Positions 1 through 64,000 of a stretch of DNA of 64,000 nt are shown in pieces (the first letter of the stretch is position 1; each line of letters starts with the position of its first letter). The DNA is taken from the NCBI GenBank assembly GCA_017615595.1, contig JAFZZT010000002.1, positions 9,199-73,198 on the forward strand. Direction: 5' to 3'. The translations under genes were made by a program, and so were the position numbers. The notes under the pieces are model-generated. The model was not told the origin of the DNA. It saw nothing but the letters and a program-made list of their open reading frames with translations, and searched no databases. The DNA is from Bacteroidales bacterium. Its GTDB lineage: Bacteria > Bacteroidota > Bacteroidia > Bacteroidales > WCHB1-69.

Positions 1-1087
1 TATCGGGGAAGGCGTTGCGCGTGCGGATGACGTACCACACCGTGTCCATGCCGGAGTAACCGGGCGCCGCCGTGTAGGAGACCATGGAGCCTCCCAGTGT
101 GGCCTCGCCATGAGCCGGCTGCCCCACTAGATCAATGGTGACCCCAAAGTTGTCCGACAAGAGACGCTCATCTATGGAATCATTGAAGGTAGGATTGATG
201 GAGAAGGAGCCGTCCTGGCAGATCTCCTGGAAATCATCGTATGCAGTGGCGGGCGGGACGACCTCCACATGAATGGTTTTAGGACAATCAATCATCGGGG
301 AGAACCAAATATCGTCCAAGCCGAAGTCGTTGCCGGAGGCCACCGTATTCAAGTTGATGATCTTGATCGTGACCGTATGGTCATTGTAACCACTTTCCCA
401 GTCGAATCCAGCAACATTCCACACACCCGGCTGTTGGGAGGCATAGAACTCCGTACCCATCTGATTATTGACAATAAACTGCAAGTGCGCCACCTTGTCA
501 AGGGTCTGTGTGGAGCCATTGACGGTCATCACATAAGAAGAGAAACGATATTTCGTGCTGGGATTGATATTAATGATCTCTTGCCATACCGCGACATTGG
601 CAACCGGATTGCCGTTGACGATCATATAATGGCCAGAACTGTTATTGTAAGTATGGTCATAGCAGGTCGTGCAGAAGTCCGGGTGTACATTATGCGCCAC
701 AGAACTGATGGAATAGACGCCTTCAGCATAGACAGAAGACGCATTATAGGAGTAGTAGCTGGTGAAACCCGTGTTTCCCATTTCAAAGCCACTGTTGGTG
801 GTCATTGTGCTGTCAGACTCGTAATACTTGCCCAGCACCGTGTAATCGGTGGAGACGGTAGGGGCGACTTTCTGCCATGTGCGAGCATAGGTGTTCCCCC
901 ACATATTGTTGGGCGTCCATTCATACTCCTCCATGCCTGACAGTTGTATCAAGACCGTGTCACCCGGAAGGATCAGCGTATCTTCCGAAGTGGCATGGAA
1001 ATCGCCGCAAGAGTTCTGGGCAAAGCCTGTCACACAAGCCAGCGCCACGCACAGGGCGCACAAGAAATATCGAAATCGTGTCAACAT
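1..1087 (-). CDS. Secreted adhesin-like surface protein, N-terminal part (gene runs off the window start)
   Basis: Own reverse-strand translation from ATG (rc of 1085-1087): MLTRFRYFLCALCVALACVTGFAQNSCGDF... A signal peptide is followed by the NSGFEMGNTGFTSYYSY motif typical of large Bacteroidetes surface/gliding-type proteins, and the frame stays open to position 1. It explains the + strand shadow ORFs at 269-1154. Confidence 0.6.
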   Translation of the reverse strand, partial: MLTRFRYFLCALCVALACVTGFAQNSCGDFHATSEDTLILPGDTVLIQLSGMEEYEWTPNNMWGNTYARTWQKVAPTVSTDYTVLGKYYESDSTMTTNSGFEMGNTGFTSYYSYNASSVYAEGVYSISSVAHNVHPDFCTTCYDHTYNNSSGHYMIVNGNPVANVAVWQEIININPSTKYRFSSYVMTVNGSTQTLDKVAHLQFIVNNQMGTEFYASQQPGVWNVAGFDWESGYNDHTVTIKIINLNTVASGNDFGLDDIWFSPMIDCPKTIHVEVVPPATAYDDFQEICQDGSFSINPTFNDSIDERLLSDNFGVTIDLVGQPAHGEATLGGSMVSYTAAPGYSGMDTVWYVIRTRNAFPD

Positions 1088-1174
1088 AAATCCATTTCTT
1101 CAAACGTGGCAAAAATACGATTTATTTTCAATTAACAAAACGATATACAAATAATTAATTCAACCAACACCTTT

Positions 1175-1215
1175 AAACAAAAAAACAAGCCGCAGCAGCG
1201 AACTGCCACGGCTTG
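1175..1215 (-). terminator. Rho-independent terminator downstream of the 1256-1825 gene
   Basis: On the minus strand, CAAGCCG (rc of 1209-1215) pairs with CGGCTTG (rc of 1186-1192) across a 16-nt loop, followed by TTTTTGTTT. Confidence 0.55.
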
Positions 1216-1255
1216 AATAAAAAAAAAAAAAAAAATGAAAAGTGATTAACTGATA

Positions 1256-1825
1256 TTAGTAAATCTGATGACCAATAAGTTTCATAGAGACCTTCTGTTG
1301 GTTGTCATAGACCCAAATCAGACCTACGTTCTCGGCATAGAAGAAGTGATAGACATCCGTGCCGATTTCGTAGTCGAATTTGTGAACATTCGGATAGGTG
1401 ACTCCATTCACATCGTAGGAAGCGAGTTTCTCATAGTTGGTCCACTCCTCGCATTTTCCCTCGGGATCCATGTTGAGGGAGAGTGTGCCCACATGAGGAA
1501 CATTGACCTGGACATAAGCTGTGTTGTCTTCCGTGCAGGAGGTGGAATAGACCGTGCAGTTCTCGCCACCCAGTTTGTAGGTGATAGCTTGGGAATAGAC
1601 CTTGCGCTCGTTGCAGGTGTTGACAAAATCGCTATAGTCAGTGACCTTAACGGTGAAGGTAGGTTCGGCTGTGGAGCGAGCGTCCGCATATTCATAATAA
1701 GTATCATTGCCACCAGGGGCGAAAATACTGATTGCCAACGGGTTAATCGGAGTAGTATATTCCTCCTTACAAGCAGTGCAAAGCACAACTAATGCTAAAA
1801 CAGCAAAATAAAATACTTTTTTCAT
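1256..1825 (-). CDS. Hypothetical lipoprotein
   Basis: Internal ATG at 1825 gives MKKVFYFAVLALVVLCTACKEE, a lipoprotein signal peptide with lipobox Cys. I recognised no family. Confidence 0.6.
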   Translation of the reverse strand: MKKVFYFAVLALVVLCTACKEEYTTPINPLAISIFAPGGNDTYYEYADARSTAEPTFTVKVTDYSDFVNTCNERKVYSQAITYKLGGENCTVYSTSCTEDNTAYVQVNVPHVGTLSLNMDPEGKCEEWTNYEKLASYDVNGVTYPNVHKFDYEIGTDVYHFFYAENVGLIWVYDNQQKVSMKLIGHQIY

Positions 1826-1957
1826 ACTAGTTTTATTATTAAGTGAATAATCAAATTTGGACTGCAAAGATAATAAAAATCTCAATAAAAGACGAAAGAT
1901 ATAGATAAAAATTACAGTGCAGTTAAAATTATTCTCTTTTTGAGCACAAATCGACTA

Positions 1958-2644
1958 TTAGAAATGGAAGCCCAGTTTGAAAGCCCAGACACCCGTCTTC
2001 ATTTGGTAATCGGTGATGCCGCCCAAGAAGGCGTTGTCTTGCACCATCACATTGTGCGTGCCCAGCCAATAGTAGTGAGCGCCCAAGGAGATTGTGCGGA
2101 CCAACAGGATACCGGCGCCAACCTGAGCAGCGAACTCGGCATTCATTTTGTATTTGGTAAGGGCATTCTCTGTTCCTTCTGGTGTCTTGAAGAAGAGGTC
2201 TGCGCCAATGCCACCCTCAGCCCAGATACCGATCACATCGCTGAATTGGGTTGTATAATTAAGACCCACTATGATTGGCACATTCACATACATGGGTTTG
2301 GTGACACGGAGATTGTCGTACATGTCGCGCAAATTCTTGTTCATCGGGTTCCACATACCGTCAGCGGCGATGAAGATACCGAGACCGCTATGTTCCATCT
2401 TGGTATTCTGGAAAGAGTAGGTGTATTTCACGCCAAAGGAAGCGCCGAACATAGCGCCGCCATTCTGTCCGAAGGTGTTCAGGCCAGGGACGATCACGCC
2501 GGCCACGCCAGTCGGTTGGGCATGAAATTCAGTGGAAGGAAGGATGCCGCCCAGCTGGAAGGAAAGACCAGCCTTGGTAGTTTGTCCAAAGGACGAAAGA
2601 CTCAAGCAGAACAATGCTGCCGAAATAATGCTAATTCGTTTCAT
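1958..2644 (-). CDS. Outer-membrane beta-barrel protein (porin-family/OmpW-like size)
   Basis: Signal peptide MKRISIISAALFCLSLSSFGQ, alternating aromatic/Gly beta-strand pattern, and C-terminal ...FKLGFHF ending in Phe. Confidence 0.65.
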   Translation of the reverse strand: MKRISIISAALFCLSLSSFGQTTKAGLSFQLGGILPSTEFHAQPTGVAGVIVPGLNTFGQNGGAMFGASFGVKYTYSFQNTKMEHSGLGIFIAADGMWNPMNKNLRDMYDNLRVTKPMYVNVPIIVGLNYTTQFSDVIGIWAEGGIGADLFFKTPEGTENALTKYKMNAEFAAQVGAGILLVRTISLGAHYYWLGTHNVMVQDNAFLGGITDYQMKTGVWAFKLGFHF

Positions 2645-2744
2645 AACTGTATAGTTTTAAATGACACTAAATTTAAAAAGGCAAAAGTATGTTTATTCAG
2701 AGATCATGAAACGATGAAACAAAAAAGATGTCAACAGGGCAAAT

Positions 2745-3674
2745 TTAACAGCATTTGCCGGGAACGGTCTCCTGGAGAACGTCAGCGAGTCCTCTGGCAT
2801 CCACTTCCCGGGCATCCAGTTCCTGATACTCTTTCCGAAACCAGATCAATTGTTTCTTGGCATAGCGCCGGGTGTGTGTCTTGATATTCTCCACGGCCTT
2901 CTCAAGAGAGCACTTGCCATCGAAATAGTCGAACAGTTCCTTATAGCCGACTGTGTTCAGTGCGTTGAGTTCCCGGTAAGGATAGAGCGCACGGGCCTCC
3001 GCTTCCAGTCCCGCCTCCATCATCTTGTCCACCCTGAGGCCGATGCGGGCGAACAGCTCCTCCCGCGGCCGGTTCAGGTAGTACCGGCAGATGGTGAAGT
3101 CGCGCTCTTTTTCCTGGTGATGCATCAGGGAAGAATAGGGCCGGCCTGTCTGGAGGCTGACCTCAATGGCTCTAATCATCCGTTTGTGGTTGTTTTTGTC
3201 CACGGTGGCGTAGAAGTCAGGATCAAGAGTTTGGAGTTGCGCCCTCAACGCCTCGATGCCGTTGTTTTGGAACATTCTGTTGACATAATCCCGGATTTGC
3301 GGATCCGCATCGGGGGTCTCGTCCACCCCATGGCATACGGCCGCGATATACTGGGGGCTCCCGCCCTCCATCAGCACGAAGGGATATTGCTCAAACAGGC
3401 GGTCCAGCAACTGGAGCACCGCCTGTTCGTACATATATATATTATAGTAGTCGTGTATGGAGAGCATCCCGACCAGGTAACGCTGGGCTCTTGCCAGCTC
3501 CTCGTCTGTGGGATACGCCGTTCCGATCTTCATCTCCCGAAAGAACTGTCGAGAGTCGGCAGAGATGATGGGAACGTGGTACTGTTCGGCCAAAGAGACC
3601 ACCGCGGAAGTCTTGCCCACCGCCGTTGGCCCTGAGATGACCAACAGGGTTCTATACAATGTCGTCAAATTCAT
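2745..3674 (-). CDS. miaA: tRNA dimethylallyltransferase
   Basis: LLVISGPTAVGKTSAVVSLAEQYHVPIISADSRQFFREMKIGTA is the MiaA P-loop plus DSxQ signature. Length is 309 aa. Confidence 0.9.
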   Translation of the reverse strand: MNLTTLYRTLLVISGPTAVGKTSAVVSLAEQYHVPIISADSRQFFREMKIGTAYPTDEELARAQRYLVGMLSIHDYYNIYMYEQAVLQLLDRLFEQYPFVLMEGGSPQYIAAVCHGVDETPDADPQIRDYVNRMFQNNGIEALRAQLQTLDPDFYATVDKNNHKRMIRAIEVSLQTGRPYSSLMHHQEKERDFTICRYYLNRPREELFARIGLRVDKMMEAGLEAEARALYPYRELNALNTVGYKELFDYFDGKCSLEKAVENIKTHTRRYAKKQLIWFRKEYQELDAREVDARGLADVLQETVPGKCC

Positions 3675-4272
3675 TCAATCCGCTGAAGTCATCCTCGTCA
3701 TAGCCATCGTTGAACTCGTTGCGGATATCTTCATCCTCAAATTCGAACTCGTCATCCTCCATAAGTTCCGGCTTCTTGACGGTCACTGGCATTTCCTTGC
3801 ATTTGTAGGTGCAGCGCGGGAACAGAGACGCGTCCTCCTCGGTCTTCAACACTTTCTGCAGTTCGATGTAGAAAACCTTGGGGTCCATAAAGTCATACTC
3901 GTAGATGATATGCTGATGAGGATCCGAGATGAAATCCTTCAGCAGGGAATCCTTCATGACGAAATTCGGGAGGTTGGACTTGGTGCTGAAGACATCTTCC
4001 TCTTCATATTCCGGTTCTGCATTGTCGGGTTCAGCATCCTCGTCGCTCATATCCACCAAGGTGATCTCCTTCTGTTTGTTCCATTTGGGATCACAGATAG
4101 AGAAGCAAGCCATCTCATTTCCTTTCAATCCGATACAATCATAAAGAAGATGGTGGAATGATTCGAAGTTGTCGTTGGCGAGGAGTTCCACATCTCGCAC
4201 GAAATCATCTACTTCGTCGTAATAGACTTTGAACTTATAATAATACATGGCTAATGGGTTTTGGGATGGCAA
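3652..4272 (-). CDS. Hypothetical acidic protein, pRiA4b ORF-3-like / TnpR-passenger-like fold (tentative)
   Basis: YYYKFKVYYDEVDDFVRDVELLANDNFESFHHLLYDCIGL... resembles the PF07929-type pattern, with a very acidic C-terminus. It overlaps the miaA start by 23 nt. Confidence 0.4.
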   Translation of the reverse strand: MPSQNPLAMYYYKFKVYYDEVDDFVRDVELLANDNFESFHHLLYDCIGLKGNEMACFSICDPKWNKQKEITLVDMSDEDAEPDNAEPEYEEEDVFSTKSNLPNFVMKDSLLKDFISDPHQHIIYEYDFMDPKVFYIELQKVLKTEEDASLFPRCTYKCKEMPVTVKKPELMEDDEFEFEDEDIRNEFNDGYDEDDFSGLNEFDDIV

Positions 4273-4279
4273 AGTTGTA

Positions 4280-5008
4280 TTATTCCTCCGGTTCTTCCGG
4301 CTCGACCATGTTGTGATAGACGTTGGTCACGTCTTCATCTTCATTGATTTTGTCGAGCAGAAGGTTCACCTCGGCGCGTTGTTCATCGGTAAGAGTCTTC
4401 ATCTCCTTCGGGATTCTCTCGAACTTGAAGCTCTTGATTTCATATTTGTTATCCTCGAGGAATTTCTGGATAGGGCCAAAAGCCTGGAACTCGGCCATGA
4501 TGATGATCTCCTCGTCATCGGCATCGATTTCGGCGTCGAAGTCCATCATGCTGAGCTCAAACTCTTCGATGTCGATTTCCGGGGTGCGGGCCACCGTGAA
4601 GATGCTCTTGTGGTCGAAGAGGAAGTCAAGCATGCCGGAAGTGCCGAGGGAGCCGCCGTACTTGTTGAAGTAGCTGCGGATATTGGCCACCGTACGCTGG
4701 TTGTTGTCGGTGGCAGCCTCGATCATGATGGCGATGCCGTGAGGTCCGCGGCCTTCATAGACCATCTCCTTATAGTCAGACTGATCTTTTTCAAAGGCAC
4801 GTTTGATGGCGCGGTCGATGTTGTCCTTCGGCATATTCTCGTTTCTGGCCGTCTGGATGAGCAGACGAAGCTTGGAGTTCTGATCGGGATCTGGACCGCC
4901 AGCCTTAGCGGCCATCGTGATTTCCTTGCCAATACGCGTGAAGGTGCGTGCCAGATATGCGTTACGTTTAAAAATTCTTGCCTTGCGATATTCAAAAGCT
5001 CTTCCCAT
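4280..5008 (-). CDS. YebC/PmpR family DNA-binding transcriptional regulator
   Basis: MGRAFEYRKARIFKRNAYLARTFTRIGKEITMAAKAGGPDPDQNSKLRLLIQTARNENMPKDNIDRAIKRA is a near-canonical YebC N-terminus. Length is 242 aa. Confidence 0.9.
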   Translation of the reverse strand: MGRAFEYRKARIFKRNAYLARTFTRIGKEITMAAKAGGPDPDQNSKLRLLIQTARNENMPKDNIDRAIKRAFEKDQSDYKEMVYEGRGPHGIAIMIEAATDNNQRTVANIRSYFNKYGGSLGTSGMLDFLFDHKSIFTVARTPEIDIEEFELSMMDFDAEIDADDEEIIIMAEFQAFGPIQKFLEDNKYEIKSFKFERIPKEMKTLTDEQRAEVNLLLDKINEDEDVTNVYHNMVEPEEPEE

Positions 5009-5104
5009 AGTATAACTGTTCTTGTATGTTTAACTTAAATACTTCAAATCTTCTGTTTTTTCGCATGCGTAACCATTTTCAACGGTTGCATGAAAACAGC
5101 GCGG

Positions 5105-5112
5105 CAAAGATA
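5105..5112 (-). promoter_or_regulatory. Bacteroidetes -7 box (TATCTTTG on minus strand) for the yebC-like gene
   Basis: CAAAGATA on the + strand is TAnnTTTG on the minus strand, about 95 nt upstream of the ATG at 5008. Confidence 0.4.
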
Positions 5113-5123
5113 CAAAAAAATCC

Positions 5124-5131
5124 TATTTTTG
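5124..5131 (+). promoter_or_regulatory. Bacteroidetes -7 box TATTTTTG for the ABC permease gene
   Basis: TATTTTTG lies 15 nt upstream of the ATG at 5146. It therefore excludes the track start at 5026. Confidence 0.5.
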
Positions 5132-5145
5132 CACCCTGTTTGAAT

Positions 5146-6246
5146 ATGAATATTTTTAGAAGGAAACCGGAGGAATACAGGGCCACCTCTTTGAGCGAGC
5201 TGACATGGAAGCGCTTCAAGAAGGAAAAGGAGGGCATGATATCATTAGGATTCATCATCTTGGTGATTGTCATCTCTGTCTTGGGCTATCTGATAACTCC
5301 CGACCCGACCCCCTATTGCAACCGCCAGCAGTTGGAGATTGCGTTGCGCAGTCCGGGCTTCAAGGTGCAGATGTTGCAGGTGCGTCCCTCTCAGGAGGTG
5401 CCGCGCCACAACGTGTTCTACCGCATGCTTTTCGGGCAACCCGACCAATACCGCAGCATCCCCATCTCCCGTTATGAAGACCTGGGCGACTCACTGCGGG
5501 TCACGCTCTTCGAGCAACAGATCTCCAGCACCTACGCCAAGACATCGCTGGCTCCCAAGCCGGTTGTCAACAGACGTTTCCTGCTGGGCACCGACCGCTA
5601 TGGCCGTGACGTGCTGAGCCAGCTGATGATCGGTTCGCGCGTGAGTCTGGCCGTGGGGTTCCTCTCCATCTTCATCGCCCTCGTCATCGGCATCACGATA
5701 GGCGCCATCGCGGGCTACTATCGCGGCAAGGTCGATGACGTGCTCACCTTCATCATCAACGTGGTGTGGTCCATCCCCACCCTGCTGCTGGTCATCGCCA
5801 TCAGCTTCGCGTTGGGCAAGGGCTTCTGGCAGATCTTCATCGCCATCGGCCTGACCATGTGGGTCGATATCGCGCGTGTGGTGCGCGGACAGGTCATCAG
5901 CCTCCGCGAGCAGGACTTTGTGGAGTCGGGCCGCGCGCTGGGCTACAGCAACGCCCGCATCATCTTCAAGCATATCCTGCCCAACATCACGGGCACCATC
6001 ATCGTCATCTCGGCCTCCAACTTCTCCTCCGCCATCCTCAACGAGGCAGGTTTGAGCTTCTTAGGACTTGGCGTGCAGCCCCCGACACCCTCCTGGGGCA
6101 TGATGATGAAAGAGAACTACGCCTATATCGTGCTGCACAAGGCATACCTCTCCATCGCCCCCGGCCTGGCCATCATGCTGCTCGTGCTCGCCTTCATGCT
6201 AGTCGGCAACGCACTGCGCAACGCGATGGATATCAGGAGTAAATGA
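5146..6246 (+). CDS. ABC transporter permease (OppC/DppC-type peptide permease)
   Basis: MNIFRRKPEE...WKRFKKEKEGMISLGFIILVIV is an OppC-type N-terminus, followed by a binding-protein-dependent permease core (...LGYSNARIIFKHILPN...). No partner ABC genes lie adjacent. Confidence 0.8.
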   Translation: MNIFRRKPEEYRATSLSELTWKRFKKEKEGMISLGFIILVIVISVLGYLITPDPTPYCNRQQLEIALRSPGFKVQMLQVRPSQEVPRHNVFYRMLFGQPDQYRSIPISRYEDLGDSLRVTLFEQQISSTYAKTSLAPKPVVNRRFLLGTDRYGRDVLSQLMIGSRVSLAVGFLSIFIALVIGITIGAIAGYYRGKVDDVLTFIINVVWSIPTLLLVIAISFALGKGFWQIFIAIGLTMWVDIARVVRGQVISLREQDFVESGRALGYSNARIIFKHILPNITGTIIVISASNFSSAILNEAGLSFLGLGVQPPTPSWGMMMKENYAYIVLHKAYLSIAPGLAIMLLVLAFMLVGNALRNAMDIRSK

Positions 6247-6253
6247 CACTTTT

Positions 6254-6332
6254 GAGTTGTCAGTTGTCAGTTATCAGTTGTCAGTTAGAAGTTAGAAGTT
6301 TTTTTGTTTACCGTTTACAGTTTACCGTTTAA
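6254..6332. repeat. Heptad-periodic simple-sequence block (CAGTTGT/AAGTTAG x7, then NGTTTAC x4)
   Basis: Read directly: gagttgt cagttgt cagttat cagttgt cagttag aagttag aagtttt ... tgtttac cgtttac agtttac cgtttaa. Confidence 0.85.
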
Positions 6333-6472
6333 AGGAGATTTGAGGTTGTCAAGCGATTTCAGGAAAACACACAGTGATCAGTTTACAGTTGCGCCAATCT
6401 CTTAATCTCCTCTTCGCTCCTCCTTGCTCCTCTTTGCTCCACTCCTCTAATCGCATAATCGGTTGTCTCATC

Positions 6473-6603
6473 GGTAAACGGCAAACTGTAAACTTTCAAC
6501 CCTTTAACCTCTAACCTTTTAACCTCTCATCGCCTCATCGGCAAACGGCAAACCGTAAACTGTAAACCGTAAACCCATAAACCATCCACCAATCACCATT
6601 CAC
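6473..6603. repeat. Heptad-periodic block (NGTAAAC / NNNTCAC units), inverted relative to 6305-6332
   Basis: ggtaaac ggcaaac tgtaaac ... ggcaaac ggcaaac cgtaaac tgtaaac cgtaaac ... catccac caatcac cattcac. GTAAAC is the reverse complement of the GTTTAC units upstream. Confidence 0.8.
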
Positions 6604-6627
6604 GCCACTTCGTGTGCAAGTTTTTAT

Positions 6628-6635
6628 TATCTTTG
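6628..6635 (+). promoter_or_regulatory. Bacteroidetes -7 box TATCTTTG for pepP
   Basis: TAnnTTTG match 22 nt upstream of the ATG at 6657. Confidence 0.5.
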
Positions 6636-6656
6636 CGCTTTCAAAAAAAGACCCTT

Positions 6657-7943
6657 ATGCGATACGAACCTTTATCTTCCGATTTCTATGTACAGAACCG
6701 CCGCAATGTGGTTGCCGCCTTGGAGCCCGGCTCCATCGCCATCCTGACTTCTCACGATGAATACCCCCGTTGTGGCGACACCACCCACCCGTTCCGTCAG
6801 AACTCCGACCTGCTCTACCTTTGTGGCATCGACCAGGAGGAGACCTTCCTGACGTTGGCGCCATGGCATCCCAACCCCGACTATCGGGAGATTCTGTTCA
6901 TCAAGAACCCCTCACCGGAGAAGATCGTCTGGTTCGGCCATCGCCTGAGCAAAGAGCAGGCCACCGCCCTCTCGGGTGTCCAAACGGTGATGTTCACCGA
7001 TGCTTTCGAGGGTGTCCTCAACGACCTGATGATGCACGCACAGCATGTCTATCTGCACATCCCCGAGGACCCGCGCATCAAGCCGACCTTTCCGACCCAA
7101 GAGGTCCGTTTCGCCAAGCAGCTCAAGGAGGACTATCCCTTGCACGACTTCCGGCGGCTGGCCCCCATCCTCTACCCGCTGCGCTGCCGCAAGCAGCCTG
7201 AGGAGCTGAAGGCCTTGCACCGTGCCTGCCAGATCACCCGCAGAGCCTTCGAGCGCGCCCTCACCGCCATCCAGCCCGGCAAGTACGAATACGAGATCGA
7301 AGCGGAGATGACCTACGAGATGATCCGCAACGGCGCCTCCGGGCACTCCTTCGCCCCCATCATGGCTTCCGGCCCCGACACCTGCATCCTCCACTACATC
7401 AAAAACGACAAGCAGATGCAGGACGGCGACCTGCTGCTTATGGACTTCGGCGCGGAGTACGCCAACTACGCCGGCGACTGCTCCCGCACCGTGCCCGTCA
7501 ACGGCAAGTTCACCCCTCGCCAACGCCAAGTCTATGAGGCCGTGCTTGCCATCTATAAGGAGACCATCCCGAAGTTCAAACCCGGCATGACCATCCACAA
7601 GATCAACGACTTCGTCTTCCAAAGGATGGACGAGGAGCTGATCAAGCTGGGCTTATATACCGAAGAGGACGTGCGCAACCAAGACCCCGCCATGCCCTGC
7701 TTCAAGAAATACTACATGCACAACACGAGCCACTTCATCGGACTGGACGTGCACGACGTGGGGCAGCGCGACTGGGTCTTTGAGCCCGGCAACGTGCTCA
7801 GCTGCGAGCCCGGCATCTACATCGCGGAAGAGGGCATCGGCGTGCGCATCGAAACCGACGTCGTGGTGGGCGAACAACCTATAGACCTCCTCGCCGGCAC
7901 CCCCGTAGATCCAGACGAAATCGAACGACTGATGAAACGGTGA
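6657..7943 (+). CDS. pepP: Xaa-Pro aminopeptidase (M24B)
   Basis: N-terminal aminopeptidase P domain (FRQNSDLLYLCGIDQEE) plus M24 metal ligands (LLLMDFGAEYANYAGDCSRT, HNTSHFIGLDVHD, EPGIYI). Confidence 0.85.
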   Translation: MRYEPLSSDFYVQNRRNVVAALEPGSIAILTSHDEYPRCGDTTHPFRQNSDLLYLCGIDQEETFLTLAPWHPNPDYREILFIKNPSPEKIVWFGHRLSKEQATALSGVQTVMFTDAFEGVLNDLMMHAQHVYLHIPEDPRIKPTFPTQEVRFAKQLKEDYPLHDFRRLAPILYPLRCRKQPEELKALHRACQITRRAFERALTAIQPGKYEYEIEAEMTYEMIRNGASGHSFAPIMASGPDTCILHYIKNDKQMQDGDLLLMDFGAEYANYAGDCSRTVPVNGKFTPRQRQVYEAVLAIYKETIPKFKPGMTIHKINDFVFQRMDEELIKLGLYTEEDVRNQDPAMPCFKKYYMHNTSHFIGLDVHDVGQRDWVFEPGNVLSCEPGIYIAEEGIGVRIETDVVVGEQPIDLLAGTPVDPDEIERLMKR

Positions 7944-7958
7944 ACATCGGCTATTAGC

Positions 7959-8057
7959 TCTCAACTCCTAACTCCCAACTCCTAACTTCTAACTCCTAAC
8001 TTCTAACTTCAAACTTCTAACTCCTAACTCCTAACTCCTAACTGTTAACTGACAACT
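7959..8057. repeat. Tandem heptamer array, about 14 x (Y)CTAACT
   Basis: ctcaact cctaact cccaact cctaact tctaact cctaact tctaact tcaaact tctaact cctaact cctaact cctaact gttaact gacaact. The unit is the reverse complement of the AGTTAG units at 6282-6295. Confidence 0.9.
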
Positions 8058-8061
8058 TATT

Positions 8062-9072
8062 TTGTCCCTCATCTCAAACATATTACCCTTTCGCAGCTTG
8101 TCCATCGTGGGCATGGCCAAGAACACCGGCAAGACGGTGTGTCTCAACTATGTGCTGGAGCAGCTACAGAAGACCGGCAAGGTGCTGGCCGTGACCTCCA
8201 TTGGCATTGACGGGGAGCAGAAAGACCAGGTCACCCAGACCGAAAAACCTGAGGTGACGCTCTACGAGGGCTCTTTCTTTGTCACGACAGAATACCACTA
8301 CCGTCAGCGGAGGCTGCTGTCGGAGATCTATGATGTCTCCGAGGAGATGACCTCCATGGGCCGGCTGGTCATCGCCAGGGTGTTGCAGACGGGCAAGGCC
8401 ATCATCGCGGGGCCCGCCTCGTCCGTCAGGATGAAAGCCCTCATCGACCGCATGGCGGAGCTAGGGGTCGATATGACCATCGTGGACGGCGCCCTCTCAC
8501 GCAGAAGTCCCGCGGCGCCCTCCATCACAGACGGGCTCATCCTCTCCACCGGCGCAGCCATCGCCCCCGACATCCCCACCATCGTGGACAAGACCAAGTT
8601 CGTCTATCGGATGACCCAGCTGCCGGCCTTTGAGACATCCCACCGCGAGGAGCTGATCCGTGCCGACTCCGGCATCTACGCGTTGGAGAACAACGAGGTG
8701 TTCCAGCTGCCCATCGCCTCACCACTGCTCTTCGCCAAGAGCAAGGACGTGCTCTTCCAGCACGGCTCCACCCTCTTCATCAGCGGCATCATCACCGACT
8801 CCATCCTCGAATATCTGAAAGCACAGCCCGAAATCAAACAGACCGTGCTCATCGTGAAAGACTTTACCAAAATATTTGTCACCCCGTTCGTGCTCAACAG
8901 CTACCTTCAGAAGGGCGGCTCTCTCTTCGTGTTGCAGAAGCCCAATCTGACCGCCATCTGCATCAACCCGACCTCTCCCCTGGGCGCACGACTCGACTCC
9001 CAAGCCCTTCAGACCGCCCTGAAAAAAGTGGTGGAAGTGCCGGTGTATGATATCCAGATGTTGGAATCTTGA
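8062..9072 (+). CDS. P-loop (GxxxxGKT) protein of unknown function
   Basis: SLSIVGMAKNTGKTVCLNYVL is a Walker-A-like motif resembling Mur-ligase/MobB-type loops. The track start at 8062 is TTG, so the start is uncertain. Confidence 0.5.
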   Translation: MSLISNILPFRSLSIVGMAKNTGKTVCLNYVLEQLQKTGKVLAVTSIGIDGEQKDQVTQTEKPEVTLYEGSFFVTTEYHYRQRRLLSEIYDVSEEMTSMGRLVIARVLQTGKAIIAGPASSVRMKALIDRMAELGVDMTIVDGALSRRSPAAPSITDGLILSTGAAIAPDIPTIVDKTKFVYRMTQLPAFETSHREELIRADSGIYALENNEVFQLPIASPLLFAKSKDVLFQHGSTLFISGIITDSILEYLKAQPEIKQTVLIVKDFTKIFVTPFVLNSYLQKGGSLFVLQKPNLTAICINPTSPLGARLDSQALQTALKKVVEVPVYDIQMLES

Positions 9073-9588
9073 TTATTCCGTTTCCCGCTTCGTATTGAAA
9101 ATGTAAGGGTCGGAAGAAATCTTGCGACCATCTTTGGTCATGACCACAAAGCGACAATTGACAATCCTGCCTTCGGGTATATCCCTCAAGGTCACCCAAT
9201 AGTGTCCCTCTTTGCGCCGTGTCGGGTCAACGATGGTCGGCACCGGGTCCTTGTCGGTCATGAAGACAAACTGCCCGTATTTGACATCCGCGCCGTCCAC
9301 TTTTGCCACACCATGAAGGACCACCTTGGGGAAGAGTCCTCCCATGGGCGTCCAGCGATGCGTGATGATGATCTCCTCCAAACCGACAGCAGCCTTATTC
9401 AGCGTGTCTGTTTGAACCGTGAAATGGTACTCATAAGTCTCCTTGCGCTGTTGTGAGATGCGCAGCACTCCTAATATCAGTGCCACGACCACAGCGGCCA
9501 GTAGCACCCATAGCCAGGCGCGCGAAGGCTTACGTGCAGGCGCTGGCGCGTTGGTAGAAACCGTTGATTTATCTATATCTTCTCCCAT
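9073..9588 (-). CDS. Hypothetical single-pass membrane protein
   Basis: Start at the ATG at 9588 (MGEDIDKST...), which overlaps the upstream stop as TAATG. TM segment AWLWVLLAAVVVALILGVL. Confidence 0.55.
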   Translation of the reverse strand: MGEDIDKSTVSTNAPAPARKPSRAWLWVLLAAVVVALILGVLRISQQRKETYEYHFTVQTDTLNKAAVGLEEIIITHRWTPMGGLFPKVVLHGVAKVDGADVKYGQFVFMTDKDPVPTIVDPTRRKEGHYWVTLRDIPEGRIVNCRFVVMTKDGRKISSDPYIFNTKRETE

Positions 9589-10055
9589 TAGTATCCTGTT
9601 TGTGAGTACATTTCCAGCCGCCAATGGCGACCTTCTTCCTCAAATTCAATAATCAATTCATTCTTGGTCAGCTTACGGATCTCAGAGAGGATAACATAAT
9701 GCCGTCCTAACAGCGTGTAGTCCAACGACAGTGTCTTCTCCCGTTTGTCGAGGATCCAGGTGCTGAAGGTCGATTGACGGATCTGGCCATGATAGGAGCA
9801 GATCACATTCATCACATGGTCCGCGTAGATATAATACAAGGTGTTGGGCATATAGGCCTGATAGTAGATGTCATCCATGTTAAAGGAGGTGGTATCGACC
9901 TCCACATCGTCGCAATAGGCATGGGCCAGTCGCCATACATTGATGATCCGGTACTCGGGATTCACCAGGCCGCCACCGCCTTCCGGGAAGCAGGCGGCGC
10001 AAGAGAAACCGACAGCGGATATCAAGAGCAGCAGGGCTATTTTGTAAGCTTTCAT
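9588..10055 (-). CDS. Hypothetical lipoprotein (lipocalin-like size)
   Basis: MKAYKIALLLLISAVGFSCAACF signal/lipobox. Translationally coupled to the downstream gene. Confidence 0.55.
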   Translation of the reverse strand: MKAYKIALLLLISAVGFSCAACFPEGGGGLVNPEYRIINVWRLAHAYCDDVEVDTTSFNMDDIYYQAYMPNTLYYIYADHVMNVICSYHGQIRQSTFSTWILDKREKTLSLDYTLLGRHYVILSEIRKLTKNELIIEFEEEGRHWRLEMYSQTGY

Positions 10056-10064
10056 AGGAGATGA

Positions 10065-10748
10065 TTATTGGGTTAACGCGTCAAAGAGCTTTCTCATGCC
10101 CACAGTGGCCTTCTCCTTGATGAAGTGCACATGGCGGGAGATCGGCTGGACATCCTTCGGGTCGATGACATAGATCTCTGCATTGCTGGGGGCATAATAG
10201 AGCAAGCCTGCGGCGGGATAGACGTTTAGGGAGGTGCCGACAATGATGACGATATCCGCCGTCTCAATCTCGCGCACGGCCGCATCCATCATGGGCACCG
10301 CCTCGCCGAACCAGACGATGAAGGGGCGGAGGCGGCCGCCATCGGGAGCCTTCTCGTCATTGGCAATAGGACGATAGCCGATGTCTTGGACGAATTTTTT
10401 GCCATTCTCGCTGCACGCTTTGGTAGCCTCGCCGTGCAGGTGGATGATATGATGGGAGCCGCCACGCTCGTGCAGGTCGTCAATGTTCTGTGTCACAACG
10501 ACCACGTTGAAATACTCTTCGAGGGCTGCCACCAGTTTGTGCGCCTCATTGGGCTGGGTGTGTTCCAGCTGGGCCCGGCGCTCGTTGTAGAACTTCGTCA
10601 TGAGATCAGGATTCCGGTACCAGCCGTCTATGGAGGCCACCTCCTGGACATCATAGTTCTCCCACAGGCCATCGCTGTCGCGGAAGGTGCTGATGCCGCT
10701 CTCGGCGCTGATGCCTGCGCCCGACAATACCACTATTTTCTTTTTCAT
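10065..10748 (-). CDS. cobB: NAD-dependent protein deacylase (Sir2 family)
   Basis: From the internal ATG at 10748: MKKKIVVLSGAGISAESGISTFRDSDGLWE...VVTQNIDDLHERGGS...HLHG. These are the sirtuin signatures. The upstream 69 codons of the track ORF overlap the pfk gene end and are rejected. Confidence 0.9.
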   Translation of the reverse strand: MKKKIVVLSGAGISAESGISTFRDSDGLWENYDVQEVASIDGWYRNPDLMTKFYNERRAQLEHTQPNEAHKLVAALEEYFNVVVVTQNIDDLHERGGSHHIIHLHGEATKACSENGKKFVQDIGYRPIANDEKAPDGGRLRPFIVWFGEAVPMMDAAVREIETADIVIIVGTSLNVYPAAGLLYYAPSNAEIYVIDPKDVQPISRHVHFIKEKATVGMRKLFDALTQ

Positions 10749-10782
10749 ATCATGTTGATTTTTATATACTTGTAAAAAAACC

Positions 10783-11892
10783 TTAATCTTCGTCTCCGAA
10801 GCAGATGCCGATTCCTTTGGCCGCGTGCACGAGGTAATCCTTGTCGGGCTGCACCAGATGCGGGCTGCGGATGGCCTCCTCAATGGGGACGTAGGTGATG
10901 TCGGGGTGGCGATAGACCACCAAATTGCCGTACTTTTTCTCCTTGACGAGTTCAAAGGCCTTGACGCCGAACTCGGTGGCGAGGATACGGTCGTAAGCCA
11001 CGGGCGTGCCGCCGCGCTGGAGGTGACCCAGCACCGTCACGCGGATGTCGTGTTCCACGCCCAGGTCTTTGAGCTCCTGGCGCAGCACGTCTCCCACGCC
11101 GCCCAGCTTGATATGTTCGTCTCCCACAGCGGTGGGGGCCGCACCCGTCACCTTGCCATCGGCCTTCTTGGCGCCCTCGGCGATGACGATATTGCAGAAG
11201 CCCATGCCGTTGAGGTAGCGGGTCTCTATCTTCTTGGCTATGTTGACGGGATCGTAGGGGATCTCGGGGATGATGCAGACGTCTGCACCGCCGGCCAAGG
11301 CCGTATGCAGGGCAATCCAGCCGGCATCACGGCCCATCACCTCCATGATGAAGACGCGGTTGTGGCTGTCGGCGGTCGTCACCAACTTGTCCAAAGCCTC
11401 AGTCGCAATCTGCACAGCCGTCTGGAAACCGAAGGTGAAGTCGGTGGACGACAGGTCGTTGTCGATGGTCTTGGGCACGCCCACTACGTTGATGCCGATA
11501 TTGGCCAGCTGCATGGAGATGCCTTGGGAGCCGTCACCGCCGATGTTGATGACCGCCTCGAAGCCCATCTCCTCCAGTCGCTGCTTCATCAGCTGGGAGC
11601 GATCTTCTGTCTTCCAGGTGCCATCGGGCTGGCGCACCGGAAAGCGGAAGGGGCCGCCCTTGTTGGTCGTCTTGATGATGGTGTCGCCCTGGACGTGCAG
11701 TCCGGAGACACGGCGCTCCGTCAGGCGCATCAGCTCGACCTCGTCATGCAAGATGCCGTTGAAAGACTCAATACAGCCATAGATCTCCCACTCTTCGGGT
11801 TCCATCATGGCTCTCTTCACGATGCCGCGGATGACGGCATTCAGGCCCGGGCAGTCACCACCGCCAGTGGCCACTAATATTTTTCGACTCAT
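10783..11892 (-). CDS. pfkA: 6-phosphofructokinase (ATP- or PPi-dependent, PfkA family)
   Basis: MSRKILVATGGGDCPGLNAVIRGIVKRA...INIGGDGS...VPKTIDNDL...MGRDAGWIAL...GHLQRGG are the PFK family motifs. Confidence 0.85.
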   Translation of the reverse strand: MSRKILVATGGGDCPGLNAVIRGIVKRAMMEPEEWEIYGCIESFNGILHDEVELMRLTERRVSGLHVQGDTIIKTTNKGGPFRFPVRQPDGTWKTEDRSQLMKQRLEEMGFEAVINIGGDGSQGISMQLANIGINVVGVPKTIDNDLSSTDFTFGFQTAVQIATEALDKLVTTADSHNRVFIMEVMGRDAGWIALHTALAGGADVCIIPEIPYDPVNIAKKIETRYLNGMGFCNIVIAEGAKKADGKVTGAAPTAVGDEHIKLGGVGDVLRQELKDLGVEHDIRVTVLGHLQRGGTPVAYDRILATEFGVKAFELVKEKKYGNLVVYRHPDITYVPIEEAIRSPHLVQPDKDYLVHAAKGIGICFGDED

Positions 11893-11932
11893 AAGCTACA
11901 TTTTTGAAGTGCAATCCTGAGATTTGCAACCG

Positions 11933-11940
11933 CAAAAATA
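11933..11940 (-). promoter_or_regulatory. Bacteroidetes -7 box (TATTTTTG on minus strand) for pfk
   Basis: CAAAAATA on the + strand, 41 nt upstream of the ATG at 11892. Confidence 0.5.
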
Positions 11941-11995
11941 AACAAAAAATCAACATCCCAAGCAGTCCGGAGAAAGAAAGACCGGAAATCCCGCC

Positions 11996-14452
11996 TTAGA
12001 AACCACCACCTTGTTGACCGCCACCTTGGGCTTGTGCCTGGGCACCCTCCAACTCCATCTTGCCGAACTTGAAGGTGATACCACCCCGGATGCTGCGGCC
12101 CATCCAGCTGTTCCAAGCGGTGCTGGTGGATGAATAGTAGGGATTGTTGACATCCGTGCCCCATTTATTCCAGTTGAAGATGTCGGAGACATCCAGGAAG
12201 ATGGAGATACGGCGTTTCCAGAACTCGGCACGCAGGCCGGCATCGATGCTGTAGCGCGGACGTGTGATCGTGAACATATCCACGCTCTTGGAACGATAGT
12301 TGGCGGAAGCGTTGATCTCCAAGAAATTCCACACCTTGGCCCAGAAGTTCAGGCGGAAGCTGTAGCCCAGATTGTCCACCACATGAGGTTCTTCCTGATC
12401 ACGGAACTGGAAAGAGGATTTCATATAATAGATGTTGGCATAGAAGCGGATGTTCATGAAGGCCTTGAGGCGGTACATCACATTGAGCTCCGCGCCCGTG
12501 TTGAGCGACTTGCCCGCATTGATCGGCATGGAGAAAGCGACTATACGCCCGAAATAATAACTGTAGGCCACATCCTGCTGCTGACTAAACTCGTCTTTGC
12601 TGTTCTTGAAGTAGGCGTTGATACCCACATTGCCGAACTTGTTGATGTACTTGGTCCAGCCAGCCTCAATGGAGTTGGTGAAAGTCTGGCGCAGGTCCGG
12701 ATTGCCCACGCTGTACGAATCCTCGGCATATTCGACAAAGGTCGTGAGGTACTCGCCACTGGGATTGTTCACGCGGCGCGTATAGCTGAGCTTGAAGTTG
12801 TGCATGTTCTTGGTACGATAGCTCAGGTGGAGGGATGGATAGAGCCCCCAGTAGGTCTTAAACACATTATCGACAGGCGAGTTACGGACTAGCAGATGAT
12901 AGATCTCATACTCGGAGCGGAGGCCTCCCTTGATGGTGAAGTTGCCAAAACGGTGCTGGATGGTGACGTATGCATCGAAGCTGCCTTCTCTGTTCCGCAC
13001 ATCCTTGAAGCGCAACTTGTCCAGCACATATTCACCCGTGGAGAAGACCAACGTATCGTATCGGTCGTATTCCATCTGAGGATCAAATTCCCCGGATATG
13101 CCCAGCTCGATTTCTCCATTCTTATGATACGGAATAGTGTAATCCAGCGAGGCATCCGAGCCCAGACGACCCCATCGGAATTCATATTGCTGATCTTTAT
13201 CCAGATGGTCCATGAATAGATAATCCCGCGTCCTGACACCCGTGTACTTGTTCCGATAGGTCCAGAAACTCGCATCAACGCTGATCTTGTGTCCTTTGCT
13301 GTTGAACTTGTGCTCATACCAGAGACCGCCATAGCCACCGCCAGCAATACCACGGGAAGACTGTCGGTGGAGGTAGGAACGGTCTCCGGGATTGTAGATA
13401 TACTCCCGGTGAATGGTGGAGTCATAGACGACCGCATTGCCGACACTGGGATAGCAGCCCGCCCAGAAGTAGATGCTGTTCATCGTGTCCGGGGTATAGG
13501 AACCGTTGATGTAAAGTCCGAAAGCGTGTTCCAGATTGCGATAATCCATAACACTTTGGACCACCGAAGAGGTGTCTCCCATGTCATTCATCATGATACT
13601 GGATGATTCGCTATACTGCTTGATGGTGCGATAGGAGTAGTTCAGATAGGTGCTGATAGAGAACTTCTCGTTGGCATAGACGTATGAGACAAACGGTGTG
13701 ATGTCGGGGGTGGAGGAACCGCGCACGCCGAAGCTGAGGAAGCTGTTCTTCTTGATCTTGGAGGTTGTCACGATGTTGATGATGCCGCCGGAGCCCTGGG
13801 CGCTGTAGCGAGCGGAGGGGTTGGTGATGACCTCGATCTTCTCGATACTGCCAGCAGGCATCTGCTGGATGAAGTTCTTGAGGGCTTCCGCATTCATATT
13901 GGACGGTTTGTTGTTGATCCAGATCTCCACGGAAGATACTCCGCGCAAGGTCACGTTGCCTTCCACGTCCACCTCCACGCCGGGTGCATTCTGCAAAGCG
14001 TCCGCCGCCGTGCCCGACTGCACCGTGGGGTCCTCGGCCACATTGTAGAGCGTCTTCTCGCCATCCACCATATATATTGGCTTCTCCCCGATAATCTGCA
14101 CCTCCTCCAGGTCGGTGCTGGTCTTCTTCATCTGGATATTGCCCATATCGATCGTGCGCTTATCGCCACCTATCGTGATGGGCATGTCGAGCATCTCGTA
14201 GCCAATCAGGGTGGCCACAAAACGATACTCACCGGCAGGGACATTCGACATCTGGAAAACACCTGTGGCATCCGACAGGGAATGCCCCACCATCTGGGCA
14301 GTGGAGTCCGGTGTCAGCAGACCTACCGTGACAAACATGACTTTCTCGTTGTTGAGAGAGTCCACCATGGTGCCGGTGACCGTATAACGGCCCTGGGCCA
14401 GAAGGGCGGAAAAACAACCGAGAAGGAGGACCAGAAGGAACAATCGTTTCAT
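11996..14452 (-). CDS. TonB-dependent-receptor-like outer-membrane beta-barrel protein with N-terminal carboxypeptidase-regulatory-like domain
   Basis: From the ATG at 14452: MKRLFLLVLLLGCFSALLAQGRYTVTGTMVD (CarboxypepD_reg-like), a plug-like region (ALQNAPGVEVDVEGNVTLRG), a long beta-barrel, and a C-terminal F. Confidence 0.8.
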   Translation of the reverse strand: MKRLFLLVLLLGCFSALLAQGRYTVTGTMVDSLNNEKVMFVTVGLLTPDSTAQMVGHSLSDATGVFQMSNVPAGEYRFVATLIGYEMLDMPITIGGDKRTIDMGNIQMKKTSTDLEEVQIIGEKPIYMVDGEKTLYNVAEDPTVQSGTAADALQNAPGVEVDVEGNVTLRGVSSVEIWINNKPSNMNAEALKNFIQQMPAGSIEKIEVITNPSARYSAQGSGGIINIVTTSKIKKNSFLSFGVRGSSTPDITPFVSYVYANEKFSISTYLNYSYRTIKQYSESSSIMMNDMGDTSSVVQSVMDYRNLEHAFGLYINGSYTPDTMNSIYFWAGCYPSVGNAVVYDSTIHREYIYNPGDRSYLHRQSSRGIAGGGYGGLWYEHKFNSKGHKISVDASFWTYRNKYTGVRTRDYLFMDHLDKDQQYEFRWGRLGSDASLDYTIPYHKNGEIELGISGEFDPQMEYDRYDTLVFSTGEYVLDKLRFKDVRNREGSFDAYVTIQHRFGNFTIKGGLRSEYEIYHLLVRNSPVDNVFKTYWGLYPSLHLSYRTKNMHNFKLSYTRRVNNPSGEYLTTFVEYAEDSYSVGNPDLRQTFTNSIEAGWTKYINKFGNVGINAYFKNSKDEFSQQQDVAYSYYFGRIVAFSMPINAGKSLNTGAELNVMYRLKAFMNIRFYANIYYMKSSFQFRDQEEPHVVDNLGYSFRLNFWAKVWNFLEINASANYRSKSVDMFTITRPRYSIDAGLRAEFWKRRISIFLDVSDIFNWNKWGTDVNNPYYSSTSTAWNSWMGRSIRGGITFKFGKMELEGAQAQAQGGGQQGGGF

Positions 14453-14584
14453 AACATGATGAATTACAAGATTAAAAAAAAGATGCAACAATCAATGTAT
14501 CAACAGCATAAAAAAACAACACCCGCCATTGGACTTGTCTATACATCAAAGACGCAAAAATAGAAAAAAGTGCCAAAATAATTG

Positions 14585-14592
14585 TATTTTTG
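14585..14592 (+). promoter_or_regulatory. Bacteroidetes -7 box TATTTTTG
   Basis: 33 nt upstream of the ATG at 14625. It lies inside the over-extended track ORF that starts at 14529. Confidence 0.5.
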
Positions 14593-14624
14593 CCCCAATT
14601 ATTTATCCGCTCATACCTCTTTAC

Positions 14625-16202
14625 ATGACGAGAAAAAACGCACAATATTTCACCACCCGAATATTGGCCATCCTTTTTGGAGGAACGGCGGCTTTTATCA
14701 TGATCGTCAACTTGCTAAAGTCCAGGTTCATCAATGTGTTGGTCAACTTTCACCACTTGGACACCCTACTTCCCAACCCCGTGATGATGTTGCTTGGGGT
14801 TGTTGTCATTGTTGTCCTTTATCTTTTACTTCGAAATACAGGACAACGAACACAACGACGATTATCAGAACGTGGCATCCTACTTCTAGCAGGGGGATTG
14901 TTCTTCTGCATCCAGATGTATCTCATTTATAACTATTGTTTTAAAAGCGGATGGGATGTTCAAATAGTGTTCGATACAGCACAAAGGATAGCCGATGGCA
15001 AGAAGGTGTTCCCAAGCACTTGGTACTTCAGCACCCATCCCAACAATCTGTTTCTGACCCACATCTTCGCCTTTATCCTCTGGATTACCAAGCCCTTGCA
15101 TCTAGGCTCTTTCGACTTTCTGGCCATCGTGGCAGTGCAGAGCATGCTCTGTGTCCTGACCGGCTGGATGGTCTATCAGATAATAGTCGGTCAGTTTCAT
15201 CGCAGAGGGCTTGCCTGGGTCGGCATGACGTTGTATCTGCTTTTGGTGGGCCTGTCGCCATGGACCTCCATCCCCTACTCCGATGCGTGGGCATTGTGCT
15301 TCACCACCGCTGTTCTTTGGACCGCGACCTGTTCACCTTTGAAAGAGAAACCGTTTCTGCGTTGGTTTTTGACTGCCACCCTGGCCTATCTTGGCTTCAA
15401 GATCAAGCCGCAGGTCATCTTTGTGTTCGCCAGTGTGGTATTAACTGATGTGTTACGTTTCATATTGCGGAAAGAGCGGCAGCCGATGGATCGCAAATTC
15501 TGGCTGGGCAGTCCGCTGGGCACCTGTTTGGGGCTGGTGGCCGCCTTTTCTCTCGTCTTGATCATTACCTGCACCTCGCCGGTCAAAATCAGGCACAATC
15601 CCCGGTATGGGGCGGCCCACTACCTGATGATGGGAATGAGCCAGCTCAGCATAGGCGGTTATTGCCTGGACGATGTCGTCTTCTCACATCAGTTCAAGAC
15701 ACCCCGCGAACGCAACAAAGCAAATCGGCAAGAGGCAAAGCGCCGTATTCACGAGATGGGCCCGCGAATGTTCGGATACCTGATCTGCGAAAAAACACTC
15801 ATCAACTATTTCGACGGCACCTTCAACTGGGGCAAGGAGGGAGAATTCTACAAGACCCTCTTCCCCGAACGCAACCGGCATCTCTCCCCTTTCCTGCGCA
15901 ACCTCTATTACAACCATGACATTCAAGGGGCCTATCACCCCTACTGGTGTACGGCCGCCACCACCATCTGGCTCGGCGTGCTGGCCCTGATGCTCTTCGC
16001 CGCCTTCGGCCAACAGAACCGCTTCACCGCCATCCTGATGATGACGGTTCTGCTCCTGACACTCTTTGAGATGCTATTCGAAGCCCGATCCCGCTATCTC
16101 TACCCCTTTATCCCCTTCTATATCCTTCTGGCCATAAAAGGTTTACAAGAACTAGAACTGATAGTCACATTCCTCAGACAGAAGATGCGTAAATCCGCCT
16201 GA
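14625..16202 (+). CDS. Polytopic membrane protein, GT-C-fold glycosyltransferase-like (ArnT/PMT family, tentative)
   Basis: About 12 predicted TM segments and a 526-aa size, with an architecture like family-39 glycosyltransferases. The family call is by resemblance only. Confidence 0.45.
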   Translation: MTRKNAQYFTTRILAILFGGTAAFIMIVNLLKSRFINVLVNFHHLDTLLPNPVMMLLGVVVIVVLYLLLRNTGQRTQRRLSERGILLLAGGLFFCIQMYLIYNYCFKSGWDVQIVFDTAQRIADGKKVFPSTWYFSTHPNNLFLTHIFAFILWITKPLHLGSFDFLAIVAVQSMLCVLTGWMVYQIIVGQFHRRGLAWVGMTLYLLLVGLSPWTSIPYSDAWALCFTTAVLWTATCSPLKEKPFLRWFLTATLAYLGFKIKPQVIFVFASVVLTDVLRFILRKERQPMDRKFWLGSPLGTCLGLVAAFSLVLIITCTSPVKIRHNPRYGAAHYLMMGMSQLSIGGYCLDDVVFSHQFKTPRERNKANRQEAKRRIHEMGPRMFGYLICEKTLINYFDGTFNWGKEGEFYKTLFPERNRHLSPFLRNLYYNHDIQGAYHPYWCTAATTIWLGVLALMLFAAFGQQNRFTAILMMTVLLLTLFEMLFEARSRYLYPFIPFYILLAIKGLQELELIVTFLRQKMRKSA

Positions 16203-16271
16203 CCATCCAGCCAGTATCGTTTCACCATCATTCAAGATAGGATAAACCACCTTCGAGACAGGCCGCTTCCC

Positions 16272-18323
16272 TTATTTCCCGTTGATTTTCCCTTTGACGA
16301 TCTCGACACTCTCCTTGATGTATATCGTGTCGGGATGATCCTCCCCGTATGCGGCCTCCAGTATCGTCAGCGACTTTTGGAGACACTCCAGAGCCTTCGC
16401 ATATTCTCCTTGGTAATAATAGACATTGCCGATGTTGTTATAGCTGGCAGCCACCTCCACATGATTATCTCCATAAAATGACTTTCTGATAGTCAACGCC
16501 TTGCCATAGTACTCCAGCGCTTGGGCATAATCGCCTTGTATCTTGTACATGCCGCCGATGTTGTTGTAGCTGATCGCCACATCGGGATGTTCCTCCCCAT
16601 AAAACGACTTGTATATGGCCAAAGCCTTCTGGAATGACTCCAGTGCCTGACCATATTCCTCCTGAAGATAGTTCACCATCCCAATATTGTTGTAACTGGT
16701 GGCCACGTCAGGATGATTTTCGCCAAAGACAGACTTGCTGATAGACAATGACTTCAGATAGTATTCCTTGGCCTGGGGATAATTCCCCTGGGCATAATAC
16801 ACAACCCCCATGTTATTGTAGCTGGTGGCCACATCGGGATGGTTCTCCCCATACACCAACTTTCTAATATCCAAAGACTTTTGATAATAATCCATCGCCT
16901 CGGCATAATCCCCTTGTGAATAGTAGGAAAGGCCTATGTTGTTATAGCAGGTGGCCACATCGGGATGGTTCTCTCCGTAGATAGATTTATAGATTGTCAA
17001 GGCTTTCTGGAAGAACTCCATCGCCTGTGCATGATCGCCCTCACTATAGAACAATCCACCTATGTTATTGAAGCTGGTAGCCACATCCAGGTGTTGCTCG
17101 CCGAAGATGGTCGCGCGAATCTCCAATGATTGCGCATAATAGGACATCGCCCTGTCATTTTCCCCCAGAGTTTTCAGCACATATCCAACATTATTGTATA
17201 GGGTGGCCACATCGGGATGGTTCCTTCCGTATAATGAAGACAGGATATTCAGGGATTTAACATAGTAATCGTAGGCTTGACGATATTCCCCTTGCCCCAG
17301 GCAGGCGCTTCCGAGGTCGTTGTAACAGGTGGCCACCAAGGGGTGTTGCGCCCCGTTCTGCGCTATCGCTTGTCGCAGCGCGCGTTGATAATAGTTGACC
17401 GCCTTGTGTTCGTCTGCCAGGTAGTCCTCCACGAAACTGCCGGCCTCCAGCTGCCATTCCACCTTTGTCGTGTCCAGTTCTGCCCGCAGCTCCAGGTAAT
17501 AGGCAGCGGAGTCGTTCTGGAACTGGGCGGAGAAGCGCTCGAAATAGCCCTTGCATCGGCGGGCGAGCTCCTCATTGTCGGCGGCGAACACCGCCTCGGC
17601 ACGGCGCAGCTGTTTTTTCCGATCCTGCAGCGCCTGGGCTTTCTGCTGCTGCTCCTTCACGGCCTGTCGCACATCGCCACGGGAAGCCAGGAGCGAGTCG
17701 GCCTTCAGCAGGTCCCCATTCTCGATGCAGAACGACACCTGCCGGTAGAACTCGTCCAGCAGGTCGTAGTCAAGCTCCGCAGAGCGTCTGGCCATATCGG
17801 AGATGAGCCGCTCATTGTTCTCCTGCTCGGCATAGAGCTGTTGCAGGGCCTGGCGGTACTCTTCTTCCGAAATCTTGTTATGCTCCTTGAGGGAGTCGAT
17901 CTCCTGTTCCCGCTGTTGCAGCTTCGCCTGAAGCTGGCGCCGGAGCTTGCGTTCTGCCGCCAGCTGGTCGTCCGCCTGTTTGTCGGGCGTCTCCATCGTG
18001 ATCACCAGCGGGTTGGCAGAGCAGACATACTGTTTCTTCAGCACATCGGGATCGGTAAGCACATAGCCCTGCTTCTTGACATCGGCCAGGTAGAACTTCT
18101 TATCGGGCACTGTCAGCGTGAAGTTGCCGTTGGCGTCACACACGGTGGAATGTCCGCCTGCAAGCTGGATGGCTGCGCTGGCAATGCGCTTGCCGGGGAT
18201 CAGCTGTCCTTTGCTGTCCAGACGCCCTTTGGTCTTCACATAGCCCTTCTGGGTGGTCTGTGCAGAGGCCAGAGAGATGACGGCGATGGTCAACAGGATG
18301 GTATATATAATTCGTTTTATCAT
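16272..18323 (-). CDS. Tetratricopeptide-repeat protein: signal/anchor, CarboxypepD_reg-like beta-sandwich, coiled coil, about nine 42-aa TPR_12-type repeats
   Basis: ATG at 18323 (MIKRIIYTILLTIAVISLASAQ). A coiled-coil stretch (QLQAKLQQREQEIDSLKE...) is followed by repeated NHPDVAT(S/C)YNNIG...Y..A.EYY.KSL.I units. Confidence 0.85.
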   Translation of the reverse strand: MIKRIIYTILLTIAVISLASAQTTQKGYVKTKGRLDSKGQLIPGKRIASAAIQLAGGHSTVCDANGNFTLTVPDKKFYLADVKKQGYVLTDPDVLKKQYVCSANPLVITMETPDKQADDQLAAERKLRRQLQAKLQQREQEIDSLKEHNKISEEEYRQALQQLYAEQENNERLISDMARRSAELDYDLLDEFYRQVSFCIENGDLLKADSLLASRGDVRQAVKEQQQKAQALQDRKKQLRRAEAVFAADNEELARRCKGYFERFSAQFQNDSAAYYLELRAELDTTKVEWQLEAGSFVEDYLADEHKAVNYYQRALRQAIAQNGAQHPLVATCYNDLGSACLGQGEYRQAYDYYVKSLNILSSLYGRNHPDVATLYNNVGYVLKTLGENDRAMSYYAQSLEIRATIFGEQHLDVATSFNNIGGLFYSEGDHAQAMEFFQKALTIYKSIYGENHPDVATCYNNIGLSYYSQGDYAEAMDYYQKSLDIRKLVYGENHPDVATSYNNMGVVYYAQGNYPQAKEYYLKSLSISKSVFGENHPDVATSYNNIGMVNYLQEEYGQALESFQKALAIYKSFYGEEHPDVAISYNNIGGMYKIQGDYAQALEYYGKALTIRKSFYGDNHVEVAASYNNIGNVYYYQGEYAKALECLQKSLTILEAAYGEDHPDTIYIKESVEIVKGKINGK

Positions 18324-18350
18324 AATCGCAACCAATGATATGTCGGCAAG

Positions 18351-19481
18351 TTATTGTCTGAAAATACAATAGGTGTCGCCGCAGGGCAGATAGAGACTGT
18401 CCTCGTGCAGCGGGACTGAGGCCATGATGGGATAGGTCTTCTTCTGTGCTGCCAAGGGGATAGTCAGTGTGACAAGCCCCGTCTCATCCGACCACACCGT
18501 CTGGCCCTCTATCAGCACCTCCACGCCCGACAGGTATTGTTCCGTTTGTGGGTCATAGATCCGAAAACGGATGTCGCCATAGACGGCCGGGTCGCGGGCG
18601 ACATTCACCTTCACGAGTTCTGTCAGCATCACCGTGGTGTCGGTGGTCAGGAAGTCGCGGCAGGAGACGGTCACCTGCACAGGCTTGTTGAGATACTTGT
18701 GGGGGATGTTGCGGAAGAGCACATGTCCATCCATAGCGCGGAGGGTGTCCGTCTCGGTCTTGTTGGGGAGGGAGAGTGTCACCACGGCATCCTGCATCTC
18801 CGGCAGGTAGTCATTGTGCACCGAGGTCTCGTTCACCCGCAGGACCACGTCCATCGGCAGGCCCTGGCGCCAGAGGCCGACCAGTGCCGCGAGCACAAGG
18901 AGGGTCCCGAACACCCAGGCAATGGCCTTACGGATAAGCTGACGGCGATGGCGTTTCCAGATGGCATCGAACTCCACATCCAACAGCTTGGAGACCAGCT
19001 GCACATAGGCGCGTTCCCGGTTCAGCCAGGGAAACCAGTGTATCTGCTCGTTGATGTTCGCGCCGAGGATCTCCGGCAGTCCCAGCGTCTCCACCACGGG
19101 ATTGAAGCACTCTTTGTCAGGGTCCTCGCTATGCGGTTCGCCATCCACGATGAAGAAGTGGATGTTCTGCGTTCGTCCCAACTCATGGAAGAAGGCAATC
19201 TCGCGCCCCACCCACTCCGACTTGGCCGAATGGGGAGAGCAGATCACCACAAGGTTGCGGGAAGCCTTCAGCCGCTCCTGGAGCTCGAGAGAGAGGCCGC
19301 CCGGCTGGATGTCCGTGGGAGCAAAGAAGACCGGCTTGATGGGGGCACGCTCCCACCCACGCTCACTGCACAGCGTGGCGGGCATCCGGTAGTGCTCCAG
19401 CTTCTTCTGCAGCCGCTTCCCCCACTTCACATCGTGGGAGTTGTAGCTGATAAAGGCGAAATATTTATACTGTTGCTCCAT
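18351..19481 (-). CDS. TIR domain protein with central TM helix and C-terminal beta-sandwich (CarboxypepD_reg-like) region
   Basis: YKYFAFISYNSHDVKWGKRLQKKLEHY...VVICSPHSAKSEWVGREIAFF is a TIR_2-type signature including the conserved Glu. TM segment IAWVFGTLLVLAALVGLW. Confidence 0.8.
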   Translation of the reverse strand: MEQQYKYFAFISYNSHDVKWGKRLQKKLEHYRMPATLCSERGWERAPIKPVFFAPTDIQPGGLSLELQERLKASRNLVVICSPHSAKSEWVGREIAFFHELGRTQNIHFFIVDGEPHSEDPDKECFNPVVETLGLPEILGANINEQIHWFPWLNRERAYVQLVSKLLDVEFDAIWKRHRRQLIRKAIAWVFGTLLVLAALVGLWRQGLPMDVVLRVNETSVHNDYLPEMQDAVVTLSLPNKTETDTLRAMDGHVLFRNIPHKYLNKPVQVTVSCRDFLTTDTTVMLTELVKVNVARDPAVYGDIRFRIYDPQTEQYLSGVEVLIEGQTVWSDETGLVTLTIPLAAQKKTYPIMASVPLHEDSLYLPCGDTYCIFRQ

Positions 19482-19492
19482 GGAGATGATGA

Positions 19493-19801
19493 TCAGATGG
19501 TGGTTTTATCCTTGCTGGTAATTTCAAAGCCGTTGAGGACAATGAACTTCAGCGTCTCGATGCTGGTGTTGCGGTCATAGACCTTCTCCTCTTCTGGCAG
19601 TTCGTCGTAGGGCACCAGACAGGGATGCTTCTTGTCGGCATCGTTGCGCGCCGGGCCATACGTCCAGCCCTGGGCCATCCGCATGGCAGACCACACCTCA
19701 TGGACGTTCCGGGCCATCATCTCGGCCAGGCCCATCAGTTCGGACGACAGCTCCACACGGGAAGTGTCTGTAGGAGTAGGATTATAGTTGTCAGTATTCA
19801 T
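19493..19801 (-). CDS. Stand-alone RyR (ryanodine-receptor repeat) domain protein
   Basis: LAEMMARNVHEVWSAMRMAQGWTYGPARNDADKKHPCLVPYDELPEEEKVYDRNTSIETLKFI matches the bacterial RyR domain consensus (PF02026-type). Confidence 0.8.
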   Translation of the reverse strand: MNTDNYNPTPTDTSRVELSSELMGLAEMMARNVHEVWSAMRMAQGWTYGPARNDADKKHPCLVPYDELPEEEKVYDRNTSIETLKFIVLNGFEITSKDKTTI

Positions 19802-19816
19802 TTCTTACAGTGTTTC

Positions 19817-21955
19817 TTAAGACGTCATACGCAGAAGCCATGGTATGTACTTGACGATTTCGCGGTCCAGCTGCTGCGAGACTGCCGGCAACTTTTCAAA
19901 CGGACGGATATCGTAATGTATATACAGTTCCTTATTGTGTTTAAGTTCTTGGTCATACTGTTCATGCTCATATCTGTCTTCCGACCGCCGAGGTTTCCGG
20001 AATCCCATGAGCAGCTTCTCGACATTCCAGCGGTTATGTTCCATACACGCCAACGTCTCGATCTCCTCGCCATTCAACGGGGAAAGGTCCTGGGAGGCAT
20101 CGCCAGAAGCCATGTTGCGCATAGCCCGCAAGGTGGACAGCTTGCAGGAGAGGTTGAAAGCACAATAGAGATTCGACCACTTTTTGGCGACTGTCAGGGC
20201 GCGCCAATAATGGTCGGCCTCAGCCCATATATCCTGGGCTGGCATGGCCGCAAGCTCCTCCAAGCTCTTATACTGCGCATGGTCATAGTCGGCCGTTTCA
20301 TAGAGGTAGTTCAGCAACTTGGCTTGCTTCAAGGGAGTCTCGTCAGAACGGTAGGCCATGTCATCCATGCCGAAAGGATAGATGTGGGCATAGCGGTGTT
20401 TGCGCTTCTCCCGCGCCAGCTTGTCGTCTTTCACCTGACAGTAGTTGTATTCCTTATCATCCGCTGCCCGCAGGTTGGTGACAAAGTCATCGGCCCGATC
20501 CTGACGGATGAAGACCGGCACCTCATTGTCATACACCTCATCGGGCATGTTCATCCCCGTCATGAAATTATGGCGTTGATCGGATCTGGTGACAAAGATA
20601 GAGAGATACTCGTGATCCTTATCCTGCGCCCATTTCTTGATAAGATCCTGGATCCCATCGGCATAGACATCGCCTTTGATAAATTCGAACTCGGTGTCCA
20701 GAAAGTCCGTGTCGGGCAACTCCGGGGAGACACGCTGATCGATTTTCACAGGAAGATACGCCGCGTCATCCTTTGACATATCGCAATAGTAGAAGGGCTG
20801 AACCTCAAAATAATGCCGGTTGCGGGTGGCGAACAAGCGCATCTCCTCATCGGCATTCTTCTCGATGAACGTGATGCGGGTCCGCAGCGCCTTGTCGCGG
20901 TTGAAGTTAGGAAAATGAAGGAGATGGGCCGCCTGCATAGCCATGGAGACCGAGAAGTTGGTGACGCCCACAAAGAGCAGATGCACCCTTCTCGGGTCCT
21001 CATAGAGGATGCCGTCCCCATAGACGGAAGGATACGGAATCTCCTCAGCCACATTGTTTTTCTCTTTGTACGAGCGGCGCACAAACACTTGGGTGGCCCA
21101 GTCATCATAGAAGTTGTAGGGCACGAACTCGACACCCAGATCTCCTATCTGGGAGAATATCTCGGTGGTCTTGAAGGCAGCATAGGTGTCGAAGTCTTCA
21201 AAGACGCAGATAATGCGTTTGGGTCTCTGTTTGAAATCGTGTTCCGACAGATACATATAGATATTGTCCACGCACTCCACGTTGATCGCGTCGTGTTCCG
21301 GGCGGGTGCGGTTACCCACTATGTAGATGCCCTCGGCAGCTTCCAGATGGATATCCTGGTAGTAATCCTTCACCATCCGGTGGCCATAAACGACGAATAT
21401 CTGGTCCATCTTGTCGCGGGCCACGGAGCGGAGGAGTTTCTCATGCACCTGTTTGGCATCCAGGGCCGAGAGCAGCACCACGTCAGCCTGAGGTGCTTTG
21501 GCGAAGATCTCGGTGATGATGGAGGGCACCATATCGTCGTAGCCCATGATGATGTAGTGGCCGCTCTTGACGTAGTGCAGCAGGCCGTCACGGTGCGCAT
21601 CCACGCGGTTGTCGATGGCGTTGGTGATGAGACCGATCATGATGCCGTTGAAGATGATGAGGCCGAAGAGGTAGGAGATGCCGCTGGCCACCAGCAGCCA
21701 TCCATGGGTCCCTTCGCCGAAATAGACGTAGCTATAGGCGCTGGTATCGACTAGCAGGAACAGCGGCAACGACCAGACAGGGATTCCTTTGTATGCGCAA
21801 TAGGCTCTCCAGTCGGAACCGGAGAAAGAGAGCAGCAGGTACGATATCAGCAGGAGGACGACAAACAGCACCAGCAGAATGAGGATCTGCCGACTGAAAC
21901 TGCGCGACATCGCCCTGTCGAGGAATAGTTTGACATTACTTCTCTTCTTAGCCAT
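19817..21955 (-). CDS. Channel-like membrane protein: N-terminal TM/pore-loop-like region, two RCK/TrkA-N-like Rossmann modules, C-terminal RyR domain
   Basis: TM helices (ILILLVLFVVLLLISYLLL; LLVASGISYLFGLIIFNGIMIGLI) flank the loop YVYFGEGTHG. HYIIMGYDDMVPSI and HLLFVGVTNFSV are Rossmann-like starts. The C-terminal ACMEHNRWNVEKLLMGF...YIHYDIRPFEKLP is RyR-like. Confidence 0.65.
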   Translation of the reverse strand: MAKKRSNVKLFLDRAMSRSFSRQILILLVLFVVLLLISYLLLSFSGSDWRAYCAYKGIPVWSLPLFLLVDTSAYSYVYFGEGTHGWLLVASGISYLFGLIIFNGIMIGLITNAIDNRVDAHRDGLLHYVKSGHYIIMGYDDMVPSIITEIFAKAPQADVVLLSALDAKQVHEKLLRSVARDKMDQIFVVYGHRMVKDYYQDIHLEAAEGIYIVGNRTRPEHDAINVECVDNIYMYLSEHDFKQRPKRIICVFEDFDTYAAFKTTEIFSQIGDLGVEFVPYNFYDDWATQVFVRRSYKEKNNVAEEIPYPSVYGDGILYEDPRRVHLLFVGVTNFSVSMAMQAAHLLHFPNFNRDKALRTRITFIEKNADEEMRLFATRNRHYFEVQPFYYCDMSKDDAAYLPVKIDQRVSPELPDTDFLDTEFEFIKGDVYADGIQDLIKKWAQDKDHEYLSIFVTRSDQRHNFMTGMNMPDEVYDNEVPVFIRQDRADDFVTNLRAADDKEYNYCQVKDDKLAREKRKHRYAHIYPFGMDDMAYRSDETPLKQAKLLNYLYETADYDHAQYKSLEELAAMPAQDIWAEADHYWRALTVAKKWSNLYCAFNLSCKLSTLRAMRNMASGDASQDLSPLNGEEIETLACMEHNRWNVEKLLMGFRKPRRSEDRYEHEQYDQELKHNKELYIHYDIRPFEKLPAVSQQLDREIVKYIPWLLRMTS

Positions 21956-21994
21956 AAACCATCATTTAGATTTCTATTGTACGCACACCAGCGG

Positions 21995-22002
21995 CAAAAG
22001 TA
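21995..22002 (-). promoter_or_regulatory. Bacteroidetes -7 box (TACTTTTG on minus strand) for the RyR/TIR/TPR operon
   Basis: CAAAAGTA on the + strand, 40 nt upstream of the ATG at 21955. I saw no comparable box between the four downstream genes. Confidence 0.5.
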
Positions 22003-22057
22003 ACAATTTTTCATAACACAGGATAAAAAAAACGGAGGATAGCGTCTTTCTTTTTTG

Positions 22058-22065
22058 TATTTTTG
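22058..22065 (+). promoter_or_regulatory. Bacteroidetes -7 box TATTTTTG for the esterase gene
   Basis: 35 nt upstream of the ATG at 22100. Confidence 0.5.
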
Positions 22066-22099
22066 CAGGCTGAAATCAACCATTAATCATCCGATTATA

Positions 22100-23764
22100 A
22101 TGAGAATAAAATCCAAACTTATCCTGTGGATCCTTTTGTGGGCGCTCTTGCCGGCATGCAGCCATTTTGACATCTCCCGCTATAGAGAAGGTGACATTTT
22201 CGTCTCCAAACATGGCGAAAAAACGTTGGTCGTGGTATTGGACCACATCGCCGGAGACACGCTTGCCGGTCGTCTTTACCAAAACGACACCCCTATCGCG
22301 GCTCCGCACCCCTTCACCCTTATTGTGCATGGAAAGTCCGCCAAACTCTCTATTGCCAGTCCTTCCAAGGAGATCCGCATGACGCTCAAAAGTATTCAAC
22401 ATGAGATCCAATGCCGTTACCGGGATGGGAAGGACAAAGAATCCATGCTTCTCAAGCCACTCCCAGCCCCAGACACCGTCACCTACAGAAACCAGTATAT
22501 TGACCCGCTGTTTCGCACCAAGGTGACCAAAAACATCATATATGCCCGCGCGGAAGGTTATTGGACCAGCTATCCGGATGAAGACAAGAAATTTGTGGAA
22601 ATCTACACGAAACGCTTGTCGGAATTGACCTCCATGAAAGAGCAGAAGTTAGCCCTGGACCTTTACGAACCGATTGATGGCTCTGAAAACGCACGTCCCC
22701 TGATCGTGATGATTCACGGCGGGGCCTTCTACAATGGTGACAAGCAGGACGAGCCATACAAGGAGTGGTGCCAACACTTCGCCTCCATCGGCTATGTGGC
22801 CGTGTCCGTCAACTACCGGATGGGGTTCCTGCCCCACAAAGAAGCCATTGACAAGGCAGGATACCGCGCCGTCCAAGACGTCAATGCCGCCATCCGCTAT
22901 CTGCTTCACCATGCAGACAAATATCGCATCGACCCCAACCGCATCTTCCTGTGGGGAACGAGCGCCGGCGCCATCACCGCGCTGAATGTGACGTTCATGC
23001 AGAACAAAGACCGGCCAAACAGCGTGATTGAGGAAGGCCTTATCTCCAAACACATCCCGGAATGCAAGGAGACGTTCCACGTCAAGGCAGTGGCCAACAT
23101 GTGGGGTGCAGTCCACGACACGACCATCCTCGCCAACAGCCCCAACACCTCCATCATCTCCTTCCACGCCAACGAAGACCCCATCGTGCCCTACGGGTAT
23201 GGAATTCCTTTCAAGGACATGCTCGACCTAAGCGATAGATTGGACATCTCCAAACACCTTCCTCAGTTCCTCCAGAGGGACGACAAGACTTCGAGTCAAA
23301 AGAAATCGAAGCAGATGGTCAATCGTTTCACAGACCCTTTATGGGACTTCATCTTCTCGCCCATGTACGGTTCCGCCTGTATCCATGATTATTGCAAGAA
23401 ACACGGCAGGCGTAGCAAGTTGTTCACCGCCAAGGTTGCCATACACAGTCTCCATGTGGATTCGCACCGGAATATCGTTCCCTATTTCTACACCATTCAA
23501 GATTCTGTGGCGCGGTTTTTCTATACTGAACTATACACCCACCCTGCCGTCCTACGACAAGACAAACAGGATCTCACATTGTACACCTTGGACGATCATT
23601 CCGTGGCCGAGGTCCACTGGCTGGTGGATGGAGGGGTTGTATTGGAATCTTCCAACGACCATGCATATATTCTTTTCTTCTCCGACAAAAAGAGACATGC
23701 CGTACGCGTGTCGGGAAAATACAAGGACGGAGCCGAATTCTCCTCCACCCGTATTGTCCCGTAG
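22100..23764 (+). CDS. Secreted alpha/beta hydrolase (carboxylesterase/lipase-like) with N-terminal extra domain
   Basis: MRIKSKLILWILLWALLPAC signal/lipobox, an oxyanion HGG motif (VMIHGGAFYNGD) and a nucleophile elbow GTSAGA. Confidence 0.75.
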   Translation: MRIKSKLILWILLWALLPACSHFDISRYREGDIFVSKHGEKTLVVVLDHIAGDTLAGRLYQNDTPIAAPHPFTLIVHGKSAKLSIASPSKEIRMTLKSIQHEIQCRYRDGKDKESMLLKPLPAPDTVTYRNQYIDPLFRTKVTKNIIYARAEGYWTSYPDEDKKFVEIYTKRLSELTSMKEQKLALDLYEPIDGSENARPLIVMIHGGAFYNGDKQDEPYKEWCQHFASIGYVAVSVNYRMGFLPHKEAIDKAGYRAVQDVNAAIRYLLHHADKYRIDPNRIFLWGTSAGAITALNVTFMQNKDRPNSVIEEGLISKHIPECKETFHVKAVANMWGAVHDTTILANSPNTSIISFHANEDPIVPYGYGIPFKDMLDLSDRLDISKHLPQFLQRDDKTSSQKKSKQMVNRFTDPLWDFIFSPMYGSACIHDYCKKHGRRSKLFTAKVAIHSLHVDSHRNIVPYFYTIQDSVARFFYTELYTHPAVLRQDKQDLTLYTLDDHSVAEVHWLVDGGVVLESSNDHAYILFFSDKKRHAVRVSGKYKDGAEFSSTRIVP

Positions 23765-23796
23765 AGCCTGACCGTCACGAACCAAGCACTTATAAG

Positions 23797-24843
23797 ATGA
23801 AAAGCTACAACATCGCATATAAATCAGAAAAAGGAAGGAAGAAAGAGCATTACGAGCGCAATGGGGACTATTGTGCCTATTTGGAAACCGACTCTTGCGT
23901 GATCGTGGCGCTCGCCGACGGTGTCGGCCGTTGCTTAAATGACGCGGAAGCCTCAGAGACCGCCTGCAGAGTGTTCATTGAAAAATGTCGGGACCACCTG
24001 GAGCGGCATCTTCTGGACGAAGACACTCTGCGGAGATTTTGCGAAGAGATCGACCCCGTATTGAGTGCCAAAAGGCTGATGAGCTGTTTCAGTGCTGTCG
24101 CATGGCAACCCAAGGAAAACAGCGCCATCTGGATTCATGTCGGCGACACGCGCATCTACCATTACAGTTTCGGAAAAGGGCTGCGGCAGATCACCACTGA
24201 CGACCATGGGAAACCGGTCATCCAGAGAGTCAATGGGAAGGTGCACACCGACCACGGGTCCGTGATCACCGCCACCCCCATCAGCAGCGCAATCGGAGAT
24301 ACCGGACTATGTTTCCACACTGGGAAAATCGACTTTGCGCCGGGCGAATGCTTGGTCCTATGTTCTGATGGCATGTACGGCTCCGCCGGTTTTGCCCTGG
24401 ACATGGAAACGGTGATCGGGAGCGACAATCTCCCCGTGGCGACGAGCAGAATCCCCCACACCGATGACGATGACGCTTCCGTCCTGATTTTGAGACGCAC
24501 AGACGGCTACGGGCGAAAGAGCTCCCTCCAATCCTTGACTGCCGAGATCAACGGCGTGGAGAAACATCTCCCCCGGCACATTTTGCTCCGCGAGATAAGG
24601 ACCAGCATGTCCCAAGGCATCACGCAAGAAGGTAGTGAGGAGGCGCTGGCCACATTCATCAAATTATGCAGCGAGCGACACCTCCACATAGCATACGAAG
24701 CCGCCACGGGCATCCTCGAGACAGCCAGAAAGCGCTACTACGACACACCCTCCAGCGCCCCGCACAAAAAAGATATTGAGCGAATGGTCATCGCATTACA
24801 GAACTATGTGGCGGAAGTGAGAAGGTTTGGGGGATCAAAATAA
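23797..24843 (+). CDS. PP2C-family (PPM) Ser/Thr phosphatase with C-terminal helical extension
   Basis: VIVALADGVG...IWIHVGDTRIYHY...LVLCSDGMY...DDDASVLIL are the PPM metal-binding Asp motifs. Confidence 0.7.
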   Translation: MKSYNIAYKSEKGRKKEHYERNGDYCAYLETDSCVIVALADGVGRCLNDAEASETACRVFIEKCRDHLERHLLDEDTLRRFCEEIDPVLSAKRLMSCFSAVAWQPKENSAIWIHVGDTRIYHYSFGKGLRQITTDDHGKPVIQRVNGKVHTDHGSVITATPISSAIGDTGLCFHTGKIDFAPGECLVLCSDGMYGSAGFALDMETVIGSDNLPVATSRIPHTDDDDASVLILRRTDGYGRKSSLQSLTAEINGVEKHLPRHILLREIRTSMSQGITQEGSEEALATFIKLCSERHLHIAYEAATGILETARKRYYDTPSSAPHKKDIERMVIALQNYVAEVRRFGGSK

Positions 24844-24849
24844 TAATTG

Positions 24850-24857
24850 TATTTTTG
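24850..24857 (+). promoter_or_regulatory. Bacteroidetes -7 box TATTTTTG for livHM-like permease genes
   Basis: It lies inside the first codons of the track ORF (24847), so the real start must be downstream. Confidence 0.5.
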
Positions 24858-24915
24858 CACCCTGCGCCTTTGTGCAACAAAAAACACAAACTTAAACGAC
24901 AATAAACGATTCAAT

Positions 24916-25782
24916 TTGGGACAGTTCATCGTCAACGGCATCATCACAGGCATCCTCTATTCCCTTCTGGCAATAGGGTTTGCGCTGGTCTATAACACCA
25001 CCAAGCTGTTCCATATCGTGGCGGCAGCCATCTACGTCTTCGCCGCGTTCATGTTCTACCTCTTTGCCGTAATCTTCGGACTGCCCGTCATGGTCGCCGC
25101 GCTCGTCTCCATTCTGCTGACCATGGGCTTGAGCTTGCTGACGGACGTTTCGGTCTATCGTCCGCTGAAAAAACGGAAGAGCTCCAACAATGTGGCCATG
25201 ATCGCCTCCATCGGCATGATGACCGTCATCATCAACTTGATCGCCATGTTGTTCGGCAATGAGACAAAGGTCATTGACAACACCATCCACCGCACTTTTG
25301 CTTTGGGCGGTCTCATCATCACCACCCCGCAAATGTGGCAGTTGGTGGCCGGCTCAGTGGTGCTGGTGCTGTTCCTGCTCTTCATCGGCCTCAGCAGCTG
25401 GGGCGCCCGTCTACGCTCGTTGAGCGCCGACAGCGTGCTTGACGAGACTTTAGGCGATAGCACCTCCAGCACTCGCTCCATGGTGTTCCTGATGAGCGGC
25501 GCCTTCATCGCCATCGCCAGTTGCCTGACCGTTTACGATATAGGGCTGGATCCGAGCATGGGCATGAATATGCTCTTCAACGCGATGGTGGCCATGATCA
25601 TCGGCGGCGTGGGGCGCTTCGGCACCTGCGTCCTCGGCGGCATCACGCTGGGCGTGCTGCAAGCCCTGACCGCCTGGCAGTTCTCTTCCAACTGGCAGAA
25701 CGCCGTCACTTTTGTACTCCTCCTGCTACTACTCTTTTTGAGGCCGCAAGGTATTGCGGGATACAAACAACGAACTGTATAA
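24916..25782 (+). CDS. livH: Branched-chain amino acid ABC transporter permease (LivH-like)
   Basis: GIITGILYSLLAIGFALVYNTTKLFHIVAAAIYVFAAF is a LivH-type N-terminus. A start at TTG 24916 is assumed because no in-frame ATG follows the promoter box, so the start is uncertain. Confidence 0.7.
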   Translation: MGQFIVNGIITGILYSLLAIGFALVYNTTKLFHIVAAAIYVFAAFMFYLFAVIFGLPVMVAALVSILLTMGLSLLTDVSVYRPLKKRKSSNNVAMIASIGMMTVIINLIAMLFGNETKVIDNTIHRTFALGGLIITTPQMWQLVAGSVVLVLFLLFIGLSSWGARLRSLSADSVLDETLGDSTSSTRSMVFLMSGAFIAIASCLTVYDIGLDPSMGMNMLFNAMVAMIIGGVGRFGTCVLGGITLGVLQALTAWQFSSNWQNAVTFVLLLLLLFLRPQGIAGYKQRTV

Positions 25783-25830
25783 ATGGGTTAAAAGGTTAAT
25801 ATGGACAATAACATAATGGTTGAAAAATAA

Positions 25831-26703
25831 ATGGAATACTTACTGCACATAGGAATCATGCTCAGCATCTACGTCATCTTGGTGCTCAGTACCAACCTCA
25901 CAGTGGGTATGGCCAACCTTTTGACGTTGTGTCAAGCCGCGTTCTACGGCATCGGCGCCTATATTGGCACCTTCTTCCTGATGCAGTTCAACCTGCCCTT
26001 TGTCCTCATCGCCTTGATTGTGATGGTGGCAACGGGTCTCACAAGTATCCTGATATCTTATGCCTCGGTGAAACTGAAAGGGGACTACTTTATCCTAGCC
26101 ACTTTGGGATTCCAGATGGTGGTCTATACCATCTTGTACAACTGGATTGATGTGACCAGAGGGCCCTACGGCATCCCCGGCATTCCCAGCATCAAGCTGT
26201 TCGGAATATGGAGTTTAAGCAGCATATACGCGTACTTCATCCTCGCCGTGGTAGTGGCCGTCTTAGTGGCATGGCTCTTCAGCCGGATGCAGCGTTCCCC
26301 CTACGGCCGCATCTTGAAAGCTATCCGCACGGACGAGCTGTCGGCGCAGTCGTTGGGGCGCAACACCAACAAGCTGAAACGCTGGGCCTTCTTCCTGTCC
26401 GCCGCTTTTGCGGGTGTGGCGGGTTTGATCTACGCCTCGTATGTGAGCTATATCGACCCCACCAGTTTCACGCTGGACGAGAGCATCTTCATCATCACGG
26501 CCTTGTTCATCGGCGGCATTGGCAGCCGCGTGTGGGGCCCGATCGTGGGCGCTGTGGTAGTGGTTCTCCTGCCCGAGTTGTTGCGTTTCGTCGGTCTGCC
26601 CGATGCCATCGCAGCCAACCTGCGTCAGGTGATCTACGGATTAGTATTGATAGTATTAATGTTCGTCCGCCCGCAAGGTCTGCTGGGCGACGCTAAGATT
26701 TGA
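25831..26703 (+). CDS. livM: Branched-chain amino acid ABC transporter permease (LivM-like)
   Basis: LSTNLTVGMANLLTLCQAAFYGIGAYIGTFF and a downstream permease core. It follows the livH-like gene. Confidence 0.75.
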   Translation: MEYLLHIGIMLSIYVILVLSTNLTVGMANLLTLCQAAFYGIGAYIGTFFLMQFNLPFVLIALIVMVATGLTSILISYASVKLKGDYFILATLGFQMVVYTILYNWIDVTRGPYGIPGIPSIKLFGIWSLSSIYAYFILAVVVAVLVAWLFSRMQRSPYGRILKAIRTDELSAQSLGRNTNKLKRWAFFLSAAFAGVAGLIYASYVSYIDPTSFTLDESIFIITALFIGGIGSRVWGPIVGAVVVVLLPELLRFVGLPDAIAANLRQVIYGLVLIVLMFVRPQGLLGDAKI

Positions 26704-26744
26704 TGTTTAAGGAATTCTTTTCTTCTTTTTTGGAAAAATAATCG

Positions 26745-26752
26745 TATTTTTG
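26745..26752 (+). promoter_or_regulatory. Bacteroidetes -7 box TATTTTTG
   Basis: 107 nt upstream of the ATG at 26859. The leader contains the hairpin at 26769-26812. Confidence 0.45.
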
Positions 26753-26768
26753 CAGCATCAATAGAATT

Positions 26769-26812
26769 CCTTCTTAGCGCAGGTCAAATGGGTTCTGACT
26801 GCACTAAGAAGG
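26769..26812 (+). other. Strong 14-bp stem / 16-nt loop hairpin in the 5' leader
   Basis: ccttcttagcgcag gtcaaatgggttctga ctgcactaagaagg: 13 of 14 positions pair. No T-run follows. Confidence 0.6.
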
Positions 26813-26858
26813 TAAGTGAAAAACTTTCAGAACCCGTTATTCTATCCAAGCCCTCACT

Positions 26859-28451
26859 ATGAAAAACAACATCTTTTCCAACCTATCTCTTGTCTTCCTC
26901 GGCATCATGCTCGCCATGTCCCTGACTGGATGCTTCCAGAAGGAAAAACCGGCCGGAACTGGCACCGACACACAACTTGTCGTGGTGGAAACCCAACAAG
27001 CCGAGCTGACATCGCATGACAAATATCACTACTCTTTCGACATCCTGGTGGATGTGCCCGTATGCGGTCCCCAAAGACTGATGGACTCGCTCAAGGTATT
27101 CCTGAACAAGTACATCTACGATGCCTTTGACGCCATCACAAAAGAATATGACAACTCCACATCGTATCTGTCTGAAGAAAAAGTGTTCCATGAAGACCTG
27201 ACAAATATCCTGTCCTATTATGAATCCCAATACAAACCCTGTGAAAAGAAAATAGACAGCTACCTGTCTGTCAAGCTGTTCCTGCTCGCCCAAACGGCGT
27301 CTTTTATCACCTACGGGCTGGAATACTACCATTGCGGTGCAAGTTGCGCATCCGAATTCGCCTGCTTCACCTTCGACAAGAAGGACGGACACTTGGTCAA
27401 GGATATCATCAGCATTAAAAAATTGTGCAACTTTGTCAAGAAACACCCGGATTACAAGCCACCTTATCTTGACATGTGGAACGTGGACAACAACACAATC
27501 TTGGAAAATGCTGTAGGTCTTTTGGATGACAGAATTGTCATCGTGGACTATGGAAGCAAACATTATTCAACTGTACAGATAGATTATGATGAAATTGAAT
27601 CATCTCTCTCCAAAGAAGCCCAAAAACTCATCGCCTCTTCCGACAAGGACAACCCGTCTTATTATGTAGAAAACTGGCATCTGGGACGCAGAATCGGCAC
27701 TATGACCGACAAAAATGGCAAAAAAATCTTTTTATCAGAACGTTTCCTCTCTAATTTTGACGGTGATTGCGGATATGACCTATATAAAGAAACTCAATCA
27801 GAAGCATCCAGCCATGTCTTGACGGCCTTTTCATCGGCAAACGGGACCATCCAAGAGGAAAATGTTTTTCCAAAAGGGAATGGTGAGTATGTCTCAAAGA
27901 TAGAACCCAATTGGGACGAACTCATCTCTTCATTTCCAGACGATCACAGCTTTGCCTTCAATCCCGACGGCAACACCTTGTACATACCCCTGGCCGAGAA
28001 CTTCCACATGGGATATCATCCAGCGTGCGATAGATATGATGTGTATCAAATCAAAGGGGAACACTTTTCCTACAAAGGCGAGGATGGCGGTTTCTGGCTG
28101 CACCCCAGCATACGGAATTTTGGAAGACTTTGTCTTATTGGAAAAACCGACATGTACCTCGTTCGGGTTGATGAAATGAGGCTCTATGACACCCGTTACG
28201 ACGATCAAGCTGCCGCCGAACGCCGTGACACCCACCGCTACCGCTATGTTGCTTGGGAATACCCTAAAACCATGATGGACGAGCCGGACCTGGTCATCAA
28301 TGGAGGATACATGGAGGAAGGCAGCTACCTCTTCGAAAACAATGGATACACCTATATGGTTTATCCCGAGATGGGAAGGTTATATGTTCATCATGGTGAC
28401 AAGCAAATTTTGGAAGAGCCATTGTATGATATTAAATCTTTTTCAGAATAA
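26859..28451 (+). CDS. Hypothetical lipoprotein
   Basis: MKNNIFSNLSLVFLGIMLAMSLTGCFQKEK signal/lipobox. Length is 530 aa; I recognised no family. Confidence 0.6.
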   Translation: MKNNIFSNLSLVFLGIMLAMSLTGCFQKEKPAGTGTDTQLVVVETQQAELTSHDKYHYSFDILVDVPVCGPQRLMDSLKVFLNKYIYDAFDAITKEYDNSTSYLSEEKVFHEDLTNILSYYESQYKPCEKKIDSYLSVKLFLLAQTASFITYGLEYYHCGASCASEFACFTFDKKDGHLVKDIISIKKLCNFVKKHPDYKPPYLDMWNVDNNTILENAVGLLDDRIVIVDYGSKHYSTVQIDYDEIESSLSKEAQKLIASSDKDNPSYYVENWHLGRRIGTMTDKNGKKIFLSERFLSNFDGDCGYDLYKETQSEASSHVLTAFSSANGTIQEENVFPKGNGEYVSKIEPNWDELISSFPDDHSFAFNPDGNTLYIPLAENFHMGYHPACDRYDVYQIKGEHFSYKGEDGGFWLHPSIRNFGRLCLIGKTDMYLVRVDEMRLYDTRYDDQAAAERRDTHRYRYVAWEYPKTMMDEPDLVINGGYMEEGSYLFENNGYTYMVYPEMGRLYVHHGDKQILEEPLYDIKSFSE

Positions 28452-28464
28452 TCAATTGTAACCC

Positions 28465-29088
28465 ATGAGCAGTAAAGACAAACTCCGCAAACGAATGCTT
28501 TGGATTTTCGTCATAGCGATGTGTGCGGTCCTCGCCGTGGTGTTATGGTGCCAGCTGGCAGTGGTCTTCGCGGCAAAAGGGCGTATGTATTCCGACACAG
28601 ACAAGATACCACATCGGGAAGTTGGGCTATTGTTGGGCACCAATCCCACAGGACGCACGGGGCGCCCGAACCAGTTCTTTCTGCGCCGTATAGACGCAAC
28701 GGTAGATCTGTACAAGAGCGGCAAAATCGACCGGCTCATCCTCAGCGGTGCCAAACGCGGCCCAGACATCGACGAGCCAGAAGCGATGAGAAACGAACTG
28801 ATCAGCAGAGGGGTCCCCGACAGCATCCTCACCCTGGACGGGCGGGGATACCGCACCATCAACTCCATATTAAACGCCAAGAAGGTGTACGGGGTGGACT
28901 CCTGCACCATCATCTCCCAACGGTTCCATAACCAGCGCACGCTGTACCTGACAAGCCACTTGGGAGTGGATGCCATCGCCTACAACGCAGCCCACACCTC
29001 CAGCCGCAGGTGGAAACTCCTGATGATGGGTCGAGAATGTTTCGCCCGGGTGAAAGCGGTGTTTGAAATGAAAAAACATAAAAAATGA
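28465..29088 (+). CDS. sanA: SanA/YdcF (DUF218) family protein
   Basis: N-terminal TM, then YKSGKIDRLILSGAKRGPDIDEPEAMRNELISRGVP...TIISQRFHNQRTLY, the SanA-type pattern. Confidence 0.8.
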   Translation: MSSKDKLRKRMLWIFVIAMCAVLAVVLWCQLAVVFAAKGRMYSDTDKIPHREVGLLLGTNPTGRTGRPNQFFLRRIDATVDLYKSGKIDRLILSGAKRGPDIDEPEAMRNELISRGVPDSILTLDGRGYRTINSILNAKKVYGVDSCTIISQRFHNQRTLYLTSHLGVDAIAYNAAHTSSRRWKLLMMGRECFARVKAVFEMKKHKK

Positions 29089-29561
29089 CAACCGTGTATT
29101 TTTTGGTAGGCCTTCCTGGTGCAGGGAAATCCACTTGGTGCAAGACGGAACATCCCGATTTGCCTATTGTTTCAAGGGACATCTTGAGAAGTACAGGAAT
29201 CGGGTATGAATTCCAGGAATATTGTCTTGGACTCACATCCGACTCGGAGGAAAAAGCAATTTTTCCTCTTGAAACGGAAATTCTGGTAACAGAAAAGGAA
29301 TATGAACTGATTCGTCACATAGCATCTCACGACCAAGATTTCATTATTGATGACACAAACTTAAAAAAGATATACCGAGAGCCATTATTAGAAGTCTTGC
29401 GTGAATTGAAAGTCCACATTGTGGGTGTTCAATTCACCACCCCCTTGGAAGATTGCATTTTACGTCGCCAAGACCAAATTGATGCAGAATCAATGAGAAG
29501 AACGTATGAAACCATGGACGTTCTTGAAGAACAAGAGGTTGACGAGATTATTACAATATGA
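29085..29561 (+). CDS. P-loop kinase-like ATP-binding protein (AAA_33 / polynucleotide-kinase-like)
   Basis: MTTVYFLVGLPGAGKSTWCK Walker A at the N-terminus and a Walker-B-like FIIDDTN. ATGA overlap with the sanA stop. Noticeably lower GC than upstream genes. Confidence 0.6.
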   Translation: MTTVYFLVGLPGAGKSTWCKTEHPDLPIVSRDILRSTGIGYEFQEYCLGLTSDSEEKAIFPLETEILVTEKEYELIRHIASHDQDFIIDDTNLKKIYREPLLEVLRELKVHIVGVQFTTPLEDCILRRQDQIDAESMRRTYETMDVLEEQEVDEIITI

Positions 29562-29596
29562 CAACAATTTCGGATAGTCCCTATATTATCTTTTGG

Positions 29597-30814
29597 TTAC
29601 GGTTTGACAATTTTCACCCCTTCAGGAACACCTGTGCCTTCAAGCAGTGAAGGGTCACTGATGACGATGGATGTCAATCCCGAACAGCCCTCAAAAGCGT
29701 CTTCACCAATCTCAGTCACGGAATCGGGGATGACAATGGAGGTTAATGCATCACAATTATAAAAAGCATTATCTCCAATCTCAGTCACGGAATCGGGGAT
29801 GACAATGGAGGTCAATCCTGAGCAGCATGCAAAAGCACTTTCATCAATTTTGGTCACGGAATCGGGAATAACGGTGGTGGAACAGCCTGCGATAAGGGTG
29901 TTTGTATCAGATTCGATGATAGCGTTGCACCCCTCTCGGGAGTCATAGTGTCGGTTCTCTTTGTCAACAATAATGGAGGTCAATTTCGTACAACACCAAA
30001 AAACCGATTTTCCAATTTTGGTGACGGAATGAGGAATGATGATGGAGGTCAATGCCTCACAATTATGAAATGCGAAATCTCCAATCTCCATCACGGAATC
30101 GGAAATGATGATGGAGTTCAATCCCGAGCAGTTCCCAAAAGCATAGTCACCAATCTCCGTCACAGAATTGGGAATGACGATGGAGGTCAATCCCGTACAA
30201 ACATGAAAAGCGAAGTTGCCAATCTCAGTCACGGAATCGGGAATGACAATGGTGGTCAATTCCGAACAGCCCTCAAAAGCGTGGCCTCCAATCTCAGTCA
30301 CGGAATCTGGAATGACGATGGAGGTCAATCCCGAACTACCACTAAAAGCCGAGTCTCCAATCTTGGTCACGGCAATATGGATAATGGTGGTGGAGCAACC
30401 TGCGACAAGGGTGTTTGTATCAGATTCGATGATAGCGTTGCATCCCTCGCGGGAGTCATAGTGTCGGTTCTCTTTGTCAACGATAATGGAGGTCAATCCT
30501 GAGCAGCCACAAAAAGCACCGCTTACAATCTTGGTCACGGAATCAGGAATGACGATGGAGGTCAATCCTGAGCAGTCCCCAAAAGCATAGTATCCAATTT
30601 CAGTGACGGAATCAGGAATGACGATGGAGGTCAATCCCGTACAGCCATAAAAAGCGTAGTCTCCAATTGCGATTATGGGATAAATCTTTCCTTCAAAGCA
30701 ATATTCGGAAGGAATGGCCAATTCACCTTGAAAATCTTTGCCGCCAGTGACGACAAGGCCGTTTCTGTTATCGTTTACCGTGTATTCTAATTCCATATGT
30801 AAATAGTAAGGCAT
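29597..30814 (-). CDS. BspA-type leucine-rich-repeat (LRR_5) protein
   Basis: About 14 repeats of LTSIVIPDSVTEIG..AF..C.. (23 aa). The start was moved to the ATG at 30814 because the -7 box lies at 30860-30867. No obvious signal peptide. Confidence 0.8.
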   Translation of the reverse strand: MPYYLHMELEYTVNDNRNGLVVTGGKDFQGELAIPSEYCFEGKIYPIIAIGDYAFYGCTGLTSIVIPDSVTEIGYYAFGDCSGLTSIVIPDSVTKIVSGAFCGCSGLTSIIVDKENRHYDSREGCNAIIESDTNTLVAGCSTTIIHIAVTKIGDSAFSGSSGLTSIVIPDSVTEIGGHAFEGCSELTTIVIPDSVTEIGNFAFHVCTGLTSIVIPNSVTEIGDYAFGNCSGLNSIIISDSVMEIGDFAFHNCEALTSIIIPHSVTKIGKSVFWCCTKLTSIIVDKENRHYDSREGCNAIIESDTNTLIAGCSTTVIPDSVTKIDESAFACCSGLTSIVIPDSVTEIGDNAFYNCDALTSIVIPDSVTEIGEDAFEGCSGLTSIVISDPSLLEGTGVPEGVKIVKP

Positions 30815-30859
30815 AATTACACCAAATTGTAATCCAAAAGTAGACCACTTTGGAGACTG

Positions 30860-30867
30860 CAAAAATA
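30860..30867 (-). promoter_or_regulatory. Bacteroidetes -7 box (TATTTTTG on minus strand) for the LRR gene
   Basis: CAAAAATA on the + strand, 46 nt upstream of the ATG at 30814. Confidence 0.5.
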
Positions 30868-31032
30868 CAAAAAGTGTTTTTTCTGCGACTATGATACAAA
30901 ATTTTTCAACTACCTGTTTGTCAAATCATTATTTTGTTTTTGATAATTTCGGACAGACCCTATCTTAACAAGTTAACAAAGTTGCATAAATGAGTTGAAT
31001 TTAGGAACATAAATGTCAAACAATCTTGAAAA

Positions 31033-31487
31033 GTCTTCATCCTTGTTTTTGTGGAATTTTTGAGCAAGACGAACGACATGTCTGGTTTCAAAATAATTCT
31101 TTAACTTTTCTCTTGGTAGAAAAGTTACAAAAGATCAAGCCGACATGAATGCCGCGTGCGCGGGACGGAACTCGCGGCGCGGGGTTCCCCCCGCCACGAC
31201 GCTCGTGGAGTCTTTGCAGTGTAAAAACAAACAAACAACTAACCGTCTTAATCCTTGTTTTTGTGGAATTTTTGTGCAATCCGAACGCCGCCGTGTATGC
31301 ACGGATGGCTGAGGCGCAGCCAAAAATCAGCGCAGCTAAGATGCTCGTGGAGATCGGAGTACCAACCTGGCAAGTGGTCCGCGAGGGTTGGTCTTAATCC
31401 TTGTTTTTGTGGAAGATGCTCGTGGAGTATCGAGGCTTTAAACAATTGGTTTTCAGATAAATAGTCTTAATCCTTGTTTTTGTGGAA
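31033..31487. CRISPR. Interrupted/degenerate CRISPR-like array (37-nt repeat GTCTTAATCCTTGTTTTTGTGGAA|GATGCTCGTGGAG); no cas genes in window
   Basis: The 24-nt part A occurs at 31033 (1 mismatch), 31245, 31391 and 31464. The 13-nt part B occurs at 31198 (1 mismatch), 31340 and 31415. A+B is contiguous only at 31391-31427. The B-to-next-A distances are 34, 38 and 36 nt of unrelated sequence, which is spacer-like. The reverse complement ends ...GGATTAAGAC, resembling the ATTGAAAC-type handle. Confidence 0.45.
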
Positions 31488-31600
31488 CGCACTGAGTTTT
31501 TCAAGCATTTATTAACCTTTCAACAACTTGTCAAAGAACCTAATTCATAGAGTCCCATCCCTGTTGCCCACTCGCTCAAGAATGGAGCAAACTTCTTAGT

Positions 31601-32275
31601 ACATGACAAATTTTCAAGTGTCTTCAAGTATTTGGTTAGCAACAGTTAAGAAGTCGAAAATCGGGATGTTGTATTCATTCCTTCCCCTGGTGAGAAACTC
31701 GGTAACGATGTCCAGACCGTAGCGGAAGGTACTTTTGGACTTCCTGCCGTGTTTGAGGATGCGGATGGGGTTGAACTTATGGTGCACAAGTTCGATCCTC
31801 TCCCTCGTGTTGGAGGTGCTTTCTTGGGCAGCATGCTGAACAGCAGCGGGTAGGCCACACCGTCGTACACCACGGCGAGCATGAAGATGTTGATGTCGGT
31901 GCTGCCGAACCGCCAGTTGGTCCTGTCGATGGCCCGGCAGAGCGGGCCTTTCACCGGCAGCAGGCGGAATATGACGCGGGCGACAAGGTCCCTGTCGAGG
32001 TCGAATTCGGCGAAAAACCGCTGGATTCTCAGCAAACAGGACGCAAACTTCACGGACGAGTCAAAAACGGTCGACAGGAGGCTGAAGCACACCGTTTTAG
32101 CCTTGCACAGGGCCGCGATAAACAGCGATATGAGCTTGATGTGTGCCAGATTGATGTTTTTTCTCAAAAAAAGCTCAACGTGTCGGATAATTCATTATTT
32201 TTGCGGTCGTGATTGATTTTCATAGCAGCAGGATTGTGGTGGTTGTTTTTCTAAATTGCTGAAAATCAATCACTT
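31601..32275 (-). mobile_element. Deletion derivative of an IS4-family-like insertion sequence (left copy)
   Basis: It contains the degraded transposase ORF 31646-32167 and shares three sequence blocks in the same order and orientation with 39482-39745: acatgaca..ttttcaagtgtct.caagtattt.gtt.gcaa.agtta.g; gaggatgcggat.gg.ttgaactta..gtgcac.agttcg; gctcaacgtgtcgga. The outer boundary near 32275 is tentative. Confidence 0.6.
31646..32167 (-). pseudogene. IS4-like DDE transposase pseudogene (frameshift plus internal deletion)
   Basis: The N-terminal part ...DRTNWRFGSTDINIFMLAVVYDGVAYPLLFSMLPKK is transposase-like. After a frameshift, another frame reads STSNTRERIELVHHKFNPIRILKHGRKSKSTFRYGLD, joining N-terminal and extreme C-terminal segments. 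The catalytic DDE core is missing. Confidence 0.6.
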
Positions 32276-32395
32276 TATCAAGAACAAAACAAAAAAGCTA
32301 CCAACGAAATTTGTTGATAACTATATAAATATAAACAAGTTAGACTAAAATTTCATTTTTTTTGTCATATGCTAAAAAACAAACTCTAAAACCTC

Positions 32396-34705
32396 ATGAG
32401 ATTAGCTAGAATTTGCCGTGATTTTCATGTTGGAATGGAAACAATTGTTGATTTTCTTAGAAAACACAATGTCCAAGTTGAGACTAGTCCGAATGCAATA
32501 ATAGATGATAGTCATTATGCTCTTATTCAAAGCGCATTTGGTAGTAATGTAAGTAAGAATATGGACGATTCTAAAAAGGCAACTAAAAAATCGCGATTGA
32601 CAAATAATGAATTGAACCCATTGAGTTGGGTTAATGTAAACGCAGACGTTTCGTCTATAGCTACAGAGCCACAAAGGGGGAGGGAGATTTCTTATAGCTC
32701 ACTATTAGATCAAGATGGGAATCCCGTTTTCCTCTTAGAGAAAGATATGATAGGAAGCGGTGGAGAAGCTCAGGTTTTTAAATATAGGAAGAATTATGCT
32801 GCTAAGATATTTAGAAAATTCGACGAGGAACGAGAAGCAAAGCTCAAAATACTACTTGAAAAGCAACTAGATAAAGCTTTCTGTTTGCCAAAAAGACTGC
32901 TATACGATAAAGAGGGGCACATTGTTGGATACCTAATGCCATTTATTAAAGGGAACACTCTTGGTGAATCTATTTTTCAGCCGATGGAGTTCAAACATCT
33001 GTTCCCACGATGGACTAGAGTGGAACTTACCCAATTGGCTTTGATATGTTTAAAAGCTATTGACAATCTTCATCAAAACGGTATTCTTATAGGCGATTTA
33101 AATGCCTCAAACATTATCGTTAAAAGTCCTACTGATGTTTCTTTCATTGATGTAGACAGCTATCAAATAGACAAATATATGTGCAAAGTTGGTACTCGGT
33201 CTGCTTTTACCTCTCCACGTTTACAAGGAATGGACTTTCAAAAAGTACCAAGATTGTTTGAAGACGATTATTTTGCCACTACGACTTTGTTGTTTATGAT
33301 ATTTCTTCTTGGCAAACCTCCATATCGGAACGAAGGTAATAATCTTAGTGAGAATATCAGACTTAAGAATTTCACTTTCCCTTTTGAAGAAGATGACCAG
33401 GCATTTGTCGAGGCTCCTGCAGGAATGTGGGAAAACATCTGGAACGCTCTTCCCTATGAACTGCGTAGAACCTTTTATCAAGCATTTAAATTTGGAAGCG
33501 TGATATCTCCCTCTGAATGGATTACTCTTCTAGAACGATATTTGCAGGATCTTGTGAATAACAATTACTCAAGAGAAATTTTTCCCAAAGGTAAGCAGTT
33601 GATTAAGCGTTCTGTAAATATGAACAGAAAAGACATCACTGACAATGAGCCTGCGTTACGTAACGCTTTAACGATAATAGATTCGAAAGGAAATGGTAAA
33701 ATTGGCGTTCTTGAATTGTCCACTAAAGCAGTTAAACTACTTGTTGGGATAGATGAAGAAGCTATTCGAAATGCACGTACTTTTGATTTTGATAATTTTT
33801 GGAGAAAAACCGAAAAAACAAATACGGGAAGAGGTCTTGATAAAAAGAACAAGATGGATATGTCGTTTTTCTCTATAAATGTTATGCCTTCCATTATTCG
33901 TAGATTGTCCGAAGCCGAAGAACTTGGAGTTTGCAGATTGTATACTGTAGCAACTGCTGCGTATCGAAATGCGGATAACAGAACTGAAATCATTGAATAC
34001 ATTAGGGAAAAGACGGGAATTAATGTAAAAATTCTAAAGAAAAGCGAAGAAGCTGCTGCAACTATTATGGCTTTCCAGTTCAGCACAAAATATAAAGAGA
34101 GTCTTCAACATTCATCCTCCGTCCTTATGATTGACCAAGGAGGCGGAAGTACAGAAATGTCTTTATACAAAGACATGCATTTGGTCGGAAGTTATAGTAT
34201 TAATTTAGGCACTGAAATTTTACGTAATTATTTATTTCAGCATAATGCAGGTAATATAAATCTCCATCAAGCATTAACAGACACAGACAGACTTATTGTT
34301 GAACGACTTAAGACTTTTTACAAAAGCGATGTTGGCATCTGGCTTCAAGAGCATCAAGAGGGGACTTATTGTGTTGCTGTCGGTACAGCAATAACAAAAG
34401 CAACTGGGAAATCTTCCAATGCGAAACAACATGATAGCGTTATGACAGTACAAAAAATCGATTCTATAATTGACACGATACACAGCCAGCTCATTGATAA
34501 ATACCCAGATGTCGAGAGTCTTTTCAACGATGTAGACAGCCAAAGAAAAGGACACAAAGATTATGTGGATGCCAAACTTACGATGAGATTAGGCCTAAAA
34601 ATGTTTCAACTTATAATGATGCATTATAACATCCCCTCTGTTACGGTAAGCGGGACAGGACTTTGGTATGGGATTTACTTTCAAGAGTTATTGGGGTTAT
34701 CTTAA
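32396..34705 (+). CDS. Ser/Thr-kinase-like domain fused to a Ppx/GppA-type (ASKHA) phosphatase domain, with small N-terminal IF2_N-like module
   Basis: Kinase motifs: G-loop IGSGGEAQVF, AAKIF Lys, catalytic loop ILIGDLNASNIIV, and FIDVDSYQ in place of DFG. ASKHA motifs: GVLELSTKAVKLLVG and VLMIDQGGGSTEMSLY (the DxGGGSxE phosphate-2 motif). The gene is AT-rich. Confidence 0.7.
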   Translation: MRLARICRDFHVGMETIVDFLRKHNVQVETSPNAIIDDSHYALIQSAFGSNVSKNMDDSKKATKKSRLTNNELNPLSWVNVNADVSSIATEPQRGREISYSSLLDQDGNPVFLLEKDMIGSGGEAQVFKYRKNYAAKIFRKFDEEREAKLKILLEKQLDKAFCLPKRLLYDKEGHIVGYLMPFIKGNTLGESIFQPMEFKHLFPRWTRVELTQLALICLKAIDNLHQNGILIGDLNASNIIVKSPTDVSFIDVDSYQIDKYMCKVGTRSAFTSPRLQGMDFQKVPRLFEDDYFATTTLLFMIFLLGKPPYRNEGNNLSENIRLKNFTFPFEEDDQAFVEAPAGMWENIWNALPYELRRTFYQAFKFGSVISPSEWITLLERYLQDLVNNNYSREIFPKGKQLIKRSVNMNRKDITDNEPALRNALTIIDSKGNGKIGVLELSTKAVKLLVGIDEEAIRNARTFDFDNFWRKTEKTNTGRGLDKKNKMDMSFFSINVMPSIIRRLSEAEELGVCRLYTVATAAYRNADNRTEIIEYIREKTGINVKILKKSEEAAATIMAFQFSTKYKESLQHSSSVLMIDQGGGSTEMSLYKDMHLVGSYSINLGTEILRNYLFQHNAGNINLHQALTDTDRLIVERLKTFYKSDVGIWLQEHQEGTYCVAVGTAITKATGKSSNAKQHDSVMTVQKIDSIIDTIHSQLIDKYPDVESLFNDVDSQRKGHKDYVDAKLTMRLGLKMFQLIMMHYNIPSVTVSGTGLWYGIYFQELLGLS

Positions 34706-34743
34706 AGAATAGAATAAACAATAAAATAAAAAAACCAATAATT

Positions 34744-35916
34744 ATGTCACTCAAAAAATTACCTTCAATGATTGCTTCTGAGAGGTTTTCTCAGATAATT
34801 TCGATTACAAGTTCTGATTTGTCCCTATTTGATAAGCTCACTAAAGAACCTGATCGTGATAATCTAAATGCAACAAGTAGTATAAGGAGCACCTTATTTG
34901 GACTAGTATTAGATGTTTTGAAGAATTCTGATGATTATCAGAAAGGAGCAAAACCTCGAGATTTACTGATGTATGTAATAGATAATGCCCCATTCCAATT
35001 AGGAGAGACTCTTTATAATGATATACAAACAGTGTGGAATACTTTGAATACCATCAAAAGGAGCCATCAAGATGTGTCTCCAGAGGATTATATTCATATA
35101 ATAAAGATTGTATCTGAATTCATTGCCGTTTTGTCGGGCCTTCCAATACCTTCTGAGTTAAACGACTATATTTCAGGAGCAAAACCCATAGAAACCGCGA
35201 AAGAGAAAGAAGAGAAAATAGATATAGATACTGATGTTACAGAGGATGATCTGGAGGGTAATCCTACAACTAGAGTTCCTGTCGTTTTGTGCTTAGACGT
35301 AAGTGCCTCCATGGGGATAAAAGACAAAAATGATGTTTCTAAAATGGATTTACTTAATACAGCTGTGCAAGAGTTTTTCCGTTCTGTAACCGAAGACAAG
35401 ATAGCAAAGTGGGCCGCTGAAATATGTATCGTGACATTTGGTAGCAAAGCAATAAAACTAGTTGATTTCAATTATGCAAACAAGCAAAAGGAAGCGTTTA
35501 ATGCTTTAAAGCTAGTTGCTAAGGGCAATACCGCCATGGGTGAAGCGGTCAAATTATCGCTATCCATACTTGATCAGAGAAAATTAAAATACAGAAAGTA
35601 CGACATTGATTATTGGCAGCCATGGTTGGTATTAATGACGGATGGACAGGCCACCGATGACATTGACGAGGCAGCCGCCGAATGCAGAAAACATGTGGAG
35701 GAGGGGAAACTTGTTGTGTTCCCAATTGCATTGGGAAAAGGTGCTAATCTTGAAGACTTGAGAGCTTTTTCCCCTAAGCGAGACCCTCTTCAACTAAACC
35801 AATACAAACTTTCTGAGTTTTTCAGTTGGCTTAGCCAGAGTGTTAGGACAACATCCCAGTCGACTCCTGGTGCTGAAGTTAAACTTCCAGATATTTCAAC
35901 ATGGGCAGTATTATAA
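34744..35916 (+). CDS. vWA domain protein, TerY/YegL-like, with about 190-aa N-terminal helical extension
   Basis: MIDAS VPVVLCLDVSASMG, GNTAMGEAV, WLVLMTDGQATDD, and the C-terminal EFFSWLSQSVRTTSQSTPG tail typical of TerY/YegL-type vWA proteins. Confidence 0.75.
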   Translation: MSLKKLPSMIASERFSQIISITSSDLSLFDKLTKEPDRDNLNATSSIRSTLFGLVLDVLKNSDDYQKGAKPRDLLMYVIDNAPFQLGETLYNDIQTVWNTLNTIKRSHQDVSPEDYIHIIKIVSEFIAVLSGLPIPSELNDYISGAKPIETAKEKEEKIDIDTDVTEDDLEGNPTTRVPVVLCLDVSASMGIKDKNDVSKMDLLNTAVQEFFRSVTEDKIAKWAAEICIVTFGSKAIKLVDFNYANKQKEAFNALKLVAKGNTAMGEAVKLSLSILDQRKLKYRKYDIDYWQPWLVLMTDGQATDDIDEAAAECRKHVEEGKLVVFPIALGKGANLEDLRAFSPKRDPLQLNQYKLSEFFSWLSQSVRTTSQSTPGAEVKLPDISTWAVL

Positions 35917-36836
35917 TGGAAAAAAAACTATTAATACCTCTACCTAGCGCAAATCAATATTATGATTTGCTTTTGCAGAACGAAAAAACCAAAGGTACCA
36001 ACGAACAAAAAATGTTAGTACTTAGGCGAAGGTTTGATCGCATATTACGTGACATTTGGGGAGGGCGTTTCCCAGCTTCGCAAAGTTTCTATAAAGATAG
36101 CATGGAGGCCATTAAAAGTGAATTAGGGGTATCCGATACAGATTGGAAAGAATATGGAAGAATGATGCACGCTTTTAATTACTTGATGCATCGTGATGTT
36201 GAAATTACCAAAAAGAGATATTTGCTGAGTCTTCAAAGAATGGCAAAATTTGTTAGTTTATTGACAAAAGTTGAGATCCCATTGGAACTATGTAGTATTA
36301 TCGAGAAAAAGAAAGTAATTGCGACAAAAGGGAAGATTCCTGTATTTTGCTGCATTTCGAGTGCTTCTATTATTGAAAAAGAGAATCGAGACCAGTTTAA
36401 TAACGCTGCATTAAAGTTCCGCAACGAACTGCTTTCGGATAGCCGCATCAAAGACAGAATAAGATTTACCTTTTTGGTAACGACCAATGAAGGTTTTGTT
36501 GTGCGAGATATGTCTGATAGACCTGTAGGCAACCCTACCCCAACGAAAACACCAAGAGAGCACGCTTTATTATTTGCAGCGCAAGAATTGTCAAACCAAA
36601 ATGATGGGATGATGATACTCCTCTACGGAGGCAAGAAGTTGCAATTGTCAGATAATATTGTAAGTACAATAAAACAGCTGAATTCTTCCATTCAAGTATA
36701 TCCTATATCACTGGATCAAGAGAATTTGACATTTGAAGGCTTCCCATTTGAAGGTCAATTCTATCAGATGATACCAGGATGTTATGAAGAGTTTTTTTAC
36801 TGGTTATACGACACTCTTGTTTTACTATATCAATAA
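35916..36836 (+). CDS. Degenerate vWA-like protein (no intact MIDAS) with N-terminal helical region
   Basis: TAATG overlap with the upstream stop. IPVFCCISSASIIEKENRDQFNNAALKFRNEL...FTFLVTTNEGF...MMILLYGGKK follows the vWA strand/helix pattern, but DxSxS is replaced by ISSAS. Confidence 0.45.
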   Translation: MEKKLLIPLPSANQYYDLLLQNEKTKGTNEQKMLVLRRRFDRILRDIWGGRFPASQSFYKDSMEAIKSELGVSDTDWKEYGRMMHAFNYLMHRDVEITKKRYLLSLQRMAKFVSLLTKVEIPLELCSIIEKKKVIATKGKIPVFCCISSASIIEKENRDQFNNAALKFRNELLSDSRIKDRIRFTFLVTTNEGFVVRDMSDRPVGNPTPTKTPREHALLFAAQELSNQNDGMMILLYGGKKLQLSDNIVSTIKQLNSSIQVYPISLDQENLTFEGFPFEGQFYQMIPGCYEEFFYWLYDTLVLLYQ

Positions 36837-36841
36837 AAAAT

Positions 36842-37591
36842 ATGGGTAACTGGAAAATTATATCACATACAATGATTGGAACCTCACATCTTGAGCAAGG
36901 CAAAGGATGTGAAGATGTCATTAAAGTTATCACAACTGAAGACACTGCGGCCATAGCCTTGGCAGATGGAGCAGGTTCTTTCTCGAAAGCGTTTGAGGGC
37001 GCAACAATAGCAACTGAGAAATGTTCAAAATGGTTGCAGAAAAATTTTGACTGGGCATATAATGCAAATACATCAGACATTAAACATAAGTTAATAAATG
37101 TAATTAGAAGAAGTCTAAGAATTCAAGCCCAAAAGGAAAAGACGAAGTTTATGGAATATAGTTCGACACTCCTATTTGTAGCAGTAAACAATAATAGATA
37201 TATAGCAGGGCATGTAGGAGATGGAGTTATTGGCGTTATCACGACAGATGAGGAGAGCGTTGTCCTTTCCGAACCTGAGCGTGGTGAGTTTGCTAATAAC
37301 ACTTATTTTACAACTTCTTCTCAGATATCTAAACATTTTAGATTGCATCGAGGAACTATCACCCATATAAGTTCTTTTTTCTTAATGAGTGACGGCTCGG
37401 CTGATTGCTTATATAATCAAAAGGACAAAACATTCGCTCCTGCAGTTAATAAGTTTGCTATTTCTTTAGCAAAAGCTTCTTACGAAGAAATCGCACAAGT
37501 AAACAGTGCATTGACAAATGTCATGGAACGGTTTTTTAGTTCTAGGACTAACGATGATTGTAGTTTTATTATGTTACAATGGACTAAGTAG
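36842..37591 (+). CDS. PP2C-family phosphatase (PP2C_2 / YegK-like)
   Basis: GTSHLEQGKGCEDVIKV...AIALADGAGS...AGHVGDGVIGVI...FFLMSDGSADCL...NDDCSFIML. Confidence 0.75.
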   Translation: MGNWKIISHTMIGTSHLEQGKGCEDVIKVITTEDTAAIALADGAGSFSKAFEGATIATEKCSKWLQKNFDWAYNANTSDIKHKLINVIRRSLRIQAQKEKTKFMEYSSTLLFVAVNNNRYIAGHVGDGVIGVITTDEESVVLSEPERGEFANNTYFTTSSQISKHFRLHRGTITHISSFFLMSDGSADCLYNQKDKTFAPAVNKFAISLAKASYEEIAQVNSALTNVMERFFSSRTNDDCSFIMLQWTK

Positions 37592-37605
37592 TATAAAAAT
37601 ATATT

Positions 37606-39480
37606 ATGGATAAAAACCAATTTATAGGATATGCACACAAAGCATATGAAGATGTTTACAATAACTCTGAAGATTTTATTGTGAGAGAAGCCATTTCAAG
37701 GTATTCTGATAGTGAAGATGTGACTGATTATGTCGAGTCATATATGAAAATTTTCAAAGAAGGATGGGTTAATTATGTGGCTTTTAGAGGTGCTCTAAAA
37801 ACACACCTTGATGATAACGATAATTTGGCTTATTATGACCTGGACGAACTGCTCGCTGATGATTTCCAAATAGCTCAAATAACCAACGACAAAATAGGAA
37901 CTACATACAAATATCTTCGTCCGAAAAAAGGGCATGAGGGAGATGATATTCCGTCTGAACCAATTCAAGTGAAAACTTTCCCGGAACTAAGTGAACAGGA
38001 GAAAAAGAGAATTGTAAATGAAATTAGAAAATCGGCAAGTTCATTCGATGGTCATTGGATTTCCATGGTTGATTTAGGCGCATCTTTAAAGACAGCGCAA
38101 ATTGATTATAAGACTATGGGGTTTCCAAAACTACGAATTTTACTCGATCAATTATCTGATTATATTGAGTTACGCGTTGAATCTCCTGTAAAAATATATG
38201 TGCATGTCATTGGTGATGACGCAACTGTTTCATTAGGTGAAAAAACAGTTGTTAATTCTATCTCATCAGATGTTGAAAAATGGGTTGTTGATGCCATCAA
38301 ATTTCTTGTTAATGACGGGAAAACATATGGTGAAGGATGGGTAAACTCTGTTTTATTAGCACCCGTAATTAAAAATGCAGGAGTAGATTATAAAGCATTA
38401 GGATTCGAAAAATTCAAGCTTTTTCTTGAATCTTTTTCTTTTTTGCAACTGAACCAGATATCTCAAACGGAATTGCATATTAGGATTAATCCCAATCCTA
38501 AGATTGTATTTCCTCCTAAAGAAAATGTAAGTAAATCTGAAAATTTATCGCCCTATCAGAGGATTGTTAGATACGCTTATTTCCCTTCCAAAGATAAAGA
38601 GACAAACGGTTTTACATCAATGCTTCAAGAGTTAGAAGCAAAAGCAAAGAAAGAAACTTGGGAATATGGTAATCAGAAAATTCTACAAAACTATTTGTTA
38701 TACACATTCGAACGAATACAATATGAAGATTCCCGGATAAAAAGTGTGAAAGAAGAGCCTAAAAGGAAATTGCGTGAAGGCTCAGAGTATGCCGTTTTTA
38801 ATACGGGTTTAGTTAATAGTTTCTTTTCCCCTATTTATGGGCTATTTCGTCGCAATCCGCAAAAGGGAAAACAGAAATGGCTGTTTAGTGGTTTTCATGT
38901 TGAGAGCGAGAAAGCTATCAGCAACGCTAAAAAAGAAGAGAATTGGGATGATTTGCCAAAGGCGGCAAGGTTTTATGAGACACCTGATGATTTGATTTTT
39001 GATGTTGAGTCGAAAATTGACGCAATCAATTGGGAACATATTATTATTGATAATGTGGATAGGATTCCATTTAAATATATAGAAATGTATAAGCCGTTAG
39101 GTTTAGATTTGGAAAAAGAGCCCAATGAGCCTATGATTTATTATCAGAATCTTAGGTATGCTATTCGTAACGACCAATTTACATACAGAAAACTTGTAGA
39201 TTTGTTCCGCAACGCAATGGATAGAGCTGTACTTCATGCAACTTGGAATTTCCATTATGCATTGCCGATGTACTATCCACGATACAGAAAGGTTAGTATG
39301 TTATTGCCTTTAGTTTTGGAAGACAATCGAGATAGTATTGTGGAATTAGCATTGGTATTAGATCGTGATAATAAGCACAAATCGTATACCGCAACAACAA
39401 TTATGACCTTGGAACAAATATATTGCAATATCCGTTTAATTTCCCAACCGGATGAAGATACTTATTGGCTACACTCTTAG
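37606..39480 (+). CDS. Protein with two OST-HTH/LOTUS-like domains and a DUF3825-like C-terminal region
   Basis: FDGHWISMVDLGASLKTAQIDYKTMGFPKLRILLDQLSDYIEL and GEGWVNSVLLAPVIKNAGVDYKALGFEKFKLFLESFSFLQL fit the OST-HTH pattern (DGW..l..lG..l....d.k.yGf.Kl..ll). The DUF3825 assignment for the C-terminal ~300 aa is from memory of the Pfam OST-HTH association, not verified. Confidence 0.55.
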   Translation: MDKNQFIGYAHKAYEDVYNNSEDFIVREAISRYSDSEDVTDYVESYMKIFKEGWVNYVAFRGALKTHLDDNDNLAYYDLDELLADDFQIAQITNDKIGTTYKYLRPKKGHEGDDIPSEPIQVKTFPELSEQEKKRIVNEIRKSASSFDGHWISMVDLGASLKTAQIDYKTMGFPKLRILLDQLSDYIELRVESPVKIYVHVIGDDATVSLGEKTVVNSISSDVEKWVVDAIKFLVNDGKTYGEGWVNSVLLAPVIKNAGVDYKALGFEKFKLFLESFSFLQLNQISQTELHIRINPNPKIVFPPKENVSKSENLSPYQRIVRYAYFPSKDKETNGFTSMLQELEAKAKKETWEYGNQKILQNYLLYTFERIQYEDSRIKSVKEEPKRKLREGSEYAVFNTGLVNSFFSPIYGLFRRNPQKGKQKWLFSGFHVESEKAISNAKKEENWDDLPKAARFYETPDDLIFDVESKIDAINWEHIIIDNVDRIPFKYIEMYKPLGLDLEKEPNEPMIYYQNLRYAIRNDQFTYRKLVDLFRNAMDRAVLHATWNFHYALPMYYPRYRKVSMLLPLVLEDNRDSIVELALVLDRDNKHKSYTATTIMTLEQIYCNIRLISQPDEDTYWLHS

Positions 39481-39481
39481 C

Positions 39482-39808
39482 ACATGACATTTTTTTCAAG
39501 TGTCTGCAAGTATTTAGTTTGCAATAGTTAGGTAGTGTTTCATCCAGTGTGTCTGGGTTGGGTTTCGTGTCTGAGGATGCGGATAGGTTTGAACTTACAG
39601 TGCACGAGTTCGCCGATGTTGTAGCACCAGACGAAGGCCTCCATCACAAGCAACAGGAGTTCAGCAATCCTCTTCAAGTCAGTGAGATGATCAAGATATT
39701 GATGTTTTTTTACGAAGGTGCTCAACGTGTCGGAACATCTAATGTATAGCTTCTCATAAATTCTTCAGGCACATGCTGCAGTTGTTTCACATTGAAAGTA
39801 TTGTCGGC
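39482..39808 (-). mobile_element. Short deletion derivative of the same IS4-like element (right copy), MITE-like
   Basis: It has the same three blocks as the left copy. The residual ORF 39540-39725 reads ...HLTDLKRIAELLLLVMEAFVWCYNIGELVHCKFKPIRILRH (transposase C-terminus). Candidate terminal inverted repeats are acatgacatttttttcaagtg (39482) and cacattgaaagtattgtc (about 39789). Confidence 0.5.
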
Positions 39809-39951
39809 ACCTACCAAAATGCGGGAGCGATTTAGCTGTGGACAGCCCAAATGAGGGGGATTCAATTTTTTGACTTCCACAAGCAGCTGCTTTGATTTTC
39901 GAGAAAAAATTTTTCAATCAAATTAATGTTGGATAGTATTGAAAAAAAATG

Positions 39952-39959
39952 TATTTTTG
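39952..39959 (+). promoter_or_regulatory. Bacteroidetes -7 box TATTTTTG for the Rhs gene
   Basis: 57 nt upstream of the ATG at 40016. It lies inside the over-extended track ORF that starts at 39926. Confidence 0.5.
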
Positions 39960-40015
39960 CAGCACCATATTTTCAGTTCTTGTTCAAAGGACTTCGCAAG
40001 TTCTGGAAGTATCGC

Positions 40016-43000
40016 ATGAAAACAATATTAATAAGAAGTCCCCTATCATGTATGAAAAACAAATTACTATTACTCTTTTTATCAGTACTATTGCTTAGCA
40101 GCATAGTCGCATCGGGTCAGACATATCCATATGTATCCAACCCTCCCGAGGGCTCTTACACCACATGCGGATCCGGCACTCGAACAGACGTTGCCTTCAC
40201 CAGCGGCTGCACGTTTACGACCCCCACCGTGTCATACGACTGTTCCAACGTGAAGGTTGGCTATTGGGGCTATGACGAAGCCAACAACAGGCATGTGTTC
40301 AGGATCAAAAAATGCAGCGGCTACTTCAACAACAACAGCTCCGGCCGAATCGTCATACGGACCACCTTGGACGAGATGCAGTGCACCAACTACCACATCT
40401 ACAACTCCACCACTCCATACGTGGAGGCCTACTTCGACGGGCAATTCTACGGCACATGCACCTTCCTGGCCTACCTGACCACCACCAACTACCAGGCCTA
40501 TGCCGGCAGCGTGACCGTGACGCTCCAGCACGGTGCCCCATTGGCATATACATCCCCAGCCTACAACATCACGGAAAACTCGGCGACGCTGAGGGGGGCT
40601 GTAACCCCAAACGGCTTGACAACCCACTATTATTTCGAGTACGGGACAACAAGCAGCTATGGCAGCTCCACCTCCACCTCCTCGCTCTCTGCCTCATACT
40701 CTGTCAACAATGTGACAAAGTCGATTTACGGCTTGAATCCGGGAACAACGTATCACTACCGCCTGGTCGCCTACAATTCTGACGGCACTGATTACGGGCA
40801 AGACCGGACATTCACCACCGCGCAGAACACAGACGCGCCTGTCGCCACCACCCTGGACGCCACAAACGTCACCGAGAACAGCGCCACCCTGCAGGGCTAC
40901 ATAAATCCAAACGGACTTTCAACCGACTACACGTTTCAATACGGACCGACAACCGACTATGGCTCCACGTCATCTCTCGGGACAGTATCCGGCTCAAGCT
41001 CCACAACAGCCGTGTCGAAAAACGTCACAGGCCTGTCGCCCAACACGACCTACCATTTCCGGCTGATAGCGGGGAACAGTCTCGGTACTGACCACGGGGC
41101 AGACAGGACTTTCACAACCTCGTCCGTCAACTGCACATGGACCGACTGCACCTCCGGGTCCTGCGGAAGCACCCAATACCTGACCGCCAGCCAGAAAATG
41201 GAGGCCGCGCAGTACCTGTGCCAGCACAACATCATCGACAACGGCACAGGTTCCTTCCCGCTGCGGCCTGACGACTATATCACACGCGCAGAACTGGCCA
41301 AGATCGCCTTCTTCGGCCTCTACGACGGCGAGCCCAACCAGCCGAGCCTGCTGGTGTCCGACTACATACCCAGCCCGTACACCGACCTTCAGGACCCCGG
41401 CTCGTTCTACTACCGCGCCGCCAAAGCCCTTCTGTACCTGCAGTACCATGACGACGCCACAGGCACCACCCCATTCGACAGGGACAGGGCCTATTTCGAC
41501 CCTAACGGCACAATCACCCGCAGACTGATGCTCAAGGTCTTGATGGAGACATTCGACCTTGAGCCTTACAACGGATCCTCCACCTATTCTCCTTTCTCAG
41601 ACTTCAGCGCAAACGATAGTTTTTGGCGATATGCAAAGGCAGCCTACGATCTGGGCATCACCAACGCCTCCCAATTCCGCCCCTACGACGACTGCACCCG
41701 CGCGGAGGCCTTCGTCTTCCTCTACCGCATCCTGACAAGCCCGAACATAACCATCCCGACACCCGCCTCCGCCGACTTCTTCATCCCCAACAACCTCAGC
41801 CCGAAAGCCCTGGCTGCCATCGGCGGCATCGAATACGGGAATTTCAAGTACTACTCGAAGGACTGTTTCAAGAACCCCGGCTGGATGGACATGGACTTCG
41901 GATTCTGCTACAACTCCTACCTCACCGAGATGCCCGCGGACTTCTACCCCGTCACCCCCCTGGGGGACAAGGCCTGGTCCCACACATACAACATCTACAT
42001 GAACGTCATCTCCGACGCCTATTCCGGACACGACTTCCTGCTCTTCCACCTTGGCGAAGGGGAAATCCTGATGTATGAAAAGAACGGAGGCTCCATCTCC
42101 AGTCTCTCGGAAGGAAACTACAACACCTTGTCGTCAAGCGGGACCGGCACCTACACCCTCACCGCCACCGACCAGACCGTGTTCACCTTCGAGAAACTGG
42201 TCAGCTCCACCCCTGTCTATTACCTGACTTCCATCCAGAACAGGTTCGGGGACGGAATCGAGATCAACTACCAGCCGAGCTCGGCCACAGGCTACCGCCG
42301 AATCTCCTCGGTGACAAGCGGAACCGGCGACGGCGTGCGGACCCTCCTTTTCCTGTACTCTTCCGGATCCGACAACATCATCAGGGTCGTGGATCCCCAG
42401 AACAGGGAGATCCAGTTCAGCTACACGGACGGCAGCCTCCACCAGTTCACCGACGCCAAGAACCAGACAACCACATACATCTACGGCACCCTCGAAACCG
42501 AGACCGGCCTGCTGAAGTCCGTCCGGATGCCGAGCGGCGACACCATCCACAACGACTACAGCCAGCGCAAGCTCACAAGCACCCGCACCAACTCCAACAC
42601 CGCCACCTCCATCCTGCAAAGCGTCAGCAACTCCAACAACGTCACCACCTACAACTCGACCGTCACCGAGCCCGTATCCTCCAGCACAAACCAGAACATC
42701 GTCACACACTACACCATGAACGACGTCGGCAGGGTGACAAGAGTCTATGACGACTGCAACGTGGACATGACCTACAATTACACCAACTCCACCCACAAGG
42801 CGCTGCCGTCAAGCATCGTCAACAACAAAACCGGCGTCTCCTCCTCATACTCCTACACGGACAAAGGGCTTGTACACCAGCGCATCACCTCCTCCTCCGG
42901 AATGTCGCAGGTGGAGACATGGGACTACAACAACCTCAACGACCTCACCCAGTACACTGACGCCAACAGCCATTCCACCCACTACACATACACATCGTCG

Positions 43001-45022
43001 GGGGCGCTTCAAGAAATAAGGGATCCCCTCAACCACACCACCACCTTCGTCAACAACAGCCACGGACGGCCCACCTCCGCCCAGACACCGACCGGGACAA
43101 CCTACCTCTACGACTATACAAGCCGCGGCCTGCTCAGGCAGATCTCCGTGTCGGGAACCGGACTCTCGCAGTCTTACACCTACGACGTCCTGGGCAGGAC
43201 GACCAACGCCACCGACCACAACGGGAACACCACCCACTATGCCTATGACGACAACGACAACCTGACGCAGATAACCGATGCCCTCGGCCACACAACCTCG
43301 CTGGACTACGACGCAAACGACAACCTGACGCAGATAACAAACGCCAACGGGCACGTCACCTATCTCACCTACAACGAGGACGACCTGTGCACCTCGCAGA
43401 GCTTCTGCGGCCGCACCAAGCACTTCTCCTACAACCCGGACGGCTCCCTGCACTCCTACGTTTCCCCGAACGGCCAGACCTGCACATTCACCTACAACAA
43501 CTCGGGTGAAGTCACCGGAAACGGGTATGCCACATACAACTACACGAGCAACGGCCGCCTGGGCAGCGTCTCCAAGGACAACATGGCCGTCACCTACTCC
43601 TACGACCCGCTGGGCCGCGTGACAAGCGTGGCCTACGACGGCAAAACGGTCGGCTACACATACGACAACGCGGGCAACATCCTCACCATTGTCTATCCAG
43701 GGAACAAAACCGTCACATACACCTACGATGCCGCCAACCGGATGACTTCCGTCAAGGACTGGAACAACCACACCACCACCTACAGCTACCGGGACGACAA
43801 CCAGCTCGACTATGTGCAGTACCCCAACTATGTGCGCACCGCCTACAGCTACGACAACGCGGGACGCCGCACGGGCCAGACCACGAATCGCAACAGCGGC
43901 AGCGGCACCACCATCGCGCAATACTCATACAACCTGGACGACAACGGCAACCACGAATACGAGAGTGTCATAGAGCCCTACACCTCCATACCCAACATGA
44001 CCAGCCAGAACCTCACCTACCATTACGGGACTGACAACCGGCTCCAATATGTTGGGAATACCACATTTTCTTATGACAACAACGGGAACACCGTCTCCAA
44101 GACAGGACGGACCCTCGGCTACGACATCTGCGACAACCTGACCTCCGTGAGCGGCGACTTCAACGCCTCCTACTCCTACGACGGCCTGGGCAACCGCCGC
44201 TCCGCAACCCGCAACGGCGTGACAACGAAATACATCCTGGACATCCTGCGGGAGAACGCCAACGTCTTGATGGAGACCAACAATAGCGGCACCCCGCTGA
44301 ACTACTACATCTACGGAGCGGACGGCTTGGTGTCGCGTATTGGGGCGGACGGGACCACTACGCATTACTATGTCTCCGACCACCGCGGCAGCATTGTGGC
44401 GATGGTCAACTCCTCCTCTTCCGCCACTGTCACCCACCGGTACCAGTACGACGACTTCGGCAACGTGCTGCAATCGGAGGAGGCAGACAGCAACCCCTTC
44501 CGGTATGTGGGCAAATACGGTCTGATGTACGAAACCGAGGACCTCTACTTTGTCAGGGCACGCTACTACGACCCGAGCATAGGCCGCTTCCTCAGCGAGG
44601 ACCCTGTCTGGGCAACAAACCTCTATCCGTATGCGGAAAACAATCCCATAACTAACATTGACATAAACGGTAAAATCATAATGCGTAGTTCCTATGATTT
44701 TAATTCCACAACAAATTGGAAACCTACAGTTCAAAAAAATCTAGAAAAATCAGGCAAGGATATGGACATTATTGGCAACGAAATAGTAAAACACACCACC
44801 AGAGGAGCTATAGTTGGAGCTATAATTGGTGGCGGATTAGGTGCCTTGACCACATGTCCTATTGTAATTGTTGCAGGTGCCTATGTGGGAGTTGCTGTCG
44901 GAGGAACAGTGGGATTCATCTACGGCACACTTAAAGGAGCAAACAAAGCAGTTGTCGGAGACAATAACAACAAAAAGATAAAAAATAAAAACAAATATAA
45001 TAATAGCAAATATTATTTATAA
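40016..45022 (+). CDS. Rhs/YD-repeat polymorphic toxin-like protein: signal peptide, two FN3-like modules, three SLH-like repeats, YD-repeat shell, Rhs core, AT-rich variable C-terminal tip
   Basis: MKTILIRS...MKNKLLLLFLSVLLLSSIVASGQ. Two copies of ITENSATL.G..NPNGL.T.Y.F.YG.T..YGS. Many YD repeats (Y.YD..GN). Core end YFVRARYYDPSIGRFLSEDPVWATNLYPYAENNPITNIDINGK, followed by a 114-aa Gly-zipper-rich tail. Confidence 0.85.
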   Translation: MKTILIRSPLSCMKNKLLLLFLSVLLLSSIVASGQTYPYVSNPPEGSYTTCGSGTRTDVAFTSGCTFTTPTVSYDCSNVKVGYWGYDEANNRHVFRIKKCSGYFNNNSSGRIVIRTTLDEMQCTNYHIYNSTTPYVEAYFDGQFYGTCTFLAYLTTTNYQAYAGSVTVTLQHGAPLAYTSPAYNITENSATLRGAVTPNGLTTHYYFEYGTTSSYGSSTSTSSLSASYSVNNVTKSIYGLNPGTTYHYRLVAYNSDGTDYGQDRTFTTAQNTDAPVATTLDATNVTENSATLQGYINPNGLSTDYTFQYGPTTDYGSTSSLGTVSGSSSTTAVSKNVTGLSPNTTYHFRLIAGNSLGTDHGADRTFTTSSVNCTWTDCTSGSCGSTQYLTASQKMEAAQYLCQHNIIDNGTGSFPLRPDDYITRAELAKIAFFGLYDGEPNQPSLLVSDYIPSPYTDLQDPGSFYYRAAKALLYLQYHDDATGTTPFDRDRAYFDPNGTITRRLMLKVLMETFDLEPYNGSSTYSPFSDFSANDSFWRYAKAAYDLGITNASQFRPYDDCTRAEAFVFLYRILTSPNITIPTPASADFFIPNNLSPKALAAIGGIEYGNFKYYSKDCFKNPGWMDMDFGFCYNSYLTEMPADFYPVTPLGDKAWSHTYNIYMNVISDAYSGHDFLLFHLGEGEILMYEKNGGSISSLSEGNYNTLSSSGTGTYTLTATDQTVFTFEKLVSSTPVYYLTSIQNRFGDGIEINYQPSSATGYRRISSVTSGTGDGVRTLLFLYSSGSDNIIRVVDPQNREIQFSYTDGSLHQFTDAKNQTTTYIYGTLETETGLLKSVRMPSGDTIHNDYSQRKLTSTRTNSNTATSILQSVSNSNNVTTYNSTVTEPVSSSTNQNIVTHYTMNDVGRVTRVYDDCNVDMTYNYTNSTHKALPSSIVNNKTGVSSSYSYTDKGLVHQRITSSSGMSQVETWDYNNLNDLTQYTDANSHSTHYTYTSSGALQEIRDPLNHTTTFVNNSHGRPTSAQTPTGTTYLYDYTSRGLLRQISVSGTGLSQSYTYDVLGRTTNATDHNGNTTHYAYDDNDNLTQITDALGHTTSLDYDANDNLTQITNANGHVTYLTYNEDDLCTSQSFCGRTKHFSYNPDGSLHSYVSPNGQTCTFTYNNSGEVTGNGYATYNYTSNGRLGSVSKDNMAVTYSYDPLGRVTSVAYDGKTVGYTYDNAGNILTIVYPGNKTVTYTYDAANRMTSVKDWNNHTTTYSYRDDNQLDYVQYPNYVRTAYSYDNAGRRTGQTTNRNSGSGTTIAQYSYNLDDNGNHEYESVIEPYTSIPNMTSQNLTYHYGTDNRLQYVGNTTFSYDNNGNTVSKTGRTLGYDICDNLTSVSGDFNASYSYDGLGNRRSATRNGVTTKYILDILRENANVLMETNNSGTPLNYYIYGADGLVSRIGADGTTTHYYVSDHRGSIVAMVNSSSSATVTHRYQYDDFGNVLQSEEADSNPFRYVGKYGLMYETEDLYFVRARYYDPSIGRFLSEDPVWATNLYPYAENNPITNIDINGKIIMRSSYDFNSTTNWKPTVQKNLEKSGKDMDIIGNEIVKHTTRGAIVGAIIGGGLGALTTCPIVIVAGAYVGVAVGGTVGFIYGTLKGANKAVVGDNNNKKIKNKNKYNNSKYYL

Positions 45023-45285
45023 TTTAGCTGCGATCAACAAGTTCAAATTATTAATTTTAAACATTCAAATTTTTATCGTCCAAATTTTTAGTGGACATTA
45101 TTGTTTCGTCAACAACTTTCAACCAACAACAACAACCAACATCCAGCATGAGCTCATATAACCCGGAATTTTTCGATTTCCAGTCACTCATCCGCGAACT
45201 GCGTCACAAGTATGCTGAAGAGAACAAACAATACATCTACGACAACCTGAACAATTAAAATCTTTCTCCCAAATCCTCCACCCAG

Positions 45286-45885
45286 ATGTCAGATAACCCG
45301 ACAACAATTCACATACCCAACACCTCCGGCCCAAAGGGATACAAGATCTTCAACTTGCTGGATGTCCGCCAAGCCATCTGCGACAGACTCCGAAAGGAAG
45401 GAAGATGCTCGGGGAAATATTACTCCTACATCTTCCATCTGCCAGACAATACCACCATCGAAGATTTTCCCATCTATCGGGACTACCTTTCTCAATTCTC
45501 CCTCACCCCCACACTCGAGGGAAAACACTTCCCGTCAGCCGACGACAGCCTCTCCGAAACAGATTACGATCTGCTCTTCAAGTTGATTTGCGGCTCGTTT
45601 TCCAGCTCATACGACCTGACATGCAACGAACAACAAAACACGCTGGAAATCACCCTACATGTGCAAACCGACAAGGGAACCATCTCTAAAAGAATCAGCG
45701 AACTGGAGAAATCCCAGATTCAAGATCTGTTTGTCATATTCCTGGACGAACAACTGTGGCTTGCATTTGTTCAACCGAAAGATGGACCCAGCCAGCATTA
45801 TCTTGCACGAAAAGAACAAAGACGCAAGATATTCGAGCAAAAGACACGAGCACTGGAGGACAGGAACTATCTGACAATCAACTAG
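45286..45885 (+). CDS. Hypothetical protein sharing a domain with the C-terminus of the downstream amidase
   Basis: IEDFPIYRDYLSQFSL...DYDLLFKLICGSFSSSYDL... aligns with LEDFSFYQDYLLQFDL...DWELLQRFLFGSFSSDYHF in 45988-47169. Confidence 0.55.
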   Translation: MSDNPTTIHIPNTSGPKGYKIFNLLDVRQAICDRLRKEGRCSGKYYSYIFHLPDNTTIEDFPIYRDYLSQFSLTPTLEGKHFPSADDSLSETDYDLLFKLICGSFSSSYDLTCNEQQNTLEITLHVQTDKGTISKRISELEKSQIQDLFVIFLDEQLWLAFVQPKDGPSQHYLARKEQRRKIFEQKTRALEDRNYLTIN

Positions 45886-45987
45886 GACAAGCCGCCCCAC
45901 AGCTAAGCGGTCAACAACTATCCAATATTCACTCATAGTGCATAATAATCTTGTAATTTTCTATTTTTAAAAAATAAATGATCATCC

Positions 45988-47169
45988 ATGTTGCATAAAA
46001 CGAACCTTACCTTTGCCGAGCCGTTAGTACCCCGGACTACCACCCAGTACATCATCCTGCACCACTCTGAGATGTCGTCGCCGCACACTGTCGAGGACAT
46101 CCATCAATGGCATCTCGACAAAGGCTGGGCGGGCATCGGCTACCACTACTTCATCGCCAAGGATGGCGAGGTGTATGAGGGAAGGCCAAGGAACACCGTA
46201 GGGGCCCATACCCTAGATCATAACTCCGACTCGATAGGCATCTGCTTTGAAGGCAATTTTGACGAGGAGGAAATGACCGAAAAACAACACCAAGTCGCTG
46301 TCAAACTGCTGGCCATCATGCTGCTGGCCTATCCAGACGCCGAGATCCGCCGCCATTGCGACTTCACGGACCAAAAGAGCTGCCCTGGCAAGAACTTTCC
46401 CTTCACTGAATTGCGCGTCCATGTGATCCAGCTTCTCCGCGAACGCCTGCTCGCCCCTCACACAATCCAACCCATCCATCACCCCAGCAGCGACAAATAC
46501 CATCTTTTCGACCTCCCAAAAATCATCCAAAAGCTTCGGAATAATCCTAAAAAGAAGAGACTCATCGACATCTACGAAATATTCTACGGTCCCATCACCG
46601 AAGATACGGTCCTCGAGGACTTTTCTTTCTATCAAGATTATCTCCTGCAATTCGACCTGGAGCACGAGCTGAAAGGGCTCACCCTGCGCCAGGACCCCAT
46701 TCAGGACCCGGACGATCGAATCGATGGCAACGCCAACACATCCGAAGAGTCCACCCCCACCCCAGCCGACTGGGAGCTACTGCAGCGCTTCTTGTTCGGT
46801 TCATTCTCTTCCGACTATCACTTCAGCCGCTCCGACAAACCCAACACTTACGAGTTGTCTTTATCCACCCAAAACGAAACTCAGTCTGTAGAAAAGAAAA
46901 TCCACACCATCTACACGGCCCAGATGGAAAGGCTCCTTGAGATTTTCTTCTCCGAGAACCTCGAAACGGAGGCTATCATCTTAGAAGGGGAACTGGCAAA
47001 GAGGGAAAAGACACCAGAGGAGGCAGAGCAGGACGTGTCAGAAGCCAAGGAGGTGATCATAAGACGAGCAGAGCTCCTTTCCTTGTTCCAGACGAAAGCC
47101 CGGGAATTCATCTCCGATCTGGAGAGCGACCAGATCATATCCGATATTGACGATTTGCTGACGCAATAA
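45988..47169 (+). CDS. N-acetylmuramoyl-L-alanine amidase (Amidase_2/PGRP fold) with uncharacterised C-terminal domain
   Basis: YIILHHSEMSSPHTVEDIHQWHLDKGWAGIGYHYFIAKDGEVYEGRP...GAHTLDHNSDSIGICFEGNF...CPGKNFP is the Amidase_2 signature, with no signal peptide. Residues from about 190 onward are paralogous to 45286-45885. Confidence 0.8.
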   Translation: MLHKTNLTFAEPLVPRTTTQYIILHHSEMSSPHTVEDIHQWHLDKGWAGIGYHYFIAKDGEVYEGRPRNTVGAHTLDHNSDSIGICFEGNFDEEEMTEKQHQVAVKLLAIMLLAYPDAEIRRHCDFTDQKSCPGKNFPFTELRVHVIQLLRERLLAPHTIQPIHHPSSDKYHLFDLPKIIQKLRNNPKKKRLIDIYEIFYGPITEDTVLEDFSFYQDYLLQFDLEHELKGLTLRQDPIQDPDDRIDGNANTSEESTPTPADWELLQRFLFGSFSSDYHFSRSDKPNTYELSLSTQNETQSVEKKIHTIYTAQMERLLEIFFSENLETEAIILEGELAKREKTPEEAEQDVSEAKEVIIRRAELLSLFQTKAREFISDLESDQIISDIDDLLTQ

Positions 47170-47181
47170 CGACCTACTACC

Positions 47182-49935
47182 ATGAGACACATCGCATTTG
47201 TCATTGTCTTTATCAATCTATTGGTTGTCGGTACCATACAGGCACAGCCCGTTCAAATACTACAGCCCACCGTGGAGTTCCAGGACGGCTCGCAGCCATT
47301 GGCCACCAGTCAGCCACGCTTCAGCTGGAAATACGATGCCGCCCCGCAGCTTCAGAACGTGCGGCAGACCTCCTACCAAATCATCGTGGCCTCTACGGAA
47401 GAGAATGCGCACCACAACAACGGCGACCTCTGGGACAGCAAGACCATCTTTTCCGACCGCATGCTGCTCATCCCCTACGAAGGCAAACTGCTGCACAGCC
47501 GCGACCATGCGTACTGGAAGGTAATCGCCACCCTAACCTACGACAATGCCACCGAAAAGCAGCTGAAAACACAGGTCGAAAGCGCTATCAACTATTTTGA
47601 GATCAGCCTTCTGGATGCCGATGACTGGTATGCACAATGGATCGGCTTCAACTTCCAAGACGACAGTCTGGTACAGAAAACCCGTCTCGCGGCGCGGTAT
47701 CTGCGCAAGGAATTCCCCCTGCGTGATGAGATTCGGGAGGCACGCCTATACATCAGCGGGTTAGGACAGTACAGCGCCTATCTCAACGGCAAGGAGGTTG
47801 CGCCAGAAGAGATCCTCAAGCCCGCCCTCTCCGACTACCACAAGCGCGTCTATTTCAACGCATACGATGTGACCCCGCTTCTCCAGAAGGGTGACAACGC
47901 GATAGGCGTCATGTTGGCAGGCGGACGGTACATGACTATTCGCTACGACGCCAACGAGACAGACTGGGGTGGACTGTCCCACGCCATACACTATGGTACA
48001 CCCAGGCTGATTTTGCAGTTAGAGGTCACCTATCAAGACGGCACTTCCGAGCGTATTGTCAGCAACGAGAGCTGGTCAATCACCAATCTAGGGCCCATAA
48101 GGACGGCCAACGAGTTTGACGGGGAGACCTACGACGAACGGATGGACCTGGGCCCGTGGACTACCGCCGGTTACTCCGACTACCGCTGGCAAAGGGCATC
48201 TTCGGCCTACCCTCCCGAAGGAAAGATGATGCCGCAACCCAACCCCAACATCTGCGTGCAAGACACTGTCACGCCGCGCGCCCTCTTCCGCAAAGGGGAC
48301 AGCTGGATCTTGGACATGGGACAGAACATGGTGGGTTACTTAGAGATGTCGGCCGTCGGACTGCGGGAAGGCGACACCGTCACCTTGCGATTTGCTGAAA
48401 CGCTCAACCCCGACAGCAGTCTGTTCACTGACAACCTCCGCACTGCTGAGGCTACCGACCGTCTTATCGGAGGTCCATCCGATGCCCACTCCAAGATGGA
48501 AAGATACAAGGACGCTGTCATCACCTGGCATCCGACCTTTGTCTATCATGGTTTCCGATATGTGGAGATCACAGGATTGCGCACCGAACCGAGGCTCCGT
48601 GACTTCCGAGGGCTCGTATTCTACGACCAGATGGCCACCACCGGCACTTTTGAGACCTCGGACGAGATTCTCAATGCGGTGCATCGAAACGCCTACTGGG
48701 GCATCCGCGGCAACTATCGCAGTATGCCCACCGACTGTCCGCAGCGAGACGAGCGCATGGGCTGGACAGGAGACCGCACCACGGGCAACTATGGCGAGTC
48801 GTATATCTTCGGCAACCAGCGACTCTACAGCAAGTGGCTGACCGACATTGAAGACAGTCAATGGGCCAACGGCTCCCTACCAGATGTGTGTCCGGCCTAC
48901 TGGCGGCGCTACACCGACAATATGACCTGGCCGGGTGCGTTCATCACCGTGGCAGACATGCTTCACACCCGTTACGGTGACGAGCAGCCCTTCCGAGTAC
49001 ACTACCCTGCCATGAAGCACTGGATGATGCACATGAAACAGCATTATATGGTGAACGGCATCATGACCCGCGACTGCTACGGGGACTGGTGCATGCCTCC
49101 CGAATCTCCTGAACTCGTGCACTCCCAAGACCCATCCCGGATCACCCGTGCCGCAGTCATCTCCACCCCATTTTACTGCTACTTGGCAGGCAAGATGGCC
49201 CAATTCGCCGACTTGTTGGGACTGCCTGATGACGCAACCTTCTTCCGCAGCGAGATCCAGACGGTGACCCGGGCCTATAACGAGCAATATTTAGACATGA
49301 GCACTGGCCGGTACGACAACAACACAGTGACAGCCAACATCTTGCCATTAGCCTTCGGGATGGTGCCGAAGACTATAGAAGACAAGGTATTCTCCAATAT
49401 CGTGGACAAGACGGTGAACGACTGCAGCGGACACGTATCCACCGGCGTGGTGGGCATCCAGCAGCTGATGCGTACGCTTACGGAGTATGGCCGCGGCGAC
49501 CTGGCCTTGAAGATCGCCACCAACGACACCTACCCCAGCTGGGGCTACATGGTGCGCAACGGCGCCACCACCATCTGGGAGCTCTGGAACGGCAACACCG
49601 CCGAACCATCCATGAACTCGGGCAACCATGTCATGCTCCTCGGCGACCTTATCCTCTGGGATTACGAATACCTCGGCGGCATCCGCGCTTTAGAGCCAGG
49701 CTATCGCAAGATCATGCTAAAGCCCTATCCCGTAGGCAATCTGCAATCTGCCCGATGCACTTACGAATCTGTCTCGGGACGTATCGAGAGCTCATGGAGA
49801 CGGGAGGGCGACACCTTCTTATGGGACATCGTTATTCCCGCCAACACGGAAGCCGACGTCTATGTCCCCACCAAGGAAGGCTATGAAGTGCAGACCTTCG
49901 GCAGCGGCCGCTACCAGATCATCGGCCACAATTAG
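47182..49935 (+). CDS. Alpha-L-rhamnosidase (GH78)
   Basis: Signal peptide MRHIAFVIVFINLLVVGTIQAQ. A GH78 N-terminal domain pattern, then MPTDCPQRDERMGWTGD and the six-hairpin region. Length is 917 aa. Confidence 0.85.
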   Translation: MRHIAFVIVFINLLVVGTIQAQPVQILQPTVEFQDGSQPLATSQPRFSWKYDAAPQLQNVRQTSYQIIVASTEENAHHNNGDLWDSKTIFSDRMLLIPYEGKLLHSRDHAYWKVIATLTYDNATEKQLKTQVESAINYFEISLLDADDWYAQWIGFNFQDDSLVQKTRLAARYLRKEFPLRDEIREARLYISGLGQYSAYLNGKEVAPEEILKPALSDYHKRVYFNAYDVTPLLQKGDNAIGVMLAGGRYMTIRYDANETDWGGLSHAIHYGTPRLILQLEVTYQDGTSERIVSNESWSITNLGPIRTANEFDGETYDERMDLGPWTTAGYSDYRWQRASSAYPPEGKMMPQPNPNICVQDTVTPRALFRKGDSWILDMGQNMVGYLEMSAVGLREGDTVTLRFAETLNPDSSLFTDNLRTAEATDRLIGGPSDAHSKMERYKDAVITWHPTFVYHGFRYVEITGLRTEPRLRDFRGLVFYDQMATTGTFETSDEILNAVHRNAYWGIRGNYRSMPTDCPQRDERMGWTGDRTTGNYGESYIFGNQRLYSKWLTDIEDSQWANGSLPDVCPAYWRRYTDNMTWPGAFITVADMLHTRYGDEQPFRVHYPAMKHWMMHMKQHYMVNGIMTRDCYGDWCMPPESPELVHSQDPSRITRAAVISTPFYCYLAGKMAQFADLLGLPDDATFFRSEIQTVTRAYNEQYLDMSTGRYDNNTVTANILPLAFGMVPKTIEDKVFSNIVDKTVNDCSGHVSTGVVGIQQLMRTLTEYGRGDLALKIATNDTYPSWGYMVRNGATTIWELWNGNTAEPSMNSGNHVMLLGDLILWDYEYLGGIRALEPGYRKIMLKPYPVGNLQSARCTYESVSGRIESSWRREGDTFLWDIVIPANTEADVYVPTKEGYEVQTFGSGRYQIIGHN

Positions 49936-50071
49936 GGAGTTTCCCTCCTGCCAAATGACCTTTTTTGAAGATTGATACGATGACGTTGGACTCTGGTCGG
50001 GTGGTGAAATCCGAATGGTCGCCGTCCGCCTTCGAAGAATAAAGATTAGGATGAAACGCTTTCCACTATTC

Positions 50072-50956
50072 CTACTGTAATACCCGCTTCTCGTATGCCA
50101 GACGCTCCCCATCGCGCACCTGCACGATGCCACAGAAGGTGAACCCGAAATTGCGAATGAGGTTGCGCATGGGTATGTTGTCGTGGTGCGTGTCGATACG
50201 GAACCACTTGACGCCAGTGACGCGGGCCCGTTTCTCCGCATATTTGAACACATGTCGGGCCATGTCAAGGCCAAGGATTATATCCTGGACAGCGAGACGA
50301 TGCACTGTCATGTATGGCTCACCACTACTAAGCCACTGTCCATCTATCTTTTCGTAGTACGGATCTTCGTCAAACACGATGGCTGCATAAACGGAACCCA
50401 GACAGAATTTACGAAAAACGTGACCTTGGTGTCGCTTCAAATCATTCCAGATGGCCGCCTCATCCGGGTAGCCGTCCTGCCATTGGTCAATGCCCTGTTC
50501 CCTCATCCTTCTTTTAGCCTGTTCCATAATTTTCATAATTTCCGGCACGTCATATCTACGTGCAAGAATATGAAACGAGTGATTGGAACTCAGGATTTTC
50601 TTAGCAGAAAATTTATAATTCTTCAAGGCATAGATCAGCTCCTTCCGACTCCTAAAACGTTTCTCCTCCGCTATTTTGTAAACAGGCTTGAAAGCTATCT
50701 GCTTGCCATAGAGTCTGGGAGTGGCGTCGATGACGTGGATTTCGTAGGTGAGCTCCTGCAGGTTCAGGGTCGGGCGCGTGCCCACATAGAGCATTCCCTT
50801 GTGCCGTTTTCCTTCGTATCTCACCCACGCGGCGTAGGCGCCCTTCTCCAGAGAGACAGGTTTGTCGGGCTGCACGTTGGCAGTTGGGAAACCAAATTTC
50901 CGTCCGTTTCCCAGTCCTTGGATGACCGTTCCGGTAATGTAATCGGTGATGTACAT
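50072..50956 (-). CDS. Riboflavin kinase domain fused to a GNAT N-acetyltransferase domain
   Basis: The N-terminal GTVIQGLGNGRKFGFPTANV...YEIHVIDATPRLYGKQI is riboflavin-kinase-like. The C-terminal ...RVTGVKWFRIDTHHDNIPMRNLIRNFGFTFCG is a GNAT motif A region. Confidence 0.7.
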   Translation of the reverse strand: MYITDYITGTVIQGLGNGRKFGFPTANVQPDKPVSLEKGAYAAWVRYEGKRHKGMLYVGTRPTLNLQELTYEIHVIDATPRLYGKQIAFKPVYKIAEEKRFRSRKELIYALKNYKFSAKKILSSNHSFHILARRYDVPEIMKIMEQAKRRMREQGIDQWQDGYPDEAAIWNDLKRHQGHVFRKFCLGSVYAAIVFDEDPYYEKIDGQWLSSGEPYMTVHRLAVQDIILGLDMARHVFKYAEKRARVTGVKWFRIDTHHDNIPMRNLIRNFGFTFCGIVQVRDGERLAYEKRVLQ

Positions 50957-50960
50957 AGTG

Positions 50961-51058
50961 GGGTAAAGGGTATAGGGTATAGGGTATAGGGTAGTAGTTA
51001 GTTAGTAGTTAGTAGTTAGTAGTTGATAGTTGGTAGTTATAGTGATTGTCATAGTTAT
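50961..51058. repeat. Heptad-periodic block, about 14 units (GGGTATA x4-5 then TAGTAGT-type)
   Basis: gggtaaa gggtata gggtata gggtata gggtagt agttagt tagtagt tagtagt tagtagt tgatagt tggtagt tatagtg attgtca tagttat. Confidence 0.85.
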
Positions 51059-51096
51059 GGGCTTCTCGCAAGCCAACAGCTAATAGCTGACAGCCA

Positions 51097-52551
51097 TTAT
51101 CCAACGCTTCCCGACAACGTGATACTCAACAGTTTCTGGGCCTCGACTGCGAACTCCATAGGCAGTTTGCTGAGCACATCTTTGGCGTATCCGTTGACGA
51201 TCAAGCCAATGGCGGTCTCTTTGTCGATGCCGCGTTGCTGGCAGTAGAAGAGCTGGTCGTCGGAGATCTTGGAGGTGGTGGCCTCATGTTCCATCACGGA
51301 GGAGGCGTTGGCGCATTGGATGTCGGGCCAGGTGTGCGCACCGCACTTGTCGCCCATCAGCAGCGAGTCGCACTGCGAGAAGTTGCGGGCGTTCTGCGCA
51401 TCCTTACCCACACGCACGAGGCCCCGGTAGCTGTTCTGGCTGTGTCCGGCGGAGATGCCCTTGGAGACGATGAGGCTGCGGGTGTTGCGGCCCAGGTGGA
51501 TCATCTTCGTGCCCGTGTCGGCCTGTTGGTAGTTGTTGGTGACGGCCACGGAATAGAACTCGCCCACGGAGTTGTCGCCCTTGAGCACACAGCCGGGATA
51601 CTTCCAGGTGATGGCAGAGCCCGTCTCCACCTGCGTCCACGAGATCTTGGAGTTGGCCCCCTTGCAAAGACCGCGCTTGGTGACGAGGTTGTAGATGCCG
51701 CCGTTGCCGTTCTTGTCGCCCGGGTACCAGTTCTGCACCGTGGAGTATTTGATCTCGGCATCCTTCATGGCGATGAGCTCGACTACGGCCGCGTGCAGCT
51801 GGTTTTCGTCTCGTTGCGGGGCGGTGCATCCCTCCATGTAACTCACATAGGCACCCTCATCGGCGATGAGCAGCGTGCGCTCAAACTGTCCGGTCTTGGC
51901 CGCGTTGATGCGGAAGTAGGTGGACAGTTCTATCGGGCAGCGCACGCCCTTGGGGATATAACAGAAAGAGCCCTCGCTGAAAACAGCGGAGTTGAGGGCC
52001 GCGTAGAAATTGTCGGTATAAGGCACCACAGAGCCGATGTACTGACGCACCAGGTCGGGGTACTGCTGTATCGCCTCGCCAAAGGAGCAGAAGATGATGC
52101 CCTCTTTCTTCAACGTTTCCGAGAAAGTGGTCTTCACGGAGACGGAGTCCATGACGGCATCCACGGCCACGCCGGCCAGCACCTTCTGTTCTTCCAGGTT
52201 GATGCCCAGCCTGTTGAAGGTATCGACCAGCTCGGGATCCACCTCGTCCATACTGGCGAGTTGCTTTTTCTTCTTCGGAATAGCCAGATAGGTGATGTCC
52301 TGATAGTCGGGGCGCGGGAAATCAAGGTGACCCCACTGGGGCTCCTCGAGGGTGAGCCAGTGGCGGTAGGCCTTGAGACGGAACTCCAGCAGCCACTCGG
52401 GCTCGTTCTTGCGGGCGGAGATCATCCGCACAATGTCCTCGCTAAGACCTTTGGGAAACTCCTCCACATCAATATCCGACACGAAGCCGTATTTGTAGTC
52501 TTGCTCGGTAATTTCTTCTAATATGTCCTTTTTCTCGGGTTCTTCTTTCAT
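51097..52551 (-). CDS. sufB: Fe-S cluster assembly protein SufB
   Basis: ...[19 protein letters not shown]... and a highly conserved SufB core ([26 protein letters not shown]). Length is 484 aa. Confidence 0.92.
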
Positions 52552-52589
52552 TGTGGTTAGTGAACAGTGATCAGGAAATAAATCGGCGG

Positions 52590-52597
52590 CAAAAGTA
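52590..52597 (-). promoter_or_regulatory. Bacteroidetes -7 box (TACTTTTG on minus strand) for sufB
   Basis: CAAAAGTA on the + strand, 39 nt upstream of the ATG at 52551. Confidence 0.5.
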
Positions 52598-52617
52598 CGA
52601 TTTTTTTGCGCTCAGCA

Positions 52618-53691
52618 CTATAATTTCCGGCCGGCCTTCTTGAGAAAGCGCATCACCTTGCGGCCTCGCTTGCTCAGCCAGGTCTCTATCAACTCATCTT
52701 CCAGCTCCAGGAAATCAACAGTCTCGTCTTTGCGCCTTCTTGATTTGGAATATCGGAGGTATGCGCCGATGTGACGTCTCTTCTTTTCGTTGTAGATGGT
52801 GTCGAACGGAAGAAGCACAGCGGTATCTTCAATGTTGTGCATCAGGCGGTTGACTGCAGTCCCGAACATCAGCATCTGGGAAGTGATGGAGATATACATC
52901 GTCATATTCGGCGGGACATGCACGCCTCTCATCTTAGCTGCCTGTTTCAGCAATTTGTAGTCTTCCGTCAAGTCTTCCTGGTTTACGACCAGATTCATCA
53001 ACTCGGGGTCGGAGTCTGGCATAACAGACAGGTCATCCCACGGACGGACCAGTTCCTCTTCGTCACCGAAATGCTTCCAGAGGAAATGGTAGATCAAGTC
53101 TCGCATGATATGGTCGTAGGAAGGATACAGGGTGATCTTGCCGAAGAAATAGAAGAGGTTCGGATTCTTCATGATAATGGCCACCAAGCCATCCCACAGG
53201 TTATCCATGGCAAACAAGGACTTGGCGCCCTTCTTGGAGCTCTGGTATTCCGGCACCACAAAGTTGCGTCCCAATTCCAGCACGTGCGGCAGAAACTCAT
53301 TGATATACTTCTGGGAGAAGCGGAACTGATGGGCACTGGCCAAGATCGGCTGGCCTTTCTCGTCAAACTCCGCATCCGAGCCATAGAAAAAGCGATAGCC
53401 ACCGATGATCTTCTCGTTGTCGGGATCCCACACCACCAGTTGCTTGTAGGGTTTTTCCATCTTGTCATACTCGTCCAGGTCTATCTCATTGCCCGTGGAG
53501 CCGCCGGCCGCGCGGAACGTCACCTCGCGCAACCGTCCTATCTCCGTCACGACATGGGGAGAGTCGTGCCAGGTGACAATGTAGAGCTCATTGCCCCCTT
53601 TGTTGGTATCTTCCAACTTTTTGGACTTGGTGAGTTCTGCTTTCAGCAGCTCAACTGGTACCGGATCAATAATGGTATTCATTGTATTCAT
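52618..53691 (-). CDS. GNAT-like N-acyltransferase (hemolysin-like; glycine/ornithine lipid N-acyltransferase type, GlsB/ChoA-like)
   Basis: Start at the ATG at 53691 (MNTMNTIIDPVPVELLK). REVTFRAAGGSTGNEIDLDEYD... is typical of the OlsB/GlsB-type family. It pairs with the adjacent lysophospholipid acyltransferase gene. Confidence 0.6.
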   Translation of the reverse strand: MNTMNTIIDPVPVELLKAELTKSKKLEDTNKGGNELYIVTWHDSPHVVTEIGRLREVTFRAAGGSTGNEIDLDEYDKMEKPYKQLVVWDPDNEKIIGGYRFFYGSDAEFDEKGQPILASAHQFRFSQKYINEFLPHVLELGRNFVVPEYQSSKKGAKSLFAMDNLWDGLVAIIMKNPNLFYFFGKITLYPSYDHIMRDLIYHFLWKHFGDEEELVRPWDDLSVMPDSDPELMNLVVNQEDLTEDYKLLKQAAKMRGVHVPPNMTMYISITSQMLMFGTAVNRLMHNIEDTAVLLPFDTIYNEKKRRHIGAYLRYSKSRRRKDETVDFLELEDELIETWLSKRGRKVMRFLKKAGRKL

Positions 53692-53704
53692 ATCACAGTG
53701 TTTG

Positions 53705-54562
53705 TCAATCAATATTGGACGGCCAGGGGTTGGACACGATGCCGGCCATCTCAAGCATCGTCTGGTGGGCCACATCCCGCATGCGGGCCGCCTCCTCCTT
53801 ACGGGATGCGTTGAGGTCTGGAATGATCGGATCCCCCACATGGATGGTGAGCAGCGGTTCCCCTTTGCGGAAGAGCTTGCGCCATCCGGTGCGCGGCCTG
53901 AAGGTGATGATCATGGGAATGACAGGAAGTGAATACCTGTAGGCCATGTTAAAAGCACCCACTTTGAAAGGGCGGAGCGGCGCATAGTAGTACCAACTGC
54001 AGCTTTCGGGGAATATATGTATCCACTGCTTGCGGGCATGCAGCTCGTCAAATGCCTCGTTGAATTTCCGAAGTCCGCTGAATTTTTCCGGTATGGCGAT
54101 GCCTCCAATGGTCTTCATCAGGAATCCGTCCTTGCCATTGAAAGCCTGGGCATACATCGGGATCCAGGACTTGCGATAGCGCATCGCCTGCAGCACGCAG
54201 ATCATATCCCATCGGTGAACGTGGTTGCAGACGGTCATCGCGCCGTTGGCAAAGAGCTTGCGATTCTTCCGTATCTTCTCACGGCCCTCGATTGTAAGAC
54301 CATAACGGATCCTGTTCAGGGGAAAGGCCAAGAACCAGGTGACACAATAGATGATAAAATGCCAAATCTTGAATTTGAGGGATTTGTCGAGATAAGGATA
54401 GGTCTCGTCAAATTGGATGTTCTTGGTTTTTTCACGGATGGGGGTCATTCTCGTGAAGGGATTGTCGCCAGGGAATTCCGCCGAGGGTTCAGGGACATAC
54501 ACGTCTTCCCTGACCTTAAAATCACGATACGCCGGACCAAATGATGAGTAATCCTTTACCAT
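53705..54562 (-). CDS. Lysophospholipid acyltransferase family protein (GlsA/PlsC-like O-acyltransferase)
   Basis: H(X)4D motif in MTVCNHVHRWDMICVL, an N-terminal TM region, and PIIPM...TI. Length is 285 aa. Confidence 0.7.
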   Translation of the reverse strand: MVKDYSSFGPAYRDFKVREDVYVPEPSAEFPGDNPFTRMTPIREKTKNIQFDETYPYLDKSLKFKIWHFIIYCVTWFLAFPLNRIRYGLTIEGREKIRKNRKLFANGAMTVCNHVHRWDMICVLQAMRYRKSWIPMYAQAFNGKDGFLMKTIGGIAIPEKFSGLRKFNEAFDELHARKQWIHIFPESCSWYYYAPLRPFKVGAFNMAYRYSLPVIPMIITFRPRTGWRKLFRKGEPLLTIHVGDPIIPDLNASRKEEAARMRDVAHQTMLEMAGIVSNPWPSNID

Positions 54563-54600
54563 ATTATCAAGAAAACCTGTTTACCACTGCCAAGAAGGTG

Positions 54601-54608
54601 CAAAAATA
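54601..54608 (-). promoter_or_regulatory. Bacteroidetes -7 box (TATTTTTG on minus strand) for the acyltransferase pair
   Basis: CAAAAATA on the + strand, 39 nt upstream of the ATG at 54562. Confidence 0.5.
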
Positions 54609-54696
54609 ATAAAAAAGTGTATATGCCGCATGATTTTTTTCAGAATCATGACGATGAAGAGACGTGCCATGGCGCGTCTCTACGGGGTGGCGCATC

Positions 54697-55635
54697 TTAC
54701 GCCATCAAGAACCTCGATGCCTCGATGCCGGCGATGGCGCCGGTGCCGGCGGCCACGATGCCTTGGCGGTAGTGGGGGTCTTGGACGTCGCCAGCGGCGA
54801 ACACGCCGGGCACATTGGTGCGGCAGGTGCCGGGTTGGGTGATGATATAGCCCTGGGCATCCATCTCGAGCTGGCCTTTGAAGAGGTCGCTCTGGGGTGT
54901 CACGCCGATGGCCTCAAAGACTCCGTTGACCTCGATGGTCTGCTCCTCGCCCGTCACCACATGGCGGATCTGAAGGCCGGTCACCTTCTTGATAAAGCCC
55001 TCCTGCGTGCCCACGATATCCACGGGCACATGGTTCCAGAGGACCTTGATATTCGGGGTGGCCAGGACAGCCTTCTGCAAGGCGGCGGTGCCCCGGAACT
55101 GGTCGCGGCGGTGTACGATATAGACCTTGGCGCAGAGTTGCGACAGATAGAGGGCATCCTCGAGGGCAGTGTCGCCGCCACCGATGACGACGGTGGTGCG
55201 TTTGCGGAAGAAGTTGCCGTCGCAGGTGGCGCAAGTGGAGACGCCGAAGCCGCGGAACTTCTGCTCGCTGGGCAGTCCCAGCCAGCGGGCCTGTGCGCCG
55301 GTGGCCACGATGACGGTGTCGGCCACGATCTCATCCTTGTCATCCACCCAACAGTGGAACGGACGGCTGGAGAAATCGACCTTGGTGACGATGCCGGTGC
55401 GCATCTCGACTCCCACATGGAGGGCTTGGTTGCGGATATCCTCCATGATGACGGGACCGGAGGCGCCCTGCGGGTAGCCGGGGAAATTCTCCACCTCGTT
55501 GGTGATGGTCAGCTGGCCACCCACCTGAAGACCTTCTATGAGGATCGGTTTGAGGTCGGCGCGGGCAGCGTATATTCCGGCTGTATATCCGGCCGGTCCG
55601 GAGCCTATTATCAGGCACTTAACAGATTCTGCCAT
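54697..55635 (-). CDS. trxB: Thioredoxin-disulfide reductase
   Basis: CLIIGSGPAGYTAGIYAAR (FAD), the redox-active CATCDG, and GGGDTALEDALYL (NADPH). ATG at 55635 is preferred over the TTG at 55644. Confidence 0.92.
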   Translation of the reverse strand: MAESVKCLIIGSGPAGYTAGIYAARADLKPILIEGLQVGGQLTITNEVENFPGYPQGASGPVIMEDIRNQALHVGVEMRTGIVTKVDFSSRPFHCWVDDKDEIVADTVIVATGAQARWLGLPSEQKFRGFGVSTCATCDGNFFRKRTTVVIGGGDTALEDALYLSQLCAKVYIVHRRDQFRGTAALQKAVLATPNIKVLWNHVPVDIVGTQEGFIKKVTGLQIRHVVTGEEQTIEVNGVFEAIGVTPQSDLFKGQLEMDAQGYIITQPGTCRTNVPGVFAAGDVQDPHYRQGIVAAGTGAIAGIEASRFLMA

Positions 55636-55654
55636 AACATTCAAATTTAGGCTG

Positions 55655-55662
55655 CAAAGGTA
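55655..55662 (-). promoter_or_regulatory. Bacteroidetes -7 box (TACCTTTG on minus strand) for trxB
   Basis: CAAAGGTA on the + strand, 20 nt upstream of the ATG at 55635. Confidence 0.45.
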
Positions 55663-55709
55663 CTATTTATTTTTTTAAATCAAAAAGAGCGGCGTATTGA
55701 TATTTTTTA

Positions 55710-55717
55710 TATTTTTG
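55710..55717 (+). promoter_or_regulatory. Bacteroidetes -7 box TATTTTTG for tRNA-Ala
   Basis: 16 nt upstream of the tRNA 5' end. Confidence 0.5.
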
Positions 55718-55732
55718 CCGCCGATTTCAAAC

Positions 55733-55806
55733 GGGGCGTTAGCTCAGTTGGCTAGAGCGTTTGACTGGCAGTCAAGAGGTCGTGAGTTCGATTCTCATAC
55801 GCTCCA
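55733..55806 (+). tRNA. tRNA-Ala (anticodon GGC)
   Basis: Hand-folded cloverleaf: acceptor GGGGCGT/ACGCTCC with the G3:U70 Ala identity pair, D arm GCTC-AGTTGGCTA-GAGC, anticodon arm TTTGA-CTGGCAG-TCAAG, and T arm GTGAG-TTCGATT-CTCAT. It is 74 nt and CCA is not encoded. Confidence 0.92.
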
Positions 55807-55813
55807 CAAGAAG

Positions 55814-55843
55814 AAGAGGTTGCAAAAGCGACCTCTTTTTTTA
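55814..55843 (+). terminator. Rho-independent terminator after tRNA-Ala
   Basis: aagaggt-tgcaaaagcg-acctctt stem-loop followed by a T-run. Confidence 0.7.
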
Positions 55844-55867
55844 TTTTGTTTTTATTTCACAATTTCC

Positions 55868-55875
55868 TACTTTTG
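55868..55875 (+). promoter_or_regulatory. Bacteroidetes -7 box TACTTTTG for the VOC/Fe-S operon
   Basis: 21 nt upstream of the ATG at 55896. Confidence 0.5.
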
Positions 55876-55895
55876 CAGGTTCAAAATATATTACA

Positions 55896-56966
55896 ATGAG
55901 AAATTATTACTTTGCTGGAATACAACAAGTAGGCATTGGAACTGAAAACATGCTCGACTCTTGGAAATGGTACGCCGACATGTTCCAAATGGACATCCGG
56001 ATCCTCGAAGACGACACCGTAGCGGAGTTCATGCTCCCCTACACTGGCAACAAGCCCCAAAAGCGCCATGCCTGCATCGCCGCGAACCTCCAAGGCGGCG
56101 GCGGATTCGAAATCTGGCAATACTCCGAACGCAAACCCCAGAAGGTCGATTTCCCCATCCAGATCGGAGACCTGGGAATCTTCTTCGCCAAAATCAAGAC
56201 CCACAACATAGAAGCCTACCATGAGGAGCTGGTCGCAAAATATGACGACATCACCCCCGTCTATACCGACCCGCGCGGACTCCCGACCTTCTATATCCAC
56301 GACCCCTTCGGCAACACCTTCCAAGTGGTGGAAGACAACTACATCTTCATCGATGAAAACCGCTACTCCGGCGGCATTGTCGGAGCCACCATCGGCGTGA
56401 CCGACATCGACCGCTCCCTGGAAGTGTATCAGGGCATCCTAGGCTTTGACACTATCCTGTACGACAAAAACGGGGTCTTCTCCGACTGGCAGACGCTCAA
56501 AGGCGGCACACAAGCCTACCGGCGCGTCCTGCTGGGCCGCTCCGCCCCACTCTCCGGACCCTTCTCTCAACTCTACGGAACCAGCACCATCGAGCTCGTC
56601 CAAGCCCTGGAGCGCACCCCCAAGAAGATCTTCGAAAACAGATTCTGGGGAGATCCCGGCTACATCCAACTCTGCATGGACGTCATCAACATGAGCGCTC
56701 TCGAAGAGTACTGCGAAAGCAAAGGATACCGCTTCACCGTAGATAGCTGCAAGCAGAATCCCAACTTCGACATGGGCAAGGCTTCCGGTCATTTCACCTA
56801 CATCGAAGACCCTGACGGCACCTTGATAGAGTTTGTGGAGACCCACCGCATCCCGATCATCGACAAGCTCAATATCGGCATCAACCTGATGAAGAAAGAC
56901 CGCACCAAACCAATACCCAAGTTCTTCTTCTTCCTAATGAAACTCAACAGAGTAAAATTCAAATAG
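55896..56966 (+). CDS. VOC (glyoxalase/bleomycin-resistance/dioxygenase) superfamily protein, two-module
   Basis: Start at the ATG at 55896, because the track ORF start at 55761 overlaps the tRNA. Repeated beta-alpha-beta-beta-beta modules (GIGTENMLDSWKWYADMF...; GATIGVTDIDRSLEVYQGILGF...). Confidence 0.6.
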   Translation: MRNYYFAGIQQVGIGTENMLDSWKWYADMFQMDIRILEDDTVAEFMLPYTGNKPQKRHACIAANLQGGGGFEIWQYSERKPQKVDFPIQIGDLGIFFAKIKTHNIEAYHEELVAKYDDITPVYTDPRGLPTFYIHDPFGNTFQVVEDNYIFIDENRYSGGIVGATIGVTDIDRSLEVYQGILGFDTILYDKNGVFSDWQTLKGGTQAYRRVLLGRSAPLSGPFSQLYGTSTIELVQALERTPKKIFENRFWGDPGYIQLCMDVINMSALEEYCESKGYRFTVDSCKQNPNFDMGKASGHFTYIEDPDGTLIEFVETHRIPIIDKLNIGINLMKKDRTKPIPKFFFFLMKLNRVKFK

Positions 56967-56968
56967 TC

Positions 56969-57580
56969 ATGAGCAACCTGATAGAAGACATCCAGAAAGA
57001 TGTTCGCTTTTCAGAGTCGCTGAAGGCGTGCATGAACTGCGGCATGTGTACGGCAATATGTCCCGCAGCGGAGTTCTACGAGTACGACCCCAGACGGATT
57101 TGCGACATCGTGCAGCGGAAAGACGAGGCTGCCATCGAGCAGCTGCTTCGCTCCGACACCATCTGGTTCTGCGGACAGTGCATGTCGTGCAAACCTCGCT
57201 GCCCGCGCGGCAACGCCCCCGGCGAGATCATCTCCGTCCTGCGCAACGAATCCCAGAAGTTCGGCTATTTCATGGACAGCGAGATGGGCCGCCAACAGGT
57301 GTTCCTGATGAAGACCATCGAAGCCAATATCCTGGAAATCGGCTACTGCGTGCACCCCGACAAGGTGAACCCAGACTATCATCCCGAACAGGGACCCATT
57401 TGGGAATGGTTTTACAAGAACATCCAAGACGTGGCTCCCCGACTTGGCGCCAACTACCACGGCGACGGGCCCGGCGCACTGCGCAATATCCCACATGAGG
57501 ACATGGAAGAGGTACGCAAGATTTTTGAAGTCACCGGCGGCATGGACCTCAAAAAGAAAGTGTTAGAAAAAGATCAATAG
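56969..57580 (+). CDS. 4Fe-4S dicluster protein, heterodisulfide reductase subunit C-like
   Basis: CMNCGMCTAICPAAEF and CGQCMSCKPRCPRGN cluster motifs. Confidence 0.6.
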   Translation: MSNLIEDIQKDVRFSESLKACMNCGMCTAICPAAEFYEYDPRRICDIVQRKDEAAIEQLLRSDTIWFCGQCMSCKPRCPRGNAPGEIISVLRNESQKFGYFMDSEMGRQQVFLMKTIEANILEIGYCVHPDKVNPDYHPEQGPIWEWFYKNIQDVAPRLGANYHGDGPGALRNIPHEDMEEVRKIFEVTGGMDLKKKVLEKDQ

Positions 57581-57586
57581 CAGACT

Positions 57587-57943
57587 ATGGCAGATTTCGG
57601 TTTCAGCATAAAAAAAACTCGCTCCATTCAACTCTCGGAATCCTCTTTGCTCAAATTCCGCCAAACGGTTGAGGCTGTCCCTTCCTACAAAAACTGCATC
57701 GGATGCGGCGCATGCACAGCCACCTGCTCGGCGCGACAATATACTGATTTCAATATCCGAAAAGTGCACTTCTCCATCCGGAGAGGACTCTATGACGATG
57801 CCGCCCAGGAGCTGCAGAAATGCATGCTTTGCGGCAAATGCACCCTCGTATGCCCTCGCGGGGTAAATCTCCGATCACTCATCATCAACATCCGTCAAAT
57901 AATCTCCAACGCTAACGAACCTTTTGAAGATGGAAAATTTTAG
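57587..57943 (+). CDS. 4Fe-4S ferredoxin-type protein
   Basis: CIGCGACTATCSARQY and CMLCGKCTLVCPRGVN. Confidence 0.6.
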   Translation: MADFGFSIKKTRSIQLSESSLLKFRQTVEAVPSYKNCIGCGACTATCSARQYTDFNIRKVHFSIRRGLYDDAAQELQKCMLCGKCTLVCPRGVNLRSLIINIRQIISNANEPFEDGKF

Positions 57944-59711
57944 CCCGTTTGTTTTGCCTTTTGTCCTTGGTGCGTATGCCCTGCTAGGCATCTGCATCTA
58001 CAAATATGTCCGTTGGATTCTCCAATTCGACAAGGTTCAACAGAAGACCATATTCAAGAACATCTTCAGCGTACGATTCATCCCGGCCATCTGGGAGATG
58101 TTCACCGAATGTCTCCTGCACCTGCGCATCACCAAGAAGAACTGGCGATTAGGCTATATGCACCGCAGCATTGCCTTCGGCTGGTTCCTCCTCATCCTTT
58201 TCGGCGCCATCGAGAGCCGCATCGGCACCAAAGACCATTTCCACTTCTGGGTGGCCATCTTCTACCGCTACTTCCACCACACCCCGCCCGCCAATGGCAC
58301 AGAGGTGTTCTTCACCAACTTGATGGACCTGCTGTTGCTCTACGTCCTGTCGGGTGTCTGCCTCGCCTTCTTCAAAAAAATCCACTCCCGCATCGTGGGC
58401 ATGCAGCGCGCCACCAAGCACTCCCTGATGGACAAGACCATCCGCTACTCCCTGTGGTTCATCTTTCCGCTGCGCCTCCTCAGCGAGTCTGTGACAGCCT
58501 GCATCTACGGCAACGGCGGCTTCCTGACACAAAGCATCGGCAACCTCTTCAGCCTGCCGGTTGCACAATTCCTGGAGCTGCCCCTTTGGTCCCTTTATTC
58601 CATCGACCTCTGCCTCTTCTTCGTCTTGCTGCCCTTCACCCGCTACATGCACATCTTCACGGAGATCTTCCTCATCTATTTCCGCAGGATGGGCGTTCAA
58701 GAGCATACGCGCATGACCGGATTCACCAAGTTCGAGCTGAGTTCCTGCTCCCGCTGCGGCATGTGCATCGACCATTGTCCGCTATATAAAGACCTCGACA
58801 TTCCCGAGGTGCAATCCGTCTATCTGCTGCGCAACCTCCGCAACCTGGAATATCACAAAGACATTGTCACGGCAGCCAAGAACTGCCTCATGTGCAACCG
58901 TTGCGTGGAAGACTGTCCGGTCAACATCGACCTGATGAACATCCGCCGCATCGCGCGTGACAAAGGCAAAATCGACACTCCCGACAGCTATGCCTACCTG
59001 AAGAAGATCAAGAGCTTCAACGCCATCGGGCGTGTGGCCTACTTCGGCGGATGCATGTCGCACCTCACCCCCGGCATCACCCAAGCCATGGAGACGATCT
59101 TCAAGGCGGCCGGACAAGACTACTGGTACATGGACGAGCAAGGCACCATCTGCTGCGGCCGTCCTCTCCATCAACAAGGCTTCAGCAGCCAAGCCTCGGA
59201 GCTCCGGCGCAAAAACACCGAACTCATCCGCCAATCCGGCGCAAAAGCCTTAATCACCTCTTGTCCAATTTGTTATAAATCATTCAAAGACGAATATCAG
59301 CTATCTATCCCCGTTTATCATCATACGGAATATCTAAAACTCCTCATCGAAAGCGGCAAACTGAAAGTGCACAAGAGCGACTTGAAGGTCACCTATCATG
59401 ATCCCTGCGAGCTGGGCCGTGGCCGACACATCTACAAGGAACCTCGCCAAGTGCTGGAGGCTGTGGCCTGTCTGCTGAAGATTTCCGATGAGAAAGAGAA
59501 CAGCCTCTGTTGCGGCATGAACTTGGGCAACACCGTGCTGACGCTGGAGCAACAGACCACCATCCGGAACAACACCTTGGCTTGTCTTAGCGAACCGAAT
59601 CCTGATGTCATAGCCACCGCCTGTCCTATGTGCAAAAAGGCTTTTGTACACGGCACGGATGCCAACGTAAAGGATATTGCTGAAATTGTCGCCGATAATC
59701 TTGAAAAATAA
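57930..59711 (+). CDS. Membrane-anchored (Fe-S)-binding protein with two CCG domains (HdrD/DsrK/GlpC-like fused to a polytopic membrane domain)
   Basis: About 5-6 N-terminal TM helices, CSRCGMCIDHCPLY and CLMCNRCVEDCPVN, then two Cys-rich CCG-type regions (...TICCGRP..., ...SLCCGMNLG...CPMC). Confidence 0.6.
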   Translation: MENFSPFVLPFVLGAYALLGICIYKYVRWILQFDKVQQKTIFKNIFSVRFIPAIWEMFTECLLHLRITKKNWRLGYMHRSIAFGWFLLILFGAIESRIGTKDHFHFWVAIFYRYFHHTPPANGTEVFFTNLMDLLLLYVLSGVCLAFFKKIHSRIVGMQRATKHSLMDKTIRYSLWFIFPLRLLSESVTACIYGNGGFLTQSIGNLFSLPVAQFLELPLWSLYSIDLCLFFVLLPFTRYMHIFTEIFLIYFRRMGVQEHTRMTGFTKFELSSCSRCGMCIDHCPLYKDLDIPEVQSVYLLRNLRNLEYHKDIVTAAKNCLMCNRCVEDCPVNIDLMNIRRIARDKGKIDTPDSYAYLKKIKSFNAIGRVAYFGGCMSHLTPGITQAMETIFKAAGQDYWYMDEQGTICCGRPLHQQGFSSQASELRRKNTELIRQSGAKALITSCPICYKSFKDEYQLSIPVYHHTEYLKLLIESGKLKVHKSDLKVTYHDPCELGRGRHIYKEPRQVLEAVACLLKISDEKENSLCCGMNLGNTVLTLEQQTTIRNNTLACLSEPNPDVIATACPMCKKAFVHGTDANVKDIAEIVADNLEK

Positions 59712-59753
59712 TCTTCAATACATAATTTTAACAACAAACAAAACACAAAGACA

Positions 59754-61211
59754 ATGAATCAAGAATTATTAAAACTCTACCCGCACGATTTGTGGGAGAA
59801 CTTTGCAAACTTCTGCGACAACCCGCATCCTTCCAAACACGAGACAGCTGTCGTCAACTGGATGAAAAGCTGGGCCAAAGAGCACAATGTGAAGGTCGAA
59901 CAAGACAAGACCGGCAACCTGCTCTTCACGGTACCCGCCACCAAGGGTATGGAGAAGCTCACGCCCGTCATCCTGCAAGGCCACTGTGACATGGTGCCCC
60001 AGGCTGACGATCCCAAGTTCGACTTCCTGAAGAGCCCCATCGAGCCCATCATCGACAATGGTTGGGTGCGTGCCAACCACACCACGCTGGGTGCCGACAA
60101 CGGTATCGGCGTGTGTGCAGCATTGGCCTGCGTCACCACCAAGGGTGTGGAACACGGTCCATTAGAGATTCTCGCCACCATTGACGAAGAGACCGGCATG
60201 ACGGGCGCCTTCGGTCTGAAGAAGGGCTTTGTCAAGGGCAAGATCCTCATCAACCTCGACTCCGAGACGGAGGGTGAACTGTATGTGGGTTGTGCCGGCG
60301 GTTTGGACGCTAACTTCGAGCGCAGTTACACCACGATGCCCACGCCAGACGACATGAAGGGCTTCCAGGTCTGCGTCAGCGGTCTGCATGGCGGCCACTC
60401 CGGCATGGACATCAACCTGGGCCGTGCCAATGCCAACAAGCTGTTGGTACGTTGCATCTCCCATGCTGTGAAGGAGTTTGGCGCCTGTGTAGCCACCCTC
60501 AACGGCGGCAGTCTGCGCAACGCCATCCCGCGCGAGGCCATGGCCATCCTCGCCGTGCCCGCCAAGAAAGCCACCGCGTTCAAGAACTACATCAAGAAGT
60601 ATGATGCCACCGTGAAGGCCGAATTTTCCGCCACCGAGGAGAACCTCGCCGTCAGCGTCAAGGCAGTGGACACCCCGAAGAAGGTCATCCGCACGAAGGC
60701 TCAGAACCAGTTCCTCAACATGATCTTCGCCATCCCCAACGGTGTGGTCCGCATGAGCGACTCCATGAAGGATCTGGTGGAGACCTCCAACAACCTCGCC
60801 AACATCAAGGCCGAGAATGGCAAGATGAGCGCCTGCTGTCTGCTGCGCAGCTCCGTAGATAGCGCCAAGGACGCCCTCGGTGCCAAGATGACCGCCATCG
60901 CCGAGCTCGCCGAGTGCAACATCGAGCTCACCGGCGCCTATCCCGGCTGGAAGCCCAACATGGATTCTCCGATTATGAACACCTGCATGAAGGTCTATAA
61001 GAAAAAATTCGGCAACGAGCCGAAGGTCATGGCCATCCACGCCGGCCTCGAGTGCGGTCTGTTCGGCGCCTGCTATCCCGACTGGGACATGGTATCCTTC
61101 GGACCGACCATCGAGCACCCGCACTCTCCCGTGGAGCGCGTCAACATCGAATCCGTTGGCAAATTCTTCGATTTCTTGGTAGCCGTACTCAAGAACGTGC
61201 CCGCCAAGTAG
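59754..61211 (+). CDS. pepD: Aminoacyl-histidine dipeptidase (M20C, PepD)
   Basis: NPHPSKHETAVVNWMKSWAKEHN...LQGHCDMVPQ...GADNGIGV...DEETGMTGA are the PepD signatures. Length is 485 aa. Confidence 0.88.
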   Translation: MNQELLKLYPHDLWENFANFCDNPHPSKHETAVVNWMKSWAKEHNVKVEQDKTGNLLFTVPATKGMEKLTPVILQGHCDMVPQADDPKFDFLKSPIEPIIDNGWVRANHTTLGADNGIGVCAALACVTTKGVEHGPLEILATIDEETGMTGAFGLKKGFVKGKILINLDSETEGELYVGCAGGLDANFERSYTTMPTPDDMKGFQVCVSGLHGGHSGMDINLGRANANKLLVRCISHAVKEFGACVATLNGGSLRNAIPREAMAILAVPAKKATAFKNYIKKYDATVKAEFSATEENLAVSVKAVDTPKKVIRTKAQNQFLNMIFAIPNGVVRMSDSMKDLVETSNNLANIKAENGKMSACCLLRSSVDSAKDALGAKMTAIAELAECNIELTGAYPGWKPNMDSPIMNTCMKVYKKKFGNEPKVMAIHAGLECGLFGACYPDWDMVSFGPTIEHPHSPVERVNIESVGKFFDFLVAVLKNVPAK

Positions 61212-61223
61212 TCTTTTATATCA

Positions 61224-61264
61224 GGAAGAGGGTGAGCCATGCCTGGGGCACCCTCTTCCTTTTG
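61224..61264 (+). terminator. Rho-independent terminator after pepD
   Basis: ggaagagggtg / caccctcttcc 11-bp stem with a 14-nt loop, followed by TTTT. Confidence 0.7.
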
Positions 61265-61347
61265 CCTAAGGCTATCCATCTGAAGCTTTAGCAAGCCTCT
61301 TTCACAACTTCTTAGTTTCTTAACTTCTTAGTTTCTTAACCCCTCCC

Positions 61348-62304
61348 ATGTCCACAACGCACCACATCAACACATTAGAGCCAGAATGGCAGATTTTACT
61401 CAACATCAACGCCAATGAGAACACGCTTTTAGAGAAGTGGGTCGGCATTGCGCAACAGCTAAAGGCGGCTGGATTCCGCTATCAGACGCATCACATCACG
61501 GCCATTGGCGAGGGAACGGCCACGGCCGCCCGCCTCTGTCGGGAAGGCGCCCGCTATCTTATCGCTGCCGGCGGTGACGGCACCATCAACGAGGTCGTCA
61601 ACGGCATCTTCACCTCCGGGGTGGAGACGCGAGATGTCTATCTCGCCATCTTGCCTATGGGACGTGGCAACGATATGGTACGCACCCATCTTTACCCAAA
61701 GAACACAAGCGAATGTGTTGAAATCCTAAAACAAAGTCGGTTTCTCAAACATGACATCGGCATGGTACGTGTCATGGAAGGGGACGAACTCGTTCGTGAG
61801 CGCTATTTCATCAACATAGCCGGCTTCGGCTTCGACGGAGAGGTCATACACAATGTGACCTACCGTCCCAAGAAGCTCCCTGGATTATCCATCTACATGT
61901 CCGGCCTTATCACCACGCTGCTGAAGCGCAAAGCGCCCACCGCACAGATCAAATCCGGCGACAAGCGTTTTGACGGCAAGATCTTTATGGCGCTTGCCTG
62001 CATCTGCCAATACAATGGAAGCGGCATGCGCGAAGCCAAGATGGCCGACCCGCAAGACGGGGTGATGGACATCATCATCATCCCCAACATCAGTGCTCCT
62101 CGTGTGGTTTGGCATCTCAAAGACCTCTCAAAGGGTGACCACGTGGAGAAGATCAAACTCGTACAGCACTGGCAGACCCGTGAGTTGACCATCACCTCCA
62201 ACGAGCAAGTCTTGGGAGAAGTAGAAGGCGAAGTCCTCCCCTACGGCAACTACCAAATCTCCCTGATCCCCAACGCATTGAATGTGTTGACGAACATAGA
62301 ATAG
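61348..62304 (+). CDS. Diacylglycerol/lipid kinase family protein (YegS/BmrU-like)
   Basis: YLIAAGGDGTINEVVNG and LPMGRGNDM are the DAGK catalytic-domain motifs. Confidence 0.8.
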   Translation: MSTTHHINTLEPEWQILLNINANENTLLEKWVGIAQQLKAAGFRYQTHHITAIGEGTATAARLCREGARYLIAAGGDGTINEVVNGIFTSGVETRDVYLAILPMGRGNDMVRTHLYPKNTSECVEILKQSRFLKHDIGMVRVMEGDELVRERYFINIAGFGFDGEVIHNVTYRPKKLPGLSIYMSGLITTLLKRKAPTAQIKSGDKRFDGKIFMALACICQYNGSGMREAKMADPQDGVMDIIIIPNISAPRVVWHLKDLSKGDHVEKIKLVQHWQTRELTITSNEQVLGEVEGEVLPYGNYQISLIPNALNVLTNIE

Positions 62305-62330
62305 CTCCCATTTCCACAAAAACAAATACA

Positions 62331-62522
62331 ATGATGAAAAAGGTTATCAGCACCATTTTATGTTTTCTGCTGTACTCAAGCATACTAGCCCAAGTAGACA
62401 ACAATGCCGTCACCCTGGTTTCCTTTGAACAAGATGCATTTGACTACGATGGGACACTTGCGCTGAAAAACAACACTCAAGAAGATATTCAAAACGTTAC
62501 TTTTCAAATCATCTATCTTTAG
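62331..62522 (+). CDS. Small secreted hypothetical protein (possibly a truncated gene)
   Basis: MMKKVISTILCFLLYSSILAQ signal peptide. Only 63 aa, AT-rich, and it ends abruptly. Confidence 0.3.
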   Translation: MMKKVISTILCFLLYSSILAQVDNNAVTLVSFEQDAFDYDGTLALKNNTQEDIQNVTFQIIYL

Positions 62523-62637
62523 AAAAAATGCTTCTATTGATAGTCATGGCATACTCACCTTCTTTCTATTAATATGTGTTGGTGGAATTTGGATTGGTTT
62601 ATATGGATTAGTGGCAATTTTTTATCCATTCCATTTC

Positions 62638-63714
62638 CTACTGCATCGCCTCCACAATCCACTGTCTGAAAAACGGATCCTCCAGCTCGTAATGATCCGA
62701 ATAAATCACGTAGCCGTCCTTCTGAAGGCGTTTTAGGGCGCTATAGACTGTGCTCGTCGGGTATTCGCGCGATTGTAGCGGTCTGTTGGAGGCTAAATGC
62801 TGCAAAATCCACTTGTTCGTCCGTTTGAAATTCATCCAGAGTCGCTCATAGTCCAGTCCGTGAGCCTTCACAATATGGTCGATGGCCGCCGCAATGGGAT
62901 CCTCCGTCTCGGGCTGCAGCACTCCCACCTGCCACACATTTGCCGCCAACTGCTGCGAATAGTACGGATGACAGCCCGTATAGTCCAAAATACGGTCCGC
63001 CAAGGCATCTTCACACCCTTTGAAACAGCCGACTAAACGCTCCGACAAATAACGGTGGAAATCCTCGCGCGGCAACTTGCTCAACCGCATCAGCTCGCCA
63101 AAATGGTAAAATGGGGACTTCTTGTTCTCAAAGATATCCGTCATCATGCTCTCCTGGCTTCCGAGCAGAATATAGTTGATGTGCTTCTGCTCCTGCATGA
63201 TGGAACGGAGCTGCCGGTCCAGCCTCGGCGCGATTTCAAGAATGTCCTGGAACTCGTCCAGCACGACAATGATTCGGTCCTTCTCAGAATGCGCCCTTTC
63301 AATTAGCGTCAACACATCCTCCAGCAGTACTGCACCATCCACTCCGGGCTGGAATGAAACATCCATCGCTCCTGTCACAGGATTCGCGGATACCGTCGGG
63401 ATGATTCGGAAATGCGTGATGAGATGTCGGACACGCTCCAACGGATGCACTTTGAAGAATTCCTTCAAGAGCTTAGCGGACAAATCTGCCACCGAAGTCA
63501 CCTGCTGCAAGTTCACCGTGATGTGCTTGCGCCCCGTCTGCTTCACCGCTTTCGCCACAACGCTGCTCTTGCCGAATCGCCTCGGGCTGATCAAAACCAA
63601 ATGGTTAGCACTCTTCACAAACTGGCAGATATACGCCACTTCCTCCACCCTATCGGTGAAGTACTCTTCTTCCACAATCGTGCCGAACTTAAAGGGGTTC
63701 TCCATACTTCGCAT
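62638..63714 (-). CDS. AAA-type ATP-binding protein (Arch_ATPase/DUF234-like) with C-terminal winged-helix-like region
   Basis: Walker A ISPRRFGKSSV and Walker B IIVVLDEFQDI. Length is 358 aa. Confidence 0.7.
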   Translation of the reverse strand: MRSMENPFKFGTIVEEEYFTDRVEEVAYICQFVKSANHLVLISPRRFGKSSVVAKAVKQTGRKHITVNLQQVTSVADLSAKLLKEFFKVHPLERVRHLITHFRIIPTVSANPVTGAMDVSFQPGVDGAVLLEDVLTLIERAHSEKDRIIVVLDEFQDILEIAPRLDRQLRSIMQEQKHINYILLGSQESMMTDIFENKKSPFYHFGELMRLSKLPREDFHRYLSERLVGCFKGCEDALADRILDYTGCHPYYSQQLAANVWQVGVLQPETEDPIAAAIDHIVKAHGLDYERLWMNFKRTNKWILQHLASNRPLQSREYPTSTVYSALKRLQKDGYVIYSDHYELEDPFFRQWIVEAMQ

Positions 63715-63752
63715 TTTTTCGTTACGAAATTTTTCGTAATCGTTTCACGCCG

Positions 63753-63760
63753 CAAAAATA
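63753..63760 (-). promoter_or_regulatory. Bacteroidetes -7 box (TATTTTTG on minus strand)
   Basis: CAAAAATA on the + strand, 39 nt upstream of the ATG at 63714. Confidence 0.5.
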
Positions 63761-63804
63761 CACAATTATGCGAATCGACAGGTGGGAAATTTGAATTATT
63801 ATTC

Positions 63805-64000
63805 CTATAGCCCCTCGATAATCCTGCGCCAGGTGGTGGAGAAGTACACGTTGCCGGGCACTTCATCCTTGCGGAGCTGCTTGCGTTTCGGGAAGCGGCT
63901 GTTCGGAGCGGTGGCGCGGTGACTCATGATGTGTTGTCCATTATGGTCAAGTTTGTGGACACAGGTCATCAAGGTGGTACCGCTGACCGGGCTGTTCTTC
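63805..64000 (-). CDS. 3' end of an unidentified gene entering from beyond the window
   Basis: Own reverse-strand translation is open from 64000 to the TAG (rc of 63805-63807): ...HRATAPNSRFPKRKQLRKDEVPGNVYFSTTWRRIIEGL*. I recognised no family. Confidence 0.3.
   Translation of the reverse strand, partial: KNSPVSGTTLMTCVHKLDHNGQHIMSHRATAPNSRFPKRKQLRKDEVPGNVYFSTTWRRIIEGL

What the first reader, a model, noticed from the sequence alone, without database searches (positions are those of the whole stretch)
32396..34705. Kinase-like domain covalently fused to a Ppx/GppA-type ASKHA domain
One 769-aa polypeptide carries kinase motifs (IGSGGEAQVF, AAKIF, GDLNASN, DVDS) followed by ASKHA phosphate-binding motifs (LELSTKAVKLLVG; IDQGGGSTEM). 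The first ASKHA motif is divergent: D is replaced by E and G by S/T. The domain may therefore be a sensor or a nucleotide binder rather than a hydrolase. A small N-terminal IF2_N-like module (RICRDFHVGMETIVDFLRKHNVQV) precedes both domains. A fusion of a protein kinase with a polyphosphate/(p)ppGpp-phosphatase fold is unusual, and it would couple phosphosignalling to alarmone or polyP status.
Basis: partly seen in the sequence, partly recalled or inferred. Interest (0 to 1): 0.6.

Follow-up and report, generated by a model that had tools for sequence, protein, structure and literature searches.

The report
Kinase–Ppx/GppA fusion in defence-like island
A real single protein joins a YegI-type Ser/Thr kinase to a divergent Ppx/GppA-type phosphatase-fold domain, and it heads a kinase–vWA–PP2C operon on a horizontally acquired island, so it is most likely the sensor-kinase of an undescribed variant of the TerY-P-type bacterial conflict systems rather than a housekeeping alarmone or polyphosphate enzyme.

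Summary
Window 32396-34705 (+) is one 769-aa ORF carrying every quoted motif. The C-terminal half scores as Ppx/GppA in Pfam (75.5 bits against a cut-off of 27). An AlphaFold model (pLDDT 86) superposes on solved PPX/GppA structures and on protein kinases. At least 57 clusters (50% identity) share the fusion, so it is not an assembly artefact.

The context changes the reading. The gene opens a five-gene operon: kinase-ASKHA, vWA with an intact MIDAS motif, a degenerate vWA paralogue, PP2C, and a LOTUS/DUF3825 protein. The operon sits on a 7.7-kb island of 36-37% GC (flanks about 53%), bracketed by IS4 remnants.

The kinase, vWA and PP2C are homologues of E. coli YegI, YegL and PphC. This is the "TerY-P" triad, some versions of which are anti-phage systems. 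Here a Ppx/GppA-like domain replaces the kinase's usual zinc-ribbon, OB or membrane tail.

The domain belongs to a distinct subfamily. Its phosphate-1 loop is ELSTKAVK and it ends in GLWYG, but the catalytic EEA and DQGGGSTE motifs are invariant. The same subfamily is also fused to MkoA-like helicases in DarT-like/Macro operons.

The ligand and the output are inferred, not shown. Novelty: new variant of a known kind.

The parts
32170..39925 (.). Low-GC island (36-37% GC against about 52-55% in the flanks) that carries the whole operon
   Evidence: Composition profiles. The flanking genes are ordinary chromosomal genes: ABC permeases, a rhamnosidase, an amidase, riboflavin kinase.
32396..34705 (+). 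Fusion gene, 769 aa: N-terminal helical module, linker, YegI-type kinase, ELSTK-type Ppx/GppA domain
   Evidence: It is identical to P0001, 'MAG: hypothetical protein J5741_00405 [Bacteroidales bacterium]'.
32396..32551 (+). aa 1-52: small beta-alpha-alpha-beta-alpha module, present only in the closest relatives (78-100% identity). IF2_N-like by eye only.
   Evidence: pLDDT about 90 with helices at 3-10, 14-23 and 38-52. No Pfam hit at E<=1. No BLAST or hhalign match to the IF2_N of the related kinase P0032.
32546..32683 (+). aa 51-96: low-confidence, probably disordered linker
   Evidence: pLDDT below 50 for residues 51-96. The region is absent from most homologues.
32693..33580 (+). aa 100-395: Ser/Thr kinase domain of the YegI family. 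G-loop at 119-124, K137, catalytic loop I232-GDLNASN-239, D252-V-D254-S255.
   Evidence: 26% identity over 290 aa to E. coli YegI, E 2e-21. Motif alignment to CaMK1G. Kinase fold. Conservation: K137 in 20/23, D234 in 22/23, N239 in 21/23, D252 in 20/23.
33596..33697 (+). aa 401-434: conserved leader (S-x-N-M-N-R-K/R-D-I/V ...) that precedes the ASKHA domain in kinase fusions and in several stand-alone relatives
   Evidence: Alignments A1 and A2. The representative-library matches to helicase fusions also start at the first residues of the query, which begins inside this leader.
33698..34702 (+). aa 435-769: two-lobed Ppx/GppA-type ASKHA domain of the 'ELSTK' subfamily. Phosphate-1 loop E440-L-S-T-K444 (33713-33727), E551-E552-A (34046-34054), I579-DQGGGSTE-587 (34130-34156), G755-LWYG-759.
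   Evidence: Pfam 75.5 bits. Foldseek to 1t6d, 8jgu, 6pc0 and others. Profile alignment to solved PPX/GppA. Invariant residues.
34744..35916 (+). vWA protein with an intact MIDAS motif (D212-x-S214-x-S216 in ORF numbering, 35296-35310) and an uncharacterised N-terminal region of about 170 aa. The longest ORF starts at TTG 34663 and overlaps the fusion gene. ATG 34744 gives 390 aa, which fits the 383-387 aa of homologues.
   Evidence: Pfam VWA 3.1e-11. 36% identity over the whole of E. coli YegL, E 9e-32. Homologue lengths.
35901..36836 (+). 311-aa degenerate vWA paralogue. The MIDAS Asp is replaced (ISSAS) and the later MTDG becomes LYGG.
   Evidence: Weak BLASTP to the neighbouring vWA protein (E 0.005, collinear segments). 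It is picked up by the vWA HMM built from the loci. It is conserved at the same position in L006, L086, L087 and L088. No Pfam family.
36842..37591 (+). PP2C-type phosphatase, 249 aa. D42 aligns to the catalytic D46 of E. coli PphC.
   Evidence: Pfam PP2C_2 1e-40. BLASTP to PphC 1e-19 over the full length. PADLOC PDC-M21C 4e-6.
37606..39480 (+). OST-HTH/LOTUS + DUF3825 protein, 624 aa. It is the fifth gene of the operon in the Bacteroidales clade only. The fold of its C-terminal domain is unassigned.
   Evidence: Pfam DUF3825 6.8e-52 and OST-HTH 5e-8. It holds the same position in L086-L088. AF2 pLDDT 78. Only LOTUS/winged-helix matches were found.
31590..32190 (-). IS4-family transposase remnant at the left edge of the island
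   Evidence: NCBIfam transpos_IS4_2 3.4e-16, covering only profile positions 5-94 of 340.
39480..39740 (-). A second, shorter and internally deleted copy of the same IS4 remnant, in direct orientation, at the right edge of the island
   Evidence: Collinear shared words and an alignment to 31560-32230.

Best explanation
The gene encodes the sensor-kinase of a TerY-P / YegI-PphC-YegL-type phospho-switch module that arrived by horizontal transfer.

Shown:
- One protein carries a YegI-family Ser/Thr kinase domain with all catalytic residues.
- Its C-terminal half is a Ppx/GppA-fold domain of a distinct, strongly conserved 'ELSTK' subfamily.
- It is co-transcribed in order with a MIDAS-competent vWA protein, a degenerate vWA paralogue, a PP2C phosphatase and a LOTUS/DUF3825 protein.
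- The kinase-vWA-PP2C core is conserved from Bacteroidota to Clostridia, Fusobacteriota, Planctomycetota and Proteobacteria.
- The same ASKHA subfamily is also fused to MkoA-like RNA helicases in operons with DarT-like and Macro proteins.

Inferred by analogy with E. coli, where PphC dephosphorylates autophosphorylated YegI:
- PP2C holds the kinase in the unphosphorylated state.
- The C-terminal ASKHA domain sits where other triad kinases carry a zinc ribbon, an OB fold or membrane helices. It binds, and probably turns over, a polyphosphorylated ligand. Candidates are a nucleotide 5'-polyphosphate such as (p)ppGpp or (p)ppApp, an NTP, a 5'-triphosphate RNA end, or polyP.
- Lobe closure on that ligand shifts the kinase/phosphatase balance.
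- The kinase then phosphorylates itself (S255 aligns to the essential autophosphorylated Ser of YegI) and its vWA and LOTUS/DUF3825 partners. The outcome is a stress or anti-invader response such as growth arrest.
For: Domain identity.

Homology of all three core proteins to E. coli YegI, YegL and PphC. YegI is an active kinase despite its VGDxxQxS and DSD motifs, and PphC dephosphorylates it (bioRxiv 10.1101/819920 and 10.1101/303594).

Definition of the TerY-P triad, its kinase tails (ZnR, OB) and its defence activity: eLife PMC11090510 and Kaur 2020, PMC7159879.

Operon conservation in 12 distinct loci.

Mobile or defence context:
- low-GC island with IS4 remnants;
- WYL regulators next to the operon in L001/L013, L086/87 and L088;
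- Schlafen/AlbA, SMC-like ATPase and MmeI-type methylase neighbours in L001;
- integrases, TraG and ParE in L005;
- BrxL directly upstream in L025.

Purifying selection on the catalytic residues of both domains.

The ASKHA module is portable. It occurs in helicase/DarT-like/Macro systems, and that helicase scores 5.7e-99 against MkoA. It is almost absent from phages and plasmids.
Against: No experiment bears on this family. PADLOC does not call a known system here. The ligand is unknown. The phosphate-1 loop lacks the canonical Asp and Gly, so the chemistry may differ or be lost.

Invariant catalytic residues fit an enzyme or effector at least as well as a pure sensor.

Several kinase-ASKHA genes (L014, L031, L039) have no vWA or PP2C within 7 kb.

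The window copy lacks the WYL regulator seen in relatives.

Outside the Bacteroidales clade no effector gene is evident. The fold of DUF3825 could not be assigned.
Confidence: 0.6

Rival explanations
1. The ASKHA domain is the effector, not the sensor. When the kinase switch fires, the domain hydrolyses an essential or regulatory polyphosphate (NTPs, (p)ppGpp, polyP or 5'-triphosphate RNA ends). The cell is then starved or rewired, as in an abortive-infection-like response.
For: All the residues used for catalysis in solved PPX/GppA enzymes, other than those of the phosphate-1 loop, are invariant. Triads outside the Bacteroidales clade carry no other obvious effector gene. The domain always sits at the C-terminus, as effector domains often do.
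Against: In the helicase systems separate toxin-like domains are present (DarT-like, HD) together with a Macro antidote, so an extra effector is not needed there. The position corresponds to the ZnR/OB tails of other triad kinases, which are read as ligand- or nucleic-acid-binding modules (PMC11090510). No substrate is known.
Confidence: 0.22
2. One reading: a housekeeping signalling protein that couples Ser/Thr phosphorylation to the stringent response or to polyphosphate status of the cell.
For: The closest solved relatives are genuine PPX/GppA enzymes. E. coli keeps a yegI-pphC-yegL triad in its chromosome.
Against: The operon lies on a 36% GC island in a genome of about 53% GC, flanked by IS4 remnants. 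Its distribution is patchy and rare: 166 matching stretches, canonical Ppx included, in 185,579 species genomes. Neighbours are WYL, BREX, restriction-modification and integrative-element genes. NCBIfam equivalog cut-offs for PPX and GppA are missed by a wide margin (77 against 307 bits; 23.6 against 624 bits).
Confidence: 0.08
3. The ASKHA domain is a pseudoenzyme. It would act as a nucleotide-independent scaffold, oligomerisation module or partner-binding module, in the way Hsp70- or actin-like domains can.
For: The phosphate-1 loop has lost the canonical Asp and Gly, and GLREG is replaced by GLWYG. Some triads sit beside a separate Hsp70-family gene: yegD in E. coli and an 872-aa HSP70-like gene in L037. 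This suggests that ASKHA-fold partners are a recurring feature.
Against: E551, E552, D580, G582, G583, S585, R524 and N528 are invariant, and the new loop residues E440, T443 and K447 are invariant too. A dead site is not expected to look like this.
Confidence: 0.09
4. Artefact: two genes joined by a sequencing or assembly error.
For: None found.
Against: The reading frame is continuous. The same architecture recurs in dozens of independent assemblies at 32-100% identity. The single-chain model is confident.
Confidence: 0.01

Closest known systems
E. coli YegI (Ser/Thr kinase) - PphC/YegK (PP2C) - YegL (vWA) cluster, with the HSP70-family gene yegD next to it
   Same: All three core proteins are homologous: kinase 26% identity, E 2e-21; vWA 36% identity over the whole of YegL, E 9e-32; PP2C E 1e-19. 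The kinase motifs deviate in the same way (x-G-D-x-N-x-x-N/S catalytic loop; D-x-D-S in place of DFG). S255 aligns to the essential autophosphorylated Ser of YegI, and D42 of the PP2C aligns to PphC D46.
   Different: After the kinase domain YegI has a two-pass membrane region and a cytosolic tail, not an ASKHA domain (10.1101/819920). In E. coli the ASKHA-fold protein is a separate gene of the Hsp70 family, not a fused Ppx/GppA domain. E. coli has no second degenerate vWA gene and no LOTUS/DUF3825 gene. The biological role of the E. coli cluster is itself unknown.
TerY-P triad (Anantharaman, Iyer & Aravind 2012; Gao et al. 2020; described in the CoCoNuT paper PMC11090510 and in Kaur et al. 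2020 PMC7159879)
   Same: A co-operonic vWA protein, PP2C phosphatase and Ser/Thr kinase, where the kinase carries a variable C-terminal module. These triads are found in defence and mobile contexts, and OB-fold versions are reported to defend against phages. In Clostridium tanneri (L003) a kinase with a weak, sub-threshold zinc-ribbon match at its C-terminus and weak PIN_4 similarity at its N-terminus sits in the same operon as the kinase-ASKHA gene.
   Different: The C-terminal module here is a roughly 365-aa Ppx/GppA-type domain instead of a zinc ribbon or OB fold. There are no ter genes nearby. PADLOC v2 HMMs return no TerY-type hit. A duplicated, MIDAS-less vWA gene and a LOTUS/DUF3825 gene are added.
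Short two-domain PPX/GppA enzymes (Aquifex aeolicus 1T6C/1T6D/2J4R; also H. pylori 6PC0, P. gingivalis 7EPQ, D. radiodurans 8JGO)
   Same: The same two-lobed ASKHA fold (target-normalised TM 0.74-0.77). Shared motifs: the catalytic Glu, DQGGGSTE (identical to Aquifex), ATxAxRxAxN, and the His of the QH motif.
   Different: The phosphate-1 loop is ELSTKAVK, not DxGSNSxR. The C-terminal motif is GLWYG, not GLREG. There is an extra conserved N-terminal leader. The domain is fused to a kinase or a helicase. It lacks domains III and IV of the long PPX/GppA enzymes. Identity is only 15-18%. No activity data exist.
Mokosh type I MkoA (Ser/Thr kinase domain + Upf1-like RNA helicase; Millman et al. 2022, bioRxiv 10.1101/2022.05.11.491447)
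   Same: The two partner domains of the ELSTK ASKHA module, a kinase and an Upf1-like helicase, are the two domains of MkoA. The helicase-ASKHA fusion L008 scores 5.7e-99 against the MkoA HMM, and the window kinase scores 3e-5.
   Different: The window protein has no helicase, and the operon has no PLD nuclease (MkoB). The helicase-ASKHA proteins are paired with DarT-like/HD and Macro proteins instead.

Membership tests
Ppx/GppA phosphatase family (Pfam PF02541) | Profile HMM score at or above the curated gathering cut-off | tested here: met
   75.5 bits against a cut-off of 27, E 6.3e-21, aa 507-696.
Ppx/GppA phosphatase family (Pfam PF02541) | Two-lobed ASKHA fold that superposes on solved PPX/GppA structures | tested here: met
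   Foldseek gives 1t6d 2.6e-17 and 8jgu, 3cer, 3mdq, 7epq, 6pc0 with target-normalised TM 0.72-0.77. The model has pLDDT 86.
Ppx/GppA phosphatase family (Pfam PF02541) | Catalytic Glu (H. pylori E143) and the phosphate-2 motif DxGGGSxE | tested here: met
   E552 aligns to E143 of 6pc0, and IDQGGGSTE aligns to IDIGGGSTE. These residues are invariant in 23/23 homologues.
Ppx/GppA phosphatase family (Pfam PF02541) | Phosphate-1 loop DxGSNSxR | tested here: not met
   LELSTKAVK aligns to IDIGSNSVR, giving D->E, G->S, S->T, N->K, S->A and R->K. The variant loop is itself invariant in the subfamily.
Ppx/GppA phosphatase family (Pfam PF02541) | C-terminal GLREG motif | tested here: not met
   GLWYG aligns to GLREG of Aquifex and H. 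pylori. An intermediate clade has GLRYG.
Exopolyphosphatase / GppA equivalogs (NCBIfam TIGR03706, NF008260, NF008108) | Score above the curated cut-off used to name the enzyme | tested here: not met
   77.1 against 307 bits; 23.6 against 624; 17.1 against 864.
Exopolyphosphatase / GppA equivalogs (NCBIfam TIGR03706, NF008260, NF008108) | Hydrolysis of polyP or pppGpp | not testable with these tools
   Needs biochemistry.
Eukaryotic-like Ser/Thr protein kinase (Pfam PF00069) | Profile HMM score at or above the gathering cut-off | tested here: not met
   26.2 bits against 31.7, although E is 6.2e-6. The experimentally active YegI is equally deviant in its motifs.
Eukaryotic-like Ser/Thr protein kinase (Pfam PF00069) | Bilobal kinase fold with the ATP-binding Lys, catalytic Asp and Asn, and metal-binding Asp | tested here: met
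   Foldseek hits to EPHA8, B-Raf and PknB at about 4e-9, TM about 0.7. K137, D234, N239 and D252 align to the VAIK, HRD, N and DFG positions of CaMK1G. They are conserved in 20-22 of 23 homologues.
YegI-PphC-YegL / TerY-P triad | Kinase, vWA and PP2C genes co-directional in one operon, conserved across taxa | tested here: met
   The window operon and 11 further distinct loci in six phyla.
YegI-PphC-YegL / TerY-P triad | Sequence homology of each of the three proteins to the E. coli triad | tested here: met
   E 2e-21, 9e-32 and 1e-19.
YegI-PphC-YegL / TerY-P triad | Kinase fused at its C-terminus to a zinc ribbon (or an OB fold in the tested defence versions) | tested here: not met
   The C-terminus is a Ppx/GppA-type domain. 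The triad definition is taken from PMC11090510.
YegI-PphC-YegL / TerY-P triad | vWA protein with an intact MIDAS metal site | tested here: met
   D212-V-S214-A-S216 aligns to the DVSGS of YegL. The second vWA-like gene has lost it.
YegI-PphC-YegL / TerY-P triad | Linkage to tellurite-resistance (ter) genes | tested here: not met
   None of the neighbouring ORFs scanned against Pfam is a Ter protein.
YegI-PphC-YegL / TerY-P triad | Protection against phage | not testable with these tools
   Needs infection assays. PADLOC gives only weak PD-T4-6, MkoA and PDC-M21C hits.
IF2_N (Pfam PF04760) for aa 1-52 | Profile or pairwise similarity to IF2_N | tested here: not met
   No Pfam hit at E<=1. BLASTP and hhalign against the IF2_N of the related kinase P0032 give nothing. 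Only the predicted beta-alpha-alpha-beta-alpha layout and resemblance by eye remain.
Mokosh (MkoA/MkoB) | Upf1-like helicase plus a PLD nuclease | tested here: not met
   The window operon has neither. Only the kinase region gives a weak MkoA hit (3e-5).

The most novel reading that the evidence does not exclude
The 'ELSTK' Ppx/GppA-like domain is a previously unrecognised immune module that reads or destroys a polyphosphorylated nucleotide signal, for example (p)ppGpp, (p)ppApp or the 5'-triphosphate end of invader RNA. It would be shared as a plug-in between at least two unrelated kinds of conflict system: YegI-type kinase-vWA-PP2C switches, and MkoA-like helicase / DarT-like / Macro operons. 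That would link alarmone or RNA-end chemistry directly to bacterial immunity.
Probability: 0.3. Interest if true: 0.75.

Novelty: new variant of a known kind. Interest (0 to 1): 0.55.

Why it matters
The role of kinase-vWA-PP2C triads is still unknown, even for the copy in E. coli K-12. What their kinases sense is an open question. A version whose sensor position is filled by an enzyme fold with a well-understood ligand class (terminal phosphates of pppGpp, polyP or nucleotides) offers a concrete, testable handle on the input signal.

The same divergent domain also appears on Mokosh-like helicases paired with DarT-like and Macro proteins. This points to a portable module that no defence catalogue I could search describes.

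If the domain binds or hydrolyses an alarmone or 5'-triphosphate RNA, that would connect stringent-response chemistry to anti-invader signalling in gut Bacteroidales.

Tried and rejected
1. IF2_N identity of aa 1-52. Pfam on the first 100 aa found nothing at E<=1. BLASTP and hhalign against P0032, a related kinase with a bona fide IF2_N hit, were negative. The label stays unproven.

3. PADLOC as a test for TerY-P. Neither the window proteins nor the more canonical Clostridium triad returned any TerY-named model. The test is therefore uninformative rather than negative.

4. Plasmid and phage carriage. There was no tblastn hit for the ASKHA domain in PLSDB or INPHARED, and only 2 hits in 2.9 million IMG/VR contigs.

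5. Literature. No paper combined GppA with vWA/PP2C, DarT or defence islands, and none mentioned DUF3825. Anantharaman et al. 2012 was not available to read, so the TerY-P definition is taken second-hand from PMC11090510.

6. Stand-alone ELSTK genes. Several lie next to housekeeping genes such as aminotransferase and EPSP synthase, so not every member sits in an obvious system. Some 'stand-alone' entries may be truncated ORFs from short contigs.

7. Rfam and tRNA scans found nothing relevant near the island.


Full report
**1.

Window 32396-34705 (+) is a single ATG-to-stop ORF of 769 aa. The opposite strand is full of stops.

Pfam scores the C-terminal half as Ppx-GppA, well above its curated cut-off (75.5 against 27 bits, E 6.3e-21). 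It scores the middle as Pkinase with a significant E-value but below the cut-off (26.2 against 31.7 bits). NCBIfam agrees on the folds, but the protein falls far short of the equivalog cut-offs for exopolyphosphatase or GppA. PDB sequence searches return only PPX/GppA chains for the C-terminal half and protein kinases for the middle.

An AlphaFold2 model built on 23 homologues is confident (mean pLDDT 86, pTM 0.76; only aa 51-96 are disordered). Foldseek places 37 PPX/GppA chains on top (E 1e-17 to 1e-11, target-normalised TM up to 0.77). Protein kinases including PknB follow (about 4e-9, TM about 0.7).

The C-terminal half is a Ppx/GppA-type ASKHA domain. The fusion is not an assembly error either. 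The exact protein is in NCBI as a hypothetical protein of a Bacteroidales MAG. About 30 clusters at 90% identity share the architecture, as do 57 or more representatives at 50% identity.

**2. Anatomy of the protein**

- aa 1-52: a small, confidently folded beta-alpha-alpha-beta-alpha module found only in the closest relatives.
- aa 51-96: a low-confidence, probably disordered linker.
- aa ~100-395: the kinase domain.
- aa 401-434: a conserved leader (S-x-N-M-N-R-K/R-D-I/V).
- aa 435-769: the ASKHA domain.

The kinase aligns to CaMK1G as follows. GSGGEA falls on the glycine loop and K137 on the VAIK lysine. IGDLNASN falls on HRDLKPEN, and D252 on the DFG aspartate. These residues are kept in 20-22 of 23 homologues. 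A small sub-clade (P0021, P0024, P0028) has lost them.

In the ASKHA domain, a subfamily profile aligns LELSTKAVK to IDIGSNSVR of H. pylori PPX/GppA. E552 falls on the catalytic Glu (H. pylori E143), and IDQGGGSTE is the phosphate-2 motif, identical to that of Aquifex. E440, T443, K447, R524, N528, E551, E552, D580, G582, G583, S585 and H679 are invariant in 23 of 23 fusions. The ASKHA half is at least as conserved as the kinase half (mean pairwise identity 0.45 against 0.40).

This is the pattern of a remodelled but functional phosphate-binding site. It is not the pattern of a decayed one. Whether the site hydrolyses or only binds cannot be decided from sequence.

**3. Context**

The gene is the first of five tightly packed, co-directional genes:
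- a vWA protein with an intact MIDAS motif, whose real start is probably ATG 34744;
- a 311-aa protein that is a degenerate, MIDAS-less vWA paralogue;
- a PP2C_2 phosphatase;
- an OST-HTH(LOTUS)/DUF3825 protein.

The block from 32.2 to 39.9 kb has 36-37% GC in a window that otherwise runs at 50-57%. It is bracketed by two directly oriented, decayed copies of an IS4-family transposase fragment. The genes beyond it are ordinary Bacteroidales chromosome genes. The operon is a horizontally acquired island.

**4. What it belongs to**

The three core proteins are homologues of the E. coli K-12 cluster yegI-(yegJ)-pphC-yegL:
- kinase domain against YegI: 26% identity over 290 aa, E 2e-21;
- vWA C-terminal half against all of YegL: 36% identity, E 9e-32;
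- PP2C against PphC: full length, E 1e-19.

YegI has been shown to be an active Ser/Thr kinase despite a VGDxxQxS catalytic loop and a DSD motif in place of DFG. The Ser that follows DSD is essential (10.1101/819920). The window protein has IGDLNASN and D252-V-D254-S255 at the aligned positions. PphC dephosphorylates autophosphorylated YegI, and its D46N mutant is dead (10.1101/303594). D42 of the window PP2C aligns to D46.

This trio is the 'TerY-P' triad. The CoCoNuT paper describes it as a vWA protein, a PP2C and a kinase that ends in a zinc ribbon. It is found with restriction and DNA-processing systems. According to that paper, citing Gao et al. 2020, versions with an OB-fold tail act as stand-alone anti-phage systems (PMC11090510). 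Kaur et al. 2020 describe the same kinase(-ZnR)/PP2C/vWA theme.

In the present family the tail position is occupied by the Ppx/GppA-type domain. I found no description of that variant.

**5. Conservation of the system**

The order kinase-ASKHA -> vWA -> PP2C recurs at 37-81% identity. It is seen in Flavipsychrobacter, Clostridium tanneri, a Tara Oceans scaffold, Porphyromonadaceae, Paludibacter, Saprospiraceae, Cetobacterium and an alphaproteobacterium. Bacteroidales relatives at 58-81% identity keep all five genes, including the degenerate vWA and the DUF3825 protein.

The neighbourhoods are those of conflict systems:
- WYL(+WCX) regulators lie directly beside the operon in three lineages.
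- Schlafen/AlbA, SMC-like ATPase and MmeI-type methyltransferase genes are present in L001.
- Integrases, TraG/TrwB and ParE are present in L005.
- BrxL lies immediately upstream in L025.

In C. tanneri a second kinase sits between the fusion and the vWA gene. It has a weak, sub-threshold zinc-ribbon match at its C-terminus and weak PIN_4 similarity at its N-terminus. In Cetobacterium an 872-aa Hsp70-like gene precedes the operon, which echoes yegD next to yegI in E. coli.

A few kinase-ASKHA genes have no vWA or PP2C nearby (L014, L031, L039).

**6. The ASKHA subfamily is a portable module**

An exhaustive search of 1.84 billion representatives with the domain alone gave 77 clusters below 1e-30. 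The domain lies at the C-terminus of several protein types:
- kinase fusions of about 670 aa;
- proteins of 1280-1400 aa with S1 plus SF1 (AAA_11/AAA_12) helicase domains;
- proteins of 1030-1097 aa that follow a separate SF1 helicase gene.

It also occurs alone, at 330-400 aa.

All of these share ELST[KR]AVK, EEA, DQGGGS and GLWYG. A neighbouring clade with DIGT[KR]AVR and GLRYG looks intermediate towards the canonical DxGSNSxR and GLREG.

The helicase fusions (13 loci, mostly Bacteroidales) are followed by a 1500-2000-aa protein with DarT-like and HD domains, and then by a Macro-domain protein. Their helicase scores 5.7e-99 against the Mokosh MkoA model. Type I MkoA itself combines a Ser/Thr kinase domain with an Upf1-like helicase (Millman et al. 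preprint).

In a neighbour-joining tree, kinase-fused, stand-alone and other forms are interleaved, and the helicase-fused forms make one clade.

The domain is essentially absent from plasmid and phage collections. It is rare in genomes: 166 matching stretches, canonical Ppx included, among 185,579 species.

**7. How it most likely works**

Shown:
- the composition and order of the operon;
- homology to an experimentally validated kinase/phosphatase pair;
- preserved catalytic residues in the kinase, the PP2C, the vWA MIDAS site and the ASKHA core;
- island status and defence-type neighbours.

Inferred:
- The PP2C keeps the kinase dephosphorylated.
- The ASKHA domain occupies the variable sensor slot of triad kinases. 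It binds, and probably turns over, a ligand with a terminal polyphosphate: an alarmone-type nucleotide, an NTP, a 5'-triphosphate nucleic-acid end, or polyP.
- Closure of the lobes changes kinase activity or oligomerisation.
- The kinase then phosphorylates itself and its vWA and LOTUS/DUF3825 partners, producing a stress or anti-invader output.

The recurring RNA-binding partners hint at an RNA-linked signal, but this is speculation. They are S1, Upf1-like helicases, LOTUS, and PIN or IF2_N on related kinases.

I put 0.6 on the general statement: a TerY-P/YegI-type conflict module with a new sensor or enzyme tail. I put about 0.35 on the domain being primarily a sensor. The main rival, that it is the effector hydrolase, gets about 0.22. 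A housekeeping alarmone or polyP role gets about 0.08, a pseudoenzyme scaffold about 0.09, and an artefact about 0.01.

**8. Limits**

- There are no experiments on this family.
- PADLOC does not recognise a system here, and it gave no TerY-named hit even for the canonical-looking Clostridium triad.
- The primary TerY-P paper could not be read.
- The DUF3825 fold and the vWA N-terminal domain remain unassigned.
- Gene calls in the fetched loci are my own simple ORF calls.
- Some 'stand-alone' domain proteins may be fragments.

**9. Verdict**

The fusion is real, conserved and undescribed in the literature I could search. It is best filed as a new variant of a known kind of system: a kinase-vWA-PP2C triad whose kinase carries a divergent Ppx/GppA-type domain, on a mobile island. 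It is not a categorically new signalling principle. Interest is 0.55. It would be higher if the ELSTK domain proves to be a shared alarmone- or RNA-end-sensing module of bacterial immunity.

Noticed in passing
window 31029-31490: There are four copies of a 24-nt repeat, GTCTTAATCCTTGTTTTTGTGGAA (spacing 212, 146 and 73 nt), and three copies of GATGCTCGTGGAG. At 31391-31427 the two are contiguous (37 nt), followed by a 36-nt unique stretch and another copy. This looks like a decayed CRISPR-like mini-array. No cas genes were found among the ORFs scanned, and there was no Rfam hit.
   Followed up: partly
window 31590-32190 and 39480-39740: Two directly oriented, degenerate copies of an IS4-family transposase fragment bracket the low-GC island. 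The right copy has large internal deletions. This suggests IS-mediated capture or insertion of the island.
   Followed up: partly
L007-L012, L016, L019-L023, L033 (e.g. L008 6866-17807): A conserved three-gene system, mainly in Bacteroidales. It comprises an S1 + MkoA-like SF1 helicase + ELSTK Ppx/GppA-like fusion (about 1390 aa), a 1500-2000-aa protein with DarT-like ADP-ribosyltransferase and HD domains, and a Macro-domain protein of about 240-250 aa. It looks like an undescribed Mokosh/DarTG hybrid.
   Followed up: partly
L029 3823-11011 and L032 4077-11080: Another architecture: a 1296-aa SF1 helicase gene, followed by a 1030-1097-aa protein whose N-terminal part of about 680 aa has no Pfam match and whose C-terminus is the ELSTK domain.
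   Followed up: no
L042-L062 and L069 (e.g. L053, L054, L056): A related clade of 340-620-aa proteins from Saprospiraceae, Myxococcota and Deltaproteobacteria has phosphate-1 loop [FI]D[IL]GT[KR]A[VC]R and GLRYG. It is intermediate between canonical Ppx/GppA and the ELSTK subfamily. L048 carries one of these directly after a kinase-ASKHA/vWA/PP2C operon.
   Followed up: no
L037 5517-8135; L089 (E. coli) 3675-5027: An Hsp70-family (ASKHA-fold) gene sits beside the kinase/vWA/PP2C triad both in Cetobacterium (872 aa, with a weak, sub-threshold DUF3731 match at its C-terminus) and in E. coli (yegD). ASKHA-fold partners may be a recurring feature of these triads.
   Followed up: partly
window 33596-33640 (aa 401-415) and the aligned positions in A1 and A2: A short leader, S-x-N-M-N-R-[KR]-D-[IV], precedes the ASKHA domain in kinase fusions and in several stand-alone proteins. 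The representative-library matches to helicase fusions also begin at the first query residues, inside this leader. Its role is unknown.
   Followed up: no
window 39926-45022: A 1698-aa protein with RHS repeats, fn3 and SLH domains starts right after the island. It has high GC (0.56-0.58) and a strongly negative GC skew. It is probably a polymorphic toxin or surface protein. The 199-aa ORF that follows (45286-45885) has no Pfam match.
   Followed up: no
window 23797-24843: A second, unrelated PP2C_2-domain gene (348 aa) lies in the native-GC part of the window, next to ABC-transporter permease genes.
   Followed up: no
A1 members P0021, P0024, P0028 (810-817 aa) and P0022 (982 aa): A sub-clade of the fusion family has lost the kinase catalytic residues (R for K137, G for D252) and gained a C-terminal extension of about 150 aa. 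P0022 carries an extra N-terminal kinase-like domain. These are pseudokinase variants with an intact ASKHA domain.
   Followed up: no
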